Below are positions 1 to 64,000 of a DNA stretch of 64,000 nucleotides, piece by piece. The DNA comes from an uncultured Gemmatimonadales bacterium (GTDB lineage: Bacteria > Gemmatimonadota > Gemmatimonadetes > Longimicrobiales > RSA9). The position numbers and the translations under genes were made by a program. Below the pieces are notes generated by a model. That model did no database searches and was not told the origin of the DNA. It saw nothing but the letters and a program-made list of their open reading frames with translations. The stretch covers positions 800,001-864,000 of the forward strand of contig CAVUKA010000001.1 in assembly GCA_963741945.1 (NCBI GenBank), in the 5' to 3' direction. The stretch's first letter is position 1, and every line of letters begins with the position of its first letter.

Positions 1-267
1 GGGCTGGTGATCGCCGGCGTGGGCGCGGGGGGCGAGTCGGTCCGCGGCGTGGTGCTCGCCCCCGCGTACTTCCGGCTCATCGAGGGGGGAGAGCTGCACG
101 GCGCGGTGGTGAGCGCCTACAACGACATTCGCGGTGCGCAGCACGGGCTGGCCATCGGCATCGTGAACATCACGGACGAGCTGCATGGGCTTCAGATCGG
201 GCTCGTGAACATCGCCCGCAACAAGGATCGCTTCCCGTTCCTCCCGCTGGCCAATTATCACCGGTGA
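1..267 (+). CDS. 3' end of a Gly-rich repeat surface protein (LA_2272-like repeats), truncated by the window edge
   Basis: Repeated GLAIGIVNI/GLQIGLVNI motifs; frame is open from the window start. Confidence 0.6.
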   Translation, partial: GLVIAGVGAGGESVRGVVLAPAYFRLIEGGELHGAVVSAYNDIRGAQHGLAIGIVNITDELHGLQIGLVNIARNKDRFPFLPLANYHR

Positions 268-336
268 TGCGCCGACGGCACGGACCTGGCCGGGGTAGTA
301 TGTTGGAAACGCCAGTTCAACCGGGCCGGGGGCGCC

Positions 337-792
337 GTGGAGATACCCGAAGGATTTCCGGACGTCCGCTTCTTCTCGCTGGAGGAGGCGAACCGAACGC
401 TGCCCTACGTGCGCAGCGTGGTGGAAGACATCGTGGAGGAGTACGAGCAGGTGGAGCCCCTGCTCACGTGGCTGAAAGCACTGCCCGCCGAGGCCCGTGA
501 AGGGAAGCGTGCGCGCGACGTGAAGGCGGAGGTGGCCGCCCGGGCGGAGTCGCTGGACGGCCTGGTCCAGGAGCTCCACCGCGTCGGCTGCCAGTTCAAG
601 GGGTTCCGCGAGGGGCTGGTGGACTGGCTCAGCCTGTACGGCGGCCGACCCGTGCTGCTCTGCTGGAAGCTGGGCGAGGCGCAGATCGAACACTGGCACC
701 AGCTCGATGCCGGCTTTCTCGGACGACAGCCGATCCTGGACTCCCAGCGCGACGCCTTTCGCTCCGTCGCCGCGGGTGGCGCCGGGGAGTAG
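337..792 (+). CDS. DUF2203 family protein
   Basis: F(S/T)LEEAN..LP N-terminus; GLVDW, LCWKLGE..I.HWH...GF.GR motifs. Confidence 0.85.
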   Translation: MEIPEGFPDVRFFSLEEANRTLPYVRSVVEDIVEEYEQVEPLLTWLKALPAEAREGKRARDVKAEVAARAESLDGLVQELHRVGCQFKGFREGLVDWLSLYGGRPVLLCWKLGEAQIEHWHQLDAGFLGRQPILDSQRDAFRSVAAGGAGE

Positions 793-890
793 CAGCCCTC
801 CGGTCCGGGCCGATCGTCGGCGGCCGGGGCCATGACCCGCCACGCTCCCCGGCCGTCGCGCAGCGCCCGTCCCGGCCGTAGACTTCCCGC

Positions 891-3222
891 ATGGACGCCC
901 TCAGCCTCGCTGCGCGCACCCCGCGCATTGCCGTCGATGACGCCGCCCGCGCCGCCCGCGAGCTGTGGGGCGAGCACGGCGATGTCACGGAGCTGCCGAG
1001 CGAGCGCGACCGCAACTTCCTGCTGACGCGCCCGGACGGCGCCCGCCGCGTTCTCAAGGTGTCGCGCCTGCACGAGGATCCGGCATTGCTGGAAGCGCAG
1101 AACGCGATGGTGAAGCGCGCGGCCGATCGCGTTCGCGCCTTCAGCTTCCCCGCACCCCTCCCCTCCCTCGCCGGCCGCGAGATCGAGACCGTCGACACGG
1201 GCGACGCCCGCCATCTCGCTCGCCTGGTCCGGTGGGTCCCCGGCATCCCGCTGGCGCGGCTACCCGCCCGCCCTCCCGCGCTGCTCCGCGACCTGGGTCG
1301 GCTGCTCGGCGCCCTCGATCGGGCGCTGACCGGGATCGACCTCCCCGCGCTGCACCGGGACTTCTACTGGGACGTACGCAGCGGGAAGCACCTGCTCGAG
1401 CGCCACGTGTCGGCGCTCCCCGAGGATCGCCGCGGCCCCGTCCAGCGCCGCGTGGCCCTGGCCGACCGCGTCCTCGCCGCTCGCGAGCCTCGCCTGCGCC
1501 GCGGCCTGATCCACGGGGATGGCAACGACTGGAACATCCTTGCCGAGGATGGCCACCCCCACCGCGTGACCGGGCTCCTGGACTTCGGCGACGCCGTCCA
1601 CTCCTGGCTGGCGGCGGAGCCCGCCGTGGCCGCCGCGTACGCCATGATGGGCCAGGACGACCCGGTCGCCGCCGCGGCCGCCGTGGTGGCCGGCTACCAG
1701 GCCGCCCACCCGCTCGACCGCGCGGAGCTGGAGGCGGTGTGGGCCCTGGCGGGGCTCCGGCTGGCCATGTCGGTGACGATTGCAGCCATCCAGCGGGAGC
1801 AGCGACCGGGCGACGCGTACCTGTCCGTGAGCGAGTCTGCGGCGTGGACGCTGCTGCGGGCCATGGATGACATCGACCCCGAAGATGCGACGGAGCGGAT
1901 CGTGGAGAGCGCAGGCCAGCTGACCACCCCCGAGATCATGGAGCGCCGGAGCCGGCACATCGGGCCGTCGCTGAGCGTCTCCTACCGACGGCCGCTGCAC
2001 ATCGTACGCGGCTGGATGCAGCACCTCTACGACAATGGGGGCGGCGAATACCTCGACTGCGTCAACAACGTGGCCCACGTCGGTCACTGCCACCCTCGCG
2101 TGGTGGACGCACTCTCCACCCAGGCCGCGATCCTGAACACGAACACCCGCTACCTCCATCCCGCGCTCGTCCGCTATCGCCGAGCGGCTCACGGCCACAC
2201 TTCCGGATCCACTCTCCGTCTGCTTCCTCGTCAATTCCGGCAGTGAGGCGAACGAGCTGGCGTTGCGTCTCTCCCGCGCGTACACCGGGCGCCGCGACGC
2301 CGTGGTCCTCGACTCCGCGTACCACGGCAACACCAACGCCGCCATCGACCTCAGCCCCTACAAGTTCAATGGCCCGGGCGGGGCGGGCGCGCCCGCCTGG
2401 GTCCACGTCGCACCGCTCCCCGACCCCTACCGCGGCCGATTCCGGGCGCCCGAGCGGGAGCTGGGGCAGCGCTACGCCGCCGACCTCGCCGCAGCCGTGG
2501 ACCGCGCCCGCGAGAACGGGGGCGTCGCCGCGTTCTTCGCCGAATCACTGGCCAGCTGCGGCGGACAGGTCGAGTTCCCGCCCGGCTTCCTCTCCGCCGC
2601 TTACGCCGCAGTCCGTGACGCGGGCGGCGTGTGCGTCGCCGATGAGGTCCAGGTGGGGTTCGGCCGCGTCGGCAGCCACTTCTGGGGCTTTCAGACCCAG
2701 GGCGACGATGTGATCCCGGACATCGTCACGCTCGGCAAGCCCATCGGCAACGGACACCCCCTCGGCGCCATCGTGACCACGCCGGCCATTGCCGACGCTT
2801 TCGCGAATGGGATGGAGTACTTCAACACGTTCGGCGGCAATCCCGTCAGCTGCGCCGTCGGACTGGCCGTCCTGGACGTCATCCGCGACGAGGGACTCCA
2901 GCAGCACGCACGCGACGTCGGAGACCGCCTCCTCGCCGGGCTCCGCCAGCTCGCGGCCGGATTCCCCGCCATTGGCCATGTCCGGGGACGCGGGCTCTTC
3001 CTCGGCATCGAGCTCGTCGTCGATCCCGTCAGCCGCGAGCCCGCCACACGCCTCGCCGGCGACGTCGTGGAGTCCATGCGCGACCGCCATCTCCTCCTCA
3101 GCACCGATGGGCCGGACGCCAACGTGATCAAGATCAAGCCCCCACTCCCCTTCTCCGAGGCAGACGCCGACCGCCTCACCACCGAGCTCGCCGACGTGCT
3201 CCGCTCGCTCACCGCGTCGTAG
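891..3222 (+). pseudogene. APH-family (hydroxylysine-kinase-like) kinase fused to a class III PLP aminotransferase, split by a +1 frameshift at ~2177
   Basis: Kinase motifs LIHGDGND and LLDFGD; aminotransferase motifs [32 protein letters not shown]. Removing one base at 2177/2178 restores [31 protein letters not shown] in frame. Confidence 0.8.
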
Positions 3223-3353
3223 CGCCCGCTGCGCCGGGTGACCGGCGAACGCTGACGCCGCGGCATCGGCTGACGGGCGGGCTCGTGCGCCGAGCCCCCG
3301 CCCCCGCCCACGGTTGCGGTGCGCGGCCGGAATGTGGACATTCAGGGCTTCAT

Positions 3354-6122
3354 ATGCTCACTCCCCCCACGCGCCAGCGATGGCACGCCCTTGCTCGCGC
3401 CATACGCGCGCACTTCGGTGCCGCGGAGCAGTCCGCGCTCCGGGTGGCCGGCCTGTTCGCCCTTTTCGGAGTGCTCTGGATCCTTCTCTCCGACCGGGTC
3501 GTGGAGACGGTGGTGATCCCGGGCTACGACCCCGCCACACTGCAGACGGTGAAAGGGCTCGTGTTCGTGCTGCTGTCCGCCGGGCTTGTGTTCTTGGTGG
3601 CGAGGCGCGGGTATGCGCGGATCAGGGCGAGCGAGCTGGCCGAGCACCGCGAAACGGAAGAGCGATTCCGCCGCATGGTGGAGCGGAGCGAAGAGGTGTT
3701 CTTCTATGAGCAGGACGCGGAAGGGCGGTTCAGGTACATCTCGCCATCCGTATCGGGCGTGCTCGGGTATGATCCGGCCGCACTCCTCGGCAGCTCGTTC
3801 GACGGCCTGCTGTCGGACGAGGACGAAGGCAGTGCGGAGCTGAGGCGGCGGGGGCTGCAGGGCGGCGACCGGCTTCCGAGCTACCGGCTTGCCGTTTCTC
3901 ACACCACAGGGCGTACGGTGGTGCTCGAGATCGTGGAGCGCCCCGTTTACGGATCGCCCGACCCGGCCGCGGCCCCCGGCCCGGTCGCGCTCCAGGGCCT
4001 CGCGCGGGACGTCACGGAGCGGCACGACACGCTGATGAAGCTGCGCCGCCGCCTGGAGGTGGAGGCCGGCCTCGCCAGGATCTCCTCCCTGCTGGCGGCG
4101 GGCGTCCGCGATGCCCCCGACCGTGTCACGGCGGAGCTGGGACGGCTGCTCGGGACGGACGCGGCCGCCCTCTTCCTGATGGAGCGGGAGCAACCGAAAG
4201 TCGAGCACGCCTTCGAGTGGCGGGCGGCCGGGATGACGATCCCCGACGGCGCGTCGCCAGCGCCCCTGCTCCCGGGAGGGTGGCTGGTGGATCGCCTCGG
4301 GCGTGGCGACGAGCTTCGGATCGAGGATGCGGACGCGCTGCCCGAAAGCGCCCGTGCGGACCGGGAGTTCCTGAAGCGCCGGGGCTTCCGAAGCGTCTTC
4401 GCCCTGCCGCTGGCGGGGAAGGACCTCTCGCTGGCGTTCATCGCGCTCTACGCGCGGGAGCCACGCGCCTGGGCCGCCGACGACCTTCAGACGCTGCGGG
4501 TGGCAGGCCGGATGGTGACGACCGAGCTCGAGCGACGCAGGGCCGAGGAGCTTCTGCGCCTGCTGTCGCGTGCCGTGGACCAGAGCCCGGCTTCGATCAT
4601 CATCACGGACATGGCCGGGGACATCGTATACGTGAACCCGAAGTTCACGGCCGTGAGCGGCTACGCGCCGGATGAAGTGATCGGCAGGAATCCCCGGCTG
4701 CTGCAGTCTGGCAAGCACGACGTGACGTTCTACCGGGGCCTCTGGGAAACGATCATGGCAGGCCGCGAGTGGCGGGGCGAGATCCAGAACCGCCGCAAGG
4801 ACGGCGACATCTTCTGGGAGGTGGCGGCGATCTCCGGGGTGCTGGCTCCGTCCGGTGAGGTCACCCACTTCGTCGCCGTGAAGGAGGATGTGACGGAGAA
4901 CCGGCTCCTGCAGAAGAAGTTCGAGCAGGCGCAGAAAATGGACGCGGTCGGGCGTCTGGCTGGCGGCCTGGCCCACGACTTCAACAACGTGCTCACGGCC
5001 ATCCACGGCCACGCCCGCCTCGTGCTCGATCAGCTGGACGCGTCGCAGCCGCAGCGGGATGACATCGAGGAGATCGTCATGGCGGCCGACCGCGCCGCCG
5101 GCGTGATCCGCCAGCTGCTCCATTTCAGCCGCCGGGGCGGGACCAGCCCGGAAGTGGTGGACCTGAACGATGTCGTGGGTGGTCTGAAACGCATGCTGCG
5201 GGGACTGCTCAGCGAGGAAGTCCGCCTGGAGGTCGAGCTGTGCACGCACCCCTGCCTGGTGCGGGCCGACCGGGGCCAGATGGAGCAGATCCTCATCAAC
5301 CTGGCCATCAATGCGCGCGACGCCATGCCCGGCGGCGGCGCGCTTCGGATCGGCCTGACCCGAACCGACCGCGCAGAGGCCAGCGAGCCGGTGGAAGCGG
5401 CAGGATTCGGCCGGTCGGACGAGGCTGCATCGGCGGAATCCTTCGTGCGGATCACGGTGACGGACACGGGTACGGGGATGAGCCCCGATGTCCAGCAGCA
5501 CGTGTTCGAGCCGTTCTTCACGACCAAGGAAACGGGTAAGGGCACCGGCCTCGGGCTCGCCACGGTTTACGGCATGGTGCAGGAGAACGGGGGCTGGATC
5601 AGCTTCCGCAGCGAGGAGGAGCGCGGCACGACGTTCACGCTCCATTTCCCCGCCCTCGAAGCTGACATGGCGCCCGGCGCTCCCCTGGCGGAGCCGGCGA
5701 GCGGGAACGGGGTGCCACGACCGGGGAATGAGGTGGTGCTCGTGGTGGAGGACGAGGCGTCGGTTCGCTCCGTGGTCCGGCGCGTGCTGAGTCGCCTCGG
5801 CTACACGGTCCTGGAAGCTTCGGACGGGGCCGACGCGGAGACGCGGGCCGCCGAGTACGGCGGCGCCATCCACCTCCTGCTCACGGACACCGTGATGCCC
5901 GGCATGCGTGGCCCCGAGGTGGCGCGCCGCCTCCGCGCGCGACGGCCCGAGATCCGGGTGCTGCTCATGAGCGGCTACACGTTCGACGAGGCGGACCCCC
6001 GGGCGTTGCTCGAGGACGCGGACTTCATCGGGAAGCCGTTCACCCCCGAGTCGCTCGCGGCCGCCGTCCGGAATGCGCTGGACCGGCTCCCCACCGGCGG
6101 TCCGGAGAGCCATTCAGCCTGA
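3354..6122 (+). CDS. Hybrid sensor histidine kinase (TM-PAS-GAF-PAS-HisKA-HATPase-REC)
   Basis: GGLAHDFNN H-box, NLAINARDAM, EPFFTTK..GKGTGLGL, C-terminal receiver VLVVED...LLTD...KPF; start uncertain (3285/3354). Confidence 0.9.
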   Translation: MLTPPTRQRWHALARAIRAHFGAAEQSALRVAGLFALFGVLWILLSDRVVETVVIPGYDPATLQTVKGLVFVLLSAGLVFLVARRGYARIRASELAEHRETEERFRRMVERSEEVFFYEQDAEGRFRYISPSVSGVLGYDPAALLGSSFDGLLSDEDEGSAELRRRGLQGGDRLPSYRLAVSHTTGRTVVLEIVERPVYGSPDPAAAPGPVALQGLARDVTERHDTLMKLRRRLEVEAGLARISSLLAAGVRDAPDRVTAELGRLLGTDAAALFLMEREQPKVEHAFEWRAAGMTIPDGASPAPLLPGGWLVDRLGRGDELRIEDADALPESARADREFLKRRGFRSVFALPLAGKDLSLAFIALYAREPRAWAADDLQTLRVAGRMVTTELERRRAEELLRLLSRAVDQSPASIIITDMAGDIVYVNPKFTAVSGYAPDEVIGRNPRLLQSGKHDVTFYRGLWETIMAGREWRGEIQNRRKDGDIFWEVAAISGVLAPSGEVTHFVAVKEDVTENRLLQKKFEQAQKMDAVGRLAGGLAHDFNNVLTAIHGHARLVLDQLDASQPQRDDIEEIVMAADRAAGVIRQLLHFSRRGGTSPEVVDLNDVVGGLKRMLRGLLSEEVRLEVELCTHPCLVRADRGQMEQILINLAINARDAMPGGGALRIGLTRTDRAEASEPVEAAGFGRSDEAASAESFVRITVTDTGTGMSPDVQQHVFEPFFTTKETGKGTGLGLATVYGMVQENGGWISFRSEEERGTTFTLHFPALEADMAPGAPLAEPASGNGVPRPGNEVVLVVEDEASVRSVVRRVLSRLGYTVLEASDGADAETRAAEYGGAIHLLLTDTVMPGMRGPEVARRLRARRPEIRVLLMSGYTFDEADPRALLEDADFIGKPFTPESLAAAVRNALDRLPTGGPESHSA

Positions 6123-6131
6123 ACGGCGCGA

Positions 6132-6788
6132 TCAGGGGCCCGGGCGGGGCAGCCGGCCCGAGCGCTGCGCGGTCCGGGCCTCCTCGATGGCGCGGCGGAC
6201 TTCACGCGGCCCGAGGTCCAGCGCCTCGCCCGCCCGATCGAGCAGCCTGCTCTCCTGCGGGTGGAGGTCGCCATCCGCGGTGCAGACGAGGTACGCGGCC
6301 GATACCAGGCTACGCCGCATGCGCATGGGGACCAGGAGGGCGAGCCGCGCCAGTCGCGGTATCGGCTCACCCCACTCGGCGCGAGCATGCGTCAGGAGCT
6401 CAGCGACTTCCATGTCGCCCAGCGGCTTCCCCGTGTACCAGCGGAGCACGGACCCGGCCACCTCCCGCTCCGATTCCCGTACGGCCGCGTCGGACAGCAT
6501 GACGGCCGCCATCACGGAAACGAGAGCCACTTCGTCCTCGGCCAGAACGGGGGCGATGCGCCGGGAGTCGGCGGCGGCGAAGGCGTGGCCACATTCGTCG
6601 CACGCATTGAAGAGCGCGGGTCGTCCGAAGCGGAACAGCGGTCGCCCGAGCGCGGTGAGGTGACGCTGGAGTATGACCCGCGAGCAGCCGCGCGGCGCCC
6701 CGCAGCGTGGACAGTCGAAGCTGCTCGCCGCCTTTTCTTCCCGGCGCCAGACCGTGCCCACCAGATCGCCGCCCCCTGAGCGCTCCAT
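6132..6788 (-). CDS. Zinc-ribbon plus TerB (tellurite resistance)-like protein
   Basis: CPRCG...CDECG followed by TerB-like V..SD..V.ESE and ADGDLHPQE..LL..AGEAL; start uncertain. Confidence 0.7.
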   Translation of the reverse strand: MERSGGGDLVGTVWRREEKAASSFDCPRCGAPRGCSRVILQRHLTALGRPLFRFGRPALFNACDECGHAFAAADSRRIAPVLAEDEVALVSVMAAVMLSDAAVRESEREVAGSVLRWYTGKPLGDMEVAELLTHARAEWGEPIPRLARLALLVPMRMRRSLVSAAYLVCTADGDLHPQESRLLDRAGEALDLGPREVRRAIEEARTAQRSGRLPRPGP

Positions 6789-6946
6789 CCGACAAAGGTG
6801 CTCGGTGGCGCTGTGAGAGTCCAGGGGCTGGGCGTGCGGAACCCTCCGGCGTGCACTAGAGTACGAACCCCGTGCCGCGGCCCCGGTCGCGGAGCGATGT
6901 CGTACGCGCCGGACGCCGGCGCGCCCAGCTCCCGAGGATGCATTAC

Positions 6947-9136
6947 ATGTCGCGAACCAGATTGCTGTCGATCCCATTGGTGCTGCTGGCGGGGGCGTGT
7001 GCCCACGCCGCTCCGCCCACGACCCCCCCACAGGCCCCTGTCGCCTCGCACACGCCCTCTGCCGAGGCGGCGCGGGAAAACCCGTTCTTCGAACCGAGCC
7101 CGCTGCCGTTCCAGGCTCCGCCTTTCGACCGTATCCGCGACACCGACTACATGCCGGCGCTGGAGCGGGGAATGGCGCAGCACCTGGCGGAGGTGGAAGC
7201 GATCGCGGCCCAGGCTGACGCGCCGACGTTCGACAATACGATCGTGGCACTCGAGCGCTCGGGCGCCCTGCTGAATCGCGTGTCGAAAGTGTTCTTCTCC
7301 ATCACCTCGGCGAACACCGATGACACGCTCCAGGCCGTGCTGACCGAAGTCGCGCCCAGGTTGGCCGCCCACAGCGACGCCATCTACCTGAACGCGAAGC
7401 TGTTCGACCGCATCCGCACGCTCCACGACCAGCGGGATTCCATCGGGCTGAATGCCGAGCAGAAGCGCGTGGTCGACGAGTATTACAGCGACTTCGTCCG
7501 CTCGGGCGCGCTCCTGACGGAGATGCAGAAGGACACGCTGCGCGCGCTCAACCAGGAAGAGTCGACGCTGTCCACGGAGTTCCAGAACCGCCTCCTCGCC
7601 GGCACCAAGGCCGCGGCGCTGGTGGTCCGCGACAGGGAGATGCTCGCCGGCCTGAGCGATGCCGAGATCGCGGCAGCCGCCAGCGCGGCCGAGCAGCGGG
7701 GTCTGGATGGGGCCTGGGTCCTGCCGCTGCAGAACACCACCCAGCAGCCCGCCCAGGCGTCCCTCACGGATCGGTCCGTGCGGCAGCAGCTGTTCGAGGC
7801 GTCGACCCGGCGGGCGGAGCACGGTGACGCAAACGACACGCGCTCGCTCATCCAGCGGCTGGCGCAGGAGCGGGCGTTGCGCGCGAAGCTCCTCGGCTAC
7901 CCGGACTACGCCGCGTACGCGCTCGAGCCGCAGATGGCGGGGACGCCGGAGGCGGCCATCGGGCTGATGAAGCGGCTGGTCCCCGCGGCCACGGCGAAGG
8001 CGAGGGCCGAAGCGGCGGACATGCAGGCGCTCATCGATCAGCAGGGTGGCGATTTCCAGCTCCAGCCGTGGGACTGGCAGTACTACTCGGAGCAGGTCCG
8101 GAAGGCGAAGTACGACCTGGATGAGTCCCAGATCAAGCCGTACTTCGAGCTGAACCGAGTCCTGGAGGATGGCGTCTTCTACGCCGCCAACAAGCTCTAC
8201 GGCATCACGTTCCAGGAGCGGCACGACATTCCGGTCTACGCCCCCGACGTCCGGGTCTTCCAGGTCAATGACGCCGACGGCTCGCCGCTCGCGCTCTTCT
8301 ATTGCGACTACTTCAAGCGCGACAACAAGAGTGGCGGGGCGTGGATGGACACGTTCGTGGACCAGTCGGGACTGATGGGAACGAAGCCGGTGGTCTTCAA
8401 CGTGGCGAATTTCGCCAGGCCCGCGGCGGGACAGCCGGCGCTGCTGAGCTACGACGACGTGACCACAATGTTTCACGAATTCGGTCACGCGCTCCACGGA
8501 ATGTTCTCGAACGTGACCTATCCGAAGCTGTCCGGGACCAGCGTCCCCCGCGACTTCGTGGAGTTCCCGTCCCAGTTCAACGAGAAATGGGCCATGGACC
8601 CGGACGTGTTTGCGCACTACGCGCGGCACTACCGGACGGGCGAGCCCATGCCGCAGGCGCTGGTGGCCAAGATCAAGAAGGCGGGCACGTTCAATCAGGG
8701 CTTCGCCACCACGGAGTACCTGGCGGCTGCGCTCCTCGACATGGCGTGGCACACGCTGCCGGCGGATGCTCCCCGACAGGATGTGGACGCCTTCGAAGCG
8801 AAGGCGCTGGCCGACGCCGGGTTCGACGTGCCCCAGGTGCCGCCACGCTACCGGACGACGTACTTCGCCCACATCTGGGAGGGCGGTTACGCGGCCGGTT
8901 ATTACGCGTACATCTGGGCCGAGGTGCTGGACCACGACGCATTCGCCTGGTTCCAGGAGCACGGTGGCATGACCCGCGCCAACGGGCAGCGCTACCGTGA
9001 CATGGTCCTTTCGAAGGGCGGAACGGAAGAGGCGGGAGCCATGTACCGGGCGTTCCGGGGACGGGACCCGAGCATCGAGCCGCTGCTCGAGGCACGCGGT
9101 CTGGAAGCGAACACCGCTTCGGCCGGAGTGCACTGA
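6947..9136 (+). CDS. dcp: Peptidyl-dipeptidase Dcp (M3 metallopeptidase), lipoprotein
   Basis: FHEFGHALH zinc motif, RDFVEFPSQ, GYAAGYYAYIWAEVL; lipobox LAGAC. Confidence 0.92.
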   Translation: MSRTRLLSIPLVLLAGACAHAAPPTTPPQAPVASHTPSAEAARENPFFEPSPLPFQAPPFDRIRDTDYMPALERGMAQHLAEVEAIAAQADAPTFDNTIVALERSGALLNRVSKVFFSITSANTDDTLQAVLTEVAPRLAAHSDAIYLNAKLFDRIRTLHDQRDSIGLNAEQKRVVDEYYSDFVRSGALLTEMQKDTLRALNQEESTLSTEFQNRLLAGTKAAALVVRDREMLAGLSDAEIAAAASAAEQRGLDGAWVLPLQNTTQQPAQASLTDRSVRQQLFEASTRRAEHGDANDTRSLIQRLAQERALRAKLLGYPDYAAYALEPQMAGTPEAAIGLMKRLVPAATAKARAEAADMQALIDQQGGDFQLQPWDWQYYSEQVRKAKYDLDESQIKPYFELNRVLEDGVFYAANKLYGITFQERHDIPVYAPDVRVFQVNDADGSPLALFYCDYFKRDNKSGGAWMDTFVDQSGLMGTKPVVFNVANFARPAAGQPALLSYDDVTTMFHEFGHALHGMFSNVTYPKLSGTSVPRDFVEFPSQFNEKWAMDPDVFAHYARHYRTGEPMPQALVAKIKKAGTFNQGFATTEYLAAALLDMAWHTLPADAPRQDVDAFEAKALADAGFDVPQVPPRYRTTYFAHIWEGGYAAGYYAYIWAEVLDHDAFAWFQEHGGMTRANGQRYRDMVLSKGGTEEAGAMYRAFRGRDPSIEPLLEARGLEANTASAGVH

Positions 9137-9203
9137 CGCGCGGGCCGGGGCCACCGCTCTGGACGTTGCCCACGAGGTTCGCGTAGAAGGCACTTACGCG
9201 CGC

Positions 9204-9244
9204 GCCGGGGCCCCGGTTGCAACCGGGGCCCCGGCTTTCGTTCT
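9204..9244 (+). terminator. Intrinsic terminator after dcp (possibly bidirectional)
   Basis: Perfect 32-bp palindrome GCCGGGGCCCCGGTTGCAACCGGGGCCCCGGC followed by TTTCGTTCT, between convergent genes. Confidence 0.7.
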
Positions 9245-9304
9245 CGTCCGCGCGCTCTGTTTGCGGGAGTTGTTGGTGGCCGCCTCGCCCCGCCCGCCCC
9301 CCCG

Positions 9305-10891
9305 CTACTTCCCCCCCAGCCGCTCCGCCAGCCAGTCCGCCATCGTGCCAAGCATCTCTCGGCTCACGTGCCGGTTGATCAGCGTGGCGTAGCCGGCCGG
9401 ATCACCGCTCGGATCCGGCAGCATCAGGTGGTTCAGTCCGGGGAACACCCGCACCGTCACATCATCGTTCCCGCCCGCCCGGAACGCCGCCGCCAGCGTG
9501 TCCGCCTGCTCTGGCGTGATCTGCCGGTCCGTTCCGCCCTGGAGAATGAGCACCGGCACGTCGCTCACCTCGCGCGCGGTGCGGAGCGGGTCGTAATCCA
9601 GGAAGAATGCGAGCCATGGCTGCCTCGCGGCCGCTTCCTCCAGCTGTTGCTCCGCGGCTGCCATGACGGAGTCCCGCTCGGCGGGAGCGATGGCCCCGTT
9701 GTGCTCGATCGACCAGTGCTGCTGGTATCGGATGATCTCCCGGCCCGTCTGCGCCGGGCCCGCGATCAGGACCAGCGCCGCCAGCCCGGTGTCGCTGGCC
9801 GCGACCATCGGACCGATCAGGGCGCCTTCACTGTGCCCGACGAGCCCCAACCGGTGGGCATCGATCCCTGGCTGGTCGCCCAGCCAGCGGACGGCGGCGG
9901 CGATGTCGCCGGCGAAATCGACGCTGGTGGCCGCGGCGGCATCGCCGCCTGACGCGCCGTAGCCGCGGTCATCGAGGCGGAGCACGGCGATACCCCGCCG
10001 CGAGAGCGTGTCCGCGATATCCCGGAACGGGCGGTACCCGGGGATGAGGGGAATCGCCTCGTCGCGATCCTGGGATCCCGAGCCGGTGATGAGCACCACG
10101 GCCGGGGACGGCCCCTGCCGCTCCGGCCGCGTCAGCGTCCCCGCCAGCTCGAACCCGCCGGGCGTGGGCACGCGCACGTCCTCGGCGGAGTAGGGCGCCC
10201 CGGCCGGCGAGGAGTAGTCGGGCGGCGCCACGGTGATGGGGCCCACGTGCGAGCCCTCGACGCGCGTGATCGTCAGGTTCTGCGATGGCACCCGGCCGCC
10301 GAGGATGCGCCCCTCGGGAGAGACGGCCACGCGGATGGCCGTGGTCCCGAGAGTCAGCGTGGCGGAGTCGGCCCCGCGCCATGCCACCGTCGCCGGGGCC
10401 GTCTGGCCGCCCTGCACCATGAAGAGCGGCACCTGGACCGTGTCGCCGCCCAGAGCTCGGGCGCGGCGCACCGCCTGTTCCATCAGGGCGAAAGAAGGGT
10501 TCAGGAACGGAATGGCACCCGGGCGGGTGCCCAGACGCTGTGTCGGCGCGTCGGCGGGGACGGAGAACGTGACCACCGCCGTGTCGCCCTGCATCGCGAT
10601 GCGGGCGGCTTGGCCCGGAGCGGAGTCGGGCGACGCGCCAGGCCGCCACGCCCGCAGCGCCAGCGTCGCGATCGTGGCACCGGGCCCTTCATCCGCCTGG
10701 AGGATCAGCCGGCCGAAGGCACGCCCGGTCAGCTCGCTTTCCAGGCGCCGGGCCCCCCGCGTCACGTTCTCCACCGCGAACGTGTCGCTCCCCAGCTGGA
10801 GCACGAATGCCGACCGCTCCTCCGCCTGCGCCGCCGCGTGCGTGGCCGTCCACGCCAGCAGCGCCATTGCCCCTGTCGCCATTCGCCTCAT
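9305..10891 (-). CDS. Secreted alpha/beta hydrolase (S9/S15-like)
   Basis: Signal peptide; GSGSQDRD, RLDDRGYG, GHSEG nucleophile motif, GGTDRQ, GLNHL. Confidence 0.85.
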   Translation of the reverse strand: MRRMATGAMALLAWTATHAAAQAEERSAFVLQLGSDTFAVENVTRGARRLESELTGRAFGRLILQADEGPGATIATLALRAWRPGASPDSAPGQAARIAMQGDTAVVTFSVPADAPTQRLGTRPGAIPFLNPSFALMEQAVRRARALGGDTVQVPLFMVQGGQTAPATVAWRGADSATLTLGTTAIRVAVSPEGRILGGRVPSQNLTITRVEGSHVGPITVAPPDYSSPAGAPYSAEDVRVPTPGGFELAGTLTRPERQGPSPAVVLITGSGSQDRDEAIPLIPGYRPFRDIADTLSRRGIAVLRLDDRGYGASGGDAAAATSVDFAGDIAAAVRWLGDQPGIDAHRLGLVGHSEGALIGPMVAASDTGLAALVLIAGPAQTGREIIRYQQHWSIEHNGAIAPAERDSVMAAAEQQLEEAAARQPWLAFFLDYDPLRTAREVSDVPVLILQGGTDRQITPEQADTLAAAFRAGGNDDVTVRVFPGLNHLMLPDPSGDPAGYATLINRHVSREMLGTMADWLAERLGGK

Positions 10892-10981
10892 CGCGGCTCC
10901 TCACGTTCGGAATTCAGACGACGCCCCCCGGGCACTGGCGGCGTTTCTACGCCCCCGGTCGCGGCCGACGCACGCCCGTTC

Positions 10982-11164
10982 TCATTCGAGGCGCCCCGGC
11001 GGCGGAGATCGGCGCATGTTCCCGGCGATCCCGATGATGGCGAGACCTGCCACCACGATCACGCCGATGGTGATCCAGACATTGGGCACGCCCACCATGG
11101 CGGCGGCCCAGGCGAGCCCGCCGATCAGGACGATGAAGCCTATGACATAAAGCGCTGTAGCCAT
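10982..11164 (-). CDS. Small two-TM membrane protein
   Basis: AAAGGAGG RBS before ATG; two hydrophobic helices. Confidence 0.7.
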   Translation of the reverse strand: MATALYVIGFIVLIGGLAWAAAMVGVPNVWITIGVIVVAGLAIIGIAGNMRRSPPPGRLE

Positions 11165-11225
11165 TTGGAATCCCTCCTTTCCCCCGGGCAGGGGCAAGGA
11201 GGGTGCCACATGGGGGTGCGCTCGC

Positions 11226-12407
11226 CTACACGGCCGCCAGCGCCTGCTCCAGGTCCGCGATCAGGTCCGCCGCGTCCTCGATCCCCACCGCGTAGCGCAC
11301 CAGCCCGTCCGTGAAGCCGGCCGCGGCGCGGGCATCCGGCGACATGGAAGCGTGCGTCATGGAAGCCGGGTGCTCGATGAGCGTTTCCACGCCGCCGAGG
11401 GAAACGGCCAGCGTCGCCAGTTCCACATGATCCATCAACCGCCGGCCGGCATCGAGCCCACCCTTCACTTCGAACGCGATCATGGACCCGAAGCCGCTCA
11501 TCTGGCGCTTCGCCAGCTCGTGCTGCGGGTGAGAGGGAAGGCCGATGTAGCGCACCCACTCGACTTTGGGATGCGCTTCCAGCCAGCGCGCGATCTCCAT
11601 TGCCCCCTGCTGTGCCCGCTCGACGCGGATCCCCAACGTCTTCAGCCCACGCAGCACCAGGAACGCCTGGTGGGGGTCCATGTTCCCGCCCAGGCTCGTC
11701 ATGACTTCACGCAGCCTGGCCAGGATATCCTTCTCCCTGGCCACCAGGATCCCGCCCACGACATCGGCGTGGCCATTGATGAACTTGGTCACGGAATGGA
11801 GCGCGATGTCCGCGCCGAGCGCGAGCGGCTGCTGCAGGTACGGGCTGGCAAACGTGTTGTCCACGGCCAGAAGCGCGCCGTGCTCGTGCGCGATCTCCGC
11901 CGCGCCGGCGATGTCGGTCACGTGCATGGCCGGATTCGAGGGAGACTCCACGTACACCAGCCGGGTTTCCGGGCGCATCGCCGCGCGCAGGTTCTCCAGC
12001 TCCGACGTGTCCACGTAGGAGGCGACCACGCCAAAGCGGGAGAAATGCTTGTCCACGACAACCCGGCTCGGGCCGTACACCGAGGCCGTGCTCACCAGGT
12101 GCGCGCCCTGGCCCAGCAGCGCCATGTAGACCGTGCTGACGGCCGCCATGCCGGACGCCGTGGCGATCCCGCCAACGCCGCCCTCCAGCTCGGCGACGCT
12201 CTCTTCCAGCGCCCGGGTTGTGGGATTGCCCAGGCGCGTGTAGATGAAGCCGTCCTCTTCACCCGCGAACAGCGCAGCACCGTGGACGGCGTCCCGGAAG
12301 GCGAAGGTGGAGCTCTGATAGATGGGGACGTTCACCGCGCCCGTGGCGTCCGGGTGGTACGTCCCATGGACCAGCTTGCTGTTGATGCCGAGTTCCCGCG
12401 TGCTCAT
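11226..12407 (-). CDS. Trans-sulfuration PLP enzyme (methionine gamma-lyase / cystathionine gamma-synthase family)
   Basis: PIYQSSTF, YTRLGNPT, ESPSNP, VDNTFASP, HSVTKFINGHADV, AVSLGGVETLIEHPASMTH. Confidence 0.9.
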   Translation of the reverse strand: MSTRELGINSKLVHGTYHPDATGAVNVPIYQSSTFAFRDAVHGAALFAGEEDGFIYTRLGNPTTRALEESVAELEGGVGGIATASGMAAVSTVYMALLGQGAHLVSTASVYGPSRVVVDKHFSRFGVVASYVDTSELENLRAAMRPETRLVYVESPSNPAMHVTDIAGAAEIAHEHGALLAVDNTFASPYLQQPLALGADIALHSVTKFINGHADVVGGILVAREKDILARLREVMTSLGGNMDPHQAFLVLRGLKTLGIRVERAQQGAMEIARWLEAHPKVEWVRYIGLPSHPQHELAKRQMSGFGSMIAFEVKGGLDAGRRLMDHVELATLAVSLGGVETLIEHPASMTHASMSPDARAAAGFTDGLVRYAVGIEDAADLIADLEQALAAV

Positions 12408-12621
12408 CGAGCCGACCTCCCCCATGGTTGCAGGCGGCCGCACCCCGGTTCGGGATGCCGCCGCGTTCGCGCCTGGCCGGGGGCTTCGGTCGGCCGTGCT
12501 CGCGGGCGGAAGATGGCGCGTGCTTCAGGGCATGGCAACGCCCGGTGAGCGGAGCGAGTAGGGGACGGGCGACGCCCTCGGAGTGCGGCTTCGGCCGGGC
12601 TGCTCGCTCCCGTTCGCCTCC

Positions 12622-13218
12622 TCAGCGCACACGGGCGCTTCTGAGGATCGACTCCGCCGTCTTGTCCCCGATCCCCGGGATGTGGGTGATGTCATGCTCG
12701 CTGTGGAATTCGCCGCCCAGCTCCTGGTCCCGGTAGCGCACGATCTTCTCTGCCGTGGCGGGGCCGATCCCGAACACGCTGTCCAGCTCCTCGGCCGTCG
12801 CCGTGTTCAGGTTCACCCGCTTCGTCTCACCATCGCCTCGGTCCGACCGGCGGCCGCCCGACGCGCGGCCTGACGCCCGCGGCGCGCTCCGACGGGTTTC
12901 GCCGTCCACCCACCGGGCGCTGTCATTCTCCTCGGCGGTCTCCCGGCTGATCAGCTTGTTGAAGTTGCTCGGACCGCCGGCGGCGAGGGTCTCCTGGTAC
13001 AGCAGCACCAGGTTCTTCTCGTCGAACTTGTCGAACCACTCATCCCACGAGATCGCCTCGAGCGATCTTTCGCCGGAGTAGTCCGGGAAGTCCAGTCGGA
13101 TCAGCCCCGGGTCATCCTCAGTATGCGTCGAGCGGACGGTGGAAGGGGTCCCATCCCGTTCTTCCACCCACTTCCGGATCCGCTCGTGATCGGTGGTCAT
13201 GTATCGTTCGCCCGCCAT
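12622..13218 (-). CDS. Uncharacterised N-terminal domain fused to a ComEA-type helix-hairpin-helix DNA-binding domain
   Basis: AGGAGGAG RBS; C-terminal VNLNTATAEEL..VFGIGPATA.KIV.YR and HIPGIGDKT HhH motifs. Confidence 0.75.
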   Translation of the reverse strand: MAGERYMTTDHERIRKWVEERDGTPSTVRSTHTEDDPGLIRLDFPDYSGERSLEAISWDEWFDKFDEKNLVLLYQETLAAGGPSNFNKLISRETAEENDSARWVDGETRRSAPRASGRASGGRRSDRGDGETKRVNLNTATAEELDSVFGIGPATAEKIVRYRDQELGGEFHSEHDITHIPGIGDKTAESILRSARVR

Positions 13219-13503
13219 GGTGCTCCTCCTGCTGCGCACGGTAGTCCGGGCGCGGACCATATCTCCGCAACCCGTTGTGATCACGTGAGATAGGTGCAAA
13301 CAGCTTGCCAGCATCGCTGCGTCGAGACGGGTCTGGGACGGGCCTTCCACCGTCCGCCCGACGCCCGGTCACGGCCGCCCGCAATGCCGAGCGCCGCGCC
13401 CTCTCCTGCCCCTCGGTTGTCCCCTCTCCTGTGACGCGGTAGCATGTCCGGACCGGCCGGAGTCGCACCATCCCGTTCCACCATCTCCAATGCAGGAGCC
13501 AGC

Positions 13504-16500
13504 ATGCGGCCACTGACGCGCGTACCCCGGGGCGCGGCGCTCGCGCTTCTTCTCGCACTTCCCCTCCTTGCCGCCGGCCCGACGGCCGCGGCTGCGCAGC
13601 GGCGTGGCGATCGCGGCGGACCGCAGGTGAGCCAGCCGGCCCAGCTCCATTTCGATTACCTGGGGCCGGAGAGCGCCGGGCGGATCGCGGCGGTCGCTGG
13701 AGTGCCGGGGCGGCCGTCCACGTTCTACCTGGGGGCGGCTTCTGGCGGGGTCTGGAAGACAGTGGACGGCGGCGAGACCTTCGAGCCGGTGTTCGACGAC
13801 CAGCCGGTGCAGGCCATCGGCGCGCTGGCCGTGGCGCCGAGCGACCCGGCCGTGGTGTGGGCCGGGACGGGTGAGGCGTGGGCGATCCGCGACGCGGACA
13901 TCATGGGCGATGGCGTCTATCGCTCGACGGACGCGGGCAGGACGTGGCGACACATGGGGCTGGAGGCCACCGGGCGGATCGGCCGCATCGTGATCCATCC
14001 CGCGGATCCCCGAACGGTGTACGTGTGCGCGCTGGGGCGCGCCACGGGACCGCAGCAGGAGCGCGGCGTCTTCCGCACCACCGATGGCGGCGAGCACTGG
14101 AGCCGCGTCCTGTTCGTGGACGAGAACACCGGCTGCTCGGGGCTGGCCATGGACCCGACGCGCCCTGACGTCCTGTTCGCGGGCACCTGGGACGTTGTCA
14201 TGCACACGTGGGTCATGCACAGTGGCGGTCCCGGGAGCGGCCTCTACACGACGCGGGATGGTGGCGACCACTGGACCCGTATCGAGGATCCCGGGCTCCC
14301 GCAGCCGCCGGTGGGCAAGGTCGACGTCGCCGTCGCACCCTCGCGGCCCGACCGGGTCTACGCGCTGATCCAGACGGGGTCGCAGGGGTCGCTCTGGCGC
14401 TCGGATGACAGCGGACAGCGCTGGAAAGTGGTCAGCTGGGACCGCACGCTCATCGGCCGCGGCGGCTACTACATCCGGCTCGGCGTCAATCCGGTGGACG
14501 CGGACGAAGTGGTGGTGATGAACAGCAGCTCCCACCGCTCCACCGATGGCGGCCTGACCTTCCCCGACGAGGCGGGCGGGTGCGGCGACTGTCACGACAT
14601 CTGGTGGGACATGCTCGACGCGGACCACTGGATCGTCACCGGCGATGGTGGCGCCGGCGTGACCCGGGACCACGGCCGGAGCTTCCAGCCGATCCGCCTT
14701 CCCATCGGCCAGATGTACCACGTGGCCGTGGACGGCCGCACGCCCTACTGGGTGTACAGCAACCGCCAGGACAACGGTTCCATGCGCGGGCCCAGCAACA
14801 CCCCCGTCGCCGTCGACAACGTCCCCTCCTACGCGCCGCCGGACGCCAATCCCACACGCCGGAGCTCCGGCGAGGGAGGCGAGAACACGTGGGGCTACGG
14901 AGGTCCACCGCCTGCACGCTGGGAAGGCCCGCTCGGCGGGTGCGAGTCCGGCTTCACCATCCCGGACCCCACGAACCCGGACGTCGTCTGGGCCACCTGT
15001 TACGCGAACACGGTCACCCGCTACGACGCCGACCTCGGGCTCGCCCGCGGTGTCAGCCCCGGGATGCACACGCTCGATTCGCCCCCGGACGCGCTGAAGT
15101 ACCGCTGCCACTGGACGCCGCCCCTCGCCATCGACCCGTTCGACCCGGAAACGGTCTACTACGGCTGTCAGGTGATCTTCCGCACGCGCAGCCGGGGGCA
15201 GAGCTGGGACGTGATCAGCCCGGACCTCTCCACCCAGGACCGGTCGCGCATCGCGTTCTCCGGCGGGATCCCGGGCGAGGAGCCGGCGCACGCCACGGGC
15301 GACAATCTCGGGCAGTACTACGGCGAGGTGGTGTTCGCCATCGCGCCCTCGCCGCTGGAGCGAGGCCTGATCTGGGCGGGCACCAACGACGGGCTGATGT
15401 GGATCACCCGCAACGGCGGGAAGACGTGGGCGAACCTGAACGCGAACGTGCGTGGACTGCCGGAGTGGGGCACGATCCGCCGGATCGAGCCGTCGCACTT
15501 CCACGCGGGCACCGCGTACGTGACGGTGGACTACCACCTCATGGACGACCGCGACCCGTACGTCTACAGGACCGCCGATTACGGGAGAACGTGGACGAAG
15601 ATCAGCGACGAGCTCCCCCACGGTCATCCCCTCGACTATGTCATGGCGGTGGCGGAGAACCCGAACCGGGAGGGTATGCTCTTCGCCGGCACCGGCCACG
15701 GCTTCTACTACTCCATGGACGACGGCGCGAAGTGGACGCGGCTCCAGGGCGGGCTGCCGGCCGCGCCCGTGAGCTGGATCGCGGTCGCGCCGCGCTCCCA
15801 CGACGTCGTCGTGTCGACGTACGGTCGTGGGCTCTGGGTGCTGCGCGACATCACGCGGCTGGAGCAGGACGACGAGGTCCCAGCCGGCGCCGACGCCTAC
15901 CTTTATCGGCCCCGCCCCGCCGTCCGCCACCCCCGCAGCGGCCGCGCCGAGATCCTGTACCGTGTGGCGCAGATGCCGGACACCACGGCCACGTTCGAGA
16001 TCCTGGACGGGAGCGGCGCGGTCATCCGCACCATGGAAGCGGCGCCCCGGGCGGGACTGAACTCGGTGACGTGGGACCTGCGCTACAACGGCCCGAAGCA
16101 GCCGGAGCTGCGCACGCTCGCCCCGCTCAACCCGCACATCTGGGAGGGGGCGCGCTTCAAGGGGAAGGAGATTCGCCCGATCATCCATTGGGGGACCGAG
16201 GCCGCCCAGCGGCAGGGGCCGATCGCCGCGCCCGGCCGCTACGCCGTGCGGGTCACGCTGGCCGGGCACACGCTCACGCAGCCGGTGGAAGTGGTGAAGG
16301 ACCCGTCGATTCCGGCGAGCGACGCCGAGCTGGCCGCCTCCACGGCCGCGCAGCTCCGGGTCCGGGCCGGCATCGATTCCGTCGTCGCCATGACGAACCG
16401 CCTCGAGGTCATGCGCAAGCAGATCGAGGATCTCTCGCGCGAGCACGCGGGCGAGCCGACGCTGGCCGAGCCGCTGGCCGCGCTCGACAGCGCCATGATG

Positions 16501-16839
16501 GACATGGAGCTCCGCTTCCTCACCCGCGAGGAGCTGAACTCCGACGACAAGTGGTACGTGGAGCAGAACCGGCTCTACCTCCAGTACGTCTGGCTGTCCG
16601 CGGACCTGGGCTCCGGCGGCGGGGACGTGCAGGGCGGCGCCGACCACAGGCCCACGGTCGCGCAGATGGCGTGGCTCCGCTCGCTGGAGGAGGAGCTCGC
16701 GTCCGCCACAAAGGCTTACCACGCGCTGATGGAAACCACAGTGGCCGCGTTCAACGCCCGCATGGCCGGGAAGCTGCCGGCGATCACGCCGGAGCTCCCG
16801 GAGCACCATGCCTCGGAGGAGGACGGCCCCGGGAGCTGA
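13504..16839 (+). CDS. Secreted BNR/Asp-box beta-propeller (sortilin/VPS10-like) glycosyl hydrolase-like protein
   Basis: Signal peptide; repeated (S/T)xDxGxTW Asp-boxes; GP...GRI N-terminus. Confidence 0.85.
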   Translation: MRPLTRVPRGAALALLLALPLLAAGPTAAAAQRRGDRGGPQVSQPAQLHFDYLGPESAGRIAAVAGVPGRPSTFYLGAASGGVWKTVDGGETFEPVFDDQPVQAIGALAVAPSDPAVVWAGTGEAWAIRDADIMGDGVYRSTDAGRTWRHMGLEATGRIGRIVIHPADPRTVYVCALGRATGPQQERGVFRTTDGGEHWSRVLFVDENTGCSGLAMDPTRPDVLFAGTWDVVMHTWVMHSGGPGSGLYTTRDGGDHWTRIEDPGLPQPPVGKVDVAVAPSRPDRVYALIQTGSQGSLWRSDDSGQRWKVVSWDRTLIGRGGYYIRLGVNPVDADEVVVMNSSSHRSTDGGLTFPDEAGGCGDCHDIWWDMLDADHWIVTGDGGAGVTRDHGRSFQPIRLPIGQMYHVAVDGRTPYWVYSNRQDNGSMRGPSNTPVAVDNVPSYAPPDANPTRRSSGEGGENTWGYGGPPPARWEGPLGGCESGFTIPDPTNPDVVWATCYANTVTRYDADLGLARGVSPGMHTLDSPPDALKYRCHWTPPLAIDPFDPETVYYGCQVIFRTRSRGQSWDVISPDLSTQDRSRIAFSGGIPGEEPAHATGDNLGQYYGEVVFAIAPSPLERGLIWAGTNDGLMWITRNGGKTWANLNANVRGLPEWGTIRRIEPSHFHAGTAYVTVDYHLMDDRDPYVYRTADYGRTWTKISDELPHGHPLDYVMAVAENPNREGMLFAGTGHGFYYSMDDGAKWTRLQGGLPAAPVSWIAVAPRSHDVVVSTYGRGLWVLRDITRLEQDDEVPAGADAYLYRPRPAVRHPRSGRAEILYRVAQMPDTTATFEILDGSGAVIRTMEAAPRAGLNSVTWDLRYNGPKQPELRTLAPLNPHIWEGARFKGKEIRPIIHWGTEAAQRQGPIAAPGRYAVRVTLAGHTLTQPVEVVKDPSIPASDAELAASTAAQLRVRAGIDSVVAMTNRLEVMRKQIEDLSREHAGEPTLAEPLAALDSAMMDMELRFLTREELNSDDKWYVEQNRLYLQYVWLSADLGSGGGDVQGGADHRPTVAQMAWLRSLEEELASATKAYHALMETTVAAFNARMAGKLPAITPELPEHHASEEDGPGS

Positions 16840-16881
16840 TCTGCCGCGCAGCACCGGGAGATCCCCGGGGGGCGGTCAGAC

Positions 16882-17216
16882 CTACCGGCCCACCGCCATC
16901 CCCGGGATCGCCAGCGTGAGGAGCGCGGCGGCGGCCAGGGAGCTGGTCCGCATCCGGCGCCCGAGCCGCAGCTGAAATCGCCCGAGTGCCAGCCGTACAG
17001 CCAGATCCCGCTCACGAGCGTGGCGCCCGACGCGACCCCGATCCACACGTGGATCTTCCAGACGTTGATCAGATGGGCCATGACCCGGCCCCCACCGGGA
17101 CCCGCGCTCGCCACGCTCGGACCGACGAAGAAGGTCATCATCAGGGAGGAGCCATACCAGAACGCGCCGCCCACGACGTGCAGCACGCGAAGTAGATGGA
17201 GGAGCCCCGGGTTCAT
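16882..17216 (-). pseudogene. Membrane protein (LHV..GA.W family), apparently frameshifted or truncated
   Basis: Two TM helices in one frame; the hydrophobic continuation (SLAAAALLTLAIPGMAV) lies in another frame after ~16970. Confidence 0.45.
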
Positions 17217-17368
17217 GGGGCCCTCCGGGAGAAGCGGACGAGCATTGCCTCACCTCACCGTGCGGTAGGGAACGGAGAGCGGGGTTTCCTGTACACCACC
17301 GCCACCCCCCGCCTATCTTGATCGAAACCCGTCAAAAGCCATCCCCCGCAGCCGGAGCAGATCCCGGA

Positions 17369-20338
17369 ATGAGCCGCACCCCCCAAGCTGTTCTCGCCCT
17401 GTACATGACCGCAGTGCTCGCCGCAGGATGCGACGGAGGACCGACCGAAACCGCGCTTCCCCTTCGCGCCGAAGCACCTTCCCACGATCTCGCGCCTTCC
17501 AGCGGCGTCCGGTTCACGGAGCTGCACTACGACAACGCTGGCACCGACACCGGTGAGGCCATCGAGATCACCGGACCGGCGGGAACCGACCTGACCGGCT
17601 GGAGCGTGGTCCTGTACAACGGGTCCACCAGCGAGGCATACGACACCCGGGGTCTGTCCGGGTCGCTTCCCGCGACATGTGGCTCCGAGGGCGTCTTGGT
17701 GCTCGACTACCCGTCCAACGGCATCCAGAACGGCAGTCCGGACGGGCTGGCGCTCGTGGACGCCACGGGCACAGTCGTCGAATTCCTCTCGTACGAGGGC
17801 CAGTTCACGGCCGTGGGCGGCCCGGCCGACGGGCTGACGGGCACGGACATCGGCGTGGCCGAGGGCTCGTCCACCGAGATCGGCCAGTCGCTCCAGCGCC
17901 TGGACGACGCCTGGCGGCCAGCGGCGGTCTCGTCGTTCGGGGAATGCAACGCCGGCCAGGGCGGCGGGGGCGGCGGGGGCGCCGCGGCCTACCTGAGCGA
18001 GCTGCACTACGACAACACCGGAACGGACGCGAACGAGGCGTTCGAGGTGGCCGGTCCGGCCGGCACCGACCTGGCCGGCTGGTCGGTGGTGCTGTACAAC
18101 GGGAACGGCGGAGTCGTGTACGGGACCGTGCCGCTTTCGGGCGTCATCCCCGCCACGTGCCGGCCGCACGGCGGCCTGGCGTTCACGCACTCCGGCATCC
18201 AGAACGGTCCGGACGGTCTCGCCCTCGTGGACGCGGAGGGGACCGTCGTCGAGTTCTTCTCCTACGAGGCAACGTTCGACGCGACGGACGGGCCGGCCGC
18301 CGGGATGACGTCCATGGACATGGGCGTGGCCGAGAGCTCGTCCACGCCGGACACGGAGTCGCTCCAGCGCGATGGCGCGGACCAGGACTGGTACGGTCCG
18401 GCGGCGTCCACGTTCGGCTGCGAGGCCGCGGGCGGCGGCGACAACGGCGACTCGCCCTCCGGCCCGCTCTTCCTGAGCGAGATCCGAGCGGACCAGCCGG
18501 ACTCCGACACCGACGAGTACTTCGAGGTGGGCGGTGCCGCCGGCACCACCATGGGCGGCGTGAGTCTGGTGGTCATCGGCGACGGCTCCGGTGGGGATGG
18601 CGTGATCGAGAACGTCACCGACATCGGCGCCTACACGCTGTCGTCGGAAGGGGCGTTCGTCGCCGCCGAGAGCAGCTTCAGCCTCGGCACCGCGGACCTC
18701 ACCACGTCGTTGAACTTCGAGAACGGCGGGAACCCCACGTACCTGCTGGTGGTGGGCTTCACCGGCACGAACGGGCAGGACCTCGACACGGACGACGACG
18801 GCACGCTCGACGCCATGCCGTGGACGGAGCTGCTCGACTGCGTCTCGCTCATCCAGTATCTCGGCGCCCAACCCACTTACTGCGACGCCCGCGTCGGGCT
18901 GGACGACCAGGGCTTCACCACCGGGCACGCCGTCCGCACCGGAGACGGCTGGATCAGCGGCATCTTCACGCCGCCCAGCGGTGACACGCCCGGCACCCTC
19001 ACCTTCGACCCGGCCACCGCCGTGGCGGGCCAGATCGCGCCGTGGAATCCCGGCGCGCACGGCGAGCCGACGGCGGTGTCGCTCAGCGCGTCGTACGTGA
19101 CGCTCCCGGTGGGTTACAACCGCGCCCTCTACGTCACGGTCTTCGATGACTACCACGACGCGGTGGACGGCGCGACGGTGACGTTCACGTCCTCCGACGC
19201 GGGCGTCGTGACCTCGGACCGGTATGGCAACCTGACGGCGGAAGGCGTGGGCACCGCCACGCTGGAGGCGGCGGTGACCGGGGATCCGTCGGTGAGCACC
19301 ACGGTCGCCGTCGAAGTGGTACCGGACGTGGCCAGCGGCGTCGCCTACCAGGACCACCTGGAGTTCGGCACGCCCACCGACGCCGACCCGAGTGACGACA
19401 TCCTGCTCCAGAGGGACGAGTACGCGGTGGACTACAACCCGCTCCGCGGCGCGGCCAACTGGGTGAGCTACGACCTGGACGAGTCCCACATCGGCGACGT
19501 GGCCCGCTGCGACTGTTACACGCCCGACCCCGCGCTGCCGGCATCGGCGCCGCACGTGATCAACTTCGACTACACGGGGAGCGGCTACAGCCGCGGCCAC
19601 CTGGTGCAGTCGTTCGACCGCACGGTCACGCTGCCCGACAACGCCTCCACGTACCTGACCACGAACATCATCCCGCAGGCGGCGGCCAACAACACGGGGC
19701 CGTGGGGCGACTTCGAGTACTACATCAACGGGCGCGCGTTCGCGGGCGAGGAGGTGTACGTCATCGCCGGCGGCGTATGGACGCCCGATGCGCCCACCCT
19801 GAAGGACGAGGGGAAGGTGGCCATCCCCAGCTGGACGTGGAAGGTGGCCGTGTTCCTCGGTCGCGACGAGACGCTGGCCGACGTCCACTCCCTCGACGAC
19901 CTCGAGGTCACCGCCATCATGACGCCGAACCGCCTGGAGCCGGGCGTGGATGGTACGGTGGACGGCATCAAGGGTGACTGGGAGAGCTACCGGGTGGAGG
20001 TGGACCAGATCGAAGCGGCCACTGGCTACGACCTGCTGTCGCTGCTCCCCGACGAGCTGGAGGCGCAGATCGAGAGTGGGCTGGATGGCCTGTCGGCAGC
20101 CTTCGGCGGGTTCGTCGCCGACGGCGCCATCGACCTCCCGGCCGAGAACGCGCTCAGCCAGGAGCTCGAACAGGCGCTCATGCAGCTCGAGCGGGGCCGG
20201 CCCGAGCTGGCGGCCCAGCGCCTCGACACCTTCCTGAACCTCCTGCGGGTGTTCGAGAGGAACGGGAAGATCACTTCCGAAGCTGCGGCCGCGCTGCGGG
20301 CTGAGGTGGAGCACGTGCTCACGGCCATCACGACATAG
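17369..20338 (+). CDS. Lipoprotein DNA/RNA non-specific endonuclease with lamin-tail-like repeats, Ig-like domain and helical C-terminal module
   Basis: Lipobox LAAGC; duplicated ELHYDN.GTD..E domains; ANWVSY, YSRGHL, TNIIPQ..NN..PW nuclease motifs. Confidence 0.85.
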   Translation: MSRTPQAVLALYMTAVLAAGCDGGPTETALPLRAEAPSHDLAPSSGVRFTELHYDNAGTDTGEAIEITGPAGTDLTGWSVVLYNGSTSEAYDTRGLSGSLPATCGSEGVLVLDYPSNGIQNGSPDGLALVDATGTVVEFLSYEGQFTAVGGPADGLTGTDIGVAEGSSTEIGQSLQRLDDAWRPAAVSSFGECNAGQGGGGGGGAAAYLSELHYDNTGTDANEAFEVAGPAGTDLAGWSVVLYNGNGGVVYGTVPLSGVIPATCRPHGGLAFTHSGIQNGPDGLALVDAEGTVVEFFSYEATFDATDGPAAGMTSMDMGVAESSSTPDTESLQRDGADQDWYGPAASTFGCEAAGGGDNGDSPSGPLFLSEIRADQPDSDTDEYFEVGGAAGTTMGGVSLVVIGDGSGGDGVIENVTDIGAYTLSSEGAFVAAESSFSLGTADLTTSLNFENGGNPTYLLVVGFTGTNGQDLDTDDDGTLDAMPWTELLDCVSLIQYLGAQPTYCDARVGLDDQGFTTGHAVRTGDGWISGIFTPPSGDTPGTLTFDPATAVAGQIAPWNPGAHGEPTAVSLSASYVTLPVGYNRALYVTVFDDYHDAVDGATVTFTSSDAGVVTSDRYGNLTAEGVGTATLEAAVTGDPSVSTTVAVEVVPDVASGVAYQDHLEFGTPTDADPSDDILLQRDEYAVDYNPLRGAANWVSYDLDESHIGDVARCDCYTPDPALPASAPHVINFDYTGSGYSRGHLVQSFDRTVTLPDNASTYLTTNIIPQAAANNTGPWGDFEYYINGRAFAGEEVYVIAGGVWTPDAPTLKDEGKVAIPSWTWKVAVFLGRDETLADVHSLDDLEVTAIMTPNRLEPGVDGTVDGIKGDWESYRVEVDQIEAATGYDLLSLLPDELEAQIESGLDGLSAAFGGFVADGAIDLPAENALSQELEQALMQLERGRPELAAQRLDTFLNLLRVFERNGKITSEAAAALRAEVEHVLTAITT

Positions 20339-20532
20339 GCCGAGCCACGCTACCCCGGCGGTACCGGGCGGCGCGAGACTGTACCCGGCGGCTCCCGGCC
20401 CCCGCAGACCGGGGTCGGGAGCGGGGGAGTACGCCGCCGAAACGCCCCCCATCGAGCGCCTCCACGCCTTCGTGGCGGCGCAGGGGCACGCTCCGGCGCG
20501 CAGGTGAAACCCGCCCCCCCGGCATCCGGGGC

Positions 20533-20985
20533 TCACGGCATGGTGACCCCGAAGCTGGTGGACAAGCGGAAGACGAAGTGCGACCACGTGTACGCCGCCT
20601 CGAACCGTGCCGGCGCCACCGGGTTCCAGCTCCCGTAGAGCTCGACGCCGAACCGGCGGGTGTTGCCGCCGTTCCGATAGAATGTCTCCAGCGGGCGGGG
20701 CGGCACCCGGTAGCGGTCGAAGTCGCCGTCCGTCTCCAGGTGGAAGAATGCGACGTCGAAACGGAACTGCCGACCCACCACCCCGCGCGCTCCGACTTCC
20801 TCCCCGCGCGACGTGGCGGGCTCCAGTGATTCGTTGAAGCCTCCGGCCGCCGCCGGGTTGTTGGCCAGCTCCTCCGTGGCGGGCGGCAGGAAGCCCTGTC
20901 CCCAGTTCGCGTAGAAGCTCAGCGTGGGCGACGGCGAGTACGAGAGCCCCACGCGGGCGGTGGCCCGGTCGAAGTTGCGTTCGCC
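20533..20985 (-). pseudogene. Internal fragment of a TonB-dependent receptor
   Basis: YANWGQGFLPP..EEL, LEPATS...EVG.R, YRNGG.TRRFGVE barrel motifs; only ~150 aa, with no plug domain or C-terminus. Confidence 0.65.
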
Positions 20986-21101
20986 GGGCGCTGCATACCG
21001 CCCAGCTCGACGGGCGTCACCACACTGGTGGCCGCGGGATTCTCCCGCAGCGGAATCGTGGTCCGCGCCACTGTCACCACGATGCCGAGCGCAGCCCGCC
21101 T

Positions 21102-23051
21102 TCAGCGGGCGGGGCAGCCCCCCAGCAGGCGCGTGGCTCCCGGGCGGGTGAGGACACCCCGCTCGGCCACGTGACGGATCTCGGCGACCATGTCCGGGCG
21201 GTAGCCCCGCCCCCAGAGGTAGACGAAGCCGGTGCCCTCGGCGCCGCCGAACGACCGGACGAACGCCGCCGGCCGCCCCAGCTCGTTACGGGCCAGCACC
21301 GTGGCTTCGCCGACGGAGTCGGGGGAGAACGCGGCCAGGTGGACCCGCGCCAGCCCCCACGCCTTCCCGGCCGGCGTCGGAGTGGCGGCGTAGTCGCTGG
21401 CGCCGGCCGTCGCCAGGTCGATGCCGGTGAGCGCGGCGGCCCGGGCCGGCTCGAAGGCCCTGGGCCGGCCCGTCGAATCCCGCACCAGCGCAAGCGGCGG
21501 GATCCCCGTCCAGACCACTTTCCCGCCTGCGTCCAGCCAGCGGCGCAGCAGTCCCGCTGAGTCGCCGGTCGGGGCCACGGCGGATGGTACGTGGTCGAGG
21601 GCGAACACGACCACGCCGGGCGCGTGGTCGCGCAGCCGCCCGGTGAGGTACCGCTCCAGCGCGGCCGCGTCGAGCCGTTCGTAGCCGGCGCGGGCCAGGT
21701 CATCGGCCAGGCGGGCGGCGCCGGGCGTGGCCGCGAAGCCGGCGAGCGCGCTGTCGTAGAACACCGCCAGATGAGGCGTTCCGGACGCGGGCGCGCTCGC
21801 GGCCCCCGGCGACGGCTCGCCGGCACGGAGCGCGTGGACGATCCCGGCGTCGTCACCGAACAGCACGAGGTCGCCGGCCACCACGGGCGACGACTGGATC
21901 ATGTCGCCCGCGGTGTAGCGCCAGAGCGTCTCCCCGGACACGGCGTCGAGGGCGGTGAGCACGCCGTCGTTTCCGGGCACGAGCAGCACATCGCCTGCCA
22001 GCGATGGCGAGCCGAGCACGCGCGTCCCCATGTCCACGCGCCACCTGCGGGCGCCGGTGTCCGCGTCCAGCGCTTCGACCACGTGGGCGTCGGACGTGCC
22101 GGTATAGACCGCGCCGCCGCCCACTGCGGGCGAGGAGACCACCCAGGACGGGGCGTAGTCGGCCACCCAGACCCGTTCTCCCGTGGCCGCATCGAGGGCG
22201 TAGAGGCGGCCATCGCGACCGCCCACGTAGACGCGCCCGTCCACCACGGCAGGCGACGCCTGGACCGTGCGGCGATCGAAGCCGAACGCCGCCGAGTTGA
22301 GAGAGGCGCCCTCCGTCGGGGATCTCCAGACCACGCTGTCAGTGGTGAGGTCGATGGCGTAGACCACCCCATCCGCGCCGCCGACGAACGCCCGCCCCTG
22401 CGCCAGCGCCGGCGAAGAGCGGAGGCGGGCGCCCAGATCGGTCGTGCGCAGGATCTCACCATCGCTCAGGCGGACGCGTCGCAGAACGCCGTCCCGCCCC
22501 GCGAGCACGACCTGACCGTTCGCCACCGCGGGCGACGCCGTGAAGTAGTCCCACCCTTCTCGCCCCCAGGGGAGCGGCAGCTCGGGACCCTCGTTCAGCG
22601 TCCACACCTCGCCGCCGTCGGAGGCGCGCACCGCGTGGACCCGGCCATCGCGGGCGGTCGCCACCACGATGCCGGCTGCCACGGCGGGCGAGGACGCGCT
22701 GGGCACCCCGAGCTCGGCACGCCAGCGGGTCTCCCCCGTGGCCAGGTCCAGCGCCCGCAGCCATCCATCCCCGCCGGCCACGTACGCCGCGTCACCTACC
22801 ACCGCCACCGAGCCGCGCACCGCCCCACCCGTGCACGCGCTCCACTCCACGCGCCGGAGGGCGCGGAAGTCCCCGCCGTCGTAGGCGCCCGTGTGGCTCG
22901 CCCCGCCCCGGAACTGCGCGCTGGCCGGGCTGCCCTGGCCATCCGGCGGGGCCGCACCCTGCGCGCAGGCGGAAAGGAGGAGGAGGAGAAGGAGGGGGAG
23001 GGAAAACGGGCCGCGCGGGCGCGGAAGGGCAGTCTTGCATCTATGCTTCAT
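21102..23051 (-). CDS. PQQ-repeat (BamB-like) beta-propeller lipoprotein
   Basis: Lipobox LSAC; QFRGG..HTG; repeated SSPAV...G..DG.LYALDA.TG...W. Confidence 0.8.
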   Translation of the reverse strand: MKHRCKTALPRPRGPFSLPLLLLLLLSACAQGAAPPDGQGSPASAQFRGGASHTGAYDGGDFRALRRVEWSACTGGAVRGSVAVVGDAAYVAGGDGWLRALDLATGETRWRAELGVPSASSPAVAAGIVVATARDGRVHAVRASDGGEVWTLNEGPELPLPWGREGWDYFTASPAVANGQVVLAGRDGVLRRVRLSDGEILRTTDLGARLRSSPALAQGRAFVGGADGVVYAIDLTTDSVVWRSPTEGASLNSAAFGFDRRTVQASPAVVDGRVYVGGRDGRLYALDAATGERVWVADYAPSWVVSSPAVGGGAVYTGTSDAHVVEALDADTGARRWRVDMGTRVLGSPSLAGDVLLVPGNDGVLTALDAVSGETLWRYTAGDMIQSSPVVAGDLVLFGDDAGIVHALRAGEPSPGAASAPASGTPHLAVFYDSALAGFAATPGAARLADDLARAGYERLDAAALERYLTGRLRDHAPGVVVFALDHVPSAVAPTGDSAGLLRRWLDAGGKVVWTGIPPLALVRDSTGRPRAFEPARAAALTGIDLATAGASDYAATPTPAGKAWGLARVHLAAFSPDSVGEATVLARNELGRPAAFVRSFGGAEGTGFVYLWGRGYRPDMVAEIRHVAERGVLTRPGATRLLGGCPAR

Positions 23052-23146
23052 CGTTCTGCATCGTCGCTGTGAACGTCGCGGCGGCTCGTCCCGCCGCCCG
23101 ACCAACGTATCAGGATCCCCGCCTGTGACGAACCTCCCACGATGGT

Positions 23147-23256
23147 GCCCTCCGCGTTCTCCGCGCCTTCGCGTGCCCTCCGCGGTTCTTCGTGCCCCCC
23201 GCAGTTCCGCGTGCCCTCCGCGGTTCTTCGTGCCCTCCGCGGCTCTCCGCGCCTCC
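23147..23256. repeat. Intergenic imperfect CTCCGCG/GTGCCCTCCGCGGTTCT repeat cluster
   Basis: Several copies of (G)CCCTCCGCG and CGTGCC units between divergent genes. Confidence 0.6.
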
Positions 23257-23333
23257 CCCCTCGCGCGACGGCGCCCCATGCTGTAGGCTTGCAGACCCGA
23301 CTCGATCCTCGACCCGCCCGATGGAGCCGATGC

Positions 23334-25034
23334 ATGGACCGAGCGCACCTTCTCGCCGTGGCTCGCGGCGATCAGCCTGCCGACCTCCTCTTCACGAACG
23401 CGCGCGTGGTGAACGTGTTCACGGGCGAGGTGGAGGAGGTGGACGTGGCGGTGGCGGAGGGTCTGGTGGCGGGTCTGGGCACCGGCTACCACGGCAGCGA
23501 CACCGTGGACGCGGGCGGTGCCTTTCTGGTCCCCGGGCTGATCGACGCCCACGTCCACATCGAGTCCAGCATGGTTGCGCCGCCGGAGTTCGCGCGGGCC
23601 GTGCTCCCCCGGGGCACCACCACGGTGGTGACGGATCCTCACGAGATCGCGAACGTCCACGGGCTGGACGGGATCCGGTGGATGCTGGCGGCGAGCGAGG
23701 GGCTGCCGCTGTCGGTGTTCGTGATGGCGAGCTCGTGCGTGCCCGCCACGCCGCTGGCCACCGCGGGCGCGGATCTCGATGCCGCCGCGCTGGCCGGGCT
23801 GGACCACCCGCGTGTCCTGGGGCTGGCGGAGCTCATGAACTTCCCCGGCGCGATCGGGGGCGATCCCGCCGTGATGGCGAAGCTGGAGGCGTTCGCCGGC
23901 CGGCCCATCGACGGCCACGCCCCGGGCGTGACGGGGCAGGAGCTCAACGCCTACGTGGCGGCGGGGCCGGGCTCGGACCACGAGTGCACCACGGCGCAGG
24001 AAGCCACGGAGAAGCTGCGGCGCGGTCTGCGGGTCTTCCTTCGGCAGGCGACGAACGCCCGGAATCTCCGGGCGCTGCTTCCGGCGCTCACGCCCGCCAA
24101 CCGCCGGCGTGCCGCGTTCTGCACCGATGATCGGCATCCGGGCGATCTCCTGGACGAGGGCGGCATCGACGCCATGGTCCGGATGGCAGTGGCGGAGGGC
24201 TTGGCTCCGGTCGAAGCCGTTCGCCTTGCGACGCTAAACCCGGCCGAGTTCTTCGGCCTGGCGGATCGCGGGGCGATCGCTCCCGGTCGGCGGGCCGACC
24301 TGGTCCTGGCCCCTGACCTGGACGACTTCCGCGCCGCGGCCGTTTATTCCGCCGGAAGACTGGTGGCCCGCGACGGCGAGATGACCGCCGACGTGCCTGC
24401 GCCCCCGCCGCCGCCCTCCCCTTCGATGCGCGTCGACTGGGGCAGCCTCGGTCTGGAAATCCCGGCGCGAGCCGGGCGCACCCGGGTCATCCGGATGGTG
24501 CCGGACCAGCTGATCACGGGCTCGGAGGCTGTAGCGCCGACGGTGGTGGACGGCCGGGTGGTCGCCGACCCCGGGCGTGACCTTCTGAAGATCGCGGTCA
24601 TCGAGCGACACACGGGCAGCGGCAGGGTCGGGCTCGGGCTGGTGTCGGGAATGGGGCTGCGCGAAGGAGCCATGGCGGGCACAGTGGCGCACGACCACCA
24701 CAACATCATCGTGATCGGGGCTACGGACGAGGACATGCTGATGGCGGCAAGGGAAGTGGCGGAAGCGGGCGGCGGCCTCGCCGTCGCCCGGGACGGCATG
24801 CTGATGGCCGCGCTGCCACTGCCGGTCGGGGGCCTGATGTCGCTGGAGCCGGTGGAGGCCGTGCGGGACGGTCTGGACGCGGTGATCGCGGCCGTCCGCT
24901 CCCTCGGCTCACCCCTGCACGACCCGTTCATGGCCATGTCGTTCCTGGGGCTGGAGGTCATCCCGTCACTGAAGATCACGGACCGCGGGCTGGTGGACGT
25001 GGACGCGTTCGCGGCCGTGGAGCTGTGGGCGTGA
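23334..25034 (+). CDS. ade: Adenine deaminase
   Basis: PGLIDAHVHIESSM, DPHEIANV, DGHAP, DHEC, CTDD, AHDHHN, LPLPVGGLMS, LEVIPSLKITDRGL. Confidence 0.95.
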   Translation: MDRAHLLAVARGDQPADLLFTNARVVNVFTGEVEEVDVAVAEGLVAGLGTGYHGSDTVDAGGAFLVPGLIDAHVHIESSMVAPPEFARAVLPRGTTTVVTDPHEIANVHGLDGIRWMLAASEGLPLSVFVMASSCVPATPLATAGADLDAAALAGLDHPRVLGLAELMNFPGAIGGDPAVMAKLEAFAGRPIDGHAPGVTGQELNAYVAAGPGSDHECTTAQEATEKLRRGLRVFLRQATNARNLRALLPALTPANRRRAAFCTDDRHPGDLLDEGGIDAMVRMAVAEGLAPVEAVRLATLNPAEFFGLADRGAIAPGRRADLVLAPDLDDFRAAAVYSAGRLVARDGEMTADVPAPPPPPSPSMRVDWGSLGLEIPARAGRTRVIRMVPDQLITGSEAVAPTVVDGRVVADPGRDLLKIAVIERHTGSGRVGLGLVSGMGLREGAMAGTVAHDHHNIIVIGATDEDMLMAAREVAEAGGGLAVARDGMLMAALPLPVGGLMSLEPVEAVRDGLDAVIAAVRSLGSPLHDPFMAMSFLGLEVIPSLKITDRGLVDVDAFAAVELWA

Positions 25035-27637
25035 GGGCGGGCGGCAGCCAGGGCGGCGGCCGTGACGCCGGCGCGCAGGCGGGGGACGCCCCGCACGGTC
25101 GCGGCTCCGGCACGCCCGGGTCGGTCGAGCTGACGCGGGACCTGGGCTTCTGGGACGTCACGCTCATCGGCGTGGGCGCCATGATCGGGGCGGGCATCTT
25201 CGTGCTGGTGGGATCGGCCGCGGGGCGGGCCGGGCCGGCCCTGCTGCTGGCGTTCGTGCTGAACGGCATTGTCGCGCTGCTCACGGCGCTGGTCTATGCC
25301 GAGCTGGGCAGCGCCATGCCGTCGGCGGGCGGCAGCTACGTCTTCATCCGGCAGGCGCTGCCCGGACCGTTCAGCTTCCTCGCGGGCTGGATGAGCTGGT
25401 TCGCCCACGCCGTGGCCGGGAGCCTGTACGCCCTGGGGTTCGGCAGCTTCCTGGTGGAAATCCTGCGCGTGGGCGGCTTCGATGTCGCCACGGCGGGATT
25501 CATGGCCGGGCTCCCGCACAACGTGCCGGAGCTCGGCTTCGGCGTGGCCATCGCGCTCCTCTTCTTCTTCATCAACTTCCGCGGCGCGAGCGAGACGGGG
25601 GCGGCGGGGCGGTTCGTGACCATGGCGAAGGTCCTGGTCATCTTCCTCTTCGTCGGTGGCGGGCTCCTGGTGCTGCTGCGCAATCCGGAGCGGCTCGCGG
25701 CGTTCCAGCCGTTCGCGCCGAACGGTCTGGCCGGCGTGTTCCTGGCCATGGGGATCACGTACGTGGCATTCGAGGGCTTCGAGGTGATCGTCCAGGCGGG
25801 AGAAGAGGTCAAGGACCCGAAGCGGACGATTCCGAAAGCGGTGATCACGGCCATGATCATCGTCATCCCCACGTACCTGCTGGTGAGCATCGCGCTGCTC
25901 GGCGCCATCGAACCGCCGCCCGGCGAGCCGTCCACCTGGCAGTGGCTCGGGAAGGTGAAGGAGCTCGGACTGGCCCGCGCCGCCGCGCAGGTCATGCCGT
26001 ACGGCAACATCGTCATCCTCCTGGGCGGCCTGCTCTCCACCATGAGCGCGCTGAACGCGACGACGTTCTCCGCCACCCGTGTCAGCTTCGCCATGGGCCG
26101 GGACCGGTTCCTTCCCGACTTCTTCTCCCGCATCCACCCGGAGCGGCGAACGCCGCACCTGGCGCTGGCGGGCACGGGCGCGCTGATCATCTTCATGCTC
26201 GTGGCGCTCCCGCTGGAGGGCGTGGCGGCCTCGGCGTCGCTGATGTTCCTGCTCCTGTTCTTCATGGTGAACGCCTCGTCGCTGTTCATCCGCTGGCGGT
26301 ACGGCGACAAGATGGCGTACGGCTACGTCACGCCGTTCTTCCCGGCCGTGCCGATCCTGGCTATCGCGATCCAGGCCCTCATCGCCAGTCAGATGCTCCA
26401 CTTCAGCACGGGTGTGCTCCTCACCGTCGTGGGCTGGCTCGCCGCCGGCGGAATGGTCTACTTCCTGTACTCCAGACGACGGGCGCGGGAGCTCGAGCCC
26501 GTGCCCGTGGTCGTTGCGGAGCGGACCGTTCTGGAAGGCTCGGGAAAGCCCCCGGTGGTCCTCCCCATCGCCCGGCCCTACGGCGTGGACGCGCTGGTGC
26601 GCACCGCCGCCGGCATCGCCCGCTCCCTCGACCGCCACGTCCTCCTGCTCCACGTGGTCACCGTGCCCGAGCAGCTGCCGATCTCCGCGGGGCTGCGGCT
26701 GGTGGAGGAGGGACGCGAGGAAGTGCGAGGCGTGGCCCGGATGCTCCGCGAGCTGGACGTGGAGGTGGAGCTCGTCGTCCGCCTCGCCCACCGTCCGGCC
26801 ACGGCCATCATCCGCACCATCGAGGCCCGGCGCGCGGACTTCTGCGTCCTCGGCTGGCGCGGCCACACGCACGGGCGGAACCGCGTCCTGGGAAGCAACC
26901 TGGATGCCATCCTGCGCGAGGCGAACTCGAACTTCGTGGTGATGCAGAACGTGGATCGACCGGTGCGGCGCGTGCTCTTCCCCGCCTCGAACCCGCTCCA
27001 GGCCCAGGTGGCGTTCGCCGTGGGGTACGGCCTCGCGCGAGCCGTGGACGCCGACCTGATCGACGTGGTCACCGTCTTCCCGGAGAACACCGAACGGGCG
27101 GAAGTGGACGAGCGCGTCATGGAGATGGCGCAGGCCGTGGGAGAGGCCGCGGGCGTCGAGATCGATGCGTGGGAGGACCCGGTGCGGCTGGACGGGCTGA
27201 CGGTGCACTTCCGGCCCGAGTACTCCAACGCCCCCGTGGACCGGATCCGCGCCATGAGCCAGGGCTACGACCTCCTCATCCTCGGCGCGGGCCCCGGCGG
27301 CATCGGCGGCCGGCACGTCCTCGGGAAGGTCACGTGGACGCTCGCCCGCAGCGCCCACTGCCCCACCGTGGCGGTGAAGCGGCGCACCGGTGGACTGCAC
27401 TTCCAGGTCCAGTCGTTCTTCGAGTTCTTCCGTGACCAGGCCCAGGCGCCGGCCGAGACCAAGGAGGAGGCCGCTCCCGGTGATGCCCCCGTGGACGACG
27501 CGGCGGCCGGGGGCGCGGCGGCGGCGGCCGGGGGCGCGGCGGCATCGGACGACCCGTCGGCGGAGGCGGCCACTCCCCCGGCACACGACACGCCCGAAGT
27601 GACCGGGCCCGACTCCGAGCCCGAGAGGGGGCGCTGA
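25031..27637 (+). CDS. APC-family amino acid permease with C-terminal universal stress protein domains
   Basis: GAMIGAGIF, YAELGSAMP.AGG.Y, ~12 TM helices, tandem USP-like domains; GTG start overlaps the ade stop. Confidence 0.88.
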   Translation: MRAGGSQGGGRDAGAQAGDAPHGRGSGTPGSVELTRDLGFWDVTLIGVGAMIGAGIFVLVGSAAGRAGPALLLAFVLNGIVALLTALVYAELGSAMPSAGGSYVFIRQALPGPFSFLAGWMSWFAHAVAGSLYALGFGSFLVEILRVGGFDVATAGFMAGLPHNVPELGFGVAIALLFFFINFRGASETGAAGRFVTMAKVLVIFLFVGGGLLVLLRNPERLAAFQPFAPNGLAGVFLAMGITYVAFEGFEVIVQAGEEVKDPKRTIPKAVITAMIIVIPTYLLVSIALLGAIEPPPGEPSTWQWLGKVKELGLARAAAQVMPYGNIVILLGGLLSTMSALNATTFSATRVSFAMGRDRFLPDFFSRIHPERRTPHLALAGTGALIIFMLVALPLEGVAASASLMFLLLFFMVNASSLFIRWRYGDKMAYGYVTPFFPAVPILAIAIQALIASQMLHFSTGVLLTVVGWLAAGGMVYFLYSRRRARELEPVPVVVAERTVLEGSGKPPVVLPIARPYGVDALVRTAAGIARSLDRHVLLLHVVTVPEQLPISAGLRLVEEGREEVRGVARMLRELDVEVELVVRLAHRPATAIIRTIEARRADFCVLGWRGHTHGRNRVLGSNLDAILREANSNFVVMQNVDRPVRRVLFPASNPLQAQVAFAVGYGLARAVDADLIDVVTVFPENTERAEVDERVMEMAQAVGEAAGVEIDAWEDPVRLDGLTVHFRPEYSNAPVDRIRAMSQGYDLLILGAGPGGIGGRHVLGKVTWTLARSAHCPTVAVKRRTGGLHFQVQSFFEFFRDQAQAPAETKEEAAPGDAPVDDAAAGGAAAAAGGAAASDDPSAEAATPPAHDTPEVTGPDSEPERGR

Positions 27638-27957
27638 TGCCGCTGGAAGAGCTGAGGAAGGAAGGGCTTCTCCTCCCCGAACGCCACTGGGGTCATTTCC
27701 CCAGGGCCAGCCTTCGCTCGCGCCTGTCCGTGCTCATCACGTTCTCCATAGGAATCGGCGCCGCGGCGGTCATCTGGTTCGGCGACGGCGGCTGGCTCAC
27801 GTTCCTGGGCACCGGCGTCTTCCTCGTCGACCTCTTCCTCATCCTCATCACCACCTTCCTGGTGGTCGACGCGCGCGTCGACCGTCTCGAAAGCATGGGC
27901 CTCGAAGGGGAGGTGGTGGGGCTGGAGGGAGGCCAGGCTCACGAGCCCGAGGAGTGA
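27637..27957 (+). CDS. Hypothetical membrane protein
   Basis: TGATG coupling to the permease; two TM helices. Confidence 0.65.
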   Translation: MPLEELRKEGLLLPERHWGHFPRASLRSRLSVLITFSIGIGAAAVIWFGDGGWLTFLGTGVFLVDLFLILITTFLVVDARVDRLESMGLEGEVVGLEGGQAHEPEE

Positions 27958-27991
27958 CGCCGCAGGGGGCGCCCCCGTTCGGCGCTCGCGT

Positions 27992-28594
27992 TCAGTTGCC
28001 GGCCTCGCCCCGGCAGCGGCGGAGGATCTCGCGGATCCGATCGCGCGGGCGGTCGAGCAGCGGAGAGCGCAGCGCGTCCGGGAAGGGGACCACGTAGTTT
28101 TCGGGACCGGCGCCACCGCGGTTCATGACGAGGGCGCTCCTGCGCTCGAACCCCAGCGCGATGGTGGTCCCGGGCGCGGACGGGTCCGGTGGCTGGCGGT
28201 ACATGGCCGATCCGCGGCCGTCGCTGTACGCCACCACTTCACCAGCCGAATCCAGCGTCACGGCGACGGAGCGTCGCGCCCGCCCGTCACCGGCGGCCCA
28301 GCGGAGCCGGAGCACCCGCTGCGCGCCGATCTTCACCGGCTCACCGCACTCGCCGGGCCCTTCCGCGGGCGCATCCCACGGCACTGAGAGCGTGACGCTG
28401 TCCAGCGGAACGGACCGGACGCGCACTTCCTGCGTGTCGGCCCCCATGATTCGCCGCATGCGCATCTCGGCCGGGCTGGCGCCGTTCCGGACTTCCGGCA
28501 CCGGCTGCCGGTGCGCGCACGCCGCCACCGCGCCCACGGCCAGAACGGCGGCCACAGCAGCGCGAACAGCACCCGGTCTCCGGCTCGTCTTCAT
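27992..28594 (-). CDS. Hypothetical lipoprotein
   Basis: GAGGAG RBS; signal peptide with VAAC lipobox. Confidence 0.6.
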   Translation of the reverse strand: MKTSRRPGAVRAAVAAVLAVGAVAACAHRQPVPEVRNGASPAEMRMRRIMGADTQEVRVRSVPLDSVTLSVPWDAPAEGPGECGEPVKIGAQRVLRLRWAAGDGRARRSVAVTLDSAGEVVAYSDGRGSAMYRQPPDPSAPGTTIALGFERRSALVMNRGGAGPENYVVPFPDALRSPLLDRPRDRIREILRRCRGEAGN

Positions 28595-28628
28595 CACGGC
28601 ACCACTCCTCAATTGGACCTTCTCGCTG

Positions 28629-28874
28629 CTACAGCGGCCGCGCGGGAACGTACACCTCGCCATCCAGGTCGTCCAGCTTTGCCTGCATCCACGCCCGGGC
28701 GTCCTGAACGGCCTGGTTGTAGACCTGCGGCCCCACCGCCTCCAGGAAGAAGTCCAGCAGGCGCTCCGCCCGAAACGCGCTCAGCTCCTCGTCGAACTCC
28801 TCCAGGTACACCCCCTGGAGCCCCGTCAGCATCCGCTTCCGCCGGTCCTCGTCCAGAACAACGCCCATGTCCAT
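28629..28874 (-). CDS. DUF2164 family protein
   Basis: F.AE.LLDFFLE..GP..YNQAV.DA motif. Confidence 0.85.
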   Translation of the reverse strand: MDMGVVLDEDRRKRMLTGLQGVYLEEFDEELSAFRAERLLDFFLEAVGPQVYNQAVQDARAWMQAKLDDLDGEVYVPARPL

Positions 28875-29065
28875 CTCTCCCGCCGCCGGAGGTCCGCGCG
28901 CCCTTCGTGGCCAAGGTGCCGTCCACGGGCGCGCCGCGCCAGGCCGCCGGCGAGGAGCGTGGCCCGGGGTCGGCCCGGCCGATCCCCAGGCTCTTGCTGG
29001 GGTACGCGTTGTCCGTAGGTTGATCGGCACACCAGCGGGGAAACGAAGTCAGAGGAGCATCTGAG

Positions 29066-29470
29066 ATGTCGCGTCGCAGAGGACAGGGGCCGCAGCAGCA
29101 GATCCGGGGATTCCGGCCGGGGAAGGAGCCGCCGCAGCTGAAGAAGCAGCGGGCGAAGCAGCAGTTCGGGGAAGTGAGCGCCACGCAGGAAAAGCTCATC
29201 GAGATGTTCGCCGAGCGCACGCCGGAGGAGTCGCACCGGATGCTGCGGCGGTGGCGGTTCGGGTTCCTGGGCGGCGCCATCGCGCTGGCGGTCGTGGGCG
29301 GGCTGCTCTTCCTCTGGTCCATCGTGGCCGCCGTCATCGTGGAAGTGCTGGCCGGGGTGGTGCTCTTCTTCTGGTGGCAGCTCCACCGTCAGCGGGACGC
29401 GTTCGAGGCCATGGCCGACACCGTGGGCGGACGGGCCGGGCGGAAGGGGAAGCCGAAGCGGAAGAAGTAG
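29066..29470 (+). CDS. Hypothetical two-TM protein
   Basis: AGAGGAG RBS; typical codon usage; two TM helices. Confidence 0.65.
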   Translation: MSRRRGQGPQQQIRGFRPGKEPPQLKKQRAKQQFGEVSATQEKLIEMFAERTPEESHRMLRRWRFGFLGGAIALAVVGGLLFLWSIVAAVIVEVLAGVVLFFWWQLHRQRDAFEAMADTVGGRAGRKGKPKRKK

Positions 29471-29532
29471 GACGGCGGGCGCGGCGCGGGCGCGGGGGCG
29501 CGGGGCGCGGCGGCGTGGCGCGGCGGCGGGGC

Positions 29533-29787
29533 TCAGACTTGGGTGCCGTCCACGTAGCACCAGCGCCAGGACTCGCCCGGCTCGAAGCTCCGGATGATCG
29601 GGTGCCCGGCGTCGTGGGCGTGCTTGCGCGCGTGCCGGTTCTTCGACGAGTCGCAGCATCCCACGTGGCCGCACGTCAGACAGAGGCGGAGGTGGACCCA
29701 GCTGTCCCCGGTCTCGAGGCACTCCTTGCAGCCGGCGCCGCTGGGCGTGACATCGCGAATGGAATCCAGGTGTGTGCAGGCAGGCAT
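29533..29787 (-). CDS. UBP-type zinc finger protein
   Basis: CTHL, C.EC, WVHLRLCLTCGHVGCCDSS..RHA..H, EPGE.W.WCY. Confidence 0.9.
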   Translation of the reverse strand: MPACTHLDSIRDVTPSGAGCKECLETGDSWVHLRLCLTCGHVGCCDSSKNRHARKHAHDAGHPIIRSFEPGESWRWCYVDGTQV

Positions 29788-29897
29788 GGCCGGAATATAA
29801 TCGCTCCCGCCGCCGTCCGTGCGTTCCGCGCACCGTGCGAGCGGCCCTGCTCCATCCGCGACCGCCGGCCTGGCGCCCGGGAGCGTGCGGGGGCCGC

Positions 29898-30128
29898 TCA
29901 GCCTTCCGCGGCCGCGCGGCGACGCCGACGCCGACGCACCAGGAAGACCACGAGCAAGACCGCCATCAGCACCAGCGCGGCCTTCAGCAGGAACGCCACC
30001 GCGCCGATCAGGAACGCCACCGCGGACACGGCCAGCGGGCCCAGCAGCCCGGTAAGGAAGCGGGCCAGCGCCAGGCCCAGCAGCGTCATGATCCCGCCCG
30101 TCATCAAATAGCTCGCGCGAATGCCCAC
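29898..30128 (-). CDS. Small membrane protein
   Basis: GAGGAAGG upstream of GTG; hydrophobic helices with Arg-rich tail. Confidence 0.55.
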   Translation of the reverse strand: MGIRASYLMTGGIMTLLGLALARFLTGLLGPLAVSAVAFLIGAVAFLLKAALVLMAVLLVVFLVRRRRRRRAAAEG

Positions 30129-30268
30129 GGCCCTTCCTCCGTTGCGGTTGCCCCGTTCACCCGGCGCTCCCTACGCGGCCAGCGCCGACGAGGATTCAGC
30201 GCCAGACGCCCAACCGCCGATGGCCCGCCCCGGTTGCGCGGTCCGCCCGCCCGCCCGACACTCCCCGC

Positions 30269-31573
30269 ATGCACAGACCACTCGCAGTGTTCGCCCTCGC
30301 GCTCGGCACCCTCGCCGCCGCCGCCCCGCTCGCCCCGCTCTCCGCGCAGCTCGATGCCACGGAGCGGCAGATCTCCACCTACATCCACGACCATGAGGAG
30401 GACGGCATCGACCTGCTCGCCCGCCAGGTCCGGATCGGAAGCGGGACGCAGGACACCGCCGGCATCCGTCGCCTGGCCGGGATGATGACGCCGGTGCTCG
30501 AGGAGCTCGGATTCGACGTGCGCTGGATCCCGGGAGGCGACACCGGGCGCGCCGGCCACCTCGTCGCCGAGCGCACCGGGCCCGTCGGCAAGCGCGTCCT
30601 CCTCATCGGCCACCTGGACACGGCGCTCGAGGGCGAGGGGTGGTTCGAGCGCGACGGGATGACGGCCCGGGGTCCGGGCGTCAACGACATGAAGGGCGGC
30701 AACACGGCCATTCTCATGGCGCTCCGGGCGCTCCACGCCGCGGGCGCGCTCGAAGGCCGCACCATCCGCGTCATCTTCACCGGCGACGAGGAGTCCCCCG
30801 GTGAGCCGCTGGCGAGCGCGAGGGCGCCGCTGGTGGCGCTCGCCGACTCCAGCGACGTGGCGCTGGAGTTCGAGACCGCCATCGCCGGCGACGAGCACGA
30901 CTACGCCAGCACGGCCCGCCGCGGCTCCACCACCTGGCTGCTGGAAGTCGGCGGGAACACCGCCCACTCCTCCGGCATCTTCTCCCCAGGCACCGGCGCG
31001 GGCGCGGTGTTCGAGGCCGCCCGCATCCTGGACACGTTCTACACCGAGCTGAAGGGCGAGCAGTACCTGACGTTCAACCCCGCCGTGATCGTGGGCGGCA
31101 CGGATGTGGAATACCACCCCGAGACCGTGCGTGGCAGCGCGTCGTCCAAGACCAACATCGTGCCGCAGCGCGTGGTGGTACACGGGGGGATCCGGACCAT
31201 AAGCGACGAGCAGCTCGCCAGCGCCCGGCGTCGCATGGAAGCCATCGTCGCCCGGCACCTGCCGGAGACCACCGCCACCATCACGTTCTCCGACGGCTAC
31301 CCCGGCATGCCGCCCACCGCCGGAAACCGGGAGCTGCTGGCGCTCTTCGATCGGGCCAGCCGCGACCTGGGCGAGGGACCGGTGGTGGAGTTCGACCCGG
31401 GCGGACGCGGCGCGTCCGACCTCTCCTTCGCCGCCGGCCACGTGGCCCTCGGCGCCCTGGGCGGGCTCGGCGTCGAAGGCGAGGGCGCGCACACGCCCGA
31501 CGAGGACGTGGACCTCACGTCCCTCGCCAAGTCCGCGGAGCGCGCGGCGCTGCTGATCTACCGGCTCCGGTAG
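30269..31573 (+). CDS. M20/M25/M40 metallopeptidase (carboxypeptidase G2-like), secreted
   Basis: Signal peptide; LIGHLDT, GPGVNDMKGG, TGDEE, GGRGASD, AHTPDE. Confidence 0.9.
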   Translation: MHRPLAVFALALGTLAAAAPLAPLSAQLDATERQISTYIHDHEEDGIDLLARQVRIGSGTQDTAGIRRLAGMMTPVLEELGFDVRWIPGGDTGRAGHLVAERTGPVGKRVLLIGHLDTALEGEGWFERDGMTARGPGVNDMKGGNTAILMALRALHAAGALEGRTIRVIFTGDEESPGEPLASARAPLVALADSSDVALEFETAIAGDEHDYASTARRGSTTWLLEVGGNTAHSSGIFSPGTGAGAVFEAARILDTFYTELKGEQYLTFNPAVIVGGTDVEYHPETVRGSASSKTNIVPQRVVVHGGIRTISDEQLASARRRMEAIVARHLPETTATITFSDGYPGMPPTAGNRELLALFDRASRDLGEGPVVEFDPGGRGASDLSFAAGHVALGALGGLGVEGEGAHTPDEDVDLTSLAKSAERAALLIYRLR

Positions 31574-31580
31574 CCGCCGG

Positions 31581-31714
31581 GGAGGCGCGAAGAGCGCGGA
31601 GGAACACCGTCACGCGGAGGCGCGAAGAGCGCGGAGGAACACCGTCACGCGGAGGCGCGAAGAGCGCGGAGGAACACTGTCACGCGGAGGCGCGAAGAGC
31701 GCGGAGGGACACCG
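31581..31714. repeat. 35-bp tandem repeat, ~3.8 copies
   Basis: Unit GGAGGCGCGAAGAGCGCGGAGGAACACCGTCACGC at 31581, 31616, 31651 and partial at 31686; no spacers. Confidence 0.9.
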
Positions 31715-31785
31715 GGCAACGTGACCGGTCGGCCGGGGCGGACTGCGTGGGCGCCCGAACGGGACGGGGGCTCCGGGAGCGGAAA

Positions 31786-32136
31786 ATGAGCAAGAAGGGG
31801 AAGCGGAAGAAGAAGCGGGCGGAGGAGGGGGCGGCGCCGGAGCCCGCCACCCCTCGCACGCTGCACTCCGCCATCGTCGCCGAGGAGCTGGACCTCCACG
31901 GACTGGGCGCGGACGAGGCCGAGCGGCGGCTTCAGATGTTCCTCGAGCGCATGGCCGCCACGGCGCCCGGCGAGGTGGTGCGGGTGATCACGGGCCGAGG
32001 GCTCGGCTCGCCCGGGCCGCCCATCCTCCAGGGCGTGGTCCGCGACGCCCTGAACGGCTGGCTCGCCCGGCGCGTCGACGACTGGGCCGTGGACGTGGGC
32101 AGCGGCGCGTATCTCGTGCGCGTGAAAGGCCGCTGA
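31786..32136 (+). CDS. Smr/MutS2-domain endonuclease
   Basis: ELDLHGL...EA, VRVITGRG..S, G.GAYLV. Confidence 0.85.
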   Translation: MSKKGKRKKKRAEEGAAPEPATPRTLHSAIVAEELDLHGLGADEAERRLQMFLERMAATAPGEVVRVITGRGLGSPGPPILQGVVRDALNGWLARRVDDWAVDVGSGAYLVRVKGR

Positions 32137-32155
32137 CGACCGGGGTTGGCCGGGC

Positions 32156-32389
32156 GTCGCCCTCGTCGCCCTCGTCGCCCTCGTCGCCCTCGTCGCCCTC
32201 GTCGCCCTCGTCGCCCTCGTCGCCCTCGTCGCCCTCGTCGCCCTCGTCGCCCTCGTCGCCCTCGTCGCCCTCGTCGCCCTCGTCGCCCTCGTCGCCCTCG
32301 TCGCCCTCGTCGCCCTCGTCGCCCTCGTCGCCCTCGTCGCCCTCGTCGCCCTCGTCGCCCTCGTCGCCCTCGTCGCCCTCGTCGCCCTC
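32156..32389. repeat. Perfect 9-bp microsatellite (GTCGCCCTC)x26
   Basis: 234 bp of uninterrupted repeat. Confidence 0.95.
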
Positions 32390-32628
32390 GTGCTGGGCGA
32401 CTCCGTCTCGAACGGCCATGGCCATGCCCCGGAGTCGACCGCACCGTGACGGGGTGCGCGGGAGATCACCCACACGTCGGGCGCGGGATCACGCATGGTT
32501 GAGGAATCGTCATATCCGCCGAGAAGTGCGCATGCGTGGCGGACACGTGGACGGGCGGTGAATCATCCGTGGTATCCACCAAAAAACGCCGCGGCGTCCC
32601 GGCGGGCGTGACTCGGGGGAAATAATCG

Positions 32629-33681
32629 ATGGCCCTCAGCGTTCCGAGGCAGCAGCGCCTCGATGCGGACGGTGTGATCCGCGGGATCGCGTCCCGGCAG
32701 CACGGCGTGGTGGCACGCCGGCAGCTGATGGACGCCGGTGTCTCCGGGCACAGGATCGACCAGCGCCTGCGCACGGGGCGGCTGGTCCGTCTTCACACTG
32801 GCGTTTACGGCGTTGCGCCGGTCCTGGCCCCCTGGCACACGGAGATGGCCGCTGTCCTTCGCTGCGGCCCCGGAGCAGCGCTGAGCCACCAGACGGCGGG
32901 GCAGCTCTGGGATTTCCTCCTGCAGGAGGCTGGATCGCGGGAAGCCGAACCGACGGTCGTCAGCACGACCACAGACGTGCGAATCCGCGCCAATAGGCGA
33001 GGCTCTGGTGCGCGCGCCGGCGCCCCTGCCGCCATGGGCCGGAGTGCTCCGCGGCCGGGCGAGGGGAGCGGAGCCGGGATCCGGATCCACAGGGTCCGTC
33101 GCCTCGAAGTCGATGAAGTCACGAAACGTGAGGGGCTACCGGTGACGACGCCGGCTCGCACGCTCTTCGACCTCGCGTCGTGCCTTACGGCGCACGATCT
33201 CGAGCGGGCCCTCTCCCGCGCGGACCGGCGCGGTCTGCTCGAGCAGCGAGACCTCGAGAAGCTGCTCACCCGGTATCCGAGACGCGCCGGCAACCAGCTC
33301 ATCCGGGCGCTCCTGCGCGGTGCCGAGGAGCTGCGGCTGACGCGGTCCGAGGCGGAAGCGCTCCTTCTCGATCTGGTCCGAGAGGCCAGTCTCCCTCGGC
33401 CCTCGACGAACGTGCGGGTCAATGGCTACGAGGTCGATTTCGCCTGGAGGGCGTACCGGCTGGTGGTGGAGGTGGACGGCTTCGAGTTCCACGGCCGGGC
33501 GCCCGCGTTCGAGAGGGATCGGCAGCGCGACGGGGTGCTCATCGCGGCCGGCTGGCGCGTCATGCGGGTGACGTGGAAGCAGCTCACCCGTCGCCCCGAG
33601 CAGGTGCTGGCGCGCCTGGTGCTGGCGCTCGCCTGCGGGCCCGGGGGTGTGGACGGCGTCATTGGGAAAGGTCCGCGCTGA
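32629..33681 (+). CDS. AbiEi-like N-terminal domain plus DUF559 (Vsr-like) nuclease-domain protein
   Basis: A.RQHGVV.R.QL, ALSH.TA..LW, PVTTPARTL.DLA, EVDF.W....LVVEVDG..FH, D..RD..L...GW.V.R.TW. Confidence 0.85.
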   Translation: MALSVPRQQRLDADGVIRGIASRQHGVVARRQLMDAGVSGHRIDQRLRTGRLVRLHTGVYGVAPVLAPWHTEMAAVLRCGPGAALSHQTAGQLWDFLLQEAGSREAEPTVVSTTTDVRIRANRRGSGARAGAPAAMGRSAPRPGEGSGAGIRIHRVRRLEVDEVTKREGLPVTTPARTLFDLASCLTAHDLERALSRADRRGLLEQRDLEKLLTRYPRRAGNQLIRALLRGAEELRLTRSEAEALLLDLVREASLPRPSTNVRVNGYEVDFAWRAYRLVVEVDGFEFHGRAPAFERDRQRDGVLIAAGWRVMRVTWKQLTRRPEQVLARLVLALACGPGGVDGVIGKGPR

Positions 33682-33889
33682 CCGCCCCGACCAGAGCCGC
33701 TCAGCGGCCGGTCCGCCTCCCGGCCGCCGACGCATCTGACGCCGGCTCGGCTTCGACATGTGGCTGCCTCTGCGCTGCGTCGGGTCGGCGGGTCGCCGGA
33801 CGATCGTCGCGGGGGGGGCACCCCTACGATCGTCCGGCGCGCGCCGCGGGTCAACCGCCGCCGGCCGCCAGCTCCGCCACCCGCCGGGG

Positions 33890-35596
33890 TCAACCGCCTC
33901 CCGCCGCCACCGCCGCCGCCCGCTCCAGCGCGGCGCGGGCGTCCACCACGCCGCCGCTGACGGAGAGCTGTCCAAACGGGAGCCGCTGGCCCGGTGAGCC
34001 GGGGACGGCCACGATCGCCTCCCTGTACGGCCGGGCGGAGTCCAGGATCACCTGGCGGACCTGCGCGGCCGTGAGCTCCGGATAGTACGCCATGATCAGC
34101 GCGGCCACGCCCGTGACCACCGGCGCGGCGAAGCTGGTGCCGTCGCCCGTCTGGTAGTCGTTGCCGGGCGCGGTGGTGGTGATCGCCACGCCGGGCGCGA
34201 ACACGTCGACCTGCTTCTGGCCGTAGTTGCTGAACGGCGCCGCGAGCGCTTCCCCGCCCTGCCAGTCCGAGGCGCCGACCTCGATCCAGTTCGACGCCTC
34301 TCCGCCATTGGCGTAGTCGCGATTCGGATAGTTCCCCGCCACCGCAAGGTCCTGTCCGTCGTTCCCGGCCGCATGGACCAGGAGCACGCCCTTCGACTCC
34401 GCGTACTTCACCGCCGCGTCCACCGCCGACTTCCCGGGCGAATAGCCTTTGCCGAAGCTCATGTTGATGATGTCCGCGCCATTGTCCACGGCGTAGCGTA
34501 TGGCGTTCGCCACGTCCTTGTCCCGCTCGTCGCCATCGGGCACCGTTCGCACCACCATGATACGGGCGCTCGGCGCCACGCCGTCCTGGCCGATGCCGTT
34601 GCCGCGCACTGCCGCGATGATGCCGGCCACGCCCGTGCCGTGGCCCGGGTCGGGGCCGACCACGTCGGCGTTGCCGTACTCACGCTGCGTGAGGTCGGCA
34701 TAGTCGTCGCCCACGATGGGGCGCGGATCGAAATCCGGGTTGAGCGAGCGCTCCAGCGCGGTCTCGAGCCGCGCCTGCTCGTCGGCGATCATGGCGGGCG
34801 TGATCCCGGCGGAGGCCAGCTGCAGGTAGATCATCTGGGCCTGCCGCACGTCCGAGCGCATCGGCACCACGCTCCGGACCGCATCGACGGTCAGGCTGTC
34901 GCGCCCGAGCTGGCTCCGCAGAGTGCCGACAGCCCGATCCACCGCCGCTGCCATCTGCTGCACCTGCATCAGCTGCTGCTCGGTGTCGCTGCGCTGCGCC
35001 GTGAACGCCGAGTCGATGCGGGCACACGGGACGCTCCCGGCCACTACCGCTCCGGCGCCGGAAGGCTGCGCCTGGCACGTGGCGTACAGCCGCGTCACCT
35101 CGTAGGTGTCGTCGTCCACGTCCCGGCCGTCCGCGCCGCCGATGAAGTTCCACCCGCGGACGTCGTCCACGTACCCGTTCCCGTCATCGTCCACGCCGTT
35201 CCCCGCCACTTCGCCCGGGTTCGCCCACAGGTTCGCGTGCAGGTCCACGTGCGCGGTGTCCACACCGGAATCGATGACGCCGACGACCACGGTCCGCTTC
35301 GGCGCCCTGCCGGCCAGCGCCCTATACGCCGCTTCCACGCCCGCCCCGGGCGATGCGGCGTCCGCATCGGCAAGCCACCAGTGGGCGGGAGCGGTCGCCA
35401 ACGCCGGGGCATCCGCGCTCGGCGGCGCCGGGGCGGCGGCCGGGGCTTCCGCGGCGGCCGCCGCCGTCTCCGCCGGTGCTCCGGGCGCGGTGGCCGCACG
35501 GGGTCCGGCCTCCGGCACGGGCGCGGCGGGGGGCGAGGAGGGGGTGCAGCCGGCGAGGGCCACAGCGATCAGGAGAGGCAGTTGGAAGCGCTTCAT
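33890..35596 (-). CDS. S8 subtilisin-like serine protease, lipoprotein
   Basis: Lipobox LAGC; VIDSGVD, HGTGVAGII, GTSFAAP catalytic triad. Confidence 0.92.
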   Translation of the reverse strand: MKRFQLPLLIAVALAGCTPSSPPAAPVPEAGPRAATAPGAPAETAAAAAEAPAAAPAPPSADAPALATAPAHWWLADADAASPGAGVEAAYRALAGRAPKRTVVVGVIDSGVDTAHVDLHANLWANPGEVAGNGVDDDGNGYVDDVRGWNFIGGADGRDVDDDTYEVTRLYATCQAQPSGAGAVVAGSVPCARIDSAFTAQRSDTEQQLMQVQQMAAAVDRAVGTLRSQLGRDSLTVDAVRSVVPMRSDVRQAQMIYLQLASAGITPAMIADEQARLETALERSLNPDFDPRPIVGDDYADLTQREYGNADVVGPDPGHGTGVAGIIAAVRGNGIGQDGVAPSARIMVVRTVPDGDERDKDVANAIRYAVDNGADIINMSFGKGYSPGKSAVDAAVKYAESKGVLLVHAAGNDGQDLAVAGNYPNRDYANGGEASNWIEVGASDWQGGEALAAPFSNYGQKQVDVFAPGVAITTTAPGNDYQTGDGTSFAAPVVTGVAALIMAYYPELTAAQVRQVILDSARPYREAIVAVPGSPGQRLPFGQLSVSGGVVDARAALERAAAVAAGGG

Positions 35597-35723
35597 GCGT
35601 CGGATCGTGAAAAAGGACGTGCGGGGCCCCGGTGGCAGCCCGCTCCGGGCCGGATACCCGCGAGCGCACCATTGTTGCCATCGGGTGCCATCGGGCGGCC
35701 TCCGCCGGATCCTGGCCCCCGCC

Positions 35724-37439
35724 TCACTCCTCGGGCGGGATGAATGCGGCCGCGTCGTCGGCCCCCGGCGCGCGGTAGTTCACGCCCAGCGCATCCAGCC
35801 GTTTCAGCTGCGCCCGCAGCCGGGTCGAGAAACCGCGCCAGTCGCGAGACGACGCCGGGGACCATACCACTTCGGAGAGCGCCAGCATCCGGGGCACGGC
35901 CATGTACTCCGCATGGGCGGGCGTGGTGATGTACTCCGTCCAGAGATTCCCCTGCGCGCCCAGCACGTGCCGCGCGGCGTCCGCGCCCAGTGTCGGCGGC
36001 ACCGGCTCGAAGGCGTACACTTTTCGCAGTGGCGTGAATCCGCCGATCGCCAGCGGCTCGGTGACGGGGTCGCCCTGGTAATAATCGAAGTAGAGGTGGC
36101 TGGTGGGCGTCATGATGACGTCGTGACCGGCCAGTGCCGCCTCGATCCCGCCCCGCATGCCCCGCCACGACATGACCGTGGCTTCCGGGGCCAGCCCGCC
36201 CTCCAGGATCTCGTCCCACCCGATGAGCTTGCGCCCGTGCGCGCCCAGGAAGCCCTCGATGCGGCGGATGAACCAGCTCTGCAGCTCCGTCTCGTCCGCC
36301 AGCCCCTCGCGCCGGATCACCGCCTGGGCCGTGTCGCTGCCCTCCCACGCGGTTTTCGGTGCCTCGTCGCCCCCGATGTGGATGTACTCGCCCGGGAACA
36401 GGTCCATGACCTCCAGCAGCACGTTCTCCAGGAAGGTGAACGTGGCTTCCTTCGGGCAGTAGATGTCCTCGAAGACGCCCCATTGCGTGGCTACCGCGTA
36501 CGGCCCGGGCCCGCAGCCCAGCTCCGGGTACGCCGCCAGCGCAGCCAGCGCGTGTCCGGGCATCTCGATCTCGGGGATGATCGTGATGTAGCGCGCCGCC
36601 GCGTACGCGACGATGTCCCGGACCTGCGCCCGCGTGTAGTAGCCGCCGTAGCGCGTTCCGTCTCCCACGAACGGGTCCGCGTCCCGGCCCACCTGCGTCT
36701 CGGCCCGCCACGCCCCCACCCGGGTGAGCCGCGGGTACTTCTCGATCTCGACACGCCACCCCTGGTCGTCGGTGAGATGCCAGTGGAACGTGTTGAACTT
36801 GTAGAGCGCCAGCAGGTCGATGTACCGCTTGATGAATGGCACCGGGAAGAGGTGCCGCGCTACGTCCAGGTGCATGCCGCGGTAGGGAAAGCGCGGGGCG
36901 TCCTCGATCACTCCGGCCGGGATCGTCCACGCCCCGGGGTCCCGCTCCACGACCCGCTCCGCCGACACCGGCAGCAGCTGCCGCAGCGTCTGCGTGCCAT
37001 GGAACAGCCCGGCGGGCGTGGGGGCCGTCAGTGCGACACCGGACGCGCCGACCTCGAGCCGGTACGCCTCCGGCGACGGCCACTCCGCACCCGGCTCCAG
37101 CGTCAGCGAGATGGCATCCGCCGCGTCGCCATCCGCGGCACTGGCGGCGACCACCACCGGGAGCGGAAGACCGGTCGCCGCACGGACCGGCGCGCTGAAC
37201 AGCTCGGCGATCTGCCGCAGCGCTGCGTCCCCGCCGGCCATCAGGACGATGCGCGTGCCCGCGTCCAGCCGGAACACGCCATCCAGGGGAAGCACGCTCC
37301 GGGGCAGCGGCACCACGGGGTAGCGCGCCTGCAGCGGCGCCGGCTCCACGCGCGCAGGCGGCGGGGCGTGGTGGGCGCAGGCCGCAGCCAGGGGGAGGAG
37401 CGCGAGCGGATACAGGCGGCTCCGAAGCGGGCGCTGCAC
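35724..37439 (-). CDS. Beta-N-acetylhexosaminidase (GH20)
   Basis: D.PRF.YRGMHLDVARH, HWHLTDDQGWR, PEIEMPGH, HIGGDE, GAQGNLWTEY. Confidence 0.93.
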   Translation of the reverse strand: MQRPLRSRLYPLALLPLAAACAHHAPPPARVEPAPLQARYPVVPLPRSVLPLDGVFRLDAGTRIVLMAGGDAALRQIAELFSAPVRAATGLPLPVVVAASAADGDAADAISLTLEPGAEWPSPEAYRLEVGASGVALTAPTPAGLFHGTQTLRQLLPVSAERVVERDPGAWTIPAGVIEDAPRFPYRGMHLDVARHLFPVPFIKRYIDLLALYKFNTFHWHLTDDQGWRVEIEKYPRLTRVGAWRAETQVGRDADPFVGDGTRYGGYYTRAQVRDIVAYAAARYITIIPEIEMPGHALAALAAYPELGCGPGPYAVATQWGVFEDIYCPKEATFTFLENVLLEVMDLFPGEYIHIGGDEAPKTAWEGSDTAQAVIRREGLADETELQSWFIRRIEGFLGAHGRKLIGWDEILEGGLAPEATVMSWRGMRGGIEAALAGHDVIMTPTSHLYFDYYQGDPVTEPLAIGGFTPLRKVYAFEPVPPTLGADAARHVLGAQGNLWTEYITTPAHAEYMAVPRMLALSEVVWSPASSRDWRGFSTRLRAQLKRLDALGVNYRAPGADDAAAFIPPEE

Positions 37440-37441
37440 GG

Positions 37442-38068
37442 CTATCCCTGCTCCACCACCGCGTTCTCCTCGCCCGGCGCGAAGTAGAACGTCTTCTGCT
37501 TCTCTTCCGGGAAACGCACGAACTTCATGATGTTGCGCTGGTCCTTGAACCGATCGAAGAGCAGGGTGTTGCGCACGTGCAGCTCCCCCACTTCCCGCGG
37601 AGCACGATACTCCACGATCACCCACCACACCGGCTCCCGGTCCAGCTCGTCCTCACCGCTCTGTAGCAGTCGCGGCTCCAGCACCACGGCCGGTGCCGCC
37701 GCGCTGGCCCCGGGAACCCGGACCTCCAGGTGCGCCCGCACATAACGGAGCACCATCGCGTCGGCTTCGGGCCCCGCTTCCAGGGTCATGGCATCGGCGT
37801 TCACGAGCGGCCCGAGCGCCTTCTCCAGGTCGTTCTTGAACATGCGGATCCGCCCCGCCACCACGTCGCCCTCGATCGCCATGTCGGCGTAGGCGATGTG
37901 GAGGTCGTGGGCCGCCGCGATGGGCGCCGCGGCCGCTTCGTGGCGGGAACCGTTCACGGGCTCGGCCGGCGCCGGAACGGACCGGCCTGCCGCGGCAAGC
38001 AGCGGAGTCCCGAGCACGAGCACGACCCACGCCCCGAAGCGGCCGCCCCGGTCAGCGCGTCTCCGCAT
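37442..38068 (-). CDS. DUF6702-like exported protein
   Basis: AHD.H....., R.F.NDLE.AL, NTLLFD.F.DQ.NI; operon context with M1 peptidase and HupE. Confidence 0.65.
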   Translation of the reverse strand: MRRRADRGGRFGAWVVLVLGTPLLAAAGRSVPAPAEPVNGSRHEAAAAPIAAAHDLHIAYADMAIEGDVVAGRIRMFKNDLEKALGPLVNADAMTLEAGPEADAMVLRYVRAHLEVRVPGASAAAPAVVLEPRLLQSGEDELDREPVWWVIVEYRAPREVGELHVRNTLLFDRFKDQRNIMKFVRFPEEKQKTFYFAPGEENAVVEQG

Positions 38069-40178
38069 GCCCCTCCACGCTCTTCGCCACCCACGTGTTG
38101 TTGTCCCGGTCGATGTCCGCGAACGCCTCGTCGGGATCGAGCGTGACGCTCACCAGGTCCTTGTCGCTGAAGAAGCCCCGGGTGAACTCCAGCTCGTTGC
38201 CGCGCCACACGTCCACGGGGAGGTCGAAGCGGTCGCTGGTGCCGTCCGTGTACGTGGCCTCGATCTGGAGCGGCATGACCAGGCCGCCCTTGTTCTCCAC
38301 CGTCACGCGGTAGTAGTGCGCGGACGTGGCATCGTCGCCCAGCAGCTCCTTCGCGTCCTGCGCCGTGACGCTCTTGATGGCCTGGTCGTTCGCGTGCGTG
38401 GTGTAGAACCAGCCGCGCCAGAACCACGCCATGTTCTCCCCCGCGCCCTCGTCCATGGAGCGGAAGAAGTCCGCCGGCTGCGGGTGCTTGAACTCCCACG
38501 CCTTGGCGTAGCCGCTGAACGCCTGGTCGAACGCCTGGTTGCCCAGGATGGTCTCGCGCAGCATGTGCAGCCCCGTGGCCGGCTTCGAGTAGCCGTTGTT
38601 GCCGAAGTCCTTCGCGATGAGGTCGGACTCGGTCATGATCGGCTCCTGGTCCGGGTCCCTCATGTAGGCGACGATCCCCGGCGCCGGGCCGCGCTGGCTC
38701 GGGAACGTGCAGCTCTCGTTCTGCGTCCACTCCTTCCCGCAGTACGTCTTCGCGTAGTCCTGCTCGCCGTAGTACTGGAGGAACGTGTTCAGCCCCTCGT
38801 CCATCCACGTCCACTTCCGCTCGTCGCTCGCCACGATCATCGGGAACCAGTTGTGCCCCACCTCGTGCACGGTCACGCCGATGAGCGCCTGCTCGGTACG
38901 ATCCGAGTACGTGCCATCGGGCTGCGGCCGCGCGCCGCAGAACGCGATCATCGGGTACTCCATCCCGCCCGCGGGCCCGTTGGCGTTCACGGCCTTCGGG
39001 TACGGGAACTCGAACGCCATGCGGCCGTACGTCTTCAGCGTCTGGAGCGTGGCCCGCGTGCTGACCTTGTCCCACAGCGGCATGGCGTCCCGCGGGTACA
39101 GGGAATGGACCCGGATGAGGCGGTCGGCGTCATCCGCGTAGCGGAAGCCGGCCGCGTCCCACACGTACGTCTTCGAGCTGACCCAGGCGAAGTCACGGAC
39201 GTTCTGGGCCCTGAAGTGCCAGGTCAGCATCCCCTTCTGCACGGGCCGGCTGGATGGGTCGTCCACATCGTCGGCAGTGCGGATGAAGACGGGCGTCTCG
39301 CTCGTGTACGCGCGCTCCAGCCGCTGCCGCTGCGTGGCCGTCAGCACGTCTTCCGGGTTCTGAAGCAGCCCGGTGGCGTCGACCATGTGGTTCCACGGCA
39401 CCGTGATCTCGACGTCGTAGTCGCCGAAATTGAGGTAGAACTCGCCGCGACCGAGGAACTGCTCGGTCTGCCAGCCGTTCACATCGTCGTAGACGGACAT
39501 GCGCGGGAACCACTGCGACATCTCGTAGATCCACCCGTCGCTCACCAGCTCCTTCCCGCCCCGGCCCCGGTCCGGGACGGCGTAGCTCCAGTCGATCTCC
39601 AGCTGGACCTGGCCGCCCGGCTCCACCGCCGCGGGGAGGTCGACACGCATGATCGTGTTGTTGATCCGGTGCGGCGCGTCCACCAGCCGGCCGTCGGACC
39701 TCACCACCTGCACCCGCTCGATCCGGTCCCCGCCGTCGAACGGCTCCATCCCCACGAAGCGACGGAACGCCGCGCTCACCTTCTCCGGCAGCGCCCCCTG
39801 CATCTGGTACGTCCGGCTGTGCTCGATCGAGCGCACGTTCTGGTCGAGCTGGAGCCAGAGAAACGGAAGCGCGTCCGGCGAGTTGTTGTGGTACGTGATC
39901 CGCTCCGTGCCGGTGAGGGCCTGACGGACCGTGTCCAGCGTCGCCTTGATGACGTAGTCGGCCTTCTGCTGCCAGTACGCGTGGCCGGGCGCACCCGCGG
40001 CGTTCCGGTACTCGTTCGGGTCCGGCCACTGCTCCACGGGCCGGAACATGGACTGGTTCGTTTTGCTCCCGTCGTCATGGAGCCAGTGCTGGGCGTGGGC
40101 CCGGGCGGGCGACGCCAGGACCAGGGCGACGAGCAGGACGGCGGCGCGGCCGAGGGCGCGCGTCAACAATGAAGGCAT
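38052..40178 (-). CDS. M1 family metallo-aminopeptidase
   Basis: YWQQKADY, GGMEYPM, HEVGHNWF...WMDEG zinc motif. Confidence 0.92.
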   Translation of the reverse strand: MPSLLTRALGRAAVLLVALVLASPARAHAQHWLHDDGSKTNQSMFRPVEQWPDPNEYRNAAGAPGHAYWQQKADYVIKATLDTVRQALTGTERITYHNNSPDALPFLWLQLDQNVRSIEHSRTYQMQGALPEKVSAAFRRFVGMEPFDGGDRIERVQVVRSDGRLVDAPHRINNTIMRVDLPAAVEPGGQVQLEIDWSYAVPDRGRGGKELVSDGWIYEMSQWFPRMSVYDDVNGWQTEQFLGRGEFYLNFGDYDVEITVPWNHMVDATGLLQNPEDVLTATQRQRLERAYTSETPVFIRTADDVDDPSSRPVQKGMLTWHFRAQNVRDFAWVSSKTYVWDAAGFRYADDADRLIRVHSLYPRDAMPLWDKVSTRATLQTLKTYGRMAFEFPYPKAVNANGPAGGMEYPMIAFCGARPQPDGTYSDRTEQALIGVTVHEVGHNWFPMIVASDERKWTWMDEGLNTFLQYYGEQDYAKTYCGKEWTQNESCTFPSQRGPAPGIVAYMRDPDQEPIMTESDLIAKDFGNNGYSKPATGLHMLRETILGNQAFDQAFSGYAKAWEFKHPQPADFFRSMDEGAGENMAWFWRGWFYTTHANDQAIKSVTAQDAKELLGDDATSAHYYRVTVENKGGLVMPLQIEATYTDGTSDRFDLPVDVWRGNELEFTRGFFSDKDLVSVTLDPDEAFADIDRDNNTWVAKSVEGHAETR

Positions 40179-40323
40179 GGGCTCTGTTTCTTCCGATGAA
40201 AGTGCGATGGGGCTGTGGCCAACGGGTGCGGTATACCTGTGGTACAAGACGGCTTCCGGCAAGGTTTCGTTGCACCGGGCCGGGGGCGCCGGGGCAGGGA
40301 CAGGCGGCCCGGTGCGCGCACGG

Positions 40324-41004
40324 CTATCCCGGCAGCCGTTGCACCACCAGCATGAGCGCCACCGCACCCGCTCCCCCCGAGAGCAGCAGCGTCCAGCCGC
40401 GGCGCGGGAGCCGGAGCGCGCCGGTCGCCAGGCCGGCGGCCGCCATGATCGTCACCACGATGGCAATCTGACCCAGCTCCAGTCCCACGTTGAACGACAG
40501 CAGCGGGAGGGCGATGGACGCCTCCGCGCCCAACGCGGCGCGCAGGAAGTTGGAGAACCCCAGCCCGTGGATGAGGCCGAAGCAGAGGGCGAGGCCGTAC
40601 TTGGCGACGCGGGCGTTGGGCGGCTCCAGCGTGCTGCCGGCGGGGCGGCCGCCGCCTGCGCCGCGGCGCTCGACCGCAACGGCGAAATCGCTCGTCCGCC
40701 TGTGCGGCGGGTGCCGGGCCGTCCAGCCCAGCTCGGCGGCGTTGAGGATTGCCGTCGCCAGGATGGTCAGCGCGATCAGGAGCTCCACCAGCTGGGACGG
40801 GACGCGGACCAGGTCCAGCGTCGCCAGCACCAGCGTCACGGTGTGGCCCACCGTGAACGCGGTGACCAGCACGAGCACCCGCAGCCATTCCCGGGGGGCG
40901 TAGATGGCAGTCAGCGCAACCAGGAAGAGGATGTGGTCGTAGCCCCGGGGGTCGAGGATGTGCTCGAGCCCGAGGCGCAGGTAGACCAGGATCTCCGACA
41001 ACAT
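40324..41004 (-). CDS. HupE/UreJ family membrane protein
   Basis: LGLEHIL...YDHILFL, TAFTVGHTVTL, FGLIHGLGF, FNVGLELGQ. Confidence 0.9.
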   Translation of the reverse strand: MLSEILVYLRLGLEHILDPRGYDHILFLVALTAIYAPREWLRVLVLVTAFTVGHTVTLVLATLDLVRVPSQLVELLIALTILATAILNAAELGWTARHPPHRRTSDFAVAVERRGAGGGRPAGSTLEPPNARVAKYGLALCFGLIHGLGFSNFLRAALGAEASIALPLLSFNVGLELGQIAIVVTIMAAAGLATGALRLPRRGWTLLLSGGAGAVALMLVVQRLPG

Positions 41005-41069
41005 GGGCGGCCAAGCTACGGCACGCGGCCCCGACCCGCCACGCCCCGGGTCACGGCGGGCGGTGGGCC

Positions 41070-41528
41070 TCAGCCCCCGGCCACCACCATGCTGTCCTCG
41101 ATGGCGCGCGCCAGCCGACCCGGCTGGTCGGTGCCCAGGAGGAAGGACTTGCCATTCTTCATGCGGACGTGCACAGCGTCCAGGCCGCTGACGTTGTAGA
41201 GCCAGCCCCGCCGCGTCCAGTGGATCCCCCAGCCGCTGAGCAGGGAGGTGCGCGTGGGCTCGACCGCCTCGATCTCCGACACCGGTACCGAACGGCCGAA
41301 CACGCCAGGGCCGAACTGCCAGCCGAGCACGCCCGACTGAACCGTTATGGTCAGCGATCGGAAGACCACGGCGGCGCCGCCCAGCAGCACGACCCCCGGC
41401 AGCGCGGCCCACCGAACGGCTTTGTCGGCATCCTCCATCGGCGCGAGGAAGAGGGCGAGGAGCATGCCTCCGAGGCCGGTCAGGATCGCGGCCACGAGGT
41501 AGTTCCCGGTCTGCGTGTGTCGGTACAT
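41070..41528 (-). CDS. Hypothetical membrane protein (PH-like C-terminal domain)
   Basis: Two TM helices; GWGI.W...GWLYNVSG, GTDQP..L motif. Confidence 0.7.
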   Translation of the reverse strand: MYRHTQTGNYLVAAILTGLGGMLLALFLAPMEDADKAVRWAALPGVVLLGGAAVVFRSLTITVQSGVLGWQFGPGVFGRSVPVSEIEAVEPTRTSLLSGWGIHWTRRGWLYNVSGLDAVHVRMKNGKSFLLGTDQPGRLARAIEDSMVVAGG

Positions 41529-41594
41529 GTCGCGAATCTCAGGAGTCCAGGTGCCGTTCCGACAGGCCCGTCGACCGCACGTCCCGCGCCGGCA

Positions 41595-43913
41595 TCAGAA
41601 GCTCACGGCCACAGACGCCACCGCATAGTGCAGCCACGCGAATGTGTATACCTGCTCCACGTCCGCGCCGCCCTCCACCATGCGATACCCCGCGCGGAGG
41701 CTCCACCGGTCCGACAGGTCGTAGCCGACTTTCACTGCCGCGTCCTCGGCGCGCCCGGGGCCGCCCGCGAGCGCGTCGATGTCCACACCCGCCGCCCAGC
41801 GCGGCGCGAAGCGCCAGTCGCCGGCCAGGTGGAGCAGTGGGACGAAGCCGACGTCGGTCTTCCGGCTCGTCGTCTGCCCCTGCTCCAGCGCGATCACGGC
41901 GTCCCGGACTTTCGCGGTGAACCCGACCCACGCCCGCGTCCGCGCGCCCTCGTGGAAGCGATAGCGGTACGTCAGCCGGTAGGAGTTGAACGTGTATCTC
42001 GCCTCCGTCGGCACACCCGCCGCGTAGTCCTCGCCCGCGAACGAGATCGGTGACCCCGGCACCCCCGTGGCCCGGATCGTCAGCGGGGCGACGAGCAGCC
42101 GCAGCCCATGCCGCCCCTCCGGGTTCCAGGTCACGTACAGCCGCCCGGCCGCCCACGGCCCCGCGCCGGCCAGGTCGGAGAGCGAGAAGCGCGTGGCGGT
42201 GCCGTCGTTCGGGATCTCCACGTCGTTGTAGCTCTGCCAGACGGGTCCGCCCTCGGCCTCGACGGCCCACCGGGGCGACGATGGGGCGGGCAGCGACGCG
42301 GGCAGCGTCGACTCCGGCGCCGGCGAGCCGGGTCGCGCGCTGACGAGCGCGCAGCACCCCGCCCGCTCGTCCACCGGCCCGGCCGAGTGCGTCCCGACCG
42401 GCTGCGACGCCGCCATGACGTGCGGCGGGGCGGCGCCGCCGGCGAGCAGCACCGCGAACAGCGCCGCCATTGCGCGGGCGGGCCTCCGGGCATCGTGGGC
42501 GGGCGCCCCCGGGTCCGCCGTTTCCGCTCCCGGGAGCGTTACGCGGAACTCGGTGTGTCCCGGGGTCGAGGTCAGCGCCACGGTGCCGTGATGACTCGCC
42601 GTCACCGTCCGCACGATGTCGAGCCCGAGGCCACGGCCCTCCCCCACCTCCTTCGTGGTGAAGAACGGATCGAATACCCGCTCCTGCCACTCCTCCGGGA
42701 TGCCGGGTCCATCATCGATGACCCGGACCACGACACGCCCGTCCTCCGCTCTCGCGTCGATCGCGATCCAGCCCGACTCCGCCACCGCGTCAATGGCGTT
42801 GTCCACGAGGTGCATCCACACCTGGTTCAGCTCGGACACCGACCCGTCCACCGCCGGCAGGTCCGGCGCCACGGTAAGCTCCAGCGTGGCGCCCTTGAGC
42901 GAAGCTTTCGAGTGCATGAGCGTCACCGTGTCCGCCAGGTGCTCCCCCACCCGGATCGGCTCGACCGCCGGGCCACGGTCCATGTGCGTGTGCTTCTTCA
43001 CGGCCGCCACCAGCGAGTGGATCCGCTCGGCCGCCGACACGATGTCGGCCGTGAGCGCACGCATTTCGCAGTCGGCGGCCAGGTACCGAAGGACCGGGCC
43101 CAGTTGAGTGGAGTCGACGGCCGGCGCCAGCGCTTCGAGGTCTACCACCCTGAAGCCGCGCTCCGCGAGCGGATACGCGAGTCCGGGATCGACGCCCCGC
43201 GCGCCCAGCCAGGCCGCGAGCTGGTCCTCGAGCTCCGCACGCTCCATCGGCGACAACGCCTCCCCTGCCGGCTCCCCCGCCGCCGATTCCCTCGACTGCA
43301 ACGACTCCAGCGCCCGCAGCGACGCTGCTTCCAGCCCGGCTTCGCCCAGCCCGCGAGCGGCCGCGACCAGCTCGCCCCGCATCCCGTTCAGCTCCCTTGC
43401 CGCGCGTGCGGCCGCGGAAGCGGGGTTGTTCAGCTCGTGGGCCAGCCCGGCGGACAGACGACCGAGCGCCGCCATCTTCTCCTGCCGCTTGTCGTCGGAC
43501 TTGAACACCCGCGCCCGGTCCAGCATCTCGTGCACGCACATCGCCGTGAAGTCGTAGCACGCCCGGGTCATGGCCGGGAGGTCCTCGACCCGGATGAACA
43601 CGAACTCCACCGGGCCATCCGCCACCACGTAGCCCCGGGGGTTGGTCATCCTCGAGTACGGCAGGTATCCCGTCACGCGTCCGGGCGTCACCTCCCTCAC
43701 TTCCCGCTCCACCCCGCCCTGGCTCACCCGGATGGAGAAGCGCCCCGAAACCAGCAGGAAGAGGCCCATCAGGACCTCGTCGCTCGCCCCGTGGTATACG
43801 GCTCCGTCCTGGCCGCGGTGGATTTCGCCATGGTCGAGGAGCCACTGGAGCTGCTCGCGCGGGATCCCGGCGAGGGGAGGCAGCGCCACGATCCGGTCGA
43901 TGAGGGGAGGCAT
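41595..43913 (-). CDS. cNMP-binding-like sensor histidine kinase in frame with a C-terminal outer-membrane beta-barrel-like protein (possibly two genes)
   Basis: LSAGLAHELNNP, ELNQVW.HL.DNA.DA, FDPFFTTK.VGEG.GLGL; then internal ATG at 42470 with a signal-like peptide and amphipathic strands ending in Phe. Confidence 0.75.
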   Translation of the reverse strand: MPPLIDRIVALPPLAGIPREQLQWLLDHGEIHRGQDGAVYHGASDEVLMGLFLLVSGRFSIRVSQGGVEREVREVTPGRVTGYLPYSRMTNPRGYVVADGPVEFVFIRVEDLPAMTRACYDFTAMCVHEMLDRARVFKSDDKRQEKMAALGRLSAGLAHELNNPASAAARAARELNGMRGELVAAARGLGEAGLEAASLRALESLQSRESAAGEPAGEALSPMERAELEDQLAAWLGARGVDPGLAYPLAERGFRVVDLEALAPAVDSTQLGPVLRYLAADCEMRALTADIVSAAERIHSLVAAVKKHTHMDRGPAVEPIRVGEHLADTVTLMHSKASLKGATLELTVAPDLPAVDGSVSELNQVWMHLVDNAIDAVAESGWIAIDARAEDGRVVVRVIDDGPGIPEEWQERVFDPFFTTKEVGEGRGLGLDIVRTVTASHHGTVALTSTPGHTEFRVTLPGAETADPGAPAHDARRPARAMAALFAVLLAGGAAPPHVMAASQPVGTHSAGPVDERAGCCALVSARPGSPAPESTLPASLPAPSSPRWAVEAEGGPVWQSYNDVEIPNDGTATRFSLSDLAGAGPWAAGRLYVTWNPEGRHGLRLLVAPLTIRATGVPGSPISFAGEDYAAGVPTEARYTFNSYRLTYRYRFHEGARTRAWVGFTAKVRDAVIALEQGQTTSRKTDVGFVPLLHLAGDWRFAPRWAAGVDIDALAGGPGRAEDAAVKVGYDLSDRWSLRAGYRMVEGGADVEQVYTFAWLHYAVASVAVSF

Positions 43914-44206
43914 GTCAGGTCCGGGGTTCGCGTGTAGAGGCTGGCGGAGATTGTGGCTCGCCAGGGGGCGGAGTCAACGGTTTCGTACTCCCGGCACCCC
44001 TCGGAAGAGTGGCCCGCCGCCGGCGGAGCTCGGCCGACCGCCCGTTCCGCTCGGCCGACCGCCCGTTCCACACGCGCGACGACCCGGCCCCCGGGAGATC
44101 GGGCCGGGGCACGTCCCGCCCAACGCGCGATACCATCCAGCTCAGGAATGCAACCTGCTGCCCTTGTCGAGCACGAGCCCGACTACGCCACCACACCCCG
44201 GATCCC

Positions 44207-45718
44207 ATGGCCCGTCTCATCCTCGACCACCGCCGGCCGCGCCTTCTCCCCGCCCTTGCCGCCACCCTCTTCCTCGCGGCCTGCGGCGGCGACCACCCCG
44301 ACCAGCCCATCGAGCGGGACCTCGCGGCCATCCAGCAGCGCGACACGCTCGTGGCCCTCGTGACTTTCAATTCCACCGGCTACTTCATCTATCGCGGCGA
44401 GCCCATGGGCTTCGAGTACGACCTCCTCCGCCAGTTCGCCAGGGACAGCGACCTCGAGTTCCGCACTGAGCTCGTCCGCGACCCCGCCAGGCTCTACGAG
44501 CAGTTGAACGCAGGCGACGGCGATGTGGTGGCCGCCCGCGTGGTCCCCACCCCGAGCGACAGCCCCAATGTGGCCTACACCCGCGCCCTCTATACCACCC
44601 GCCCCGCCACCGTCCAACGCTCCGCCCCCGCCGGAAGCGTGAATGCGCCGGAGGCCGTGGACACCATCCTCCAGCCGCGAGACTCGGCCGTGGCCCCGAC
44701 ACGCCCCCTGCGCATCGAGGCCCGTCTCGTCCGCCGCCCTGCTGATCTCGCCGGGCGTGAGGTCACCATCCCCGGCCGCGCCTTCTACGAGGATCGCCTC
44801 GTCGAGCTCGCCGACAGCCTGGACGAGGACATCACTGTCGTCGTCATGGACAGCGCCAGCTACGAGACCCTCTTCCGCCGGCTCGCGCGCGGCGAGATCC
44901 GCCTCACCGTCGCCCCCGAGAACGTGGCCAGGCTCCGCGAGAGCTACTACACCAACCTCCTCGTACAGCCCGTCGTCGGCCCCACCCACCCCGTGGTCTG
45001 GGCCATCCGCCGCAATGCGCCACGACTCCGCCAGGCCCTCGACCGCTGGATCGCCCGGGCCAACGCGGACGGCACCATTGACGAACGATACCGGACTTAC
45101 TTCCGCGACCGGCAGGGGTACGACGAGCGCGTACGGAGCGCGTATCTCACGTCAGAGACCGGACGACTCAGTCAGTTCGACTCCCTCTTCCAGGCGGCCG
45201 CCCCAGGGATCGGCTGGGACTGGCGCCTCCTCGCCGCACAGGCGTTCCAGGAATCCAGGTTCCAGCCCCACGTCCGCTCCTGGGCCGGCGCCATCGGTAT
45301 CCTCCAGCTCATGCCCGCCACTGCCCGCGAGGTCGGTGTCGCCGACCCGACAGACCCACGCCAGAACGTCCAGGGCGCAGTCCGCTACCTCGAGAAGCTC
45401 GATCGGCGATGGAGGAAGGACATCTCCGATCCCGACCAGCGCCTCTCCTTCGTCCTCGCCAGCTACAACGCCGGCGCTGGCCACGTCGACGACGCCCGCC
45501 GCCTCGCGCGGAAGAACGGCGATGATCCCGACCTGTGGGATGATGTCGCCTACTGGCTACTCCAGAAGTCCCGCAAGGAAGTCTACCGCGACCCGGTCGT
45601 CCGGTACGGCTTCTGCCGCGGCATCGAGCCCGTCACGTACGTCTCCCGCATCCGCGAACGCTTCCAGAACTACAAGCAGTTCGTCAATGACCACGCCGCC
45701 ACCACCAGCAGCGAATGA
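44207..45718 (+). CDS. mltF: Membrane-bound lytic murein transglycosylase F-like (SBP domain plus SLT domain)
   Basis: Lipobox LAAC; YFIYRGEPMGFEYDL, DWRLLAAQ.FQES.F, G.LQLMP.TA, LASYNAG.GHV.DAR. Confidence 0.88.
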   Translation: MARLILDHRRPRLLPALAATLFLAACGGDHPDQPIERDLAAIQQRDTLVALVTFNSTGYFIYRGEPMGFEYDLLRQFARDSDLEFRTELVRDPARLYEQLNAGDGDVVAARVVPTPSDSPNVAYTRALYTTRPATVQRSAPAGSVNAPEAVDTILQPRDSAVAPTRPLRIEARLVRRPADLAGREVTIPGRAFYEDRLVELADSLDEDITVVVMDSASYETLFRRLARGEIRLTVAPENVARLRESYYTNLLVQPVVGPTHPVVWAIRRNAPRLRQALDRWIARANADGTIDERYRTYFRDRQGYDERVRSAYLTSETGRLSQFDSLFQAAAPGIGWDWRLLAAQAFQESRFQPHVRSWAGAIGILQLMPATAREVGVADPTDPRQNVQGAVRYLEKLDRRWRKDISDPDQRLSFVLASYNAGAGHVDDARRLARKNGDDPDLWDDVAYWLLQKSRKEVYRDPVVRYGFCRGIEPVTYVSRIRERFQNYKQFVNDHAATTSSE

Positions 45719-45909
45719 GGCTGGCGCTCCCGGGTCTGGATCGCCGTCACGACGCCGGACTCATGTCAGCACCGCTTCCACCTCCCGCTCCGGATTGAAC
45801 CGCGCCGGGTTTTCCGGAAACCGGTTTACGTGAGTGCCGCGACGGATACGATCGTAGCCCACTGGGACGGATATTCCTGTTGCTCATGACGCCAATCTCG
45901 TCCGGACGG

Positions 45910-46083
45910 CTATGTCTTCAGTCTTGCTGAAACCTCCAGCAGCTCCCGGATCCGCAGCAGCTCCGCGTGCATTCCCTTGACCGAGCTGACCAGCAGCCAC
46001 GCCATCCAGAGCAGGAATCCCCAGAACAGGAGCCCCACTACCAGGGTCAGAGCGAACCAGACGCTTTGAAAACCACCCATCAT
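45910..46083 (-). CDS. Small single-TM protein (57 aa), distal cassette
   Basis: AGGAGGA RBS; ATGA overlap with the upstream small ORF. Confidence 0.65.
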   Translation of the reverse strand: MMGGFQSVWFALTLVVGLLFWGFLLWMAWLLVSSVKGMHAELLRIRELLEVSARLKT

Positions 46084-46247
46084 TCCTCCTGATTCCGGCG
46101 GACAAGGGAGTAGTACGCCCAGTGCTGCACCACAGCCGAGAGGATCAACCCGATGACCACAACGGAATCCCATTCCGTCCGGAACCCCGCGACGATCCAC
46201 AGGATCAGATTGACTTCGATCGCCAAAAACAACCGCCGGTGATTCAC
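46080..46247 (-). CDS. Small two-TM protein (55 aa, not in the ORF track), distal cassette
   Basis: AGGAGG RBS then GTG: MNHRRLFLAIEVNLILWIVAGFRTEWDSVVVIGLILSAVVQHWAYYSLVRRNQEE. Confidence 0.6.
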   Translation of the reverse strand: MNHRRLFLAIEVNLILWIVAGFRTEWDSVVVIGLILSAVVQHWAYYSLVRRNQEE

Positions 46248-46283
46248 GGAGCCTCCTGTGACTGTTCGGATGCCTTCACTTCA

Positions 46284-46330
46284 TGACGTTTCAACGGCTT
46301 GCGACCACGAGCGCCGATCGCCTCAAGCGC
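46284..46330 (-). repeat. Degenerate attC-like half-site
   Basis: TGACGTTTCAACGGCTTGCGACC...CTCAAGCGC resembles the repeat end TAACGTTTCCAGGTTGGCGACC. Confidence 0.45.
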
Positions 46331-46358
46331 TTGGCCGCCGCCAGAAGCGGATTTGAGA

Positions 46359-46458
46359 CGACGTTTCCAGGTTGGCGACCCGCCACGCCGGGACCTTCAG
46401 CGCGAGACCACCTTCGAACCTGCACTTCCGTCACCAGCTCCAACACGGCCGCGGCGGG
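46359..46458 (-). repeat. Truncated attC-like site (TAAC lost; side arm and second R box missing)
   Basis: ACGTTTCCAGGTTGGCGACCCGCC...CACCTTCGAA...CACCAGCTCCAACACGGCCGCGGCGGG closely matches the copy at 50239. Confidence 0.75.
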
Positions 46459-46762
46459 CCTTTCGACCGCCCCGACTATCACCTTGACTCTGTGGTCGGC
46501 AATGGCAGCTGCCCCATCATCGACGCGAGTGTCTCGGCAACGGCCGCGGGGCTCCTCCTTGCCAGCGGTAGTTCAGCAACCCTGCCCCATTCTGGAGGGT
46601 TCCGAACGGCCAGAACCCACTCTGCATCCCGGGTTCAGCCCCTTTGATACAATGGAGGGGGAAGCCCCTGTTTGTTCTCCGACGTGCGTCGCCTTGTTTC
46701 CCTGATCACTGCCAGCGCTCCCCTCACCCTCTCCGCCAACGAGGGGGCCGCATGCATGGACC

Positions 46763-47362
46763 CTACGTTCCCCCGCAATTCCGCTGGACCTTGACAACCT
46801 CCGCCACCCGCGCCCCCAATTTCCGACCTTTCGCCATGAAGATTGACTCGATCGACGCGGCCACGGCCGTGTCCCCGAACGGGGGCTCGACGGTGACGGC
46901 GGATGCACCGAATGCCTCCGTCCAGGTCGGCCCGCCAACGACGAGCATGTTATAGATCAGCATCGCCCGGAGGATGGCGAGTTGGACGGTCTCTTCGCCC
47001 GCAGAGATTCCTCCCGCCGTGACAAACGCCGCCCCAACCTTGTCCCGCATCTCGCCGTTGAACGGAAGCGATCCCAGAAACTCCACAATCGGGGCAGCGA
47101 TGTTGGCCGCGTGGACGGGGCTGCCGACGATCAGAGCGTCAGCCCATAGCACGTCGACCCGCGAGGCGCTATCAACGGATAACAGCCGTACATCGGCCCC
47201 CGCGATACCGCGGGCTCCGGCTGCGACGGCTTCGGCCATTCGTTCCGTGTGCCCCGTCTCGCTGTGGTAGACGACCAGGATGTGCTGACACGCGGCCGCT
47301 TCCGGCAACGCAGAAAGCAGAATACCCATAACCCATAGCCTGCGTGCTGCCCGCCAAGTCAT
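46763..47362 (-). CDS. Flavodoxin-fold NAD(P)H:quinone oxidoreductase (WrbA-like) with signal peptide
   Basis: LVVYHSETGHTE.MAEAVA.GA, ALIVGSP, KVGAAF.T.G..S.GEE. Confidence 0.8.
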   Translation of the reverse strand: MTWRAARRLWVMGILLSALPEAAACQHILVVYHSETGHTERMAEAVAAGARGIAGADVRLLSVDSASRVDVLWADALIVGSPVHAANIAAPIVEFLGSLPFNGEMRDKVGAAFVTAGGISAGEETVQLAILRAMLIYNMLVVGGPTWTEAFGASAVTVEPPFGDTAVAASIESIFMAKGRKLGARVAEVVKVQRNCGGT

Positions 47363-47584
47363 AGGGTCCTCCCCGGTTTGACGGAATCCCACGTGTGCCT
47401 CCAACCCCGGCACCCTTCTGACGGGGCCGCCCGCGCCTGCGGCGCTCCGAACCTCGACCTCACCCTCCGACGGGAGTGTCCATTTTCAAACCGTTGCTGC
47501 TGTCCAGCTTACAACCGATGGTGACACCGTCGCCTATCCTCGCCAGCACCTCTCCCGCCCACGGAAATATTGTCCGCTCGTTCT

Positions 47585-48082
47585 CTACCCTGCTATTCGC
47601 CACCGGGGCAACCACCGCTTCACACGGGCTCGATAGGCCTCGTATTCGCCGCCAAACGTCCGCTCCAGCGTCGGCTCCTCATAGGCGCGGACGAACACAT
47701 GGGCAACCCCAAGGAACAGCAGCGCATACGCTGCCAGGGCGACCGACCTGTAGACCAGCGCTGCCCCGAAGAGAGCCACTACCGCACCCAGGTACATGGG
47801 ATTGCGCACCCACCGATACGGTCCCGACACCACCAGTTGACGAGGAGAATCAAAGGGCGCAGGCGTCCCCCGCCCTACGAACGTAAACGCCAGCACGCAC
47901 CACACGGCAACCACCGCTCCTGCAATCAAGATCATGATCCCCACTGATTCGGCTATGCCTATGGCATCCGGCGGCGTGATCCCCGCCCAGCTCAGCACTC
48001 GAGCCGGAAGAAAGACCAAGAACAGAGCCACAAACAGCGATCCCCAGGTCAGAGTCCGGATCACGACGAAGATCGCATCCAT
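47585..48082 (-). CDS. Isoprenylcysteine carboxyl methyltransferase / PEMT family membrane protein
   Basis: G.GTPAPFD.P..LV.SGPYRWVRNPMYLG, EEP.L...FG..Y..YR..V.RW. Confidence 0.88.
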   Translation of the reverse strand: MDAIFVVIRTLTWGSLFVALFLVFLPARVLSWAGITPPDAIGIAESVGIMILIAGAVVAVWCVLAFTFVGRGTPAPFDSPRQLVVSGPYRWVRNPMYLGAVVALFGAALVYRSVALAAYALLFLGVAHVFVRAYEEPTLERTFGGEYEAYRARVKRWLPRWRIAG

Positions 48083-48182
48083 GCTCTCCCCTCTCTCTTC
48101 TCAGCGCCGATCGAATCCACCGCCTCTCCTCCTCGCCTGGCCCACCACCGCATCAAAGCGACCGCAGGCGCAGGATTATTTC

Positions 48183-48229
48183 GGCTAACATTCCCAGGTT
48201 GGCGACCCGCCGCGCCCAAGCATCCAGCG
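48183..48229 (-). repeat. Half of an attC-like site, fused to the IS110 remnant
   Basis: GGCTAACATTCCCAGGTTGGCGACCCGCCGCGCC...TCCAGCG; similarity stops a few nt before the transposase ATG. Confidence 0.8.
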
Positions 48230-49310
48230 GCGCACCATGCTGCACACGGGGATCGATCTGCATAAGCGCACCTGCGTTCTGGCCACGGTGGACGCCGACG
48301 GCGAAGTCGTGGCCGAAGCGGAGCTCCGAACCCGTCGGGCGGCCATCGCCCGCTACTTCGCGCAGCTCCCGCCGCACCGAGCCACAGTCGAAGCCACCAG
48401 CAGCTGGTACTGGATCCGGGACCTGCTGGAGGCCCACATGATCTCCGCTGAGCTCCGACCGCTCCGCGACGTGATGCGGACCCGGCTCCGCCTGATCCAG
48501 AAAGAGGTCGGGACTCGAAACAGCATTCACCGGCTCCCCGAGAAGCACAACGTTCGCAGTGTCGCGGACCTGCCGCCCATGGCCCAGCTCCAGGCCGCCT
48601 GCCACCGCGAGCAGAGGGAGCTTCTCCGGGAGCACGTCCGCCGACTCGAGAAGAGCCTCCACCCGCACCTGGTGCCTGACCCCGATGTCCAGCGGCTGCT
48701 TGCGATCCCCGGGATCGGCAAGGTCGGCGCCTGGAGGCAAGGACCGGCACCGGCACTCCAGGGACGGCAACAAATACCTGAAGATCGTCTTCTCGAACGC
48801 CGCGGTCCGCGCGATCCAGTACAACCCCGAGATCCGGAGCTGGTACGAACGGAAGGCGCGGAAAAAGAACCGGGCTGTGGCCGGGCTCTCGTCGCGAAGG
48901 AACTCGCTCGTATCGTCTACCATGTCCTCTCGAAGCGGGAGGACTTCAACCATCGCTTCAAAGGCATCCCGCTCCAGCGGCGGAAAAAGCAGGAGTGGCC
49001 ACGTCGGTCAAGCCCGGGCAGCTAACTGGATCGGCTTTCGCCGAGTACCGCCCCGTTTGATTGGGAAGACCGACGTCGAGCCGCCGGACGTATCTGGGAC
49101 CGCTCCGCAGAGCGACCGCTGAAATGAGCAGCGGTGAGCCCGAAATGGTGTTTGGACGCCACTCCACGTCCGATTCGATACCCACTCCGGCCCGGCCAGA
49201 CCTGCCGTCGCTCGCGGAATCGAGAAGCGTCGCACGATCGAAAAGCGAATCAGAATCTCTGATTCCGCAGAGGATCATCGTGCTCCTTGACGAAGGACTT
49301 GTTAATGGTG
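48230..49310 (+). mobile_element. IS110/IS1111-type element remnant with ~285-bp 3' non-coding end
   Basis: Transposase remnant; structured 3' end; outward TTGACG at 49287-49292; junction at 49309-49310 abuts a degenerate R box (TGTCAGGCGG). Confidence 0.65.
48237..49025 (+). pseudogene. IS110-family transposase with internal deletions and frameshifts
   Basis: GIDLHK (DEDD N-terminus), VEAT..WYW, L..IPGIG; GNKYLK..F..AA..A in another frame; A.VA.ELARI.YH.L. Confidence 0.88.
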
Positions 49311-49363
49311 TCAGGCGGTGTCCGCAAATCCAGGCCTTTCGCTCCGCAAACCGCCTCTCGCTC

Positions 49364-49393
49364 TTGAACTGCCGATCCCCTCCTGGGTATCAT
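49364..49393 (+). promoter_or_regulatory. Putative sigma70 promoter of the inverted TA cassette
   Basis: TTGAAC-N18-TATCAT, followed by AAGGAGG and ATG at 49412. Confidence 0.5.
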
Positions 49394-49411
49394 CCGGCCA
49401 AGGAGGATCTC

Positions 49412-49630
49412 ATGACCGAACTACTCAAGAAGGCTTTCGACGAAGCGTCCAAACTCCCCAGCGAGCAGCAGGACGCCATCGCCGCTCTACTCCTGGAGGA
49501 GCTCGAGTCCGATCGAAACTGGGATCGGACCTTTGAAAACTCCCAGGACGACTTGGCGAAGCTCGCGAACGAAGCCCTCGCCGAAGACGCACGAGGTGAG
49601 ACGGAAAACCTCGACCCGTCCAAGCTTTGA
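49412..49630 (+). CDS. Type II antitoxin (72 aa, acidic)
   Basis: MT.LL.KAF.EA.KLP...QD.IA..LLEEL...W...F motif; overlaps the toxin start. Confidence 0.8.
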   Translation: MTELLKKAFDEASKLPSEQQDAIAALLLEELESDRNWDRTFENSQDDLAKLANEALAEDARGETENLDPSKL

Positions 49631-49896
49631 CCTCCCGCACCACTTCATCTTTTCGGAAGGCCTATTCCTCACTTCCTACCGACGTCCAGGAGCGGGCTCG
49701 CGAGGCCTTCGACCTCTTCTCCGCCAATCCGGCTCATCCGAGCCTGCAGTTCAAGCAGGTTCACGCGACCGAGCCGATCTTCTCAGCCCGCATATCGCTC
49801 CACTACAGAGCCTTGGCCCGCCGCGCCGACGATGACTGGATCTGGTTCTGGATCGGCTCACACGCCGACTATGACCAACTCTTGAAGCGCCTGTAG
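49627..49896 (+). CDS. RelE/ParE-superfamily toxin
   Basis: F.K.Y..LP..VQ..AR.AF.LF..NP.HPSL.FK, S.RI...YRAL, WFWIGSHADYD. Confidence 0.85.
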   Translation: MTSRTTSSFRKAYSSLPTDVQERAREAFDLFSANPAHPSLQFKQVHATEPIFSARISLHYRALARRADDDWIWFWIGSHADYDQLLKRL

Positions 49897-49912
49897 CTCT
49901 GAAGCGGATGCC

Positions 49913-50065
49913 GCATAACGTTTCCAGGCTACCGACCCGGCCCACCATGAACTGCAGGGCCGCGGCGAGTTTCGAATCCACACGCGCCCACCGAACGGCG
50001 CAACATTGCGGGCCGGGTACTCCGCAGCGACCGAAGGGAGCGGAGGCGCTAGCCGTCTGTTATCC
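49913..50065 (-). repeat. attC-like site 6 (153 bp)
   Basis: + strand GCATAAC-GTTTCCA-GGCTACCG-ACCCGGCCC...GGGCCGGGT-[28 nt]-CGCTAGCC-GTCT-GTTATCC. Confidence 0.9.
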
Positions 50066-50238
50066 GCTGCGCCTCCATCAGCCGCCTCTCCGTCCGCGTG
50101 TTCGCGTGCCCGGCGAAGCAGTTCCGAGTGTCGAAAGAACTGCCGGACCCGAGGTGGCTCGCCTCGGCGGGGCCCGCCTGCTCGAGAACGTGATCAAAAT
50201 CAAATTGATTTCGCTGTCTCCGTCTTGGAGGCGCTTGC
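50066..50238. other. Cassette without a convincing ORF (~175 bp)
   Basis: Lies between two att sites; has its own terminal inverted repeat; contains hairpins and an AT-rich palindrome. Confidence 0.7.
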
Positions 50239-50389
50239 GGCTAACGTCTCCAGGTTGGCGACCCGCCGCGCCGATACCTCTAGCACGCGATCACCTTCGA
50301 AACAGCGGCAGCCTCACCAGCTTCAACACGGTCGCGGCGGGTTCTCCGGAGCGGCCGCAGGCCGCGCAGGCGCCAACCGTTTGTTAACC
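50239..50389 (-). repeat. attC-like site 5 (151 bp)
   Basis: GGCTAAC-GTCTCCA-GGTTGGCG-ACCCGCCGC...GCGGCGGGT-[28 nt]-CGCCAACC-GTTT-GTTAACC. Confidence 0.9.
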
Positions 50390-50418
50390 GCCGTGTTCTG
50401 CCCACAGCCTGGCGGACG

Positions 50419-50715
50419 TCACCTCCGGGCCTGCCAACGCTTCGGATCGCGGCGGGAATGGAAAACGGAGAGTACCACGATCTCTTCCGCGCTCACTCTG
50501 AAGAGAATGGCATATGGGAATCGCCGAACAACGGCCCTCCGGACATCCCGATACAGAATGGGAAATCGGAGAGGATTCCGCTGGATCGCTGAGAAAGCCG
50601 CATCGATGACGCGGACGAATTCCGCTCCCAAGCCCAAGGAACGCTCCGAATACCACGCTGCGGCTTCCTCGAGTTCGGCGTCGGCCGCAGGGCGAACAAC
50701 GAAGCGGCGGCTCAC
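50419..50715 (-). CDS. RelE/ParE family toxin
   Basis: P.A.AELEEA..WY....GLG.EF, RR..V.RFPY.I.F, V..VFH.RR.P..W. Confidence 0.9.
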   Translation of the reverse strand: MSRRFVVRPAADAELEEAAAWYSERSLGLGAEFVRVIDAAFSAIQRNPLRFPILYRDVRRAVVRRFPYAILFRVSAEEIVVLSVFHSRRDPKRWQARR

Positions 50716-50936
50716 CCGTACTTCTTGTACAACCGCTCCCGGACTTCCTCCCAGGGAATAGCAGAATCCGGGTCCGCTTCATGTTCTGCCAGCCTACGGT
50801 CCAGTTCCGCCTTCTGGGCCTCAGTTAATGGATAGGCGTCCGCGTCCGTAGCGATGCTGTCCCACAGGTCCTCCACCAACTGAATCCGCTCAGCGACCGA
50901 CAGCTTGAGCAGTTCCTCGATTGGTACACTCGACAT
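50712..50936 (-). CDS. Addiction-module antitoxin (TIGR02574-like)
   Basis: LS..ERIQLVEDLWDSI...LT..QK.ELDRRL......P...IPWEEV; AAGGAG RBS. Confidence 0.9.
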   Translation of the reverse strand: MSSVPIEELLKLSVAERIQLVEDLWDSIATDADAYPLTEAQKAELDRRLAEHEADPDSAIPWEEVRERLYKKYG

Positions 50937-51002
50937 CCGCAAGCTCCTTCCCTGAAGTCCCTTGCTCCTAATCTGCTACAGAAACGCCGAGTGGAACATG
51001 GG

Positions 51003-51153
51003 GGTTAACGTTTCCAGGTTGGCGACCCGCCGCGCCACAGCCTCCAGCGCTCGAACGCCTTCGAAACAACAACAATCTCACCAGCTTCATCACGGCTGCG
51101 GCGGGTTCTCCGGAGCTCGCGCAGCGAGCGGAGGCGCCAACCGTTTGTTATCC
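51003..51153 (-). repeat. attC-like site 4 (151 bp)
   Basis: GGTTAAC-GTTTCCA-GGTTGGCG-ACCCGCCGC...GCGGCGGGT-[51107-51134]-CGCCAACC-GTTT-GTTATCC. Confidence 0.92.
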
Positions 51154-51700
51154 GAAGCCCCACGGCGATGACCCCTCTTCAAGGCGCCCCGACTAGGCGC
51201 ATGAAAGGACGGAAAGCCGATTGCACCAGACGCCAGTAATACCCAAGGTCATCGGGCGATATCGACCAAGCGATCGTAACGAGTACTCCGATGGCGGTAT
51301 GGACCCAGGTAAACTTGCCTTGGCGCCTGGCTGTTTCTGCAAGGTAGTCTAACCTCCCACTGATGAACTTCTGTTGCTCCTCGCCTAACGAGTAACTTTC
51401 AAACAGTTTGGCCTCAAGTTCTTCAATTGAGTTGCGGATTTCGTCAGCTTCCTCAGCAGAAATCGGAGTGTCCTCAATCTCCTCTCTCGGCGAGAGCGTG
51501 AAGGATTCTTGGTATCTGGCCAGCTCCGTCCAGAGATCGCGGCTTTCCAATTCAAGCTTGAGGCGGTCGGCCCAATTCCAGCACAACTGCTTCTGCCCCT
51601 CCCAAGTTCCATTGTACACTTCTTCGATCCGCTTCTTCTTGTGGGTCCTCTAAACTATGTCGCGGTTTCTCTCTAAACTTTGTCGCGGCAAGGGCGTGAG

Positions 51701-52480
51701 CTAAGCGGCTTCAGAGTCAGGGGCCTCCTCCTGCTTATGGTGGCGGGTGCGGTAGGAGCGGCCGCGGAGCACGAAGTGGGTACCGCGCTCCAGGAGCCGA
51801 TCCAGAATCGCTTCCGCGAGATCGGCATCATGCAGCACCTGACCGAGGGCGGCCAGGGGTTTGTTGGTGGTCACGATCATGGGCCGGTGCTTCAGGTAGC
51901 GATCGTTGACCACCCGGTAGAGTACGTTGGCGGCATCGGCAGCGTAGCTCTGATAACCGAGTTCGTCGATCACCAGCACGTGCGGATGGACGTAGGGCTC
52001 GAGGGCTTCTTCCAGCCGTCCCTCCGCGGCTGCCTTCGAGAGGGCGCCGATCAGCTCGTCTGCGGTGGTGAAGCGGGCGTCGAAGCCGTTCTGGATGGCC
52101 CGATAGGCGATGGCCACGCCCATATGCGTCTTTCCCCGACCGGGCGGCCCCGTGAAGATCGCGGACCGCCCCTCGCTCACGAGCTCCGGCCCCAGCAGCG
52201 TGCCGAGCATCTGAAGGCGGACGCTGGTCTGGAAGGTGAAGTCGAATTCCTCGATGGTGCGGAGGAAGGGAAACTTCGCTTTGCGGACGTATCGGGTGAT
52301 CCGAGTCTGCGCCCGGTGGGCGATCTCCTCGGCGCAGAGTAGCTCGAGAAACGTGCGGTAGCTCATGCCCTCGTCCTCGGCCCGGATCACCAGGTCCGGA
52401 TAGAGGCGTCGGACCGTGGGCAGGTGAAGACGGTGGAGCATCGCATCCAGATCGTCCAGCGGCACGGGAGTGCTGATCAT
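51701..52480 (-). CDS. istB: IS21 helper ATPase IstB
   Basis: GPPGRGKTH Walker A, LVIDELGY Walker B, AILDRLL, G.SYR. Confidence 0.95.
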   Translation of the reverse strand: MISTPVPLDDLDAMLHRLHLPTVRRLYPDLVIRAEDEGMSYRTFLELLCAEEIAHRAQTRITRYVRKAKFPFLRTIEEFDFTFQTSVRLQMLGTLLGPELVSEGRSAIFTGPPGRGKTHMGVAIAYRAIQNGFDARFTTADELIGALSKAAAEGRLEEALEPYVHPHVLVIDELGYQSYAADAANVLYRVVNDRYLKHRPMIVTTNKPLAALGQVLHDADLAEAILDRLLERGTHFVLRGRSYRTRHHKQEEAPDSEAA

Positions 52481-53883
52481 GAGGCCGCCTCCTTCGCCAC
52501 GAGTCCCATCACGTACTCCGCCCCGATCAGGCGCTGAAAGAGCGCTCGCTGGAGCAGCCGGAGGAAACGCTCCTGGCCCACCTCCTCCAGCAGGGCGAAG
52601 AGCCGCTCGACGTCTCCTTTCCAGGTGTAAGGACGAGAGTGGATGAGTTCGGTCAGGTAGCCCTCACCGATGGGCCCCAGCTCCAGGATCCGCTCCCGCA
52701 TGAAGTAGAGGCGCTTCCGGGCGCCGGCCACGGCCGCCAGCTGCTCCGCCCTCTGGCCGGGCAGGTAGCTGGTAGTCCCCACTTTGGGAAAGCGTGGGTG
52801 GGTGGCCTCGAAGCGGGCACCGGTCGTGACGATCCGGACCCGGTCCGGGTACAGGTGCAGCGTGGCCGGAATCCCGCACGCCCCCGCCGGCATAGCGTAG
52901 CGGACTCCCTGGAAATCCACGAGGGCCGTGGGACCCACATGCACGGCGTAGCGCAGCCCGTATTCTGTGGGCGCAATGGCCAGCGGCTTCATGCGGGCCT
53001 GTTCGGTCACGAGCCGGAGCTTTGGGATCTCCTTCGTGGCGCGGGACGGCCGCTCCTCATTCACCCCCAGCAGCCACTCAAGGAGCTGACGGGGGAGGTC
53101 GTGATCGAGATCGGCGAAGCGGCGGGCTCGGAAGAAGCTCCGCTTCACCCAGCCCACAAGATTCTCCACCGAACCCTTCTGCTCGGGACTCCGCACCGCG
53201 CACAGCTCGATGGTGAAGCCGTAGTCGATGGCCACCTGCGCCAGGGTCGAGTTCCAGATCGGCCGGTCGCCGTCCCGGCCCACCACCACGGTCTTCGGAT
53301 TGTCGAAAACTACCCGGAGCGGCACGCCCCCCGAGTGCTCGAAGGCCGCGAGCAGCGCGCGCACCAGCGATTCGATCCGCTCGTCCGGCACGATCACCAC
53401 CCACACCCACCGCGAGTACTTTAGCCGGAAGGCCGCGAAGTGGACCCGCTTCTTCCGCCCGTCCAGCAGCCGGACGTCGGCCTGCCCGAAGTCGAACTGG
53501 GCGAACTCCCCCGCTACCCCCTCGAACCGCACCATCAGCTCCGCCGGCAGCTTCCCCTTCTCCAGCCGAAACACCCGATAGAAGGTGCTCTCGGCGAGCT
53601 GAACTCCTTCGTCACGAAGCAAGCGAAGGTACTCCAGCGGTGGAGCTTCCGGATCCTCCGCGATCAGATCCACCAGCCGCTGCTTCACCGCTGACCTCAC
53701 TGGCGGTCGGCCCACACCACGGCGCCGCCGCTCCGCCACGTCATCCCCGTCCTCTACCAGCGGCTCTTTGGCGATCCGCTGGATCGTCCGCACGGTGACG
53801 CCGAACTGCTCCGCAATCTGCTTCTTCTCTTCCCCCGCCTTCAGCAGAGCATGGACTGCATGTCGATCAATCATCCTGAGCAT
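52477..53883 (-). CDS. istA: IS21 transposase IstA
   Basis: N-terminal HTH; RFE...GE.AQFDFG, GGVP...FDNPK, P.QKG.VE..V. Confidence 0.95.
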   Translation of the reverse strand: MLRMIDRHAVHALLKAGEEKKQIAEQFGVTVRTIQRIAKEPLVEDGDDVAERRRRGVGRPPVRSAVKQRLVDLIAEDPEAPPLEYLRLLRDEGVQLAESTFYRVFRLEKGKLPAELMVRFEGVAGEFAQFDFGQADVRLLDGRKKRVHFAAFRLKYSRWVWVVIVPDERIESLVRALLAAFEHSGGVPLRVVFDNPKTVVVGRDGDRPIWNSTLAQVAIDYGFTIELCAVRSPEQKGSVENLVGWVKRSFFRARRFADLDHDLPRQLLEWLLGVNEERPSRATKEIPKLRLVTEQARMKPLAIAPTEYGLRYAVHVGPTALVDFQGVRYAMPAGACGIPATLHLYPDRVRIVTTGARFEATHPRFPKVGTTSYLPGQRAEQLAAVAGARKRLYFMRERILELGPIGEGYLTELIHSRPYTWKGDVERLFALLEEVGQERFLRLLQRALFQRLIGAEYVMGLVAKEAAS

Positions 53884-54251
53884 CCTCCCCGCCCTCCGAT
53901 TCTCAGAGCCCTGAGCCCTCGGAACGGCGGCATTCTACGCTGTGGATGCCCTCAACTGCGACATAGTTTGGAGAGAATCAGCGACAGAATTTCGGGAACT
54001 CACACTTCTCGCCGGGGCAGAATCGAGCCCAATCTTGGCCCCGGAGGTAGTCAAACTGGAAGTAGAAGTCCGGGTCCGTTTTCAGCACCAAGCGGGACAC
54101 CCTCTGTTCTGAACCGTGGAGACTGGCGACCTCCATCCACTCGAGTCGGGCCGGGTCGAGCCCCGCCCCTTCGACTACCTCGAAAATCTCGTTCTTTCGA
54201 CTAGTTAGAAGAACTTGATTCATCGCACTCCAACGCGTGTGCAGGGGTTTC

Positions 54252-54403
54252 GGATAACGTTTCCAGGTTGGCGACCCGCCGCGCCACAATCTCAAGCGCG
54301 CCACCGCCTCCCAAACTCCGACCTCGTCACTAGCTCCAGTGCGGCCGGCGGCGGGTTCTCCGGAGCGGCCGAAGGCCGCGTAGGCGCCAACCGTTTGTTA
54401 TCT
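54252..54403 (-). repeat. attC-like site 3 (152 bp)
   Basis: GGATAAC-GTTTCCA-GGTTGGCG-ACCCGCCGC...GCGGCGGGT-[28 nt]-CGCCAACC-GTTT-GTTATCT. Confidence 0.92.
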
Positions 54404-54426
54404 GACGTGCGCGCCCTCGAGGGTGA

Positions 54427-54678
54427 CTATGGCGTGGGCACCGAGGAGACATCTTTGTAGAGCGCGTCTGGAGCGAGATCGATATCACCTGGCCAAGTGA
54501 CGGTACCACTCTCCGGATCGACGCTCACCGAATTGAAGACGCTCTGATCCCGCCAAGCCGCGAACACGCCCTTGCCGACGAGTCCCGAAAGGTCCACCTC
54601 CCCTTCAGTGCCATCGGAGAACCGGATCCAAAGCCGGTAGTTCGGCCGCGTCTTCGCCTGCTCGATTCGATACAGCAT
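54427..54678 (-). CDS. DUF2442 family protein (putative antitoxin partner of DUF4160)
   Basis: Y.L...FSDG..G.VDL.....GVF....D...F..V......TV.WP...DLAPD.LY. Confidence 0.85.
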   Translation of the reverse strand: MLYRIEQAKTRPNYRLWIRFSDGTEGEVDLSGLVGKGVFAAWRDQSVFNSVSVDPESGTVTWPGDIDLAPDALYKDVSSVPTP

Positions 54679-54686
54679 TTTCGCCC

Positions 54687-54947
54687 TCAGTTCAGAGGAT
54701 CGATCTTCCCGGGCGCCTCGTGCGCCTGCGCTCGCCTCCACGCCTCCGCCAACTCCCTCTGGTGCAAACTGGCCCATTCCATCACCAGACCCAAGGCTCT
54801 CGGCGGCAAACTCCCTTCCAACACCGACAGATCCTCAATCCTCACCAGAGCTTCCGCTCCGCCGTACCGCGCATGGAAATGCGGCGGCGCGTGGTCGCGG
54901 AAGTACATGTAGATCGAGATGCCGAAGAACTCCGAAACCTTTGGCAA
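54687..54947 (-). CDS. DUF4160 family protein (putative toxin)
   Basis: MP..S.FFGI.IYMY..DH.PPHFHA.Y, G.LP..AL.LV.EWA..H..EL...W. Confidence 0.88.
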   Translation of the reverse strand: MPKVSEFFGISIYMYFRDHAPPHFHARYGGAEALVRIEDLSVLEGSLPPRALGLVMEWASLHQRELAEAWRRAQAHEAPGKIDPLN

Positions 54948-55012
54948 TACACCTCCGCCTCTAACGAGATCTCCGGCATCTTCGAAACTACCGCGAAGCC
55001 GAAGCGCATGTC

Positions 55013-55167
55013 AGATAACGTTTCCAGGTGAGCGACCCCGCTACCACGACCTCACCTGGCGCCGCCTCCTTCGAAACTTCCCGACATCCTTTGAGCAGCG
55101 CCAGCACCTGTCCGCGGGGTACTCCGAAGCGACCGAAGGGAGCGAAGGCGCTCACCGTTTGTTATCT
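55013..55167 (-). repeat. attC-like site 2 (155 bp)
   Basis: AGATAAC-GTTTCCA-GGTGAGCG-ACCCCGC...GCGGGGT-[28 nt]-CGCTCACC-GTTT-GTTATCT. Confidence 0.92.
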
Positions 55168-55574
55168 GAAGCCCCGTTCCCACCCGTCGGATCAGCTCGG
55201 ACCTGCGGGGGCTCACTGGAAAGTGGCTGGTTCACCAGATCCCAAGCCACGTCAATAAACTCCACTTCGAACCAGCGGTTGAACGTCTTCCAGTCCCGTT
55301 TCTTCGGCCATAGCGCCGGATCTGTATACCAGCTGTCGAGAGCGATCTCGAACATCAGATCGAAGTTGTCCCGGATCCAGGCTTCCGAATCCGGCGTCAT
55401 GTCGAACTGCGGGATCAGGAACGCCTCCACGGCCTTCTCCGCGACTTCCTCACTCACCGGCGGTCCCGGTCCCGGGTCCGCCTCCCGCACCCAGTCGACG
55501 AATGGCTGCTTCGGCCGCAGCACGACGAGGCCACGATTCAGGAACCAGATCTCCCCACCGTCAGTTTCAGCCAT
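55152..55574 (-). CDS. Hypothetical cassette protein (NR...V.RPKQPF.DW family)
   Basis: 140-aa ORF filling the cassette; FE..L..W..D...WP..R....F..WF.V.F motif; stop codon lies inside the att site. Confidence 0.75.
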   Translation of the reverse strand: MAETDGGEIWFLNRGLVVLRPKQPFVDWVREADPGPGPPVSEEVAEKAVEAFLIPQFDMTPDSEAWIRDNFDLMFEIALDSWYTDPALWPKKRDWKTFNRWFEVEFIDVAWDLVNQPLSSEPPQVRADPTGGNGASDNKR

Positions 55575-55594
55575 CCGCTTTCCTGAGGGGTTTC

Positions 55595-55744
55595 AGATAA
55601 CGTTCAATGGTTGGCGACCGCCGCGCCGAACCTCCAGCGCTCTTCGATCTCTGAATCCAAGCAGCCCTTCCAGCATCAGCACACGGGCCGCGGCGGTACT
55701 CCGGAGCGAGCAACGCGAGCGCAGGCGCCAACCTAGTGTTATAC
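55595..55744 (-). repeat. attC-like site 1 (150 bp)
   Basis: AGATAAC-GTTCAAT-GGTTGGCG-ACCGCCGC...GCGGCGGT-[28 nt]-CGCCAACC-TAGT-GTTATAC. Confidence 0.92.
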
Positions 55745-55780
55745 GCAGTGCCCGCGCTGGGCCCTGGCCCGACCGACTCC

Positions 55781-56392
55781 TCAGCGCTTCCGTTTGAGCG
55801 TGCCCCACGCCGATACGAGCATCAGGTCATGACCAGCCTGGGCGAGGCTGAACTCTTCGGGATCGAATCCGTCTCCGAGCCATTCGATCTTCTCCCGCAC
55901 CCACTCTTCGAGCTCACCGATTGGAGTCCCGAGTGCTGCTAGCATTTCGGTATAGGCGTGGGGTCCACCGCAATCCTCTGGAGGGCCCCGACGAGCCCCC
56001 GCGACGACCATGGGCAGCCAGTCGAGGTCCGGATTGCCCTCCGGCTCCTCGATTTCTACAACGTGCCGCCACTCATCTCCCCAGTCGTACACGTACTCCA
56101 GCCGATCACCAGGGCCGAGGCCCAACCGGTCGAGACGCGCCTTGGTCGAATCCAAGCCCTCGGCCTCGTCATCCGGTGCCTCGTAGTGTTCCTCACCGAC
56201 CTGGAAGCTGTAGAGATGGTAGTCGTACCAGTCGAACAACAACTGGATGATTCGATGCAATTCGTGCAGGGTCGTCCGTTTCGGGAGCAGTACACGCCGC
56301 CAGATCCGGGGCTCGATGTCCTCGAGATAGATCTGCACCTGAAAATGGTCGTGGTCTGTCTTCACACGATCCGCCCGACGTGGCTGAATCAA
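55781..56392 (-). CDS. Plasmid pRiA4b ORF-3 family protein (first cassette)
   Basis: P.IWRR..LP...TL.ELH.IIQ..F.W...HL..F, Y.YD.GD.W.H.V..E, G.R..PPEDCGG; alternative start GTG at 56365. Confidence 0.9.
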   Translation of the reverse strand: MIQPRRADRVKTDHDHFQVQIYLEDIEPRIWRRVLLPKRTTLHELHRIIQLLFDWYDYHLYSFQVGEEHYEAPDDEAEGLDSTKARLDRLGLGPGDRLEYVYDWGDEWRHVVEIEEPEGNPDLDWLPMVVAGARRGPPEDCGGPHAYTEMLAALGTPIGELEEWVREKIEWLGDGFDPEEFSLAQAGHDLMLVSAWGTLKRKR

Positions 56393-56425
56393 GCTCTTTC
56401 CTCCAGCAGAAGCATGTCAGGCCAT

Positions 56426-56454
56426 TGCGTATAACTACTGCGTTATACTGCGTT
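56426..56454 (-). other. attI-like primary recombination site
   Basis: GTATAAC-TACTGC-GTTATAC perfect 7-6-7 inverted repeat (56429-56448); no att hairpin; TGCGTATAAC matches the far end of cassette 1. Confidence 0.75.
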
Positions 56455-56456
56455 CC

Positions 56457-56470
56457 CGAACTCGTGTTCG
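56457..56470. promoter_or_regulatory. CGAAC-N4-GTTCG palindrome (matches the Gram-positive-type LexA box; could instead be an accessory recombinase site)
   Basis: CGAACTCGTGTTCG, 8 bp from the attI-like site. Confidence 0.4.
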
Positions 56471-56670
56471 GTAGGATGTCGGCGGGCCGGATGTTTGCGC
56501 CGGTCGTTCGGGAAAGGTCCTTATCAGTTGTCGGAGCCACCCACCCCGGCCGCCTGACCCGAATCATCTCTATTTGGGGCCATTCTTGTTCAGAAGCAAT
56601 GACCTTGTACAGGGGCTCCGCACGGCCGTTTGCACGGGGCTGATTCGAGCGGCCGACGGCCGCTTCCCCC

Positions 56671-57771
56671 TCACGCTGCGTCCAGCGGGTTCACGATCCG
56701 GGTCAGGTCGCCGCGGCTGACGTGGGTATAGATCTGGGTGGTGCGGGGGCTCGTGTGGCCGAGGAGCTCCTGGATGTGGCGGAGGTTGACGCCGGCCTCC
56801 AGGAGGTGGGTGGCGAAGCTGTGGCGGAGGGTGTGCACGGTGGCGTGCTTGCGTACGCCGGACCGGGCCAGGGCGCGCTCGAAGATCTTCTGCACGGACC
56901 GCGTGGTCAGATGGCGGCCGGGCCGGCCCCCGGGGAAGATCCAGTCGTCGGCGTGGAGGCGGGCAACGACGGGCTCGAGGGCGGCGGCCGCGGCATCGGC
57001 CAGCAGCGTGTAGCGGTCCTTCCTCCCCTTCCCTGCGCGGACACGGACCAGCCCTCGTCCGGAATCCACGTCGCCGACCCTGAGGCGTACCACCTCGCTG
57101 ACGCGGAGGCCGGCGGAGTACGCCAGTATCAGGGCCAGACGGTGCGTCGGGTTGGCGGGGGCGTCGAGGATGCGGCGCACTTCGTCGCGGGAGAGGACGG
57201 CGGGGAGCTGGCGCTCCCGCTTCGGGCGGCGGATCGGGTCCAGCGCGAGCGGGCGGCCGACGAGCCGCGCCAGGAGCCGGATGGCGCTGATCGCCTGGTG
57301 CTGGTAGGAGGTCGACCGGTCGTCGGCCTCGAGCCGGAGCAGGTGAGCGCGGACGTGCTCCGTCGACAGCTCGGTCGCGGCCTTCGGGAAAGCTTCGAAG
57401 AACCGACGGACGTGGCCGACGTAGTTCGTCCGCGTACGGGGGCCGTAGCCCTGGAGCCGGAGCTCTTCCGAGAGGCGCTGGAGGAGCGCCGCCGCCGGAT
57501 CGGTGCCGTTCGCCCGGCGAAACGGGACGCGGACCAGGTGCATGAGACCGGGGTCGACGCGGAAGCTCGCGTCGGGCGCCCGGAGCAGCGCGTTCAGCGC
57601 CTCCTCGGTGCGCGGCAGCAGCCACGCCGATCGGCCGGGGTCCCAGTGCCGGCCTGGGATCGAGCGGACGTGCCCGACCAGCCCCGCGTCATAGGGGAAC
57701 CGGACTTCGATCCGCGTTTCCGCGTCCATGAGCCAAACAGAGGTCGCCATGACCGAGTCTGAACCGGCCAC
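56671..57771 (-). CDS. Integron-integrase-like tyrosine recombinase lacking the IntI insertion, with an extra N-terminal HARP-like domain
   Basis: Intact catalytic residues: GLRVSE, GKGRKDR, HTLRHSFATHLL, LLGH, TQIYTHV; SAM-like core-binding domain (LRLQGYGPRT..NY, STSYQHQA.SAI); start may be 57729-57771. Confidence 0.9.
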   Translation of the reverse strand: MAGSDSVMATSVWLMDAETRIEVRFPYDAGLVGHVRSIPGRHWDPGRSAWLLPRTEEALNALLRAPDASFRVDPGLMHLVRVPFRRANGTDPAAALLQRLSEELRLQGYGPRTRTNYVGHVRRFFEAFPKAATELSTEHVRAHLLRLEADDRSTSYQHQAISAIRLLARLVGRPLALDPIRRPKRERQLPAVLSRDEVRRILDAPANPTHRLALILAYSAGLRVSEVVRLRVGDVDSGRGLVRVRAGKGRKDRYTLLADAAAAALEPVVARLHADDWIFPGGRPGRHLTTRSVQKIFERALARSGVRKHATVHTLRHSFATHLLEAGVNLRHIQELLGHTSPRTTQIYTHVSRGDLTRIVNPLDAA

Positions 57772-57864
57772 CGGGGCATGGGAATGGCCGGATCGGCCAT
57801 TCTGCTCTCGGCGGCCGCGGCTCGGCCCCTCCGTGCGCGGGCTCGGCTTGGTCGCCCGCCGTGC

Positions 57865-59295
57865 CTACATCCCGATCCAGATCCCGACCAGGATGGACAC
57901 GATCCCCAGGGCGACGAGCATGGCCCACATGCGGAGCGCGAAGGCGAGCCAGCGGTCGTAACGGACGCCGGCGGCGGCGATGACGGCCATGAGCGCGCCG
58001 TTGGTGGGGGTGATCATGTCGCACAGCCCGGCGCCGTACTGGTAGGCGAGGATGCCGACATCGCGGGAGAGGCCGAGGAGGTCGGCGAGGGGGGCGAGGA
58101 TCGGCATGGTGAGGACGGCCTGGCCGCTCACGCTGGGGACGGGGACGTGGATGGCGGTGTGGACGCCCACCATGCCGATGGCGGCGAGCGCGGGCGGGAG
58201 CCCCTGGATCGGCTGAAAGAGGCCGTGGACGATGGTGTCGATGACGTGGCCGTCGTCCAGCACGACGAAAATGGCGCGGGCGAAGCCGATGAGGATGGCG
58301 GCGAACGCCATGGCGCGGAATCCGTCGATGAACGCGTCCGCCGTCCCGCCCACGCCGAGCCGGCCCACCAGCCCGGCCACCACACCCAGGAGGAGGAAGA
58401 GCGCGGACATCTCGTTGAAGCCCCAGTCCAGCCGCATGACGCCGATCACGTACACGCCGAACGCCGCCACGGCCAGCGCCAGGATCAGGGCGTGGGCACC
58501 GGTCATCCGGATATCGGGCTGCGGAGCGACGCCGGGCGACGCCAGCTCCGGGGTGACGCCGGGCCGGGCCGGCTGCGGGGCCTGCAGCGGGGCGACGCCG
58601 GGCGGGGTCGGCTGCGGCGCGGTGCGGGTTCGCCGGGCGTAGCGGGCGGTGCCCCAGCTGTAGAGCGCGAGGGCCACCACTACGAAGGCGGTCCGGAACC
58701 CGGCGTGCTCGAGGAGCGGCACGCCGGCGATCTTCTGGGCGATCCCCACCTGGAACGGGTTGATGGGGCTGAACGCCGCGCCCACGGCGGCGGCGCCGAG
58801 GGAGATGGCCACGGCCACCACGGTGTCGAAGCCGAGGCGGTGGGTGAGGAGGAGGAGCACGGGCACCAGCGCGATGAACTCCTCCTGCATGTTCTCCAGC
58901 GCCCCGGCGGTGCCGAAGGCGAAGCACGCGATGGGGATGATGAGCAGCTCGTGGCGTCCCAGGACGCGGACCAGCCGGTCGAAGCCGCCGTGGAGCGCGC
59001 CCGTCCGGTCGATGACGGTGAACGCGCCGCCCACCAGGAAGACCAGGAAGATGACTTCGCCCGCGTCCTCCATCCCGCGCGGCAGGGCGACGATGGTCTC
59101 GAACGGCCCCACGGGGCTGGAGGCCACGCGGTGGTAGCTGCCGCTCACCACCACCTCGCGCCCCGTCGCCGGGTCGGGCTGCCGGTCGTACGCGCCGGCC
59201 GGCAGCACCCACGTGAGGACTGCGGCCAGCACGACGCCCGCGAAGAGCAGGACGAGGGGATTCGGGAATCGTTTCAGGGGGGTGTCTCCGGCCAC
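57865..59295 (-). CDS. YfcC family transporter (C4-dicarboxylate anaerobic carrier / Arg-Orn antiporter-like)
   Basis: LTWVLPAG.YDR, SPINPFQVGIAQ.IAGVP, PS.SGQAVLTMPILAPLAD, AYQYG.G....ITPT. Confidence 0.88.
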   Translation of the reverse strand: MAGDTPLKRFPNPLVLLFAGVVLAAVLTWVLPAGAYDRQPDPATGREVVVSGSYHRVASSPVGPFETIVALPRGMEDAGEVIFLVFLVGGAFTVIDRTGALHGGFDRLVRVLGRHELLIIPIACFAFGTAGALENMQEEFIALVPVLLLLTHRLGFDTVVAVAISLGAAAVGAAFSPINPFQVGIAQKIAGVPLLEHAGFRTAFVVVALALYSWGTARYARRTRTAPQPTPPGVAPLQAPQPARPGVTPELASPGVAPQPDIRMTGAHALILALAVAAFGVYVIGVMRLDWGFNEMSALFLLLGVVAGLVGRLGVGGTADAFIDGFRAMAFAAILIGFARAIFVVLDDGHVIDTIVHGLFQPIQGLPPALAAIGMVGVHTAIHVPVPSVSGQAVLTMPILAPLADLLGLSRDVGILAYQYGAGLCDMITPTNGALMAVIAAAGVRYDRWLAFALRMWAMLVALGIVSILVGIWIGM

Positions 59296-59419
59296 GGGTC
59301 AGGGCGCCCGCCCACCGGATGCACGACGGGGGCCATGTCGGCCCCCGCCCCCACCCGTCCGCGCCACTCGGGCAATCGCCATCGGCAGAACTGCGGAGCG
59401 CCTGCGCCCCGCGACCGCG

Positions 59420-60268
59420 TCAGCCGCGGGTCACGGTCACGCCGCCGTTCGTGGTGATGGCGCGGATGAGCGGTCCGCCGTTGCCCAGCTCGGTGCGGAT
59501 GCGGCGGTGGACCCGCCCCTGCACCGTGACCGGGAAGTCGAGACGCATCGATCCGTTGACGGTGCCCGTCTCCAGCTCGGCGGAGTAGCCATCGGGGACG
59601 GCGATGCGAACGCCGCCGTTCGTGGTGCGGAGGTCGACGCCCTCGCCCTGCCAGGCGTCGCCCGTGAGCTCCACCCGGACGCCGCCGTTCACGGTCTCGC
59701 CGTGGATGCGGCCGCTGCCGCCCACCACGGTGAGGCCGCCGTTCGTGGTGCGGGCATCGACGTCGCCGGCAAGGCGCTCGAGCGCGATGCCGCCGTTCCG
59801 GGCCGCGAGCCGCAGCGCGGTGGCCCGGGGCACCATGAGGTCGTAGCTGACCCACCAGCCGCGGCCGCTCCCGCGCATGGGCGGGCCGTCCGCGCGGATC
59901 ACCTCGCCCGTCATGATCCGGATCTCCCGGGCCAGGTCGCGCGGGTCGTCGCGGCGGTCGCGGGCGCCCACCCGGGCGCGCAGCCGGATCTCGTCGCGGT
60001 CCCACCCCTCGACGCGGATCCCGCCGTTCGGCCCGGCGTCCACCGAGATGGAGGACAGCGCGGGGAGCGTGTACTCGCGGATCTCGCAGTACCGGTCGCG
60101 GTCGTCGTGTCCGGAGTCGCAGGCCACGGCCTCCACCCGGTCGGGCGCGGCCTGGGCATGGACGGCGCCCGGAACCAGGGCGAGGAGGAGGAACGGGTAC
60201 TTCAGCGCGGCTGGCCGCATCGCGGACGGTCTCCTGTCGGAAGTGAGCGTTGTCACTTCCATAGACAC
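59420..60268 (-). CDS. DUF4097 beta-strand repeat (adhesin-like) exported protein
   Basis: Repeated T.NGG(I/V) motifs; V.GWDR.EI; signal peptide; start uncertain. Confidence 0.75.
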   Translation of the reverse strand: MSMEVTTLTSDRRPSAMRPAALKYPFLLLALVPGAVHAQAAPDRVEAVACDSGHDDRDRYCEIREYTLPALSSISVDAGPNGGIRVEGWDRDEIRLRARVGARDRRDDPRDLAREIRIMTGEVIRADGPPMRGSGRGWWVSYDLMVPRATALRLAARNGGIALERLAGDVDARTTNGGLTVVGGSGRIHGETVNGGVRVELTGDAWQGEGVDLRTTNGGVRIAVPDGYSAELETGTVNGSMRLDFPVTVQGRVHRRIRTELGNGGPLIRAITTNGGVTVTRG

Positions 60269-60480
60269 TACGAATCGCTCAAGGGTTGGATACGGGCGCG
60301 AGGGCCGGGTGGCGCTTCGATCCGGCGACCTGCGAGCGACGCCGGGGCAGCCTCGTCACTGCGCCCGGCGTCCTCATCCGGTCACCAGCCCGGCGTCAGG
60401 CGGCGACCATCGCTGTGCACTGCGCCACCACCCGCCAACACCACCACCCGCCGACCCGACCACCCGCTACCGCGAACCGC

Positions 60481-63048
60481 TCACCCGCACTCGGAGTAGC
60501 CGCAGCTCAGGCACTTCACGCACCCCTCCGCGAACTGGAGGTCGGAGCTGCACTCGGGGCAGGTGCCGAGGAAGGAGTCGCCCGGGTCGTAATAGTCCAG
60601 ATTGGCCTGGAGCTGCGACTGCGTGGCCGCGGGCGGCGCCACCCTGGGCGCGATCACGGGGTTCTTCCGCGCGCCCGCGGTCCCGATCGGGAGCTCCTCC
60701 TGGATCCCCTCCTTCTCCATCATGTGGGCCTGGAGCACCTGCCCGATGGCGTCGGGGACGCTGAGCACCTTGTTCGGCCCGATGCCCACCGCGCGGTCAC
60801 AGGAGATGCCGCGCAGCTGATTGATCACGTCCAGCATCGGGATCCCGCTGCGCAGCGCCAGCGAGATGAGCCGGCCGATGGCCTCGGCGTCGGCCATGGC
60901 CGCGCCGCCGGCCTTGCCCAGCGTCGTGAAGACTTCGAACGGCTTCCCGTCCTCGTCCTCGTTGACCGTGACGTACATGTCGCCCAGCGGGCTCCGCATC
61001 TTGCGCGTGGTGCCCGTGAGCACGTCGGGCCGCTTGCGCTTGTGCAACCGCTTCTGGTGCTTGATCTCCAGCTCCTGCAGCCTCGCCCGCACTGCGTCCA
61101 TCTCCTGGTTCAGCCGGTGGTTCTCCTCGCGCGCGTCCGCCAGCGCCGCCTCGAGGTCGGCGGTCTTCTGCGACTTCGGCCCGCCCGCGCCCGCGGCCGC
61201 CGCTTCCTTCCCCGTCTTCCCCGTGCTCAGCACCTGCATGGGACGGGAGCCGTCCCGGTAGACGGTCACGCCCTTGCACCGCAGCGCGTGCGCCTTGAGG
61301 TAGATCTCCCGCACGTCGTCTTCCGTGGCATCCTGCGGGAAGTTGCACGTCTTGCTGATGGCGCTGTCCGTACGCTCCTGGAAGGCCGCCTGCATCCGGA
61401 TGTGCCAGTCGGGCGTGACGTCGTGCGAAGTGACGAAGAGGCGCTGGACGTCGGCCGGGACATCGTCGAAGTGGATGTGCCCCTCCTCGGCAATGCGCTC
61501 CATGAGCTCGTCGCTGTACCAGCCGTCCGATTTCGCCATGCGGACGAAGTCCCGGTTCACGTCCGGCATGAGCGCGCCCGCCTGGTTGCGCATGAACGCC
61601 ACGGCGAAGAGCGGCTCGATCCCGCCGGAGCAATCGGCGAAGATGGAGATCGTGCCCGTGGGGGCCACTGTGGTGATGTTGGAGTTGCGCAGCTTCCGCA
61701 TCGGCCGAACGCGCTCCCCGTCCACCCTCGCCGCCGTCCTGTCCGGCCCCCAGATGCTCTTCTTCCACGCCGGGAACGTGCCGCGCGTCTCCGCCAGCCT
61801 CTCCGACGCGTTCCTCGCCTCCTCCTCCACGAAGCCCATGACCGTGCGGGCCAGGGCGATGGCCTCGTCGCTGTCGTAGGGAACACCCACGCGGATGAGC
61901 AGGTCGGCCCACCCCATGATGCCGAGGCCGATGCGACGGATCTTCTTCGCCAGCGCGTCGATCTCGGCGAGCGGGTAGTTGTTCGCGTCGATGACGTTGT
62001 CCAGGAAGTGCGTGGCCAGGTGGACGGTGTTGCGGAACGCTTCCCAGTCGATGCGCTCGTCCATGGAGGCATCCGCGGGGGCATCCGTGCGCGCGAACAT
62101 CCCCACGTTCACGCTTCCGAGGTTGCACACGTCGTACGCCAGCAGCGGCTGCTCGCCGCACGGGTTCGTCGCCTCGTAGCTGCCCAGCTCCGGCACCGGG
62201 TTGTACCGGTTCGCCTCGTCGATGAAGAAGACGCCCGGCTCCCCCGTGGCCCACGCCCCGTGGATGATCAGGTCGAAGATCTCGTTCGCGTCCTCCGTCC
62301 CCACCACCTCGCCGCTGCGCGGGCTCTTCAGCTCGTACCGCTCACCCGCCTTCACCGCCTCCATGAAGGCGTCCGTGATGGCCACGCTGATGTTGAAGTT
62401 CGTCACCTGCGTCACGTCGCTCTTGCACGTGATGAACTCCCGGATGTCCGGGTGGTCCACGCGCAGGATCCCCATGTTCGCCCCCCGCCGCGTGCCTCCC
62501 TGCTTCACCACTTCCGTCGAGCCGTCGTACAGCTTCATGAAGCTCACCGGGCCGCTCGCCACCCCCATGGTCGACTTCACCACGTCGTTCTTCGGACGCA
62601 GGCGGCTGAACGCGAACCCCGTCCCGCCCCCGCTCTGGTGCACCAGCGCCATCGCCCGCAGCGTGTCGTAGATCCCGTCCTTGCCGTTCGACAGCGAGTC
62701 CGACACCGGAAGCACGAAGCACGCGCTCAGCTGACCCAGCGGACGACCCGCGTTCATCAGCGTGGGCGAGTTCGGCTCGAACAGACGCGTGGCCATGAGC
62801 CGGTAGAATTCGCGCGCCAGCGCGTCGATCGCGCCATTGCTCGCGCCGTAGGCCCGATCCGCCTCCGCCACCGTGCGCGCCACGCGCCAGAACATCTGCT
62901 CCGGCTCCTCGATCGGCTCACCTTCCTCGTTCTTCTTGAGGTAGCGCTTCGCCATGATGATCCGGGCATTCTCGCTCAGGTCCGCCGACGGCAGGTCCTC
63001 CGGCAGGACATCGGCGGGGTTCGGAGAGTGGGCGGGCTGCTGCGTCAT
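60481..63048 (-). CDS. nrdJ: Vitamin B12-dependent (class II) ribonucleotide reductase with C-terminal TSCPD/zinc-ribbon domain
   Basis: PNSPTLMNAG, QLSACFVL, GGTRRGANM, TNPCGEQPL, APTGTIS, SAISKT.N, KGVTVYRDGSR, C-terminal CPEC...EGC.KC..CGYSEC. Confidence 0.95.
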   Translation of the reverse strand: MTQQPAHSPNPADVLPEDLPSADLSENARIIMAKRYLKKNEEGEPIEEPEQMFWRVARTVAEADRAYGASNGAIDALAREFYRLMATRLFEPNSPTLMNAGRPLGQLSACFVLPVSDSLSNGKDGIYDTLRAMALVHQSGGGTGFAFSRLRPKNDVVKSTMGVASGPVSFMKLYDGSTEVVKQGGTRRGANMGILRVDHPDIREFITCKSDVTQVTNFNISVAITDAFMEAVKAGERYELKSPRSGEVVGTEDANEIFDLIIHGAWATGEPGVFFIDEANRYNPVPELGSYEATNPCGEQPLLAYDVCNLGSVNVGMFARTDAPADASMDERIDWEAFRNTVHLATHFLDNVIDANNYPLAEIDALAKKIRRIGLGIMGWADLLIRVGVPYDSDEAIALARTVMGFVEEEARNASERLAETRGTFPAWKKSIWGPDRTAARVDGERVRPMRKLRNSNITTVAPTGTISIFADCSGGIEPLFAVAFMRNQAGALMPDVNRDFVRMAKSDGWYSDELMERIAEEGHIHFDDVPADVQRLFVTSHDVTPDWHIRMQAAFQERTDSAISKTCNFPQDATEDDVREIYLKAHALRCKGVTVYRDGSRPMQVLSTGKTGKEAAAAGAGGPKSQKTADLEAALADAREENHRLNQEMDAVRARLQELEIKHQKRLHKRKRPDVLTGTTRKMRSPLGDMYVTVNEDEDGKPFEVFTTLGKAGGAAMADAEAIGRLISLALRSGIPMLDVINQLRGISCDRAVGIGPNKVLSVPDAIGQVLQAHMMEKEGIQEELPIGTAGARKNPVIAPRVAPPAATQSQLQANLDYYDPGDSFLGTCPECSSDLQFAEGCVKCLSCGYSECG

Positions 63049-63171
63049 GATGTCCTCTGTGACATTTGCGTGCGGCTGCGTGGAAAACTCTGTATGTCCA
63101 AGAGAGTGGCCCCGATGCTCGGCCACCGCTTCCAGCAGGAGTAGCGCCGGGGCTCCTCGGCGCCGTGGAAT

Positions 63172-63218
63172 GCCCCACATGTTGTGCGGGGATTCCAGTA
63201 TGCCACCATATGTTGTGG
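63172..63218. promoter_or_regulatory. Tandem NrdR boxes
   Basis: GCCCCACATGTTGTGC (63172-63187) and CCACCATATGTTGTGG (63203-63218) fit acaCwAtATaTwGtgt; starts 31 bp apart, upstream of nrdJ. Confidence 0.85.
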
Positions 63219-63225
63219 TTGTCAA
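63197..63225 (-). promoter_or_regulatory. Sigma70 promoter of nrdJ
   Basis: Minus strand TTGACA-N17-CATACT with TGn extension; the spacer is occupied by an NrdR box. Confidence 0.75.
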
Positions 63226-63449
63226 GCGTCCGTTTGTGCACACTCTTATACACCGGAGAGGGCGCTGATTTCCATGGATTTGCGCGGGTTTTCAACAGAT
63301 TCAACACCCGTGGATTCCACCAGGATGTGGAGGAAGGGACGGGAACCCGGCGCCGGCCGGCGACCCGGCCGCGCCGGGCAGATCCGGCAGGCGGCGGGCC
63401 CGGCGCGGGTCACGGGTCCGGCGAGCGATCGAGGACGGGCGACGCAGGG

Positions 63450-63956
63450 CTAGAGGTCGGGTTCGTTCTCCCGGGCTTCCCGCTCGCGCCTCCGTACGAC
63501 CTCATCCTGCTGCTCCCGCTCGCTGGCCTCCATGGGCTTGCGGCCCATCTCCTCGCGGTCCCGGCGCTGGCGCTCCTTCACCTGGTCGCGGTCGCGCGGG
63601 TGGGCCTTCTGTCGACGCTCGACTTCTTCGGGCGACACGGGCTCCTCGATGTCGCGGCGGCGCTCGGCATCGGCGCGCACTTCGCGGGTGTGGGCCTCGT
63701 CCTCCTCTCGATCGCGACCCTCGCCGCCCTCACGATCGTGGGCGCGCCGGGCGCGCTCCAGCTCTTGCTCGCGACCTTTCTGCGACGCCTGGCGGGAGGC
63801 TTCCATGGCCTCATTGGGCGTCTGTGTGGTCTGCTGGTTTGCCGGGAGCCCGTCGGGCGACTCACGGCGGTTGGCTTCCTCCGACTGGCGCCTGGACTTG
63901 TAGTCCGTGGCCCCCGTTTCACTGGGATCGAGCTGGTACTGGTCTGGGCGCTTCAT
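63450..63956 (-). CDS. Hypothetical highly charged low-complexity protein
   Basis: 168-aa ORF rich in E/R/Q; AAAGG RBS. Confidence 0.6.
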   Translation of the reverse strand: MKRPDQYQLDPSETGATDYKSRRQSEEANRRESPDGLPANQQTTQTPNEAMEASRQASQKGREQELERARRAHDREGGEGRDREEDEAHTREVRADAERRRDIEEPVSPEEVERRQKAHPRDRDQVKERQRRDREEMGRKPMEASEREQQDEVVRRREREARENEPDL

Positions 63957-64000
63957 GGAGACCTTTCCGGTTGTCTATGGAAACATAAGTCCTTGACTTG

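Follow-up and report, generated by a model that had tools for sequence, protein, structure and literature searches.

A decayed IS1111-family insertion sequence of the attC-targeting type, with a predicted guide RNA region, in an attC-like repeat of a Gemmatimonadota bacterium

Introduction

The insertion sequences of the IS1111 family have a long noncoding region downstream of the transposase gene that gives rise to a transposase-bound seekRNA, essential for movement (PMC11187229). In the seekRNA described there, the match to the top strand lies 5′ of the match to the bottom strand. ISKpn4, ISPst6, and ISPa25 are reported to target attC sites, and members of the family also target REPs (Siddiquee et al., 2024; PMC11187229). 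The IS1111-attC group, including ISPa21 and ISPst6 (Tetu and Holmes, 2008; Post and Hall, 2009), is cited in PMC3001079 and PMC11616780; the former describes its elements as oriented antisense to the array and located close to the 5′ end of attC. In the wider IS110 group, a bridge RNA has been described for IS621 (Durrant et al., 2024; PMC11208160).

We have analyzed a stretch of 64,000 nucleotides from an uncultured Gemmatimonadales bacterium, termed here the window. Our reading, to which we assign a probability of about 90%, is that positions 48237-49310 are a decayed IS1111-family insertion sequence of the attC-targeting type, guided by a seekRNA whose guide segments can be recognized. The window copy is dead, and is a real representative of an already known kind from a divergent clade.

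Results

A decayed transposase gene followed by a full-length 3′ region

The coding part of the element comprises the following features.

48237-49025, + strand: IS1111-family DEDD transposase pseudogene (NF033542; weak PF01548 and PF02371; BLASTP against P0002; blastn against L011)
48427-48428, + strand: junction left by the loss of 129 bp (IS positions 258-386 of L011), with the KVKTD..D catalytic part gone
48733-48756, + strand: second internal deletion site, where 24 nt replace IS positions 692-810 of L011

The remnant matches NF033542, the "IS110 family RNA-guided transposase," with 60.9 bits, and gives weak, sub-threshold matches to PF01548 and PF02371. Its intact relatives are proteins of 338 aa in which both of these domains are annotated, the IS1111 criterion being a DEDD transposase of 330-350 aa. 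The genome has a second decayed copy (G000:C1:350733-351679), to which one such intact protein, P0002, is 99% identical; the final 48 residues of P0002 recur unchanged in the window copy.

Relative to the intact 338-aa form, the window transposase lacks residues 66-108 and about 210-242, and residues ~243-290 are in a different frame. The second lost stretch includes the L-P----SG catalytic-serine motif; the sequence RLVPGAANSGG, corresponding to the IS1111 C-terminal motif GL-P----S(T)G, is present in the second copy and in P0002 and deleted from the window copy. A blastn comparison with the intact 1361-bp element L011 begins at IS position 63 and ends at 49310. Window positions 48757-49310 are collinear with L011 positions 811-1361 at full length and 81% identity, and against L011 the RNA gene and right end are whole, with three deletions in the coding part. 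Contigs of four metagenomic DNA runs were used for junction checks only; parts left uncovered carry no meaning. In these, the sequence missing at the first deletion is seen as loose ends at 48428, and loose ends at 48727 (three runs) continue into that missing at the second.

Since it landed, the window copy has shed its left end together with ~100 nt of att sequence, lost two segments of the transposase, and gained frame shifts. It is unable to move or to make transposase. The first-pass annotation, made from the sequence alone, had recognized an IS110 remnant inside an att site, and this is upheld by the NF033542 match, the att half lying at the transposase ATG, and the second copy in the same repeats. 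The deleted left end that it noted is real, but the description was incomplete in omitting the two internal deletions and the frame shifts.

The hosts of the relatives are metagenome-assembled genomes labelled Gemmatimonadota, Rubricoccaceae, Ignavibacteria, and Neomarinimicrobiota. Homologues on 72,556 PLSDB plasmids have at most 33% protein identity, and the metagenome collection yielded no relative that is more than 64% identical. One plasmid match, H12, was considered as a known attC-targeting element and set aside, as it is not in an integron.

The element is inserted at a fixed point in a repeat of the array

The junctions are given by these features.

48179-48236, no strand: first ~58 nt of an att (attC-like) repeat (families D5/D6, by alignment), abutting the transposase ATG at 48237
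49304-49310, + strand: right terminal extension AATGG plus core TG, forming the IS right end (the two copies diverge after 49311; the L011 match ends at 49310)
49311-49318, no strand: right flank TCAGGCGG, the rest of the att site and the start of the next cassette (from the window sequence)

The left half of the split att site thus lies where the first-pass annotation had it, directly before the ATG; the rest of this repeat and the left end of the IS, which measures 62 nt in relatives, have been deleted. Since a metagenomic contig of 557 nt bridges 47900-48258 with one difference, the junction between att half and ATG is not an artefact of this assembly alone, although the contig may come from the same sample as the genome.

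Intact att repeats of the array read ..CCAACCGTT-TG-TTAYC. In the window the IS ends at 49310, the TG at 49309-49310 being followed by TCAGGCGG. The second copy has kept both junctions, and it lies at the predicted point, ...CACCGTT-TG/IS/TTAAG, in a repeat of the same family. Insertion at CCGTT^TG in the same repeats had been named beforehand as a check, and that is where the second copy was found. The two copies are identical through ..CTTGTTAATGGTGT and diverge immediately after 49311 (CAGGCGG in the window vs TAAGTGA); because they part right after the shared end, the right boundary of the IS is fixed. Among usable loci of relatives, the same insertion point between core and TTA is found in 53 of 61.

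The right flank of the window copy reads G-TCAGGC, as against G-TTA in intact repeats, so that the assignment of the other R box from 49309 holds by position and not by sequence. Right flanks starting with TC are also found beside the relatives L026 and L087. The flank of the window copy, TCAGGCG, fits the predicted right target (see below) at just 4 of 7 positions. Both occupied att sites lie at the distal end of an array, one being the first repeat and the other the second.

The repeats behave like integron attC sites

The repeats bound small sets of ORFs, toxin-antitoxin pairs among them, in same-oriented arrays, and have paired R and L boxes of the form TAAC..GGTTGGCG / CGCCAACC..GTTA. Paired R′′/L′′ and L′/R′ boxes in a same-oriented, cassette-bounding array are one mark of an integron attC. 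Six of the seven ORF-bearing intervals in the window are mostly on the strand opposite to the transposase, and the same holds for the flanking ORFs in 32 of 34 low-GC loci of relatives (29,463 vs 6,298 codons). The right flanks of relatives read TTAGGC, TTATAC, and TTATGC, giving GTTRRRY together with the G of the core. Near the relatives' elements we searched for integrases in five genomes, two of which were positive: L054 has a canonical integron integrase (417.7 bits) about 10 kb away from its IS, and L049 a split one at about 3 kb.

Could the repeats nevertheless be REP-like, or sites of a Xer-like recombinase, placing the IS in another target class than IS1111-attC? We consider this improbable, though it is the best placed of the alternatives. 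The recombinase next to the window array (56671-57771) scores 208 bits against a cut-off of 265 bits and lacks the integron-integrase-specific segment (model positions 180-234); it aligns with IntI4 in two stretches with about 40 residues missing. Two canonical intI genes lie elsewhere in this genome, next to neither the window array nor the second one (C1:350.7-356.3 kb), and a search with exact 11-mers, addressing the window's att family and no other attC type, found no array beside either gene. At about 165 nt the repeats are longer than the usual attC, and their bottom-strand fold is unexceptional (z = −1.29). In addition, REPs are among the targets of the family (PMC11187229). Set against this are the cassette-like ORF sets and paired boxes, the GTTRRRY flanks with TTA at the start of 53 of 61, and the integron integrases 3-10 kb away in two of five genomes. 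We call the repeats attC-like: they behave as integron attC sites, and the neighboring recombinase leaves the name attC itself unproven. The first-pass annotation had called them a novel att family; they behave as attC, and IS1111 elements with seekRNAs that target attC are already in the literature (PMC11187229). The system is thus of an already known kind. Within att46, we rejected an RE-like TTGAC..AATGG string in the diverged half as an older footprint, having found no supporting flank or repeat.

IS ends and a putative circle-junction promoter

Two further features lie close to the right end.

49287-49292, + strand: TTGACG, −35 box of a putative circle-junction promoter, starting 24 nt before the IS end
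49295-49303, + strand: right subterminal inverted repeat GGACTTGTT, pairing with AACAAGTCC in the left end of the second copy

The left end comprises only 62 nt in both the second copy and L011. The perfect inverted repeat AACAAGTCC / GGACTTGTT is 9 bp long, and relatives match at 7-11 of 11 positions; in IS1111 elements the subterminal inverted repeats are characteristically 11-13 bp long, and the terminal extensions measure 7 bp (left) and 3 bp (right). Here the left extension measures 8 nt and the right one, core included, 7 nt, compared with the published 7 and 3, so that either the geometry differs or the core has been assigned otherwise. Between the transposase stop (49025) and the IS end (49310) there are 285 nt of noncoding sequence, a trait of IS1111.

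Of 61 relatives, whose ends had been called by demanding TTG only, 55 have TTGAC at the same 24-nt distance from the right end, and the −10 element across the junction reads GATATT in 39 of 61. The sequence is consistent with a promoter formed across the circle junction, as had been predicted from TTGACG. The shared subterminal repeats and the constant distance of TTGAC also place the ends of the element where the earlier reading had put them.

Conserved structure in the 3′ region

Three structural elements were identified.

49031-49044, + strand: hairpin H1 (UCGGC-UUUC-GCCGA), between the two target guides (folds)
49096-49141, + strand: multi-branch element H3, in which GGG (49096-98) pairs with CCC (49139-41), enclosing two hairpins
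49154-49171, + strand: hairpin H4 (GGACG-CCACUCCA-CGUCC), following the donor guide (folds)

A hairpin of at least 5 bp is present at the position of H1 in 87% of 46 family members with differing sequences (mean z = −2.1), and at that of H4 in 98% (mean z = −1.4). The H3 segment also folds (mean z = −2.0). RNAalifold applied to a MAFFT alignment returned six pairs only, the variable hairpins aligning badly. These include the H3 helix (162-164/238-240), at whose third pair 31 sequences have GC and 15 differ at both positions (AU in 13, UA in one, UG in one), making it a compensatory pair. A GCC/GGU helix also proposed by RNAalifold was distrusted because it clashes with a local hairpin in some members. 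Of the two hairpins that the first-pass annotation had placed after the guide segments, GGACG/CGTCC is the conserved H4, whereas ACGTC/GACGT is not conserved. No Rfam family reached its gathering score in the window. At E values up to 10, positions 47900-49700 gave one presumed chance match (c4-a1b1, 16.4 bits vs 46.7), and there was no match in the intact L011 element. No RNA sequencing run was found to contain this stretch.

The survival of this region at full length, collinear with L011 and with every conserved motif present next to a coding part with three deletions, might be taken to mean that the RNA gene of the dead copy has been kept for a function, either serving a transposase in trans or pairing with the attC arm to block cassette recombination. 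Orphan copies of the small RNA gene of an IS110-family element have indeed been reported for ISPpu9 (PMC12288879). Retention for function is nonetheless most doubtful. An intact transposase of this clade is absent from the genome, and upstream on the + strand there is nothing resembling a promoter. The second copy has lost exactly the RNA region that the window copy keeps, so that retention is not consistent. That one segment should survive a few random deletions is unremarkable.

Putative guide segments covary with the left flank and the IS right end

The putative guide segments are as follows.

49019-49026, + strand: candidate right-target guide CAGCTAAC, antisense to G+TTAGCTG, spanning the last codon and the TAA stop
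49053-49059, + strand: CCGTT-TG, left-target guide with core, which repeats the left flank in sense and would pair with the bottom strand
49060-49068, + strand: AUUGGGAAG, a conserved segment with complementarity to the left end of the IS (in the second copy, CTTACCAA)
49144-49150, + strand: AATGG-TG, left-donor guide with core, which repeats the right end of the IS (49304-49310) in sense

On re-reading the coordinates we confirmed that CCGTTTG occupies 49053-49059, where it equals the left junction of the second copy, and that AATGGTGT at 49144-49151 is repeated at 49304-49311. Shuffles of the whole window predict 5.61 occurrences of CCGTTTG and 0.53 of AATGGTGT per 128,000 strand positions, or about 0.012 and 0.0012, respectively, in a 278-nt stretch of one strand. 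Among the 11 free att sites of the genome, the left-target guide matches 7/7 in six and at least 6/7 in nine.

We compared guides with flanks across relatives. The comparison drew on 61 of 79 genome loci, after exclusion of five in which ends could not be called, six with poor ends (removed by hand), three with too little flanking sequence, and four lacking an anchor; 216 genome loci in all had been confirmed by tblastn. The left flank agrees with the left guide at 5.31 of 8 positions against a permuted mean of 3.75 (0/10000 permutations). The IS right end agrees with the donor guide at 6.41 of 8 against 4.57 (0/10000, n = 58), the final 7 nt of the guide being identical to the IS end in 40 of 58 relatives. 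Kin elements inherit guide and host together, so that permutation overstates the independence of the clade-level signal; the guide/flank signal persists within both the high-GC (n = 27) and low-GC (n = 34) strata. The two segments noted in the first pass are thus conserved in homologues at fixed positions, and covary with the left flank and the IS right end. A second, independent set, from metagenomes (46 loci, 34 processed, 16 usable after removal of three duplicates), is dominated by one clade and has little power. In this set the left guide was weakly supported (5.00 vs 4.44, reached by 141/10000) and the donor guide invariant.

The first-pass annotation had found no clear right-hand guides. 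There is a candidate right-target guide at the stop codon, at a conserved position in the alignment (..CTAACTGG), with the top strand of the attC R box in the right flank as its predicted pairing partner. It matches at least 5/7 at nine of the 11 free att sites. Agreement with the right flank is 5.34 of 8 against 4.87 on permutation (1/10000, 61 loci), and the signal was not reproduced in the metagenome set (4.69 vs 4.96, n = 16). The candidate is weaker than the left-target guide, with a small excess coming largely from one clade (Rubrivirga-type, TTCTAC vs AGAA). As for the donor, the TGGG of AUUGGGAAG is invariant in 46 sequences, yet its complementarity to the left end (6.26 of 8 with wobble, permuted 6.21, 383/5000) shows no covariation. 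AUUGGGAAG is a possible right-donor guide, or else may have a role in structure or protein binding. Inspection by eye of the strand upstream of AUCUGGG as a right-donor guide gave scattered matches only, and this candidate was dropped.

That the transposase protein alone chooses the target, by reading the folded attC arm or the subterminal repeats, with the RNA-like matches as by-products of descent or chance, is the least probable alternative and very hard to sustain: the matches are short (7-8 nt), conserved attC arms raise the baseline (permuted means of 3.75 to 4.87 of 8), the metagenome replicate gave no right-flank signal, and the long IS1111 subterminal repeats may be read by protein (PMC11208160), but guide and flank covary well beyond permutation and within GC strata, exact 7-mer matches recur in independent insertions (L017, L021, L023, L026, and L019 among them), and the seekRNA is experimentally essential and reprogrammable in IS1111 (PMC11187229). 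Three observations had been named in advance as ones that would speak against an RNA-guided element (insertion of copies at unrelated targets, ends mapping elsewhere, and lack of conservation of the two segments); all three were examined, and none was made.

Discussion

For the live, seekRNA-guided element we can outline a mechanism by extension from the published relatives. The element would excise as a circle, its joined ends building a promoter (TTGACN, 17 nt, GATNTT) from which the DEDD/serine transposase and the ~290-nt 3′ region would be transcribed, the latter yielding the seekRNA, or bridge RNA. The 5′ module of the RNA would carry two target guides flanking H1, the first antisense to the right flank and overlapping the stop codon, the second a sense copy of the left flank with the core TG; jointly they would read both strands of one attC-like arm. 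The downstream module would offer a sense copy of the IS right end and core as donor guide. The complex of transposase and RNA would then recombine circle and target at the common core, so that the IS comes to lie antisense to the cassettes, with ..CCGTT-TG on one side and TTA.. on the other.

Natural insertions alone indicate that the logic of the seekRNA, proven in a few IS1111 elements of proteobacteria, extends to a distant clade, one that colonizes chromosomal cassette arrays of soil and sediment bacteria. The 61 guide/target pairs form a natural reprogramming series, and intact relatives of the L011 and P0002 type are candidate new RNA-guided recombinases. For this genome the finding is an ordinary one, a dead IS splitting one cassette site. 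Such a copy is in line with the cycle of infection and extinction that has reportedly been described for IS1111-attC elements in Pseudomonas integrons. More speculatively, and with little expectation of being right, one may imagine a deep, separate attC-hunting IS1111 lineage (in Gemmatimonadota, Rhodothermia-like bacteria, and Ignavibacteria) with its right-target guide in the last codon and TAA, in which the dead copy still yields an RNA that base-pairs with the arm of attC and either helps a transposase in trans or hinders cassette recombination.

Comparison with known systems

Tetu and Holmes are said to have described degenerate footprints at array termini; the window and second copies, at the distal array end, resemble these. 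With the IS1111-attC group the window clade shares insertion at a fixed point near the 5′ end of attC, antisense to the cassettes. That group has been described as one monophyletic, Pseudomonas-centered subset, and at no more than 33% identity membership of the window clade is unlikely.

IS621 resembles the window family in having a single RNA with separate target and donor segments that read both strands around a core dinucleotide. It differs in that its RNA lies at the 5′ end, here at the 3′ end, and in that its top- and bottom-strand guides come in the opposite order. In IS621 a simple internal loop contains the donor guide, whereas here this guide follows a multi-branch element, as in many IS1111 elements (PMC11208160). 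IS621 has a right-donor guide; here the candidate, AUUGGGAAG, is without covariation.

The likeness to ISKpn4, ISPst6, and ISPa25 is drawn from their published description, the figure of at most 33% referring to homologues on PLSDB plasmids. These elements share with the window clade a transposase of ~338 aa with the L-P----SG motif, a downstream noncoding region, subterminal inverted repeats, a right-end −35 box for a circle-junction promoter, a top-strand RNA segment 5′ of a bottom-strand one that overlap at the insertion point, and one end of attC as target. They differ in having Gammaproteobacteria as hosts and a seekRNA that has been shown; here the copy is dead and its RNA predicted from sequence. 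The window clade agrees with the published attC-targeting IS1111 elements (ISKpn4, ISPst6) in its orientation antisense to the cassettes, in the order of its guides, in having subterminal repeats, and in the TTGAC box at 24 nt from the end.

Results

The region containing the insertion sequence (IS) is an array of repeats of ~165 nt, which on the + strand start ..RTAACGTTTCCAGGTTGGCGACC.. and end ..GGCGCCAACCGTTTGTTAYC. In each repeat, outer (TAAC / GTTA) and inner (GGTTGGCG / CGCCAACC) boxes are paired, and they base-pair in a single-strand fold.

46352, 48179, 49909, 50235, 50999, 54248, 55004, 55586: starts of the att repeat copies in the window

Small sets of ORFs lie between the repeats, including a ParE-like pair, flavodoxin-like and PEMT-like genes and a PRiA4_ORF3 gene, and in 6 of the 7 ORF-bearing intervals they are on the - strand. 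In att46, the leftmost repeat, similarity to the family is gone after ~100 nt (46440-46510); the diverged part contains a TTGAC...AATGG string spaced as in an IS right end, which may be an older footprint or chance. The interval 51162-54247 contains two overlapping - strand ORFs (51701-53883; 259 and 468 aa) whose translations, on visual inspection, resemble IS21 IstB and IstA; a second type of IS thus appears to have entered the array. The sole sigma-70-like promoter match in 47900-49500 (TTGAAC, 18 nt, TATCAT; 49364-49393, +) is just 5′ of a + strand toxin-antitoxin pair (49412-49896), so that this reverse-oriented cassette may have its own promoter. Unrelated tandem repeats occur at 32092-32451 (period 9 nt, ~28 or more registers), 31543-31714 (period 35 nt, 4 copies) and 23159-23257 (period 19 nt, 4 copies).

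The repeat at 48179 ends after ~58 nt, where it is directly joined to the ATG at 48237. The sequence 48237-49025 matches NF033542 ('IS110 family RNA-guided transposase') with 60.9 bits; PF01548 and PF02371 are also matched, below threshold. When the genome that holds the window (G000) was searched at the DNA level, one further copy was found, at G000:C1:350733-351679. This retains both junctions, the left passing from ..GGCGCTCACCGTTTG into ATCTTACCAACAAGTCC.. and the right from ..GGACTTGTTAATGGTG into TTAAGTGAC, and these show that it, too, interrupts a member of this repeat family, with CCGTT-TG on one side and TTA on the other. The first-pass annotation had reported an IS remnant in an att site, which is confirmed, and had predicted insertion at exactly the point that the second copy occupies. 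The two copies are identical through ..AATGGTGT and divergent thereafter, and the right end of the window element is therefore 49310. In the second copy the left end is 62 nt before the ATG, and there is a subterminal inverted repeat of 9 bp (AACAAGTCC / GGACTTGTT). That copy occupies the first of ~six sites in a second array of the family (G000:C1:350718-356303); in both arrays the IS is in the first or second site, at the end distant from the recombinase side.

Both copies are decayed. An intact relative (L011; 1361 bp, from a MAG labelled Gemmatimonadota, with a protein 86% identical) is covered by the window copy at IS positions 63-257, 387-691 and 811-1361, and by the second copy at 1-792 and 1213-1361. 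Compared with an intact 338-aa transposase (P0002), the window gene is without residues 66-108 (the KVKTD..D stretch) and ~210-242 (the L-P----SG serine motif), and residues ~243-290 are in another frame. No intact transposase of this clade was found in the genome, in which two other IS110-family genes are present. Over its 3′ 554 nt, in which the non-coding region is contained in full along with the right end, the window copy is collinear with L011. This account of the decay is supported by contigs from metagenomes: one spans the junction of the att half with the ATG, and the loose ends of others are exactly the sequences missing from the window copy.

A protein search gave 3191 matches at E ≤ 0.001, the best 120 of which are mostly 338 aa. 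Scanning one genome per species yielded 216 relative-encoding loci; 79 were fetched and 61 were usable. Element ends were called from two features only, subterminal-repeat complementarity and a TTG 24 nt from the right end, giving lengths of 1298-1454 bp. TTGAC is found 24 nt from the IS end in 55 of the 61 loci (the TTG itself having been used in end calling), and the predicted circle-junction -10 is GATATT in 39. The right flank starts TTA in 53/61; with the core G this generates GTTAGGC, GTTATAC or GTTATGC, the attC R-box pattern.

All relatives have a common layout in the 3′ region: ..YCTAAC-UGG, hairpin H1, a variable block of 7-8 nt followed by AUUGGGAAG, a variable part, AUCU-GGG(1-2 hairpins)CCC, a second variable block of 7-8 nt followed by U(U/G)UGG, and hairpin H4. 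The first block repeats, in sense orientation, the left flank with the core (left-target guide), and the second does so for the IS right end with the core (left-donor guide). A third, candidate guide is formed by the nucleotides before AAC-UGG, which overlap the stop codon and read antisense to the right flank (right-target guide). In the window these are:

49053-59: left-target guide, CCGTTTG
49144-50: left-donor guide, AATGGTG
49019-26: right-target guide, CAGCTAAC

Because related elements have guides and hosts in common by descent, permutation of partners overstates independence, and with that reading the left-target guide matches at a mean of 5.31 of 8 positions vs 3.75 permuted (0/10000 permutations reach this), the left-donor guide at 6.41 vs 4.57 (0/10000; n = 58, the last 7 nt being identical in 40) and the right-target guide at 5.34 vs 4.87 (1/10000). 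By GC stratum, the left guide gives 4.00 vs 2.02 of 6 (high GC) and 3.29 vs 2.81 (low GC). Two results also speak against the guide reading. In a second, metagenome-derived set of 16 usable loci, mostly of one clade, the left-guide signal was weak (141/10000 permutations reach it), and there was no right-flank or donor signal. For the conserved AUUGGGAAG, complementarity to the IS left end reaches 6.26 of 8, wobble included, but the two do not covary. Among the 11 free att sites of the genome, 6 match the left guide 7/7, and in 9 the predicted right target agrees at five or more of the 7 positions.

In many Ignavibacteria copies (L040, L045, L054, L065, L084, L088, L089 and others) the guides specify a GG core, whereas TG is read at the left junction and in some cases also at the right; the core pair is TG/GG in 8/61 loci. 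The first core base thus seems to be mismatch-tolerant, and the two junctions can inherit different cores.

Sequences differing among the 46 members nevertheless form H1 in 87%, H3 in 91% and H4 in 98% of cases, with mean z-scores of -2.1, -2.0 and -1.4, respectively. One closing pair of H3 is G-C in 31 sequences and A-U in 13. The hairpin proposed earlier to follow the left guide is not conserved: no more than 50% of members have one of 5 bp or longer.

In 32 of 34 low-GC loci, and likewise in the window, most of the ORF content within 2.5 kb of the IS is encoded on the strand that does not carry the transposase gene. If that strand is taken as the reading strand of the cassettes, the IS is located in the 5′ (R″) arm of the site and runs antisense to the array.

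At the end of the array, and oriented toward it, is a 366-aa tyrosine recombinase (56671-57771, -). Its best matches are integron integrases (TIGR02249, 208 bits, below cut-off; PDB 2a3v, IntI4), it has a 95-aa N-terminal extension, and ~40 residues are missing where the IntI-specific segment lies. An integron integrase was found near the IS in 2 of 5 relatives' genomes tested: a canonical one (417.7 bits) ~10 kb from an Ignavibacteriales insertion (L054), and a split one (model positions 3-315) ~3 kb from a Gemmatimonadales insertion (L049). In the L049 array this split but full-coverage IntI has the same relative position and orientation as the window recombinase. Two canonical integron-integrase genes are located elsewhere in the window's genome (G000:C1:1401601-1402308 and G000:C6:4028-4888; 328 bits, and 361 bits summed). 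Within G000, the att family is restricted to the two arrays, neither of which adjoins these genes. Given this separation, and a neighbouring recombinase without the IntI-specific segment, we term the repeats attC-like; they are not proven attC.

Discussion

The window element, dead and divergent, belongs to an already known kind of RNA-guided insertion sequence. Its guide-RNA gene is complete and carries target guides that fit cassette sites of the host itself. The earlier interpretation, an RNA-guided IS programmed against this att family, is supported. The analysis has also yielded a useful natural series of guide/target pairs, together with intact candidate elements.

Siddiquee et al. (PMC11187229) describe a downstream non-coding region of IS1111 elements that gives rise to a transposase-bound seekRNA essential for movement, with the top-strand match 5′ of the bottom-strand match, and list ISKpn4, ISPst6 and ISPa25 as targeting attC. 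For 93% of IS1111 members, Durrant et al. (PMC11208160) predict a bridge RNA in the right end, and they state that a multi-loop often houses the donor-binding nucleotides. IS1111-attC elements are reported to take up this position too, at the 5′ arm and antisense to the array (PMC3001079). Both Gemmatimonadota and Bacteroidota have recorded integrons (PMC8618304). Our searches turned up no publication describing IS1111 elements from the host phyla, and the supplementary tables of both 2024 papers may list related ones. Homologues on PLSDB plasmids have at most 33% identity to the window element and are thus distant in sequence. Compared with the published IS1111/seekRNA elements, the window element agrees on every tested point except the length of its terminal extensions.

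Follow-up and report, generated by a model that had tools for sequence, protein, structure and literature searches.

A probable integron-type cassette array beside a tyrosine recombinase without the IntI insertion in an uncultured Gemmatimonadales bacterium

The window, i.e., the whole 64,000-nucleotide stretch of DNA that was analysed, contains a tyrosine recombinase gene, an attI-like site located 235 bp from it, and a row of at least eight cassettes separated by att sites (Table 1). The attI-like site displays perfect 7-bp inverted arms (7-6-7) and has its TAAC/GTTA core in common with the att sites, as read from the sequence; its junction with cassette 1 falls between AA and C of the AAC ending at 56435. 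The array consists of small co-oriented genes, including several toxin-antitoxin pairs, together with IS21 and IS110 insertions, and its G+C content is 61-65%, versus 66-74% in the flanking blocks. A sigma-70 consensus scan from the recombinase gene to the array revealed no promoter-like site. The IS21 element of cassette 4 is bordered by a 5-bp target duplication, CTTCT (51635-51639 and 54005-54009), and has its own inverted ends. An IS110-family transposase pseudogene (about 48237-49122) interrupts the att site of cassette 7, of which the left half alone is left (48183-48236). The array continues leftwards to about 46360, beyond the span covered by a preliminary description of this DNA, and the distal att site of cassette 8 is degenerate (46356-46690).

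Table 1. Recombinase gene, attI-like site, cassettes and att sites, with positions counted from the first letter of the window.
Feature	Position	Strand	Remarks
Tyrosine recombinase gene, 359 aa	56671..57750	-	HARP-like N-terminal residues 1-72, SAM-like and catalytic domains
attI-like simple site	56429..56448	-	GTATAAC-TACTGC-GTTATAC (+ strand letters); putative function
Cassette 1, PRiA4_ORF3-family gene	55601..56434	-	Own ends 56422-56435 and 55738-55750; stem 13, including position-11 wobble
Cassette 2, 140-aa ORF without family match	55019..55600	-	Own ends 55587-55601 and 55161-55175; stem 15
Cassette 3, DhiT/DhiA-like pair (DUF4160 and DUF2442)	54258..55018	-	Own ends 55004-55019 and 54397-54412; stem 16
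Cassette 4, ORF split by IS21 element	51009..54257	-	Own ends 54244-54258 and 51147-51161; stem 15
IS21-family element inside cassette 4	51640..54004	-	istA 53883..52477, istB 52480..51701
Cassette 5, addiction-module antitoxin family TIGR02574	50245..51008	-	Own ends 50994-51009 and 50383-50398; G·G mismatch at position 8, T·G at position 11
Cassette 6, 326 bp	49919..50244	-	Own ends 50226-50245 and 50059-50077; 1-nt offset pairing
Cassette 7	48189..49918	+	Antitoxin-like ORF and ParE-like toxin, both on + strand
Cassette 8, PEMT-like methyltransferase and flavodoxin-like ORFs	46362..48188	-	Outside the span of the preliminary description
att site 1 (attC-like)	55595..55744	+	+ strand = strand opposite genes
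att site 2 (attC-like)	55013..55167	+	
att site 3 (attC-like)	54252..54403	+	
att site 4 (attC-like)	51003..51153	+	
att site 5 (attC-like)	50239..50389	+	
att site 6 (attC-like)	49913..50065	+	

All seven pairs of cassette ends quoted in the preliminary description were found in the sequence where it had placed them, and the same match counts were obtained for cassette 1 (10/10), cassettes 2 and 4 (14/15), cassette 3 (15/16) and cassette 5 (14/16). Its main observation, that the flanks outside TAAC/GTTA find their partner at the opposite end of their own cassette rather than across the same att site, was indeed the unique best arrangement by permutation. Ungapped own-end matches at positions 4-16 amounted to 11, 11, 12, 11 and 11 of 13 in cassettes 1-5 and to 6, 4 and 5 of 13 in cassettes 6-8; other combinations of left and right ends gave 1-10 of 13, the values of 10 coming from cassettes 2 and 4, whose ends are related. 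Duplex energies, computed on 20-nt outer flanks with TAAC/GTTA left out, ranged from -9.5 to -19.3 kcal/mol for own-cassette ends (cassettes 1-8) and from -4.9 to -11.3 kcal/mol for the two ends of one att site, with a mean of -7.6 kcal/mol (sd 1.8) for the 56 other pairs. When the ends were shuffled, the observed energy sum was met by the true assignment alone among the 720 (cassettes 1-6), 5040 (cassettes 1-7) and 40320 (cassettes 1-8) permutations. The ends of cassette 6 do pair as claimed, but they need a 1-nt offset (4+4 bp, then 8-9 bp), and they gave the best value of the energy matrix (-19.3 kcal/mol). Cassette 7, described as degenerate, retains an outer stem of 11 positions (49904-49914 with 49315-49325, 9 Watson-Crick and 2 G·T pairs, read directly), which lies 10 nt away from the GTTA at 49301.

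The sequence of the stem varies among cassettes, while its pairing is retained: cassettes 2 and 4 differ by a double change that keeps the pairing (CAGATAAC/GTTATCTG versus CGGATAAC/GTTATCCG). A T·G wobble at position 11 recurs in cassettes 1-5 on the strand opposite the genes, which corresponds to A·C on the coding strand, and the rebuilt own-end stem measures about 14-15 bp, close to the size of a full Xer-type binding arm (11-13 bp in the Xer/Cre literature). The earlier view that these units act as cassettes whose ends belong together is supported. The name "terminal inverted repeat" given to these ends is, by contrast, misleading, as the matching ends appear to be the two halves of the cassette's own recombination hairpin. 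A transposon-type reading of the ends was rejected, these being the basal part of the attC hairpin of their own cassette, probably split on insertion between G and TT.

A crossover at the GTT core, as previously proposed, is supported by the switch of pairing partner, which occurs inside the invariant core, position 5 being already cassette-specific in the window. Cassette 5 reads GTTAA/TTAAC, with a position-5 mismatch at att site 4 in the array. Position 4 changes between neighbours in related arrays (GTTG versus GTTA), and pairs with the own end in 40/40 cassettes, the selection of which included position 4. That positions 4 and 5 are cassette-specific and pair with the own end points to an exchange that takes place within the GTT/AAC triplet alone, like that of integrons, with the R' box probably split between G and TT. 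A search for strain variants yielded no clean case and no usable shared cassette.

The consensus fold of the six att sites, of ~150 nt each, comprises 34 pairs, nine of them with compensatory changes, located in the L stem and the upper stem; the unpaired spacers are unequal on the two sides (6 versus 3 nt), as in attC sites. These elements display the features expected of attC, i.e., an imperfect palindrome, RYYYAAC/GTTRRRY outer boxes, inner boxes, an unpaired spacer and a variable top, and att motif counts in the window far exceed those in shuffles. An Rfam search returned 0 matches for the att sites, as no such family is present there. The longer, better-paired stem attributed to the circular form was also found by prediction: minimum free energy was lower in the circle by 6.7, 6.8, 9.4, 8.5, 7.0 and 7.6 kcal/mol (att sites 1-6). 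The predicted probability of a recombination-competent fold was 0.45, 0.89, 0.85, 0.15 and 0.44 in the array (att sites 1-5, 20-nt flanks) and 0.83-0.90 in the circle, a modest difference of at most six-fold, so that the advantage of integration over excision suggested in the preliminary description is hypothetical; these probabilities cover att sites 1-5, att site 6 having one enforced pair that is a mismatch. Regarding the strands, of which the non-coding (bottom) one is expected to fold more stably in integrons, the whole integrated att site was lower in energy on the coding strand at 4/6 sites of the window, and the outer stem favoured the non-coding strand in 6/8 cassettes. Among inter-cassette elements of relatives, the non-coding strand folded better in 13/13, and AAC:GTT was paired in the minimum-energy fold of the non-coding strand in 10/13, versus 2/13 for the coding strand.

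The recombinase, which is the only tyrosine recombinase within the 64-kb window, matches PF00589 (E = 1e-43), and its catalytic set (R216, K241, H306, R309, H332 and Y341) is invariant in 37 relatives in the family alignment. By both sequence and fold it is closest to the Vibrio integron integrase 2a3v, with XerA next. The IntI-specific insertion, of roughly 40 residues near patch III, is absent: the alignment to 2a3v is broken (query 265-285 against chain residues 177-239), 301 codons of IntI1 are needed for 257 query residues, GKGxKDR and LRHSFAT lie 61 residues apart versus 102 in IntI1 and four other canonical integrases, the "ALERKYP...W.W" insertion is missing, and the predicted structure has no extra helix at this position. 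The protein stays under the curated cut-offs of two integron-integrase models, TIGR02249 (208 bits, cut-off 265) and NF040815 (200 bits, cut-off 220). This additional domain near patch III is a defining criterion in the available parts of PMC4889954, PMC2426708 and PMC9668308. The recombinase also possesses an extra N-terminal domain of roughly 75 residues, absent from IntI1, which bears a weak resemblance to HARP and to the XPB N-terminal domain. Pfam HARP gave E = 0.054 with the window protein and E = 0.003 with a relative (P0064), both short of the cut-off, and Foldseek ranked SMARCAL1 HARP 4o66 best (E = 0.04, probability 0.95), the XPB N-terminal domain being also found with a probability of about 0.9, and none at E <= 0.001.

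The recombinase type, the stem and the position-11 mismatch recur in 16 other loci, belonging to Bacteroidota, Bacillota and Spirochaetota. Units with at least 9/10 own-end matches lie directly after the stop codon of the related recombinase in loci L002, L004, L005, L006, L007, L012, L014, L020, L024, L026, L030, L043 and L080, the first cassette being usually found 40-330 bp past the stop codon; in L021 a single unit was found, starting about 2 kb downstream of the recombinase gene, and in L028 and L032 the units are on its divergent side. Beside these relatives, 120 strong own-end pairs were counted, versus 44-62 per shuffle, and 51 of the 120 bear A·C at position 11, versus 21 pooled over five shuffles (about 4 each), i.e., a twelve-fold excess. 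Matches at positions 4-10 and 12-14 and membership of the A·C class served to choose the 40 cassettes tabulated from the 16 loci; their A·C at position 11 (40/40) therefore mirrors a selection criterion and only the A·C excess over shuffles is unbiased. Each of positions 5-9 and 12-14 is occupied by 3-4 pair types in these cassettes. One relative of the window recombinase, with an adjacent array, is located on a Chryseobacterium plasmid.

The region is thus probably a chromosomal integron-type array, composed of a recombinase gene, an attI-like site and at least eight cassettes, read on the minus strand, a reading which draws on the observed pairing of the ends with its statistics, on the att-site fold, on how the recombinase is built and on the recurrence elsewhere. 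Mechanistically, the single-stranded att site of ~150 nt would fold into a hairpin with a basal R stem (AAC:GTT), an unpaired spacer, an L stem and a branched top, and strand exchange would occur within the GTT/AAC triplet. Exchange at this place would make the outer half of one R-stem side move with the next cassette, and each R stem in the array would therefore be a two-cassette hybrid; in the excised circle, both ends of one cassette would meet and the perfect stem would be rebuilt. The neighbouring recombinase would carry out this reaction, probably on the folded non-coding strand, and the wobble and extra N-terminal domain may help in the choice of strand and structure, in replacement of the missing IntI insertion.

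Other origins were considered. An orphan att cluster (CALIN), made by a canonical integron integrase located elsewhere in the genome or lost, with an unrelated Xer-like neighbour, would be compatible with a recombinase devoid of the IntI insertion and with our view of 64 kb of a 1.41-Mb contig, and Cury et al. (2016), in the available part of their text, concluded likewise for such neighbours. Such an origin is nevertheless unlikely, given that the same recombinase type is flush with arrays in 16 other loci from three phyla, that these arrays share the position-11 A·C seen in 0/14 cassettes beside canonical integrases, and that the window holds no second tyrosine recombinase. The 10-19 bp inverted ends of each unit, as worded in the preliminary description, may evoke small transposons or MITE-like units with their own terminal inverted repeats. 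This is highly improbable: cassette ends are devoid of target-site duplications and always abut a conserved ~150-nt structured element at the invariant TAAC/GTTA, whereas a true insertion, the IS21 of cassette 4, shows both a 5-bp duplication and inverted ends of its own. As for chance matches in G+C-rich DNA, base composition and nothing more speaks for them, and they are refuted by the permutations (observed sum reached by 1/40320) and by the above excess over shuffles, both of strong pairs and of the A·C class.

Double-stranded Xer-like recombination has been proposed for dif-flanked modules on Acinetobacter plasmids. In the window, each boundary would then be built of two arms, one variable and one conserved (GGTTGGCG), with about 6 nt of spacer between them, and the T or G found at position 11 would define two kinds of site and not a wobble. 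The enzyme is indeed Xer-like where IntI has its single-strand-reading insertion, the attI-like site has an ordinary inverted 7-6-7 layout, and the position-11 identity (40/40, selected on A·C) suits base-specific reading equally. However, arms read by a protein should be conserved. Here, the bases at positions 5-10 and 12-14 change freely from cassette to cassette and in step with the opposite end of their own cassette, a pattern which points to base pairing. The unequal, attC-like spacers, the compensatory changes in the L and upper stems and the better-folded non-coding strand in 13/13 sites of relatives also argue against double-stranded exchange, which we consider quite unlikely. XerA and XerC/D do share with the window recombinase a catalytic domain without the insertion, the alignment to XerA 4a8e is in one piece, and Xer arms resemble the rebuilt stem in length. 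By contrast, Xer acts at dif on one double-stranded site per replicon, with distant half-sites devoid of co-variation, while the window harbours arrays of structured repeats. The Xer/dif or dif-module class (conserved 11-6/8-11 arms, Xer pair) was discarded, the outer arms being cassette-specific here and the recombinase gene single.

Within the integron-type reading, the own-end pairing principle is a known integron property, the split R' box and complementary cassette ends being already described in the available parts of PMC11014356 and PMC5371416. Canonical integrons, whether class 1 mobile or sedentary chromosomal (e.g., Vibrio cholerae), likewise present a tyrosine recombinase next to attI (a putative site here) and a co-oriented, mostly promoterless cassette array, attC-like imperfect palindromes with AAC/GTT boxes, unpaired spacer and variable top, an exchange inside GTT (probable here) with split R' box and complementary ends, and toxin-antitoxin cassettes, as well as IS110 and group II intron insertions in att sites. 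What is unusual here is the recombinase without the IntI insertion (61 residues, versus 102 in canonical integrases), its extra N-terminal domain (roughly 75 residues, lacking in canonical IntI1) and the stem of about 14-15 bp, with position 11 fixed as A·C/T·G; own-end runs were 4-13 bp in 14 cassettes beside canonical integrases, whose position 11 was A·T in 9 and A·C in 0. The window recombinase is moreover directed towards the array, whereas canonical integrases are directed away from it. Integrase and cassettes have the same orientation, as in the window, in the "reverse" integrons of Treponema (PMC3607928, available part). Archaeal integrons, according to the available part of PMC9668308, have attI directly downstream of intI, like the attI-like site of the window, but their IntIs carry the IntI-specific additional domain, unlike the window recombinase.

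A broader reading, which we put forward tentatively, is that of a second, widespread kind of integron (Gemmatimonadota, Bacteroidota, Bacillota, Spirochaetota), whose integrase would have lost, or never acquired, the IntI insertion that reads extrahelical bases, and whose HARP/XPB-like N-terminal domain would sense structure by reading the rebuilt 14-15 bp R stem with its G·T wobble at position 11. Such a wobbled R stem would be confined to the folded non-coding strand, once the two ends of one cassette have met. In a quick tree, canonical integron integrases branch, with weak support, from within the insertion-less enzymes, and this class could therefore resemble the integron ancestor. If this is true, it would have been left out by design of integron surveys which, in the available parts of their text, require the insertion. 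A link between the window recombinase family and units of Riemerella anatipestifer is only a lead: a gene, a 27-bp leader and a 140-bp attC-like 3' region insert there as a unit without homology, by a mechanism that the authors leave unresolved in the available part of PMC13148043. As compared by description, these units resemble the window cassettes, and this species belongs to the same family as Chryseobacterium.

The two ends of a given cassette were indeed found to match one another better than the two ends of a given att site do, as the preliminary description had claimed, and this was confirmed by a match matrix, by duplex energies and by permutations. Cassettes and att sites are numbered leftwards from the recombinase gene; the C of each AAC defined left boxes L0-L8, the G of each GTT defined right boxes R1-R8, and all left flanks were compared with all right flanks. 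Over positions 4-16, counted from the C:G pair of AAC/GTT, the own ends of cassettes 1-5 matched at 11, 11, 12, 11 and 11 of 13 positions, and every other combination at 1-10. The own ends of cassette 6 pair only with a 1-nt offset, and those of cassettes 7 and 8 are degenerate. Duplex energies, calculated on 20-nt flanks from which the invariant TAAC/GTTA had been taken out, ranged from -9.5 to -19.3 kcal/mol for own ends and from -4.9 to -11.3 kcal/mol for flanks facing each other across one att site, the remaining 56 pairs having a mean of -7.6 kcal/mol (sd 1.8). The observed energy sum was reached by the true assignment alone in 720, 5040 and 40320 permutations.

The six intact att sites share one consensus fold of 34 pairs, 9 of them with compensatory changes. 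In this fold, a basal stem that pairs AAC with GTT is followed by 6 versus 3 unpaired bases, by an inner stem in which GGTTGGCG pairs with CGCCAACC, and then by a third stem and a side hairpin that is conserved among the sites. Integron attC sites are laid out in this way. A search of Rfam gave no match. Integron exchange is described, in the available passages of PMC11014356 and in the methods of PMC5371416, as taking place between the G and the TT of the R' box, the remainder of the box beginning the next cassette. Given this exchange point and the attC-like fold, what had been called "terminal inverted repeats" are better read as the halves of the basal stem of the cassette's own att site: the ends of one cassette do pair, but as parts of a single site, whose halves would lie apart in the array and be joined in the circle. 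Position 5 is already cassette-specific in the window, and in related arrays neighbouring cassettes differ at position 4, where own ends pair in 40 of 40 cassettes, so that the switch of partner is confined to the GTT/AAC triplet. To judge from these sequence comparisons, a crossover at the GTT core, as originally proposed, is thus probable. A search for shared cassettes in differing contexts returned only three att-site-centred matches, between two related loci (L026 and L028), and mapped no boundary. All six att sites carry the side hairpin as CCGGAGC...GGAGG (att site 1 being 55595-55744). On the strand opposite the genes, this hairpin creates a three-way junction on the 3' side, near the place of the lone extrahelical base of canonical attC sites.

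From a thermodynamic point of view, the strand opposite the genes was folded with DNA parameters and 20-nt flanks, and the predicted energy of the circular form was lower than that of the array form by 6.7, 6.8, 9.4, 8.5, 7.0 and 7.6 kcal/mol for sites 1-6. In the array form, AAC and GTT were not correctly paired in the minimum-energy fold of sites 1, 4, 5 and 6, and site 4 retained its outer stem only in a shifted and partial form. The predicted Boltzmann probability of a recombination-competent fold, computed as in PMC5371416 for sites 1-5 (site 6 was left out, one enforced pair being a mismatch), was 0.45, 0.89, 0.85, 0.15 and 0.44 in the array and 0.83-0.90 in the circle. By these computed energies, lower for the circle at all six sites, the premise of the earlier proposal holds: a circular cassette is predicted to have a better-paired stem than its integrated form. 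Integration might then be favored over excision, as was proposed.

The cassette array extends leftwards from the attI-like site, and most of its genes are carried by the minus strand. Between the cassettes lies a conserved element about 150 nt long, whose end motifs are present in 6 and 7 copies where 0.02 and 0.00 would be expected from shuffles. The cassettes lie where they had been placed, but the true array is longer than first described, since half and degenerate att sites were found farther left. The G+C content is 61-65% in the cassettes and higher, 66-74%, in the 4-kb blocks on either side. About half of cassette 6 is att site, and it may be a gene-less cassette. The IS110-family pseudogene breaks the att site of cassette 7, whose right half is gone; attC sites are known targets of IS1111-type elements. 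A scan for sigma-70 promoters and terminators from the recombinase gene to the array gave no match.

Features of the recombinase locus and its cassette array (window coordinates)
Feature	Position	Strand	Remarks
Tyrosine recombinase gene	57750..56671	-	359 aa
attI-like site	56429-56448		GTATAAC-TACTGC-GTTATAC; 235 bp downstream of recombinase gene
IS21 element (istA, istB)	51640-54004		Intact-looking; splits cassette 4; 5-bp duplication CTTCT; related terminal repeats
Cassette 6	49919-50244		326 bp
IS110-family transposase pseudogene	48183-49325		Two frames with N- and C-terminal domain remnants
Half att site	48183-48236		Right half missing; beyond the span first described
Degenerate att site	46356-46690		Beyond the span first described
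Cassette gene			PRiA4_ORF3 family
Cassette genes			Two ORFs without family match
Cassette genes			DhiT/DhiA-like pair
Cassette gene			Addiction-module antitoxin
Cassette genes		Opposite to other cassette genes	ParE-like toxin pair
Cassette genes			PEMT-like and flavodoxin-like

Own-end pairing is in itself textbook integron behavior: the preliminary description read the ends correctly in the main, and what it reports is an established property, no surprise to a specialist. Nor is the length of the own-end stem unusual by itself. The sample comprised ten class 1 cassettes, taken from three plasmids, and four that lie beside canonical integrases (L071, L072 and L075); with own-end pairs chosen by hand to fit the annotation, contiguous Watson-Crick runs measured 4-13 bp (n = 14). 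Since these 14 canonical cassettes show it, pairing past the 7-bp core is a general property; the published descriptions found speak only of the 7-bp box.

A distinctive feature was found at position 11, where cassettes 1-5 have their sole recurrent mismatch, T on the left against G on the right, i.e., a T·G wobble on the strand opposite the genes and A·C on the coding strand. The window and 80 further loci were scanned for GTT...AAC pairs lying 150-4000 nt apart and complementary at no fewer than 9 of the 10 positions 4-10 and 12-14, position 11 being unused; this stringency, together with shuffles, replaced a looser chain search (at least 7/10) that was too noisy. The scan returned 120 pairs, against 44-62 in each of five block-shuffles. 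The A·C/G·T class accounted for 51 of the 120, whereas the five shuffles together gave 21 such pairs; among perfect pairs, its share was 24 of 35. In the 40 tabulated cassettes, which were chosen by the scan criteria and by that very class, position 11 was A·C in 40/40, positions 5-9 and 12-14 each used three to four Watson-Crick pair types, and pairing dropped to 25/40 at position 15 and 12/40 at position 16, giving a median stem of 14. By contrast, none of the 14 canonical cassettes had A·C at position 11, and nine had A·T. In the class 1 arrays (L081-L083), the base at +11 after G|TT is A in 8 of 10 cassettes; an A is thus common at this position in both groups, but its partner is T in class 1 and C in the new family. 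In several class 1 cassettes, this A is that of the start codon region (…CATCATG…).

The recombinase itself departs from canonical integron integrases. In the fold search, the top match was the Vibrio integron integrase (2a3v; E = 7e-16), followed by XerA (4a8e). The alignment with 2a3v, the nearest solved relative, is broken, 21 query residues facing chain residues 177-239, and that with XerA is unbroken; in IntI1, 301 codons are taken up by what corresponds to 257 query residues. The segment "ALERKYP...W.W" of canonical integrases is missing from the window protein, and the spacing from GKGxKDR to LRHSFAT is 61 residues, compared with 60-65 in 18 related proteins and 102 in five canonical integrases. 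The recombinase also scored below the cut-offs of the curated integron-integrase models. On account of the alignment break, the motif spacing and these scores, the defining feature of IntI is considered absent. An N-terminal domain of about 72 residues is predicted with a pLDDT above 90; its top fold matches were the HARP domain of SMARCAL1 (E = 0.04, probability 0.95) and the N-terminal domain of XPB, and its Pfam HARP hits were sub-threshold. The fold and Pfam matches may be taken as two independent, if weak, pointers to one structure-specific DNA-binding fold. We infer mechanistic roles for both this domain and the position-11 wobble.

At least 120 related proteins were found, all with E <= 1e-85, most of them 344-437 aa long with at least 94% query coverage, and those listed are named at source recombinase, XerD or "integron integrase". 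The related loci compared share 28-47% identity among the matches listed, the relatives at 59-69% being known as proteins on short contigs. Pairs of the A·C class align as cassettes that begin immediately past the stop of the recombinase gene in L002, L004, L005, L006, L007, L012, L014, L020, L024, L026, L030, L043 and L080, the last being a Chryseobacterium plasmid; in L021, the only unit detected begins some 2 kb past the gene. In L028 (1-9750) and L032 (1-5060), array and recombinase gene are arranged divergently, as in classical integrons, and A·C is kept at position 11. The L032 recombinase has no N-terminal domain, only 20 residues preceding its SAM-like domain. The non-coding strand folded better in 13 of 13 inter-cassette elements of relatives; in the window it was favored for the outer stem in 6/8 cases and for the whole site in only 2/6. 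Self-BLAST for repeat arrays was mostly blank over 79 loci, as att sites lack sequence conservation, and an inverted-repeat listing of six loci showed no clear array in L003. In a more distant Gemmatimonadales relative (L019, 1090-2330), what comes after the recombinase gene is an IS91-like transposase gene, in place of an array; not all members of the wider family serve cassettes. On the Chryseobacterium plasmid, an IS110-family transposase and a group II intron reverse transcriptase occur among the cassettes (14263-18045), as they do in canonical integron arrays, and one inter-cassette element (13088-13380), at 305 nt far larger than the others, contains a number of long, perfect hairpins (-88 kcal/mol).

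A quickly built, unrooted tree of 78 recombinase cores, with N-domains removed and SH-aLRT as the only support, grouped the seven canonical integrases in one clade (support 99) and 12 array-bearing loci in a Bacteroidota clade (support 96). The latter clade also contains 12 rows without a detected cassette, of which four have less than 300 nt of downstream sequence and six have 1.0-1.8 kb. The window, L003, L002, L007 and L001 were placed beside the canonical clade with weak support (80); the insertion-less form might be ancestral, as far as so weak a tree can suggest it. Judging by the closest relatives, L003 being the nearest in this tree, the host probably belongs to Gemmatimonadota.

Insertion-less IntI-like recombinases were thus found flush against cassette arrays at 17 loci in four phyla; the arrays have in common a stem architecture and a position-11 mismatch, both lacking in canonical arrays. 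As far as sequence comparison can indicate, the best description of the system is an integron-type array that is served by an IntI-like recombinase lacking the insertion and having an additional N-terminal domain, and that bears a stem signature specific to this family. Integron surveys, in the parts available, select integrases by their additional domain (PMC2426708, PMC4889954, PMC9668308), and recombinases devoid of it beside attC sites were judged not to be integron integrases in the relevant passage of PMC4889954; the insertion was "not fully conserved" in the integron-like subgroup studied in PMC8138268. Our literature search, conducted outside subscription journals, found no account of an insertion-less recombinase class, of the position-11 mismatch or of a HARP-like integrase domain. 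If the enzyme is active, integron-type gene capture would be wider than current tools report, and the family would offer a natural intermediate for testing the origin of IntI from Xer-like enzymes. An active enzyme would also be a candidate for taking up cassette-like resistance units independently of homology in Flavobacteriales. A related recombinase and an array are present on a Chryseobacterium plasmid, and excerpts of a Riemerella study (PMC13148043) describe how a gene that has a 27-bp leader and ends in a 140-bp attC-like tail is inserted without the help of homology, by a mechanism called unresolved there.

Some other repeats were observed in the window. A lone GTT...AAC pair (12805-15441), 10/10 complementary, of the A·C class at position 11 and far from the array, could be due to chance or be a stray cassette. 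Around 40 tandem copies of the 9-nt unit CGTCGCCCT occupy 32092-32451, with a perfect center and decay at both ends, and four to five tandem 35-nt repeats, beginning GGAGGCGCGAAGAGCGCGGAGGAACACCGTCAC..., lie at 31543-31714.

Follow-up and report, generated by a model that had tools for sequence, protein, structure and literature searches.

The 64,000-nt window analysed here, i.e., the whole stretch of DNA under study, comes from an uncultured Gemmatimonadales bacterium. It contains an array of ~10 kb that runs from a candidate attI near 56432 to ~46300, behind a co-oriented tyrosine recombinase gene. The elements of the locus are listed below; “arm” denotes a side hairpin carried by each complete site.

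46355–46485, plus strand: decayed terminal attC-type site (55.6 bits), unreadable by the site parser; CGAC replaces TAAC; arm, L′ and GTTA have been lost
48186–48236, plus strand: attC-type half-site, 5′ part with TAAC, L stem and second stem, truncated by an insertion
48237–49025, plus strand: IS110-like transposase ORF, apparently degraded, inside the cut site (DEDD_Tnp_IS110 E 0.0059, below cut-off)
49916–50062, plus strand: attC-type site 1, 147 nt, arm 50019–50046
50242–50386, plus strand: attC-type site 2, 145 nt, arm 50343–50370
50712–50942, minus strand: cassette ORF, antitoxin-like (Unstab_antitox, E 2.8e-22)
51006–51150, plus strand: attC-type site 3, 145 nt, arm 51107–51134
51640–53996 (ends approximate), minus strand: IS21-family insertion within a cassette (IstB_IS21 E 7.6e-65; rve; terminal repeats)
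51701–52480, minus strand: istB of the IS21-family insertion
52477–53883, minus strand: istA of the IS21-family insertion
54255–54400, plus strand: attC-type site 4, 146 nt, arm 54357–54384
54427–54947, minus strand: two-ORF cassette (DUF4160, 54687–54947; DUF2442, 54427–54777)
55016–55164, plus strand: attC-type site 5, 149 nt, arm 55121–55148
55598–55741, plus strand: attC-type site 6, 144 nt, arm 55698–55725
55781–56392, minus strand: first cassette ORF, PRiA4_ORF3 family (E 4.4e-50)
56428–56475, plus strand: candidate attI, with a TAAC core at 56432–56435, then TACTGCGTT twice and a small inverted repeat
56671–57771, minus strand: P0001, a 366-aa tyrosine recombinase in the same orientation as the cassettes

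The first-pass annotation had read the repeats as att sites of cassettes and the plus strand as bottom with respect to these. Both readings stand: the sites are attC-type, and for most cassette ORFs the plus strand is the bottom one; by a crude GC3 test, the best ORF lies on the arm strand in 17 of 63 scorable cassettes. The layout is that of sedentary chromosomal integrons with an “inverted integrase”, in which a tyrosine recombinase likewise heads cassettes that mostly hold a single ORF or a toxin-antitoxin pair. As in integrons, the cores are AAC/GTT, the central spacer is unpaired, each site has an L box and an apex that varies, and cassettes end at the AAC core. In one relative (G356), a canonical integron shares the co-oriented layout. 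One cassette has moved between two arrays of the genome, its ends falling exactly at the TAAC(G) core: 50242–51010 equals L009 9398–10166 over 769 nt with 2 mismatches, the identity starting at TAAC and stopping after TAACG between unrelated flanks. The second of these arrays, with seven sites at C1:350600–358115, classes as a CALIN (at least two attC sites, no integrase nearby), and none of the genome's eight P0001-like matches lies there. The contigs diverge at 51639/51640, the edge of the IS21-family insertion. At the candidate attI junction, flanking sequence is conserved with one relative only, the closest one (G167).

The six complete sites span 49916–55741 on the plus strand, and all six parse to the plan that the first-pass annotation had laid out. 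From 5′ to 3′, this plan consists of TAAC, 7 nt, an 8-bp L stem, a second stem of 7–10 bp (earlier given as 7–9 bp), a variable part of 62–72 nt, the return strand of the second stem, a 28-nt hairpin, L′, 4 nt and GTTA. The sites are imperfect palindromes with TAAC/GTTA cores and an asymmetric unpaired spacer. The second stem stacks directly on an L stem of 8–9 bp, and neither stem shows single-base bulges. An 18-nt 3′ motif occurs six times, compared with 0.02 expected from shuffles. The stem variants quoted earlier are correct except that the L stem of copy 1 (GGCTACCG/CGCTAGCC) has one C.C mismatch; in the L stem of site 5 (GGTGAGCG/CGCTCACC) there are two compensated changes. The 28-nt insert, exactly this long in all six sites and confined to the 3′ half of the strand that runs antisense to most cassettes, is indeed a hairpin. 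It is capped by C-GAA-G or C-GCA-G in five of six copies, as had been noted, and by C-AAC-G in copy 6, with tandem G.A/A.G mismatches in three arms (copies 1, 5 and 6). Two further copies, at 48186–48236 and 46355–46485, had been overlooked.

The same design is found well beyond the window, with 96 model hits in eight genomes, 90 of which parse to the same plan. Within each of eight loci, all hits share one strand, and at every locus that strand is opposite the recombinase gene, with the hits downstream of the gene's 3′ end. The arm is present throughout. Its length, which had been called invariant at 28 nt, is so in the six window sites but not elsewhere: it ranges from 15 to 40 nt among 78 distinct sites from the eight genomes (28 nt in 24 of them), and two sites of the same genome's second array have 30-nt arms. 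Arm length that varies between homologous sites had been named beforehand as an observation that would refute the proposal, and the larger set shows such variation. The C-GNA-G loop is present in 33 of the 78 sites. The N-N′ pair proposed within the GNA/GNA loop is formed in just 31% of cells. By contrast, the proposed covariation of the stems is borne out in the larger alignment, far above both shuffled and slid-partner controls. Pairing reaches 92.6% of 2801 cells versus 71.8% in shuffles (R-box pairs, 97.9%; L pairs, 97.6%). The covariation score is 0.45 versus 0.12 when shuffled (0 of 500 shuffles reach 0.45) and at most 0.036 with partners slid, with both-sided changes at 25 of 30 pairs; the alignment behind these counts was fitted to the model, and many of its sites are closely related.

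Mismatch types distinguish the two strands. Across sites, G.T outnumbers A.C by 76 to 19, and within the arms alone there are 56 G.A versus no C.T under neutral scoring. In the window sites, the G.A excess is also seen (8 versus 1 C.T), with no wobble signal within these sites alone (G.T 0, A.C 2). Judging from the sequences, this asymmetry suggests that it is the plus (bottom) strand that folds. Folding with DNA parameters places the three-way junction in the plus-strand minimum-energy fold of five of six copies; a mirror-image junction is likewise predicted for the minus strand, at an energy no worse. Mean nearest-neighbor DNA energies are −31.1 (plus) versus −33.9 (minus) kcal/mol for whole sites and −6.0 versus −5.6 for arms alone, and by the same measure shuffled sequences fold as well as the arms of copies 5 and 6. 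The earlier claim of motifs that form on one strand only is upheld in part: mismatch types favor the plus strand, whereas nearest-neighbor energies, with both strands folded, show no strand preference. Sheared G.A pairs and cGNAg/GNA loops are very stable in single-stranded DNA, and because nearest-neighbor energies do not favor the plus strand, the stability argument for the arm rests on these properties.

The recombinase P0001 comprises a HARP-like N-terminal domain (approximately residues 10–80), a SAM-like core-binding domain and a catalytic domain; it matches Phage_integrase (E 1e-43) and the SAM-like domain. The catalytic residues R223, K248, H313, R316, H339 and Y348 are invariant. Against the integron integrase profile TIGR02249, P0001 scores 208.4 bits (cut-off, 265) in a two-piece match that skips profile positions ~180–234. 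Aligned with VchIntIA (2a3v), its residues 264–286 cover chain residues 176–240, with ~42 residues missing. By its sequence, P0001 is without the IntI-specific I2 insertion, which the three true IntI compared all carry and which none of 14 N-domain relatives has. Membership of XerC/D or XerA was also considered and rejected: the NCBIfam equivalog cut-offs are missed (XerA_Arch, 199.6 versus 220; XerC, 180 versus 335; XerD, 169 versus 330), and the tree places P0001 with IntI, not with the Xer rows. That tree recovers IntI and the HARP-type clade as sister groups (SH-aLRT 99).

The structure model of the N-terminal domain has a pLDDT of 84. The top Foldseek match is the HARP domain of SMARCAL1 (4o66; probability 0.95, E 0.036); the XPB N-terminal domain comes next. 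VIA scores are Z 6.9 for the T4 UvsW N-domain (rmsd 1.9 over 60 residues), Z 5.5 for XPB and Z 3.8 for HARP, all below Z 8, the level that the tool calls common. P0001 itself falls short of the Pfam HARP (PF07443) gathering cut-off, with 16.1 bits versus 25, and PF07443 matches six of 14 N-domain relatives at E up to 10 (best, 6.7e-4). Searches with a profile of the N-domain bring up SNF2 helicases and multi-module recombinases above the Pfam HARP cut-off; of eight profile hits scanned, four (P0125, P0128, P0164 and P0214) exceed it. The domain appears HARP-like in modeled fold, as in SMARCAL1, XPB and UvsW, and through profile links to proteins above the cut-off, with a weak assignment for P0001 itself. 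HARP and related substrate-recognition domains (SMARCAL1, archaeal XPB, T4 UvsW) bind forked or branched DNA. In those proteins the domain is joined to a helicase; here it is fused to a tyrosine recombinase, and DNA binding is only predicted.

In canonical attC, the extrahelical bases lie on the R″-L″ half of the bottom strand (PMC2727003). The I2 helix docks these bases, which is thought necessary both for recognition of the folded single-strand attC and for blocking the second strand exchange (PMC7790495). The arm occupies the same R″-L″ half, branching at the junction of the L and second stems, so both site types have their asymmetry on this half; integron attC sites have two or three single extrahelical bases, and the sites here have a 15- to 40-nt hairpin instead. 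The enzymes differ correspondingly from those of integrons: no I2 insertion, an extra HARP-like N-domain, and a score below the NCBIfam integron-integrase cut-off. The absence of extrahelical bases from the sites fits a neighboring enzyme without the insertion that docks them. G356 contains both systems. One enzyme is a full canonical IntI (411 bits) with I2 and without a HARP domain; the sites behind it, at least 15 and each of 104 nt, have single unpaired bases at 3′-arm positions 16, 21 and 24 and no side arm. The HARP-type enzyme, 227 kb away, heads arm-type sites; site type tracks recombinase type within one genome. The reading that the arm would take the place of the extrahelical bases is well supported by comparison.

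We propose that the bottom (plus) strand would fold into a three-way junction, with the arm at roughly the place that the second extrahelical base takes in canonical sites (by our own count, position 20 from R″). Arm and 7x4 spacer may together mark the recombinogenic strand and position the enzyme, i.e., serve as the signal for recognition and strand selection. The HARP-like domain, as a putative binder of branched DNA, would read the junction or the arm, replacing the reading of extrahelical bases by I2, and cleavage would fall between AA and C of the bottom strand, as in integrons. We consider it probable overall, with real room for doubt, that the repeats belong, as attC-type sites, to a sedentary cassette array of the integron-like kind, served by the recombinase at 56671–57771, the roles of arm and HARP-like domain included.

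Several alternatives deserve consideration. The arm could be a folding aid, or a site for a host or accessory protein, e.g., one that controls cruciform extrusion or replication-linked folding; the recombinase would then read no more than the R box, the L box and the asymmetric spacer. In canonical sites stripped of their extrahelical bases, the spacer alone can still impose strand choice (PMC2727003); for P0001 itself the link to HARP is weak, and the conserved sequence at the arm base (..CCGNAGC...GCGNAGG) would suit a sequence-reading factor. However, site type follows recombinase type in G356, the arm branches where a subunit bound to the L box could reach it, and an unsystematic look beside the arrays found no conserved candidate accessory gene. 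We regard this alternative as unlikely.

A further alternative is that the sites recombine as double strands in an Xer-like two-step exchange, with palindromy and arm as by-products or serving another purpose. P0001 does align gap-free to XerA (4a8e), and the insertion it is without is the one thought to be needed for folded single strands and for the second-exchange block (PMC7790495). This alternative is nonetheless improbable: compensatory changes in three helices, together with the strand-specific tolerance of G.T and G.A mismatches, indicate selection on intrastrand pairing of one strand, and the sequences of the L and second stems vary freely between sites, as a sequence-specific double-stranded site would forbid.

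Little weight can be given to an arm inherited as a piece of variable terminal structure, without a role of its own. The closest parallel is the Vibrio cholerae repeat, whose folded site is also branched; a GNA-type triplet caps the stem here, comparable to the GAA apex of small attC sites, and branched apical structures were dispensable for VCR2/1 (PMC2727003). The six window copies are also close kin. However, the Vibrio branch is apical and variable, whereas the branch here is lateral, conserved and on one side only. It is kept across eight genomes while the apex shrinks from 83 to 3 nt, including short sites (~95 nt) with an apex loop of 3–5 nt; its inner stem covaries at five of five pairs, and its mismatches show the G.A bias given above. 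Finally, service in trans by a canonical integrase, with the neighboring recombinase incidental, is most improbable: canonical intI, I2 region included, does occur twice in the genome (328 and 323 bits), but both copies are truncated (profile positions 80–315 only) and abut an IS21 istB gene, four of five relatives with arm-type arrays have no TIGR02249 match above cut-off, the recombinase-then-array layout recurs at all eight loci, and the canonical IntI of G356 has its own distinct site family.

Returning to the reading of arm and HARP-like domain as partners, a broader proposal, to which we give somewhat less than an even chance, is that they represent a second structural solution to integron-type recombination. 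A lineage sister to IntI would never have had, or would have lost, both I2 and extrahelical bases, using instead a lateral hairpin that yields a three-way junction read by the HARP-like domain. This design may be near the ancestral state of classical integrons, because Bacteroidota N-domain enzymes branch just outside the group of IntI and Gemmatimonadota enzymes. The current view is that integron integrases need I2 docking of extrahelical bases (PMC7790495); the sister lineage here appears to run cassette arrays with neither, and offers a conserved substitute to test, in which the site has a lateral arm and the enzyme a domain of the branched-DNA type. It opens the question of how strand choice and single-strand recognition arise by other means, and bears on the origin of integrons from Xer-like enzymes. 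Standard integron finders, keyed on the I2 region and the canonical attC plan, are possibly missing cassette platforms in Gemmatimonadota and other phyla, and an orthogonal second type of structure-specific site would interest builders of recombination tools.

Bacteroidota members of the N-domain family also adjoin repeat arrays. [quoted passage not shown] Compared by description, they differ from the arrays here in phylum and site sequences, and the preprint text consulted mentions neither a fold of the sites nor a side arm nor a HARP-like domain. At two other loci (L127 and L128), a homologue is present and no arm-type array was seen. In G364, a relative whose enzyme is without the N-domain, the sites carry small cGNAg hairpins on the other side.

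The six attC-type sites in the window are built to a common plan, which had been claimed in outline in the first-pass annotation and was recovered by a parser in 6/6 sites: TAAC, 7 nt, the L stem (8 bp), the second stem (7–10 bp), a variable region of 62–72 nt, second stem′, exactly 28 nt, L′, 4 nt, and GTTA. The second stem abuts the L stem with zero gap in all six. The stem variants listed earlier are correct, except for one C.C mismatch in the L stem of copy 1. As also proposed, the 28-nt segment is a hairpin, with a C-GAA-G or C-GCA-G loop in five of the six copies and tandem G.A/A.G mismatches in three. We refer to this lateral hairpin in the 3′ half of each site as the "arm". An 18-nt motif at the 3′ end of the sites occurs six times in the window, vs 0.02 expected, and Rfam at gathering thresholds gave no match anywhere in the window. 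Two blocks, one CCTTCGAAAC-like and one CTCACCAGC-like, recur inside the "variable" part (e.g., 51056–51090) and are present in most site copies of this array and of a second array in the same genome. The sites (144–149 nt) and associated elements are:

46355–46485, left of the six, decayed site copy
48186–48236, left of the six, 5′ half-site severed by an IS110-like ORF
49916–50062, + strand, attC-type site 1
50242–50386, + strand, attC-type site 2
51006–51150, + strand, attC-type site 3
51640–53996, IS21-family element (istA/istB) interrupting one cassette, within its ORF
54255–54400, + strand, attC-type site 4
55016–55164, + strand, attC-type site 5
55598–55741, + strand, attC-type site 6
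56671–57771, − strand, P0001, tyrosine recombinase of 366 aa, right of the array, co-oriented with the cassettes, 3′ end toward the array

The intervening ORFs, on the − strand, encode an antitoxin-like protein, DUF4160 and DUF2442 proteins, and PRiA4_ORF3, i.e., typical cassette cargo. A TAAC junction at 56432–56435, followed by TACTGCGTT (twice), is conserved in the locus of the closest relative and is a likely candidate attI. At 49413–49896, a two-gene cassette runs in the opposite direction to the others (+ strand); its sequence resembles an antitoxin gene paired with one for a RelE/ParE-like toxin. The IS110-like transposase ORF (48186–49025 region) starts exactly at the breakpoint of an attC-type site, after the second stem; the 3′ half of the interrupted site was not found. 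Members of the IS110 family are known to insert into attC sites.

Arm-type sites extend well beyond the window. A sample of 401 genomes of the phylum contains 28 with homologues of P0001 (E ≤ 1e-50), most of them in the same order. R1, a covariance model built from 11 sites, gave 96 hits (E ≤ 0.01) in 9 of 30 sources, i.e., the window, the second array, and loci of seven other genomes. At all eight recombinase-bearing loci, the hits follow the 3′ end of the recombinase gene and are on the opposite strand. The parser fitted 90 of the 96 hits to the same plan, with the 3′ core probably out of register in a few of them. All 78 distinct sites have the arm, while apex length runs from 3 to 83 nt. 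Variable arm length in homologous sites, one of the outcomes named beforehand as refuting the first-pass proposal, was found, with lengths from 15 to 40 nt: 15 (1 site), 23 (2), 25 (1), 26 (2), 27 (13), 28 (24), 29 (8), 30 (5), 31 (4), 32 (4), 33 (1), 34 (8), 35 (1), 36 (3), and 40 nt (1). The arm is therefore conserved, while its length is not invariant.

The second array lies on the same contig (C1) of the 4.09-Mb, eight-contig genome, in which the window is C1:800001–864000. It occupies C1:350600–358115 (L009 6582–14115) and has seven arm-type sites, two of them with 30-nt arms. None of the genome's eight P0001-like matches is near it. It is thus CALIN-like, i.e., at least two attC-type sites with no adjacent recombinase. 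The two arrays share a 769-nt unit (window 50242–51010, L009 9398–10166) with two mismatches. The identity is bounded by TAAC at one end and TAACG at the other, with unrelated flanks, which is the footprint of a cassette transferred by site-specific recombination at the core. Public read data, comprising short metagenome unitigs from one study, include site-to-site joints whose sides are 21–49 letters long at 90% likeness, for which repeats or other organisms are a possible source. Metagenome contigs diverge at site borders and where the arm starts. In one metagenome run, X4, summed contig depths are 160.6, 44.9, and 68.8 for the site bins 50037–50403, 50771–51137, and 54074–54440; cassette bins mostly have depths of 0–3, with one up to 8 (contig data only). 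This contrast weakly suggests many further cassettes bearing like sites in that community.

P0001 has SAM-like and catalytic domains, with R223, K248, H313, R316, H339, and Y348 in invariant columns of a 20-row alignment. Its best NCBIfam match is integron integrase, in two pieces and at 208 bits, short of the cut-off of 265. P0001 residues 264–286 span chain residues 176–240 of VchIntIA (2a3v), meaning that ~42 residues are missing; the alignment of P0001 with XerA (4a8e) is gapless. In the 20-row alignment, the IntI insertion is present in all three true IntI proteins and absent from P0001 and its 13 relatives. I2 is described as an element that "recognizes and docks" extrahelical bases and impedes second strand exchange, with Xer proteins being without I2 (PMC7790495). 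A quick maximum-likelihood tree (45 sequences, 279 columns, midpoint root only) groups 12 N-domain rows from Gemmatimonadota and Firmicutes with the 8-row IntI clade (SH-aLRT 99); Bacteroidota N-domain rows fall just outside this group, with the XerC/D-like rows and those like archaeal XerA across the root from them.

P0001 and its 13 relatives all have an N-terminal extension of 78–117 residues with the motif ..PGRxW..(4–5)..W..P. A Pfam search with full-length P0001 gave no match for this domain at E 0.01. A structure model from the 14 sequences (pLDDT 84) has the order beta-beta-alpha-beta-beta-alpha-beta-alpha, and its best Foldseek matches are the HARP substrate-recognition domain of SMARCAL1 (E 0.036, probability 0.95) and the archaeal XPB N-terminal domain. 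In a search independent of Foldseek, the highest score went to the N-domain of T4 UvsW (Z 6.9; 60 residues at rmsd 1.9), followed by XPB at Z 5.5, with HARP at Z 3.8, values below 8 being common according to the tool. Pfam HARP matched 6 of the 14 N-domains weakly (best E 6.7e-4); P0001 scored 16.1 bits, below the cut-off of 25. Profile searching with the domain retrieved 3570 representatives at E ≤ 1e-3 and 470 at E ≤ 1e-10. Eight of the top matches were scanned: four are recombinases with three to four tandem copies of the domain, two are SNF2 helicases, and four of the eight exceed the Pfam HARP cut-off. We read this N-domain as HARP-like. HARP-type domains bind forked or branched DNA.

Canonical integrases serve as an internal control. 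TIGR02249 was searched in six genomes and had no match over the cut-off in four of the five relatives with arm-type arrays. The canonical elements, in the window's genome (G000) and in relative G356, are:

C1:1401601–1402308 (L004), G000, 5′-truncated canonical intI, I2 region present
C6:4028–4729 (L005), G000, 5′-truncated canonical intI, near-identical to the first, I2 region present
L132 1708–18458 and L136 888–2015, G356 (same order), canonical integron, at least 15 attC sites behind IntI and in the same orientation as it

Both G000 copies span only profile positions 80–315 and adjoin an IS21 istB gene. Around the canonical intI genes in L132–L135, the two truncated copies (L134, L135) included, R1 detected no arm-type sites. 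The IntI of G356 is full length (411 bits); it has the I2 region but not the HARP-like N-terminus. Its canonical sites are ~104 nt, with an apical GC-rich hairpin, and have neither a lateral arm nor an R1 match. Single unpaired bases occupy positions 16, 21, and 24 of the 3′ arm, counted by us from R″, close to G16, T20, and T24 of VCR2/1 (PMC2727003). In arm-type sites, the L box (positions 12–19 from R″) is fully paired, and the arm begins at position 20. G356 therefore has both pairings in one genome: I2 with extrahelical bases, and the HARP-like domain with the arm.

Judged from sequence, the arm-type sites belong to a platform that appears integron-like in its working. Two defining features of integrons are absent from it, however: I2 in the recombinase, and single extrahelical bases in the sites. 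The best-supported reading, proposed in the first-pass annotation and towards which we lean modestly, is that the arm and the asymmetric spacer would do the work of the extrahelical bases. We add that the HARP-like N-domain of the recombinase is the likely module for recognising the arm. PMC2727003 defines extrahelical bases as single bases on the R″–L″ arm, and it describes branched apices for large attC sites, dispensable in VCR2/1. The IntegronFinder 2 preprint lists a Gemmatirosa replicon with a large attC element; the mention is of an array and gives no site structure. Our literature search, with most subscription journals and supplements outside its scope, found no account of attC sites with a lateral arm or of recombinases with a HARP-like domain.

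Three other readings are less well supported than replacement of the extrahelical bases: the arm may be a folding aid or a host-factor site, the sites may recombine as double strands, or the arm may be a neutral relic.

Sheared tandem G.A pairs and C-GNA-G loops are highly stable in DNA. Folds with DNA parameters showed no advantage of the + strand, with means of −31.1 (+) and −33.9 (−) kcal/mol for whole sites and −6.0 (+) and −5.6 (−) kcal/mol for arms alone; the energy model leaves G.A-containing arms unfolded and cannot decide the strand. With neutral scoring over the 78 distinct sites, G.T outnumbers A.C (76 vs 19) and G.A outnumbers C.T (59 vs 17 overall, 56 vs 0 in arms alone), and the reverse-complement control mirrors these counts; the window sites alone show only the G.A signal (8 vs 1). 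The tolerated mismatches are therefore those benign on the window's + strand. When cassette ORFs were ranked by GC3, a crude test, the best one was opposite the arm strand in 46 cassettes and on it in 17, with none found in 19, an orientation that agrees with the arm strand being the putative bottom strand. In the 96-row alignment, which is fitted to the model, standard pairs fill 92.6% of 2801 cells vs 71.8% when shuffled. The covariation score is 0.45 vs 0.12 for shuffles (0/500 reach the observed value), and slid partners score ≤0.036. Stem covariation, claimed earlier from the window copies, held up, with both-side changes in 25 of 30 pairs (L stem 8/8, second stem 8/9, inner arm 5/5). A conserved N7–N25 (N–N′) pair within the GNA/GNA arm loop was dropped, since no more than 31% of cells form it.

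Arm-type sites were not detected by R1 near the P0001 homologues in loci L126–L129, L010–L012, L015, and L131. L129, L010, and L011 end near the homologue gene, L127 has no array, and L126 has a different site family. This third family (L126 3832–17392, G364) lies beside a P0001 homologue in a 328-aa open frame with no room for the N-domain. Its sites are bounded by TAAC...GTTA and have an L stem of 8 bp; small C-GNA-G mini-hairpins occupy the 5′ side on the + strand, i.e., the side opposite the window's arm. In Bacteroidales, rAID-1 clusters combine an XerD-like recombinase, co-directional genes, and repeats "reminiscent of integrons" (10.1101/471110). In Psychroserpens sp., L015 5395–8000 is an array of ~140-nt AAC...GTT repeats, with long G.T-rich stems and a C-GCA-G hairpin, divergent from an N-domain recombinase without I2. 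On a Chryseobacterium plasmid (NZ_CP041688.1; L131 10083–17909), a full-length homologue of P0001 (34.7% identity) is followed by four copies of a 282-nt repeat, each of which contains AAC, a perfect 14-bp stem, and GTT; a group II intron and a transposase of the IS110 family are also present in the array.
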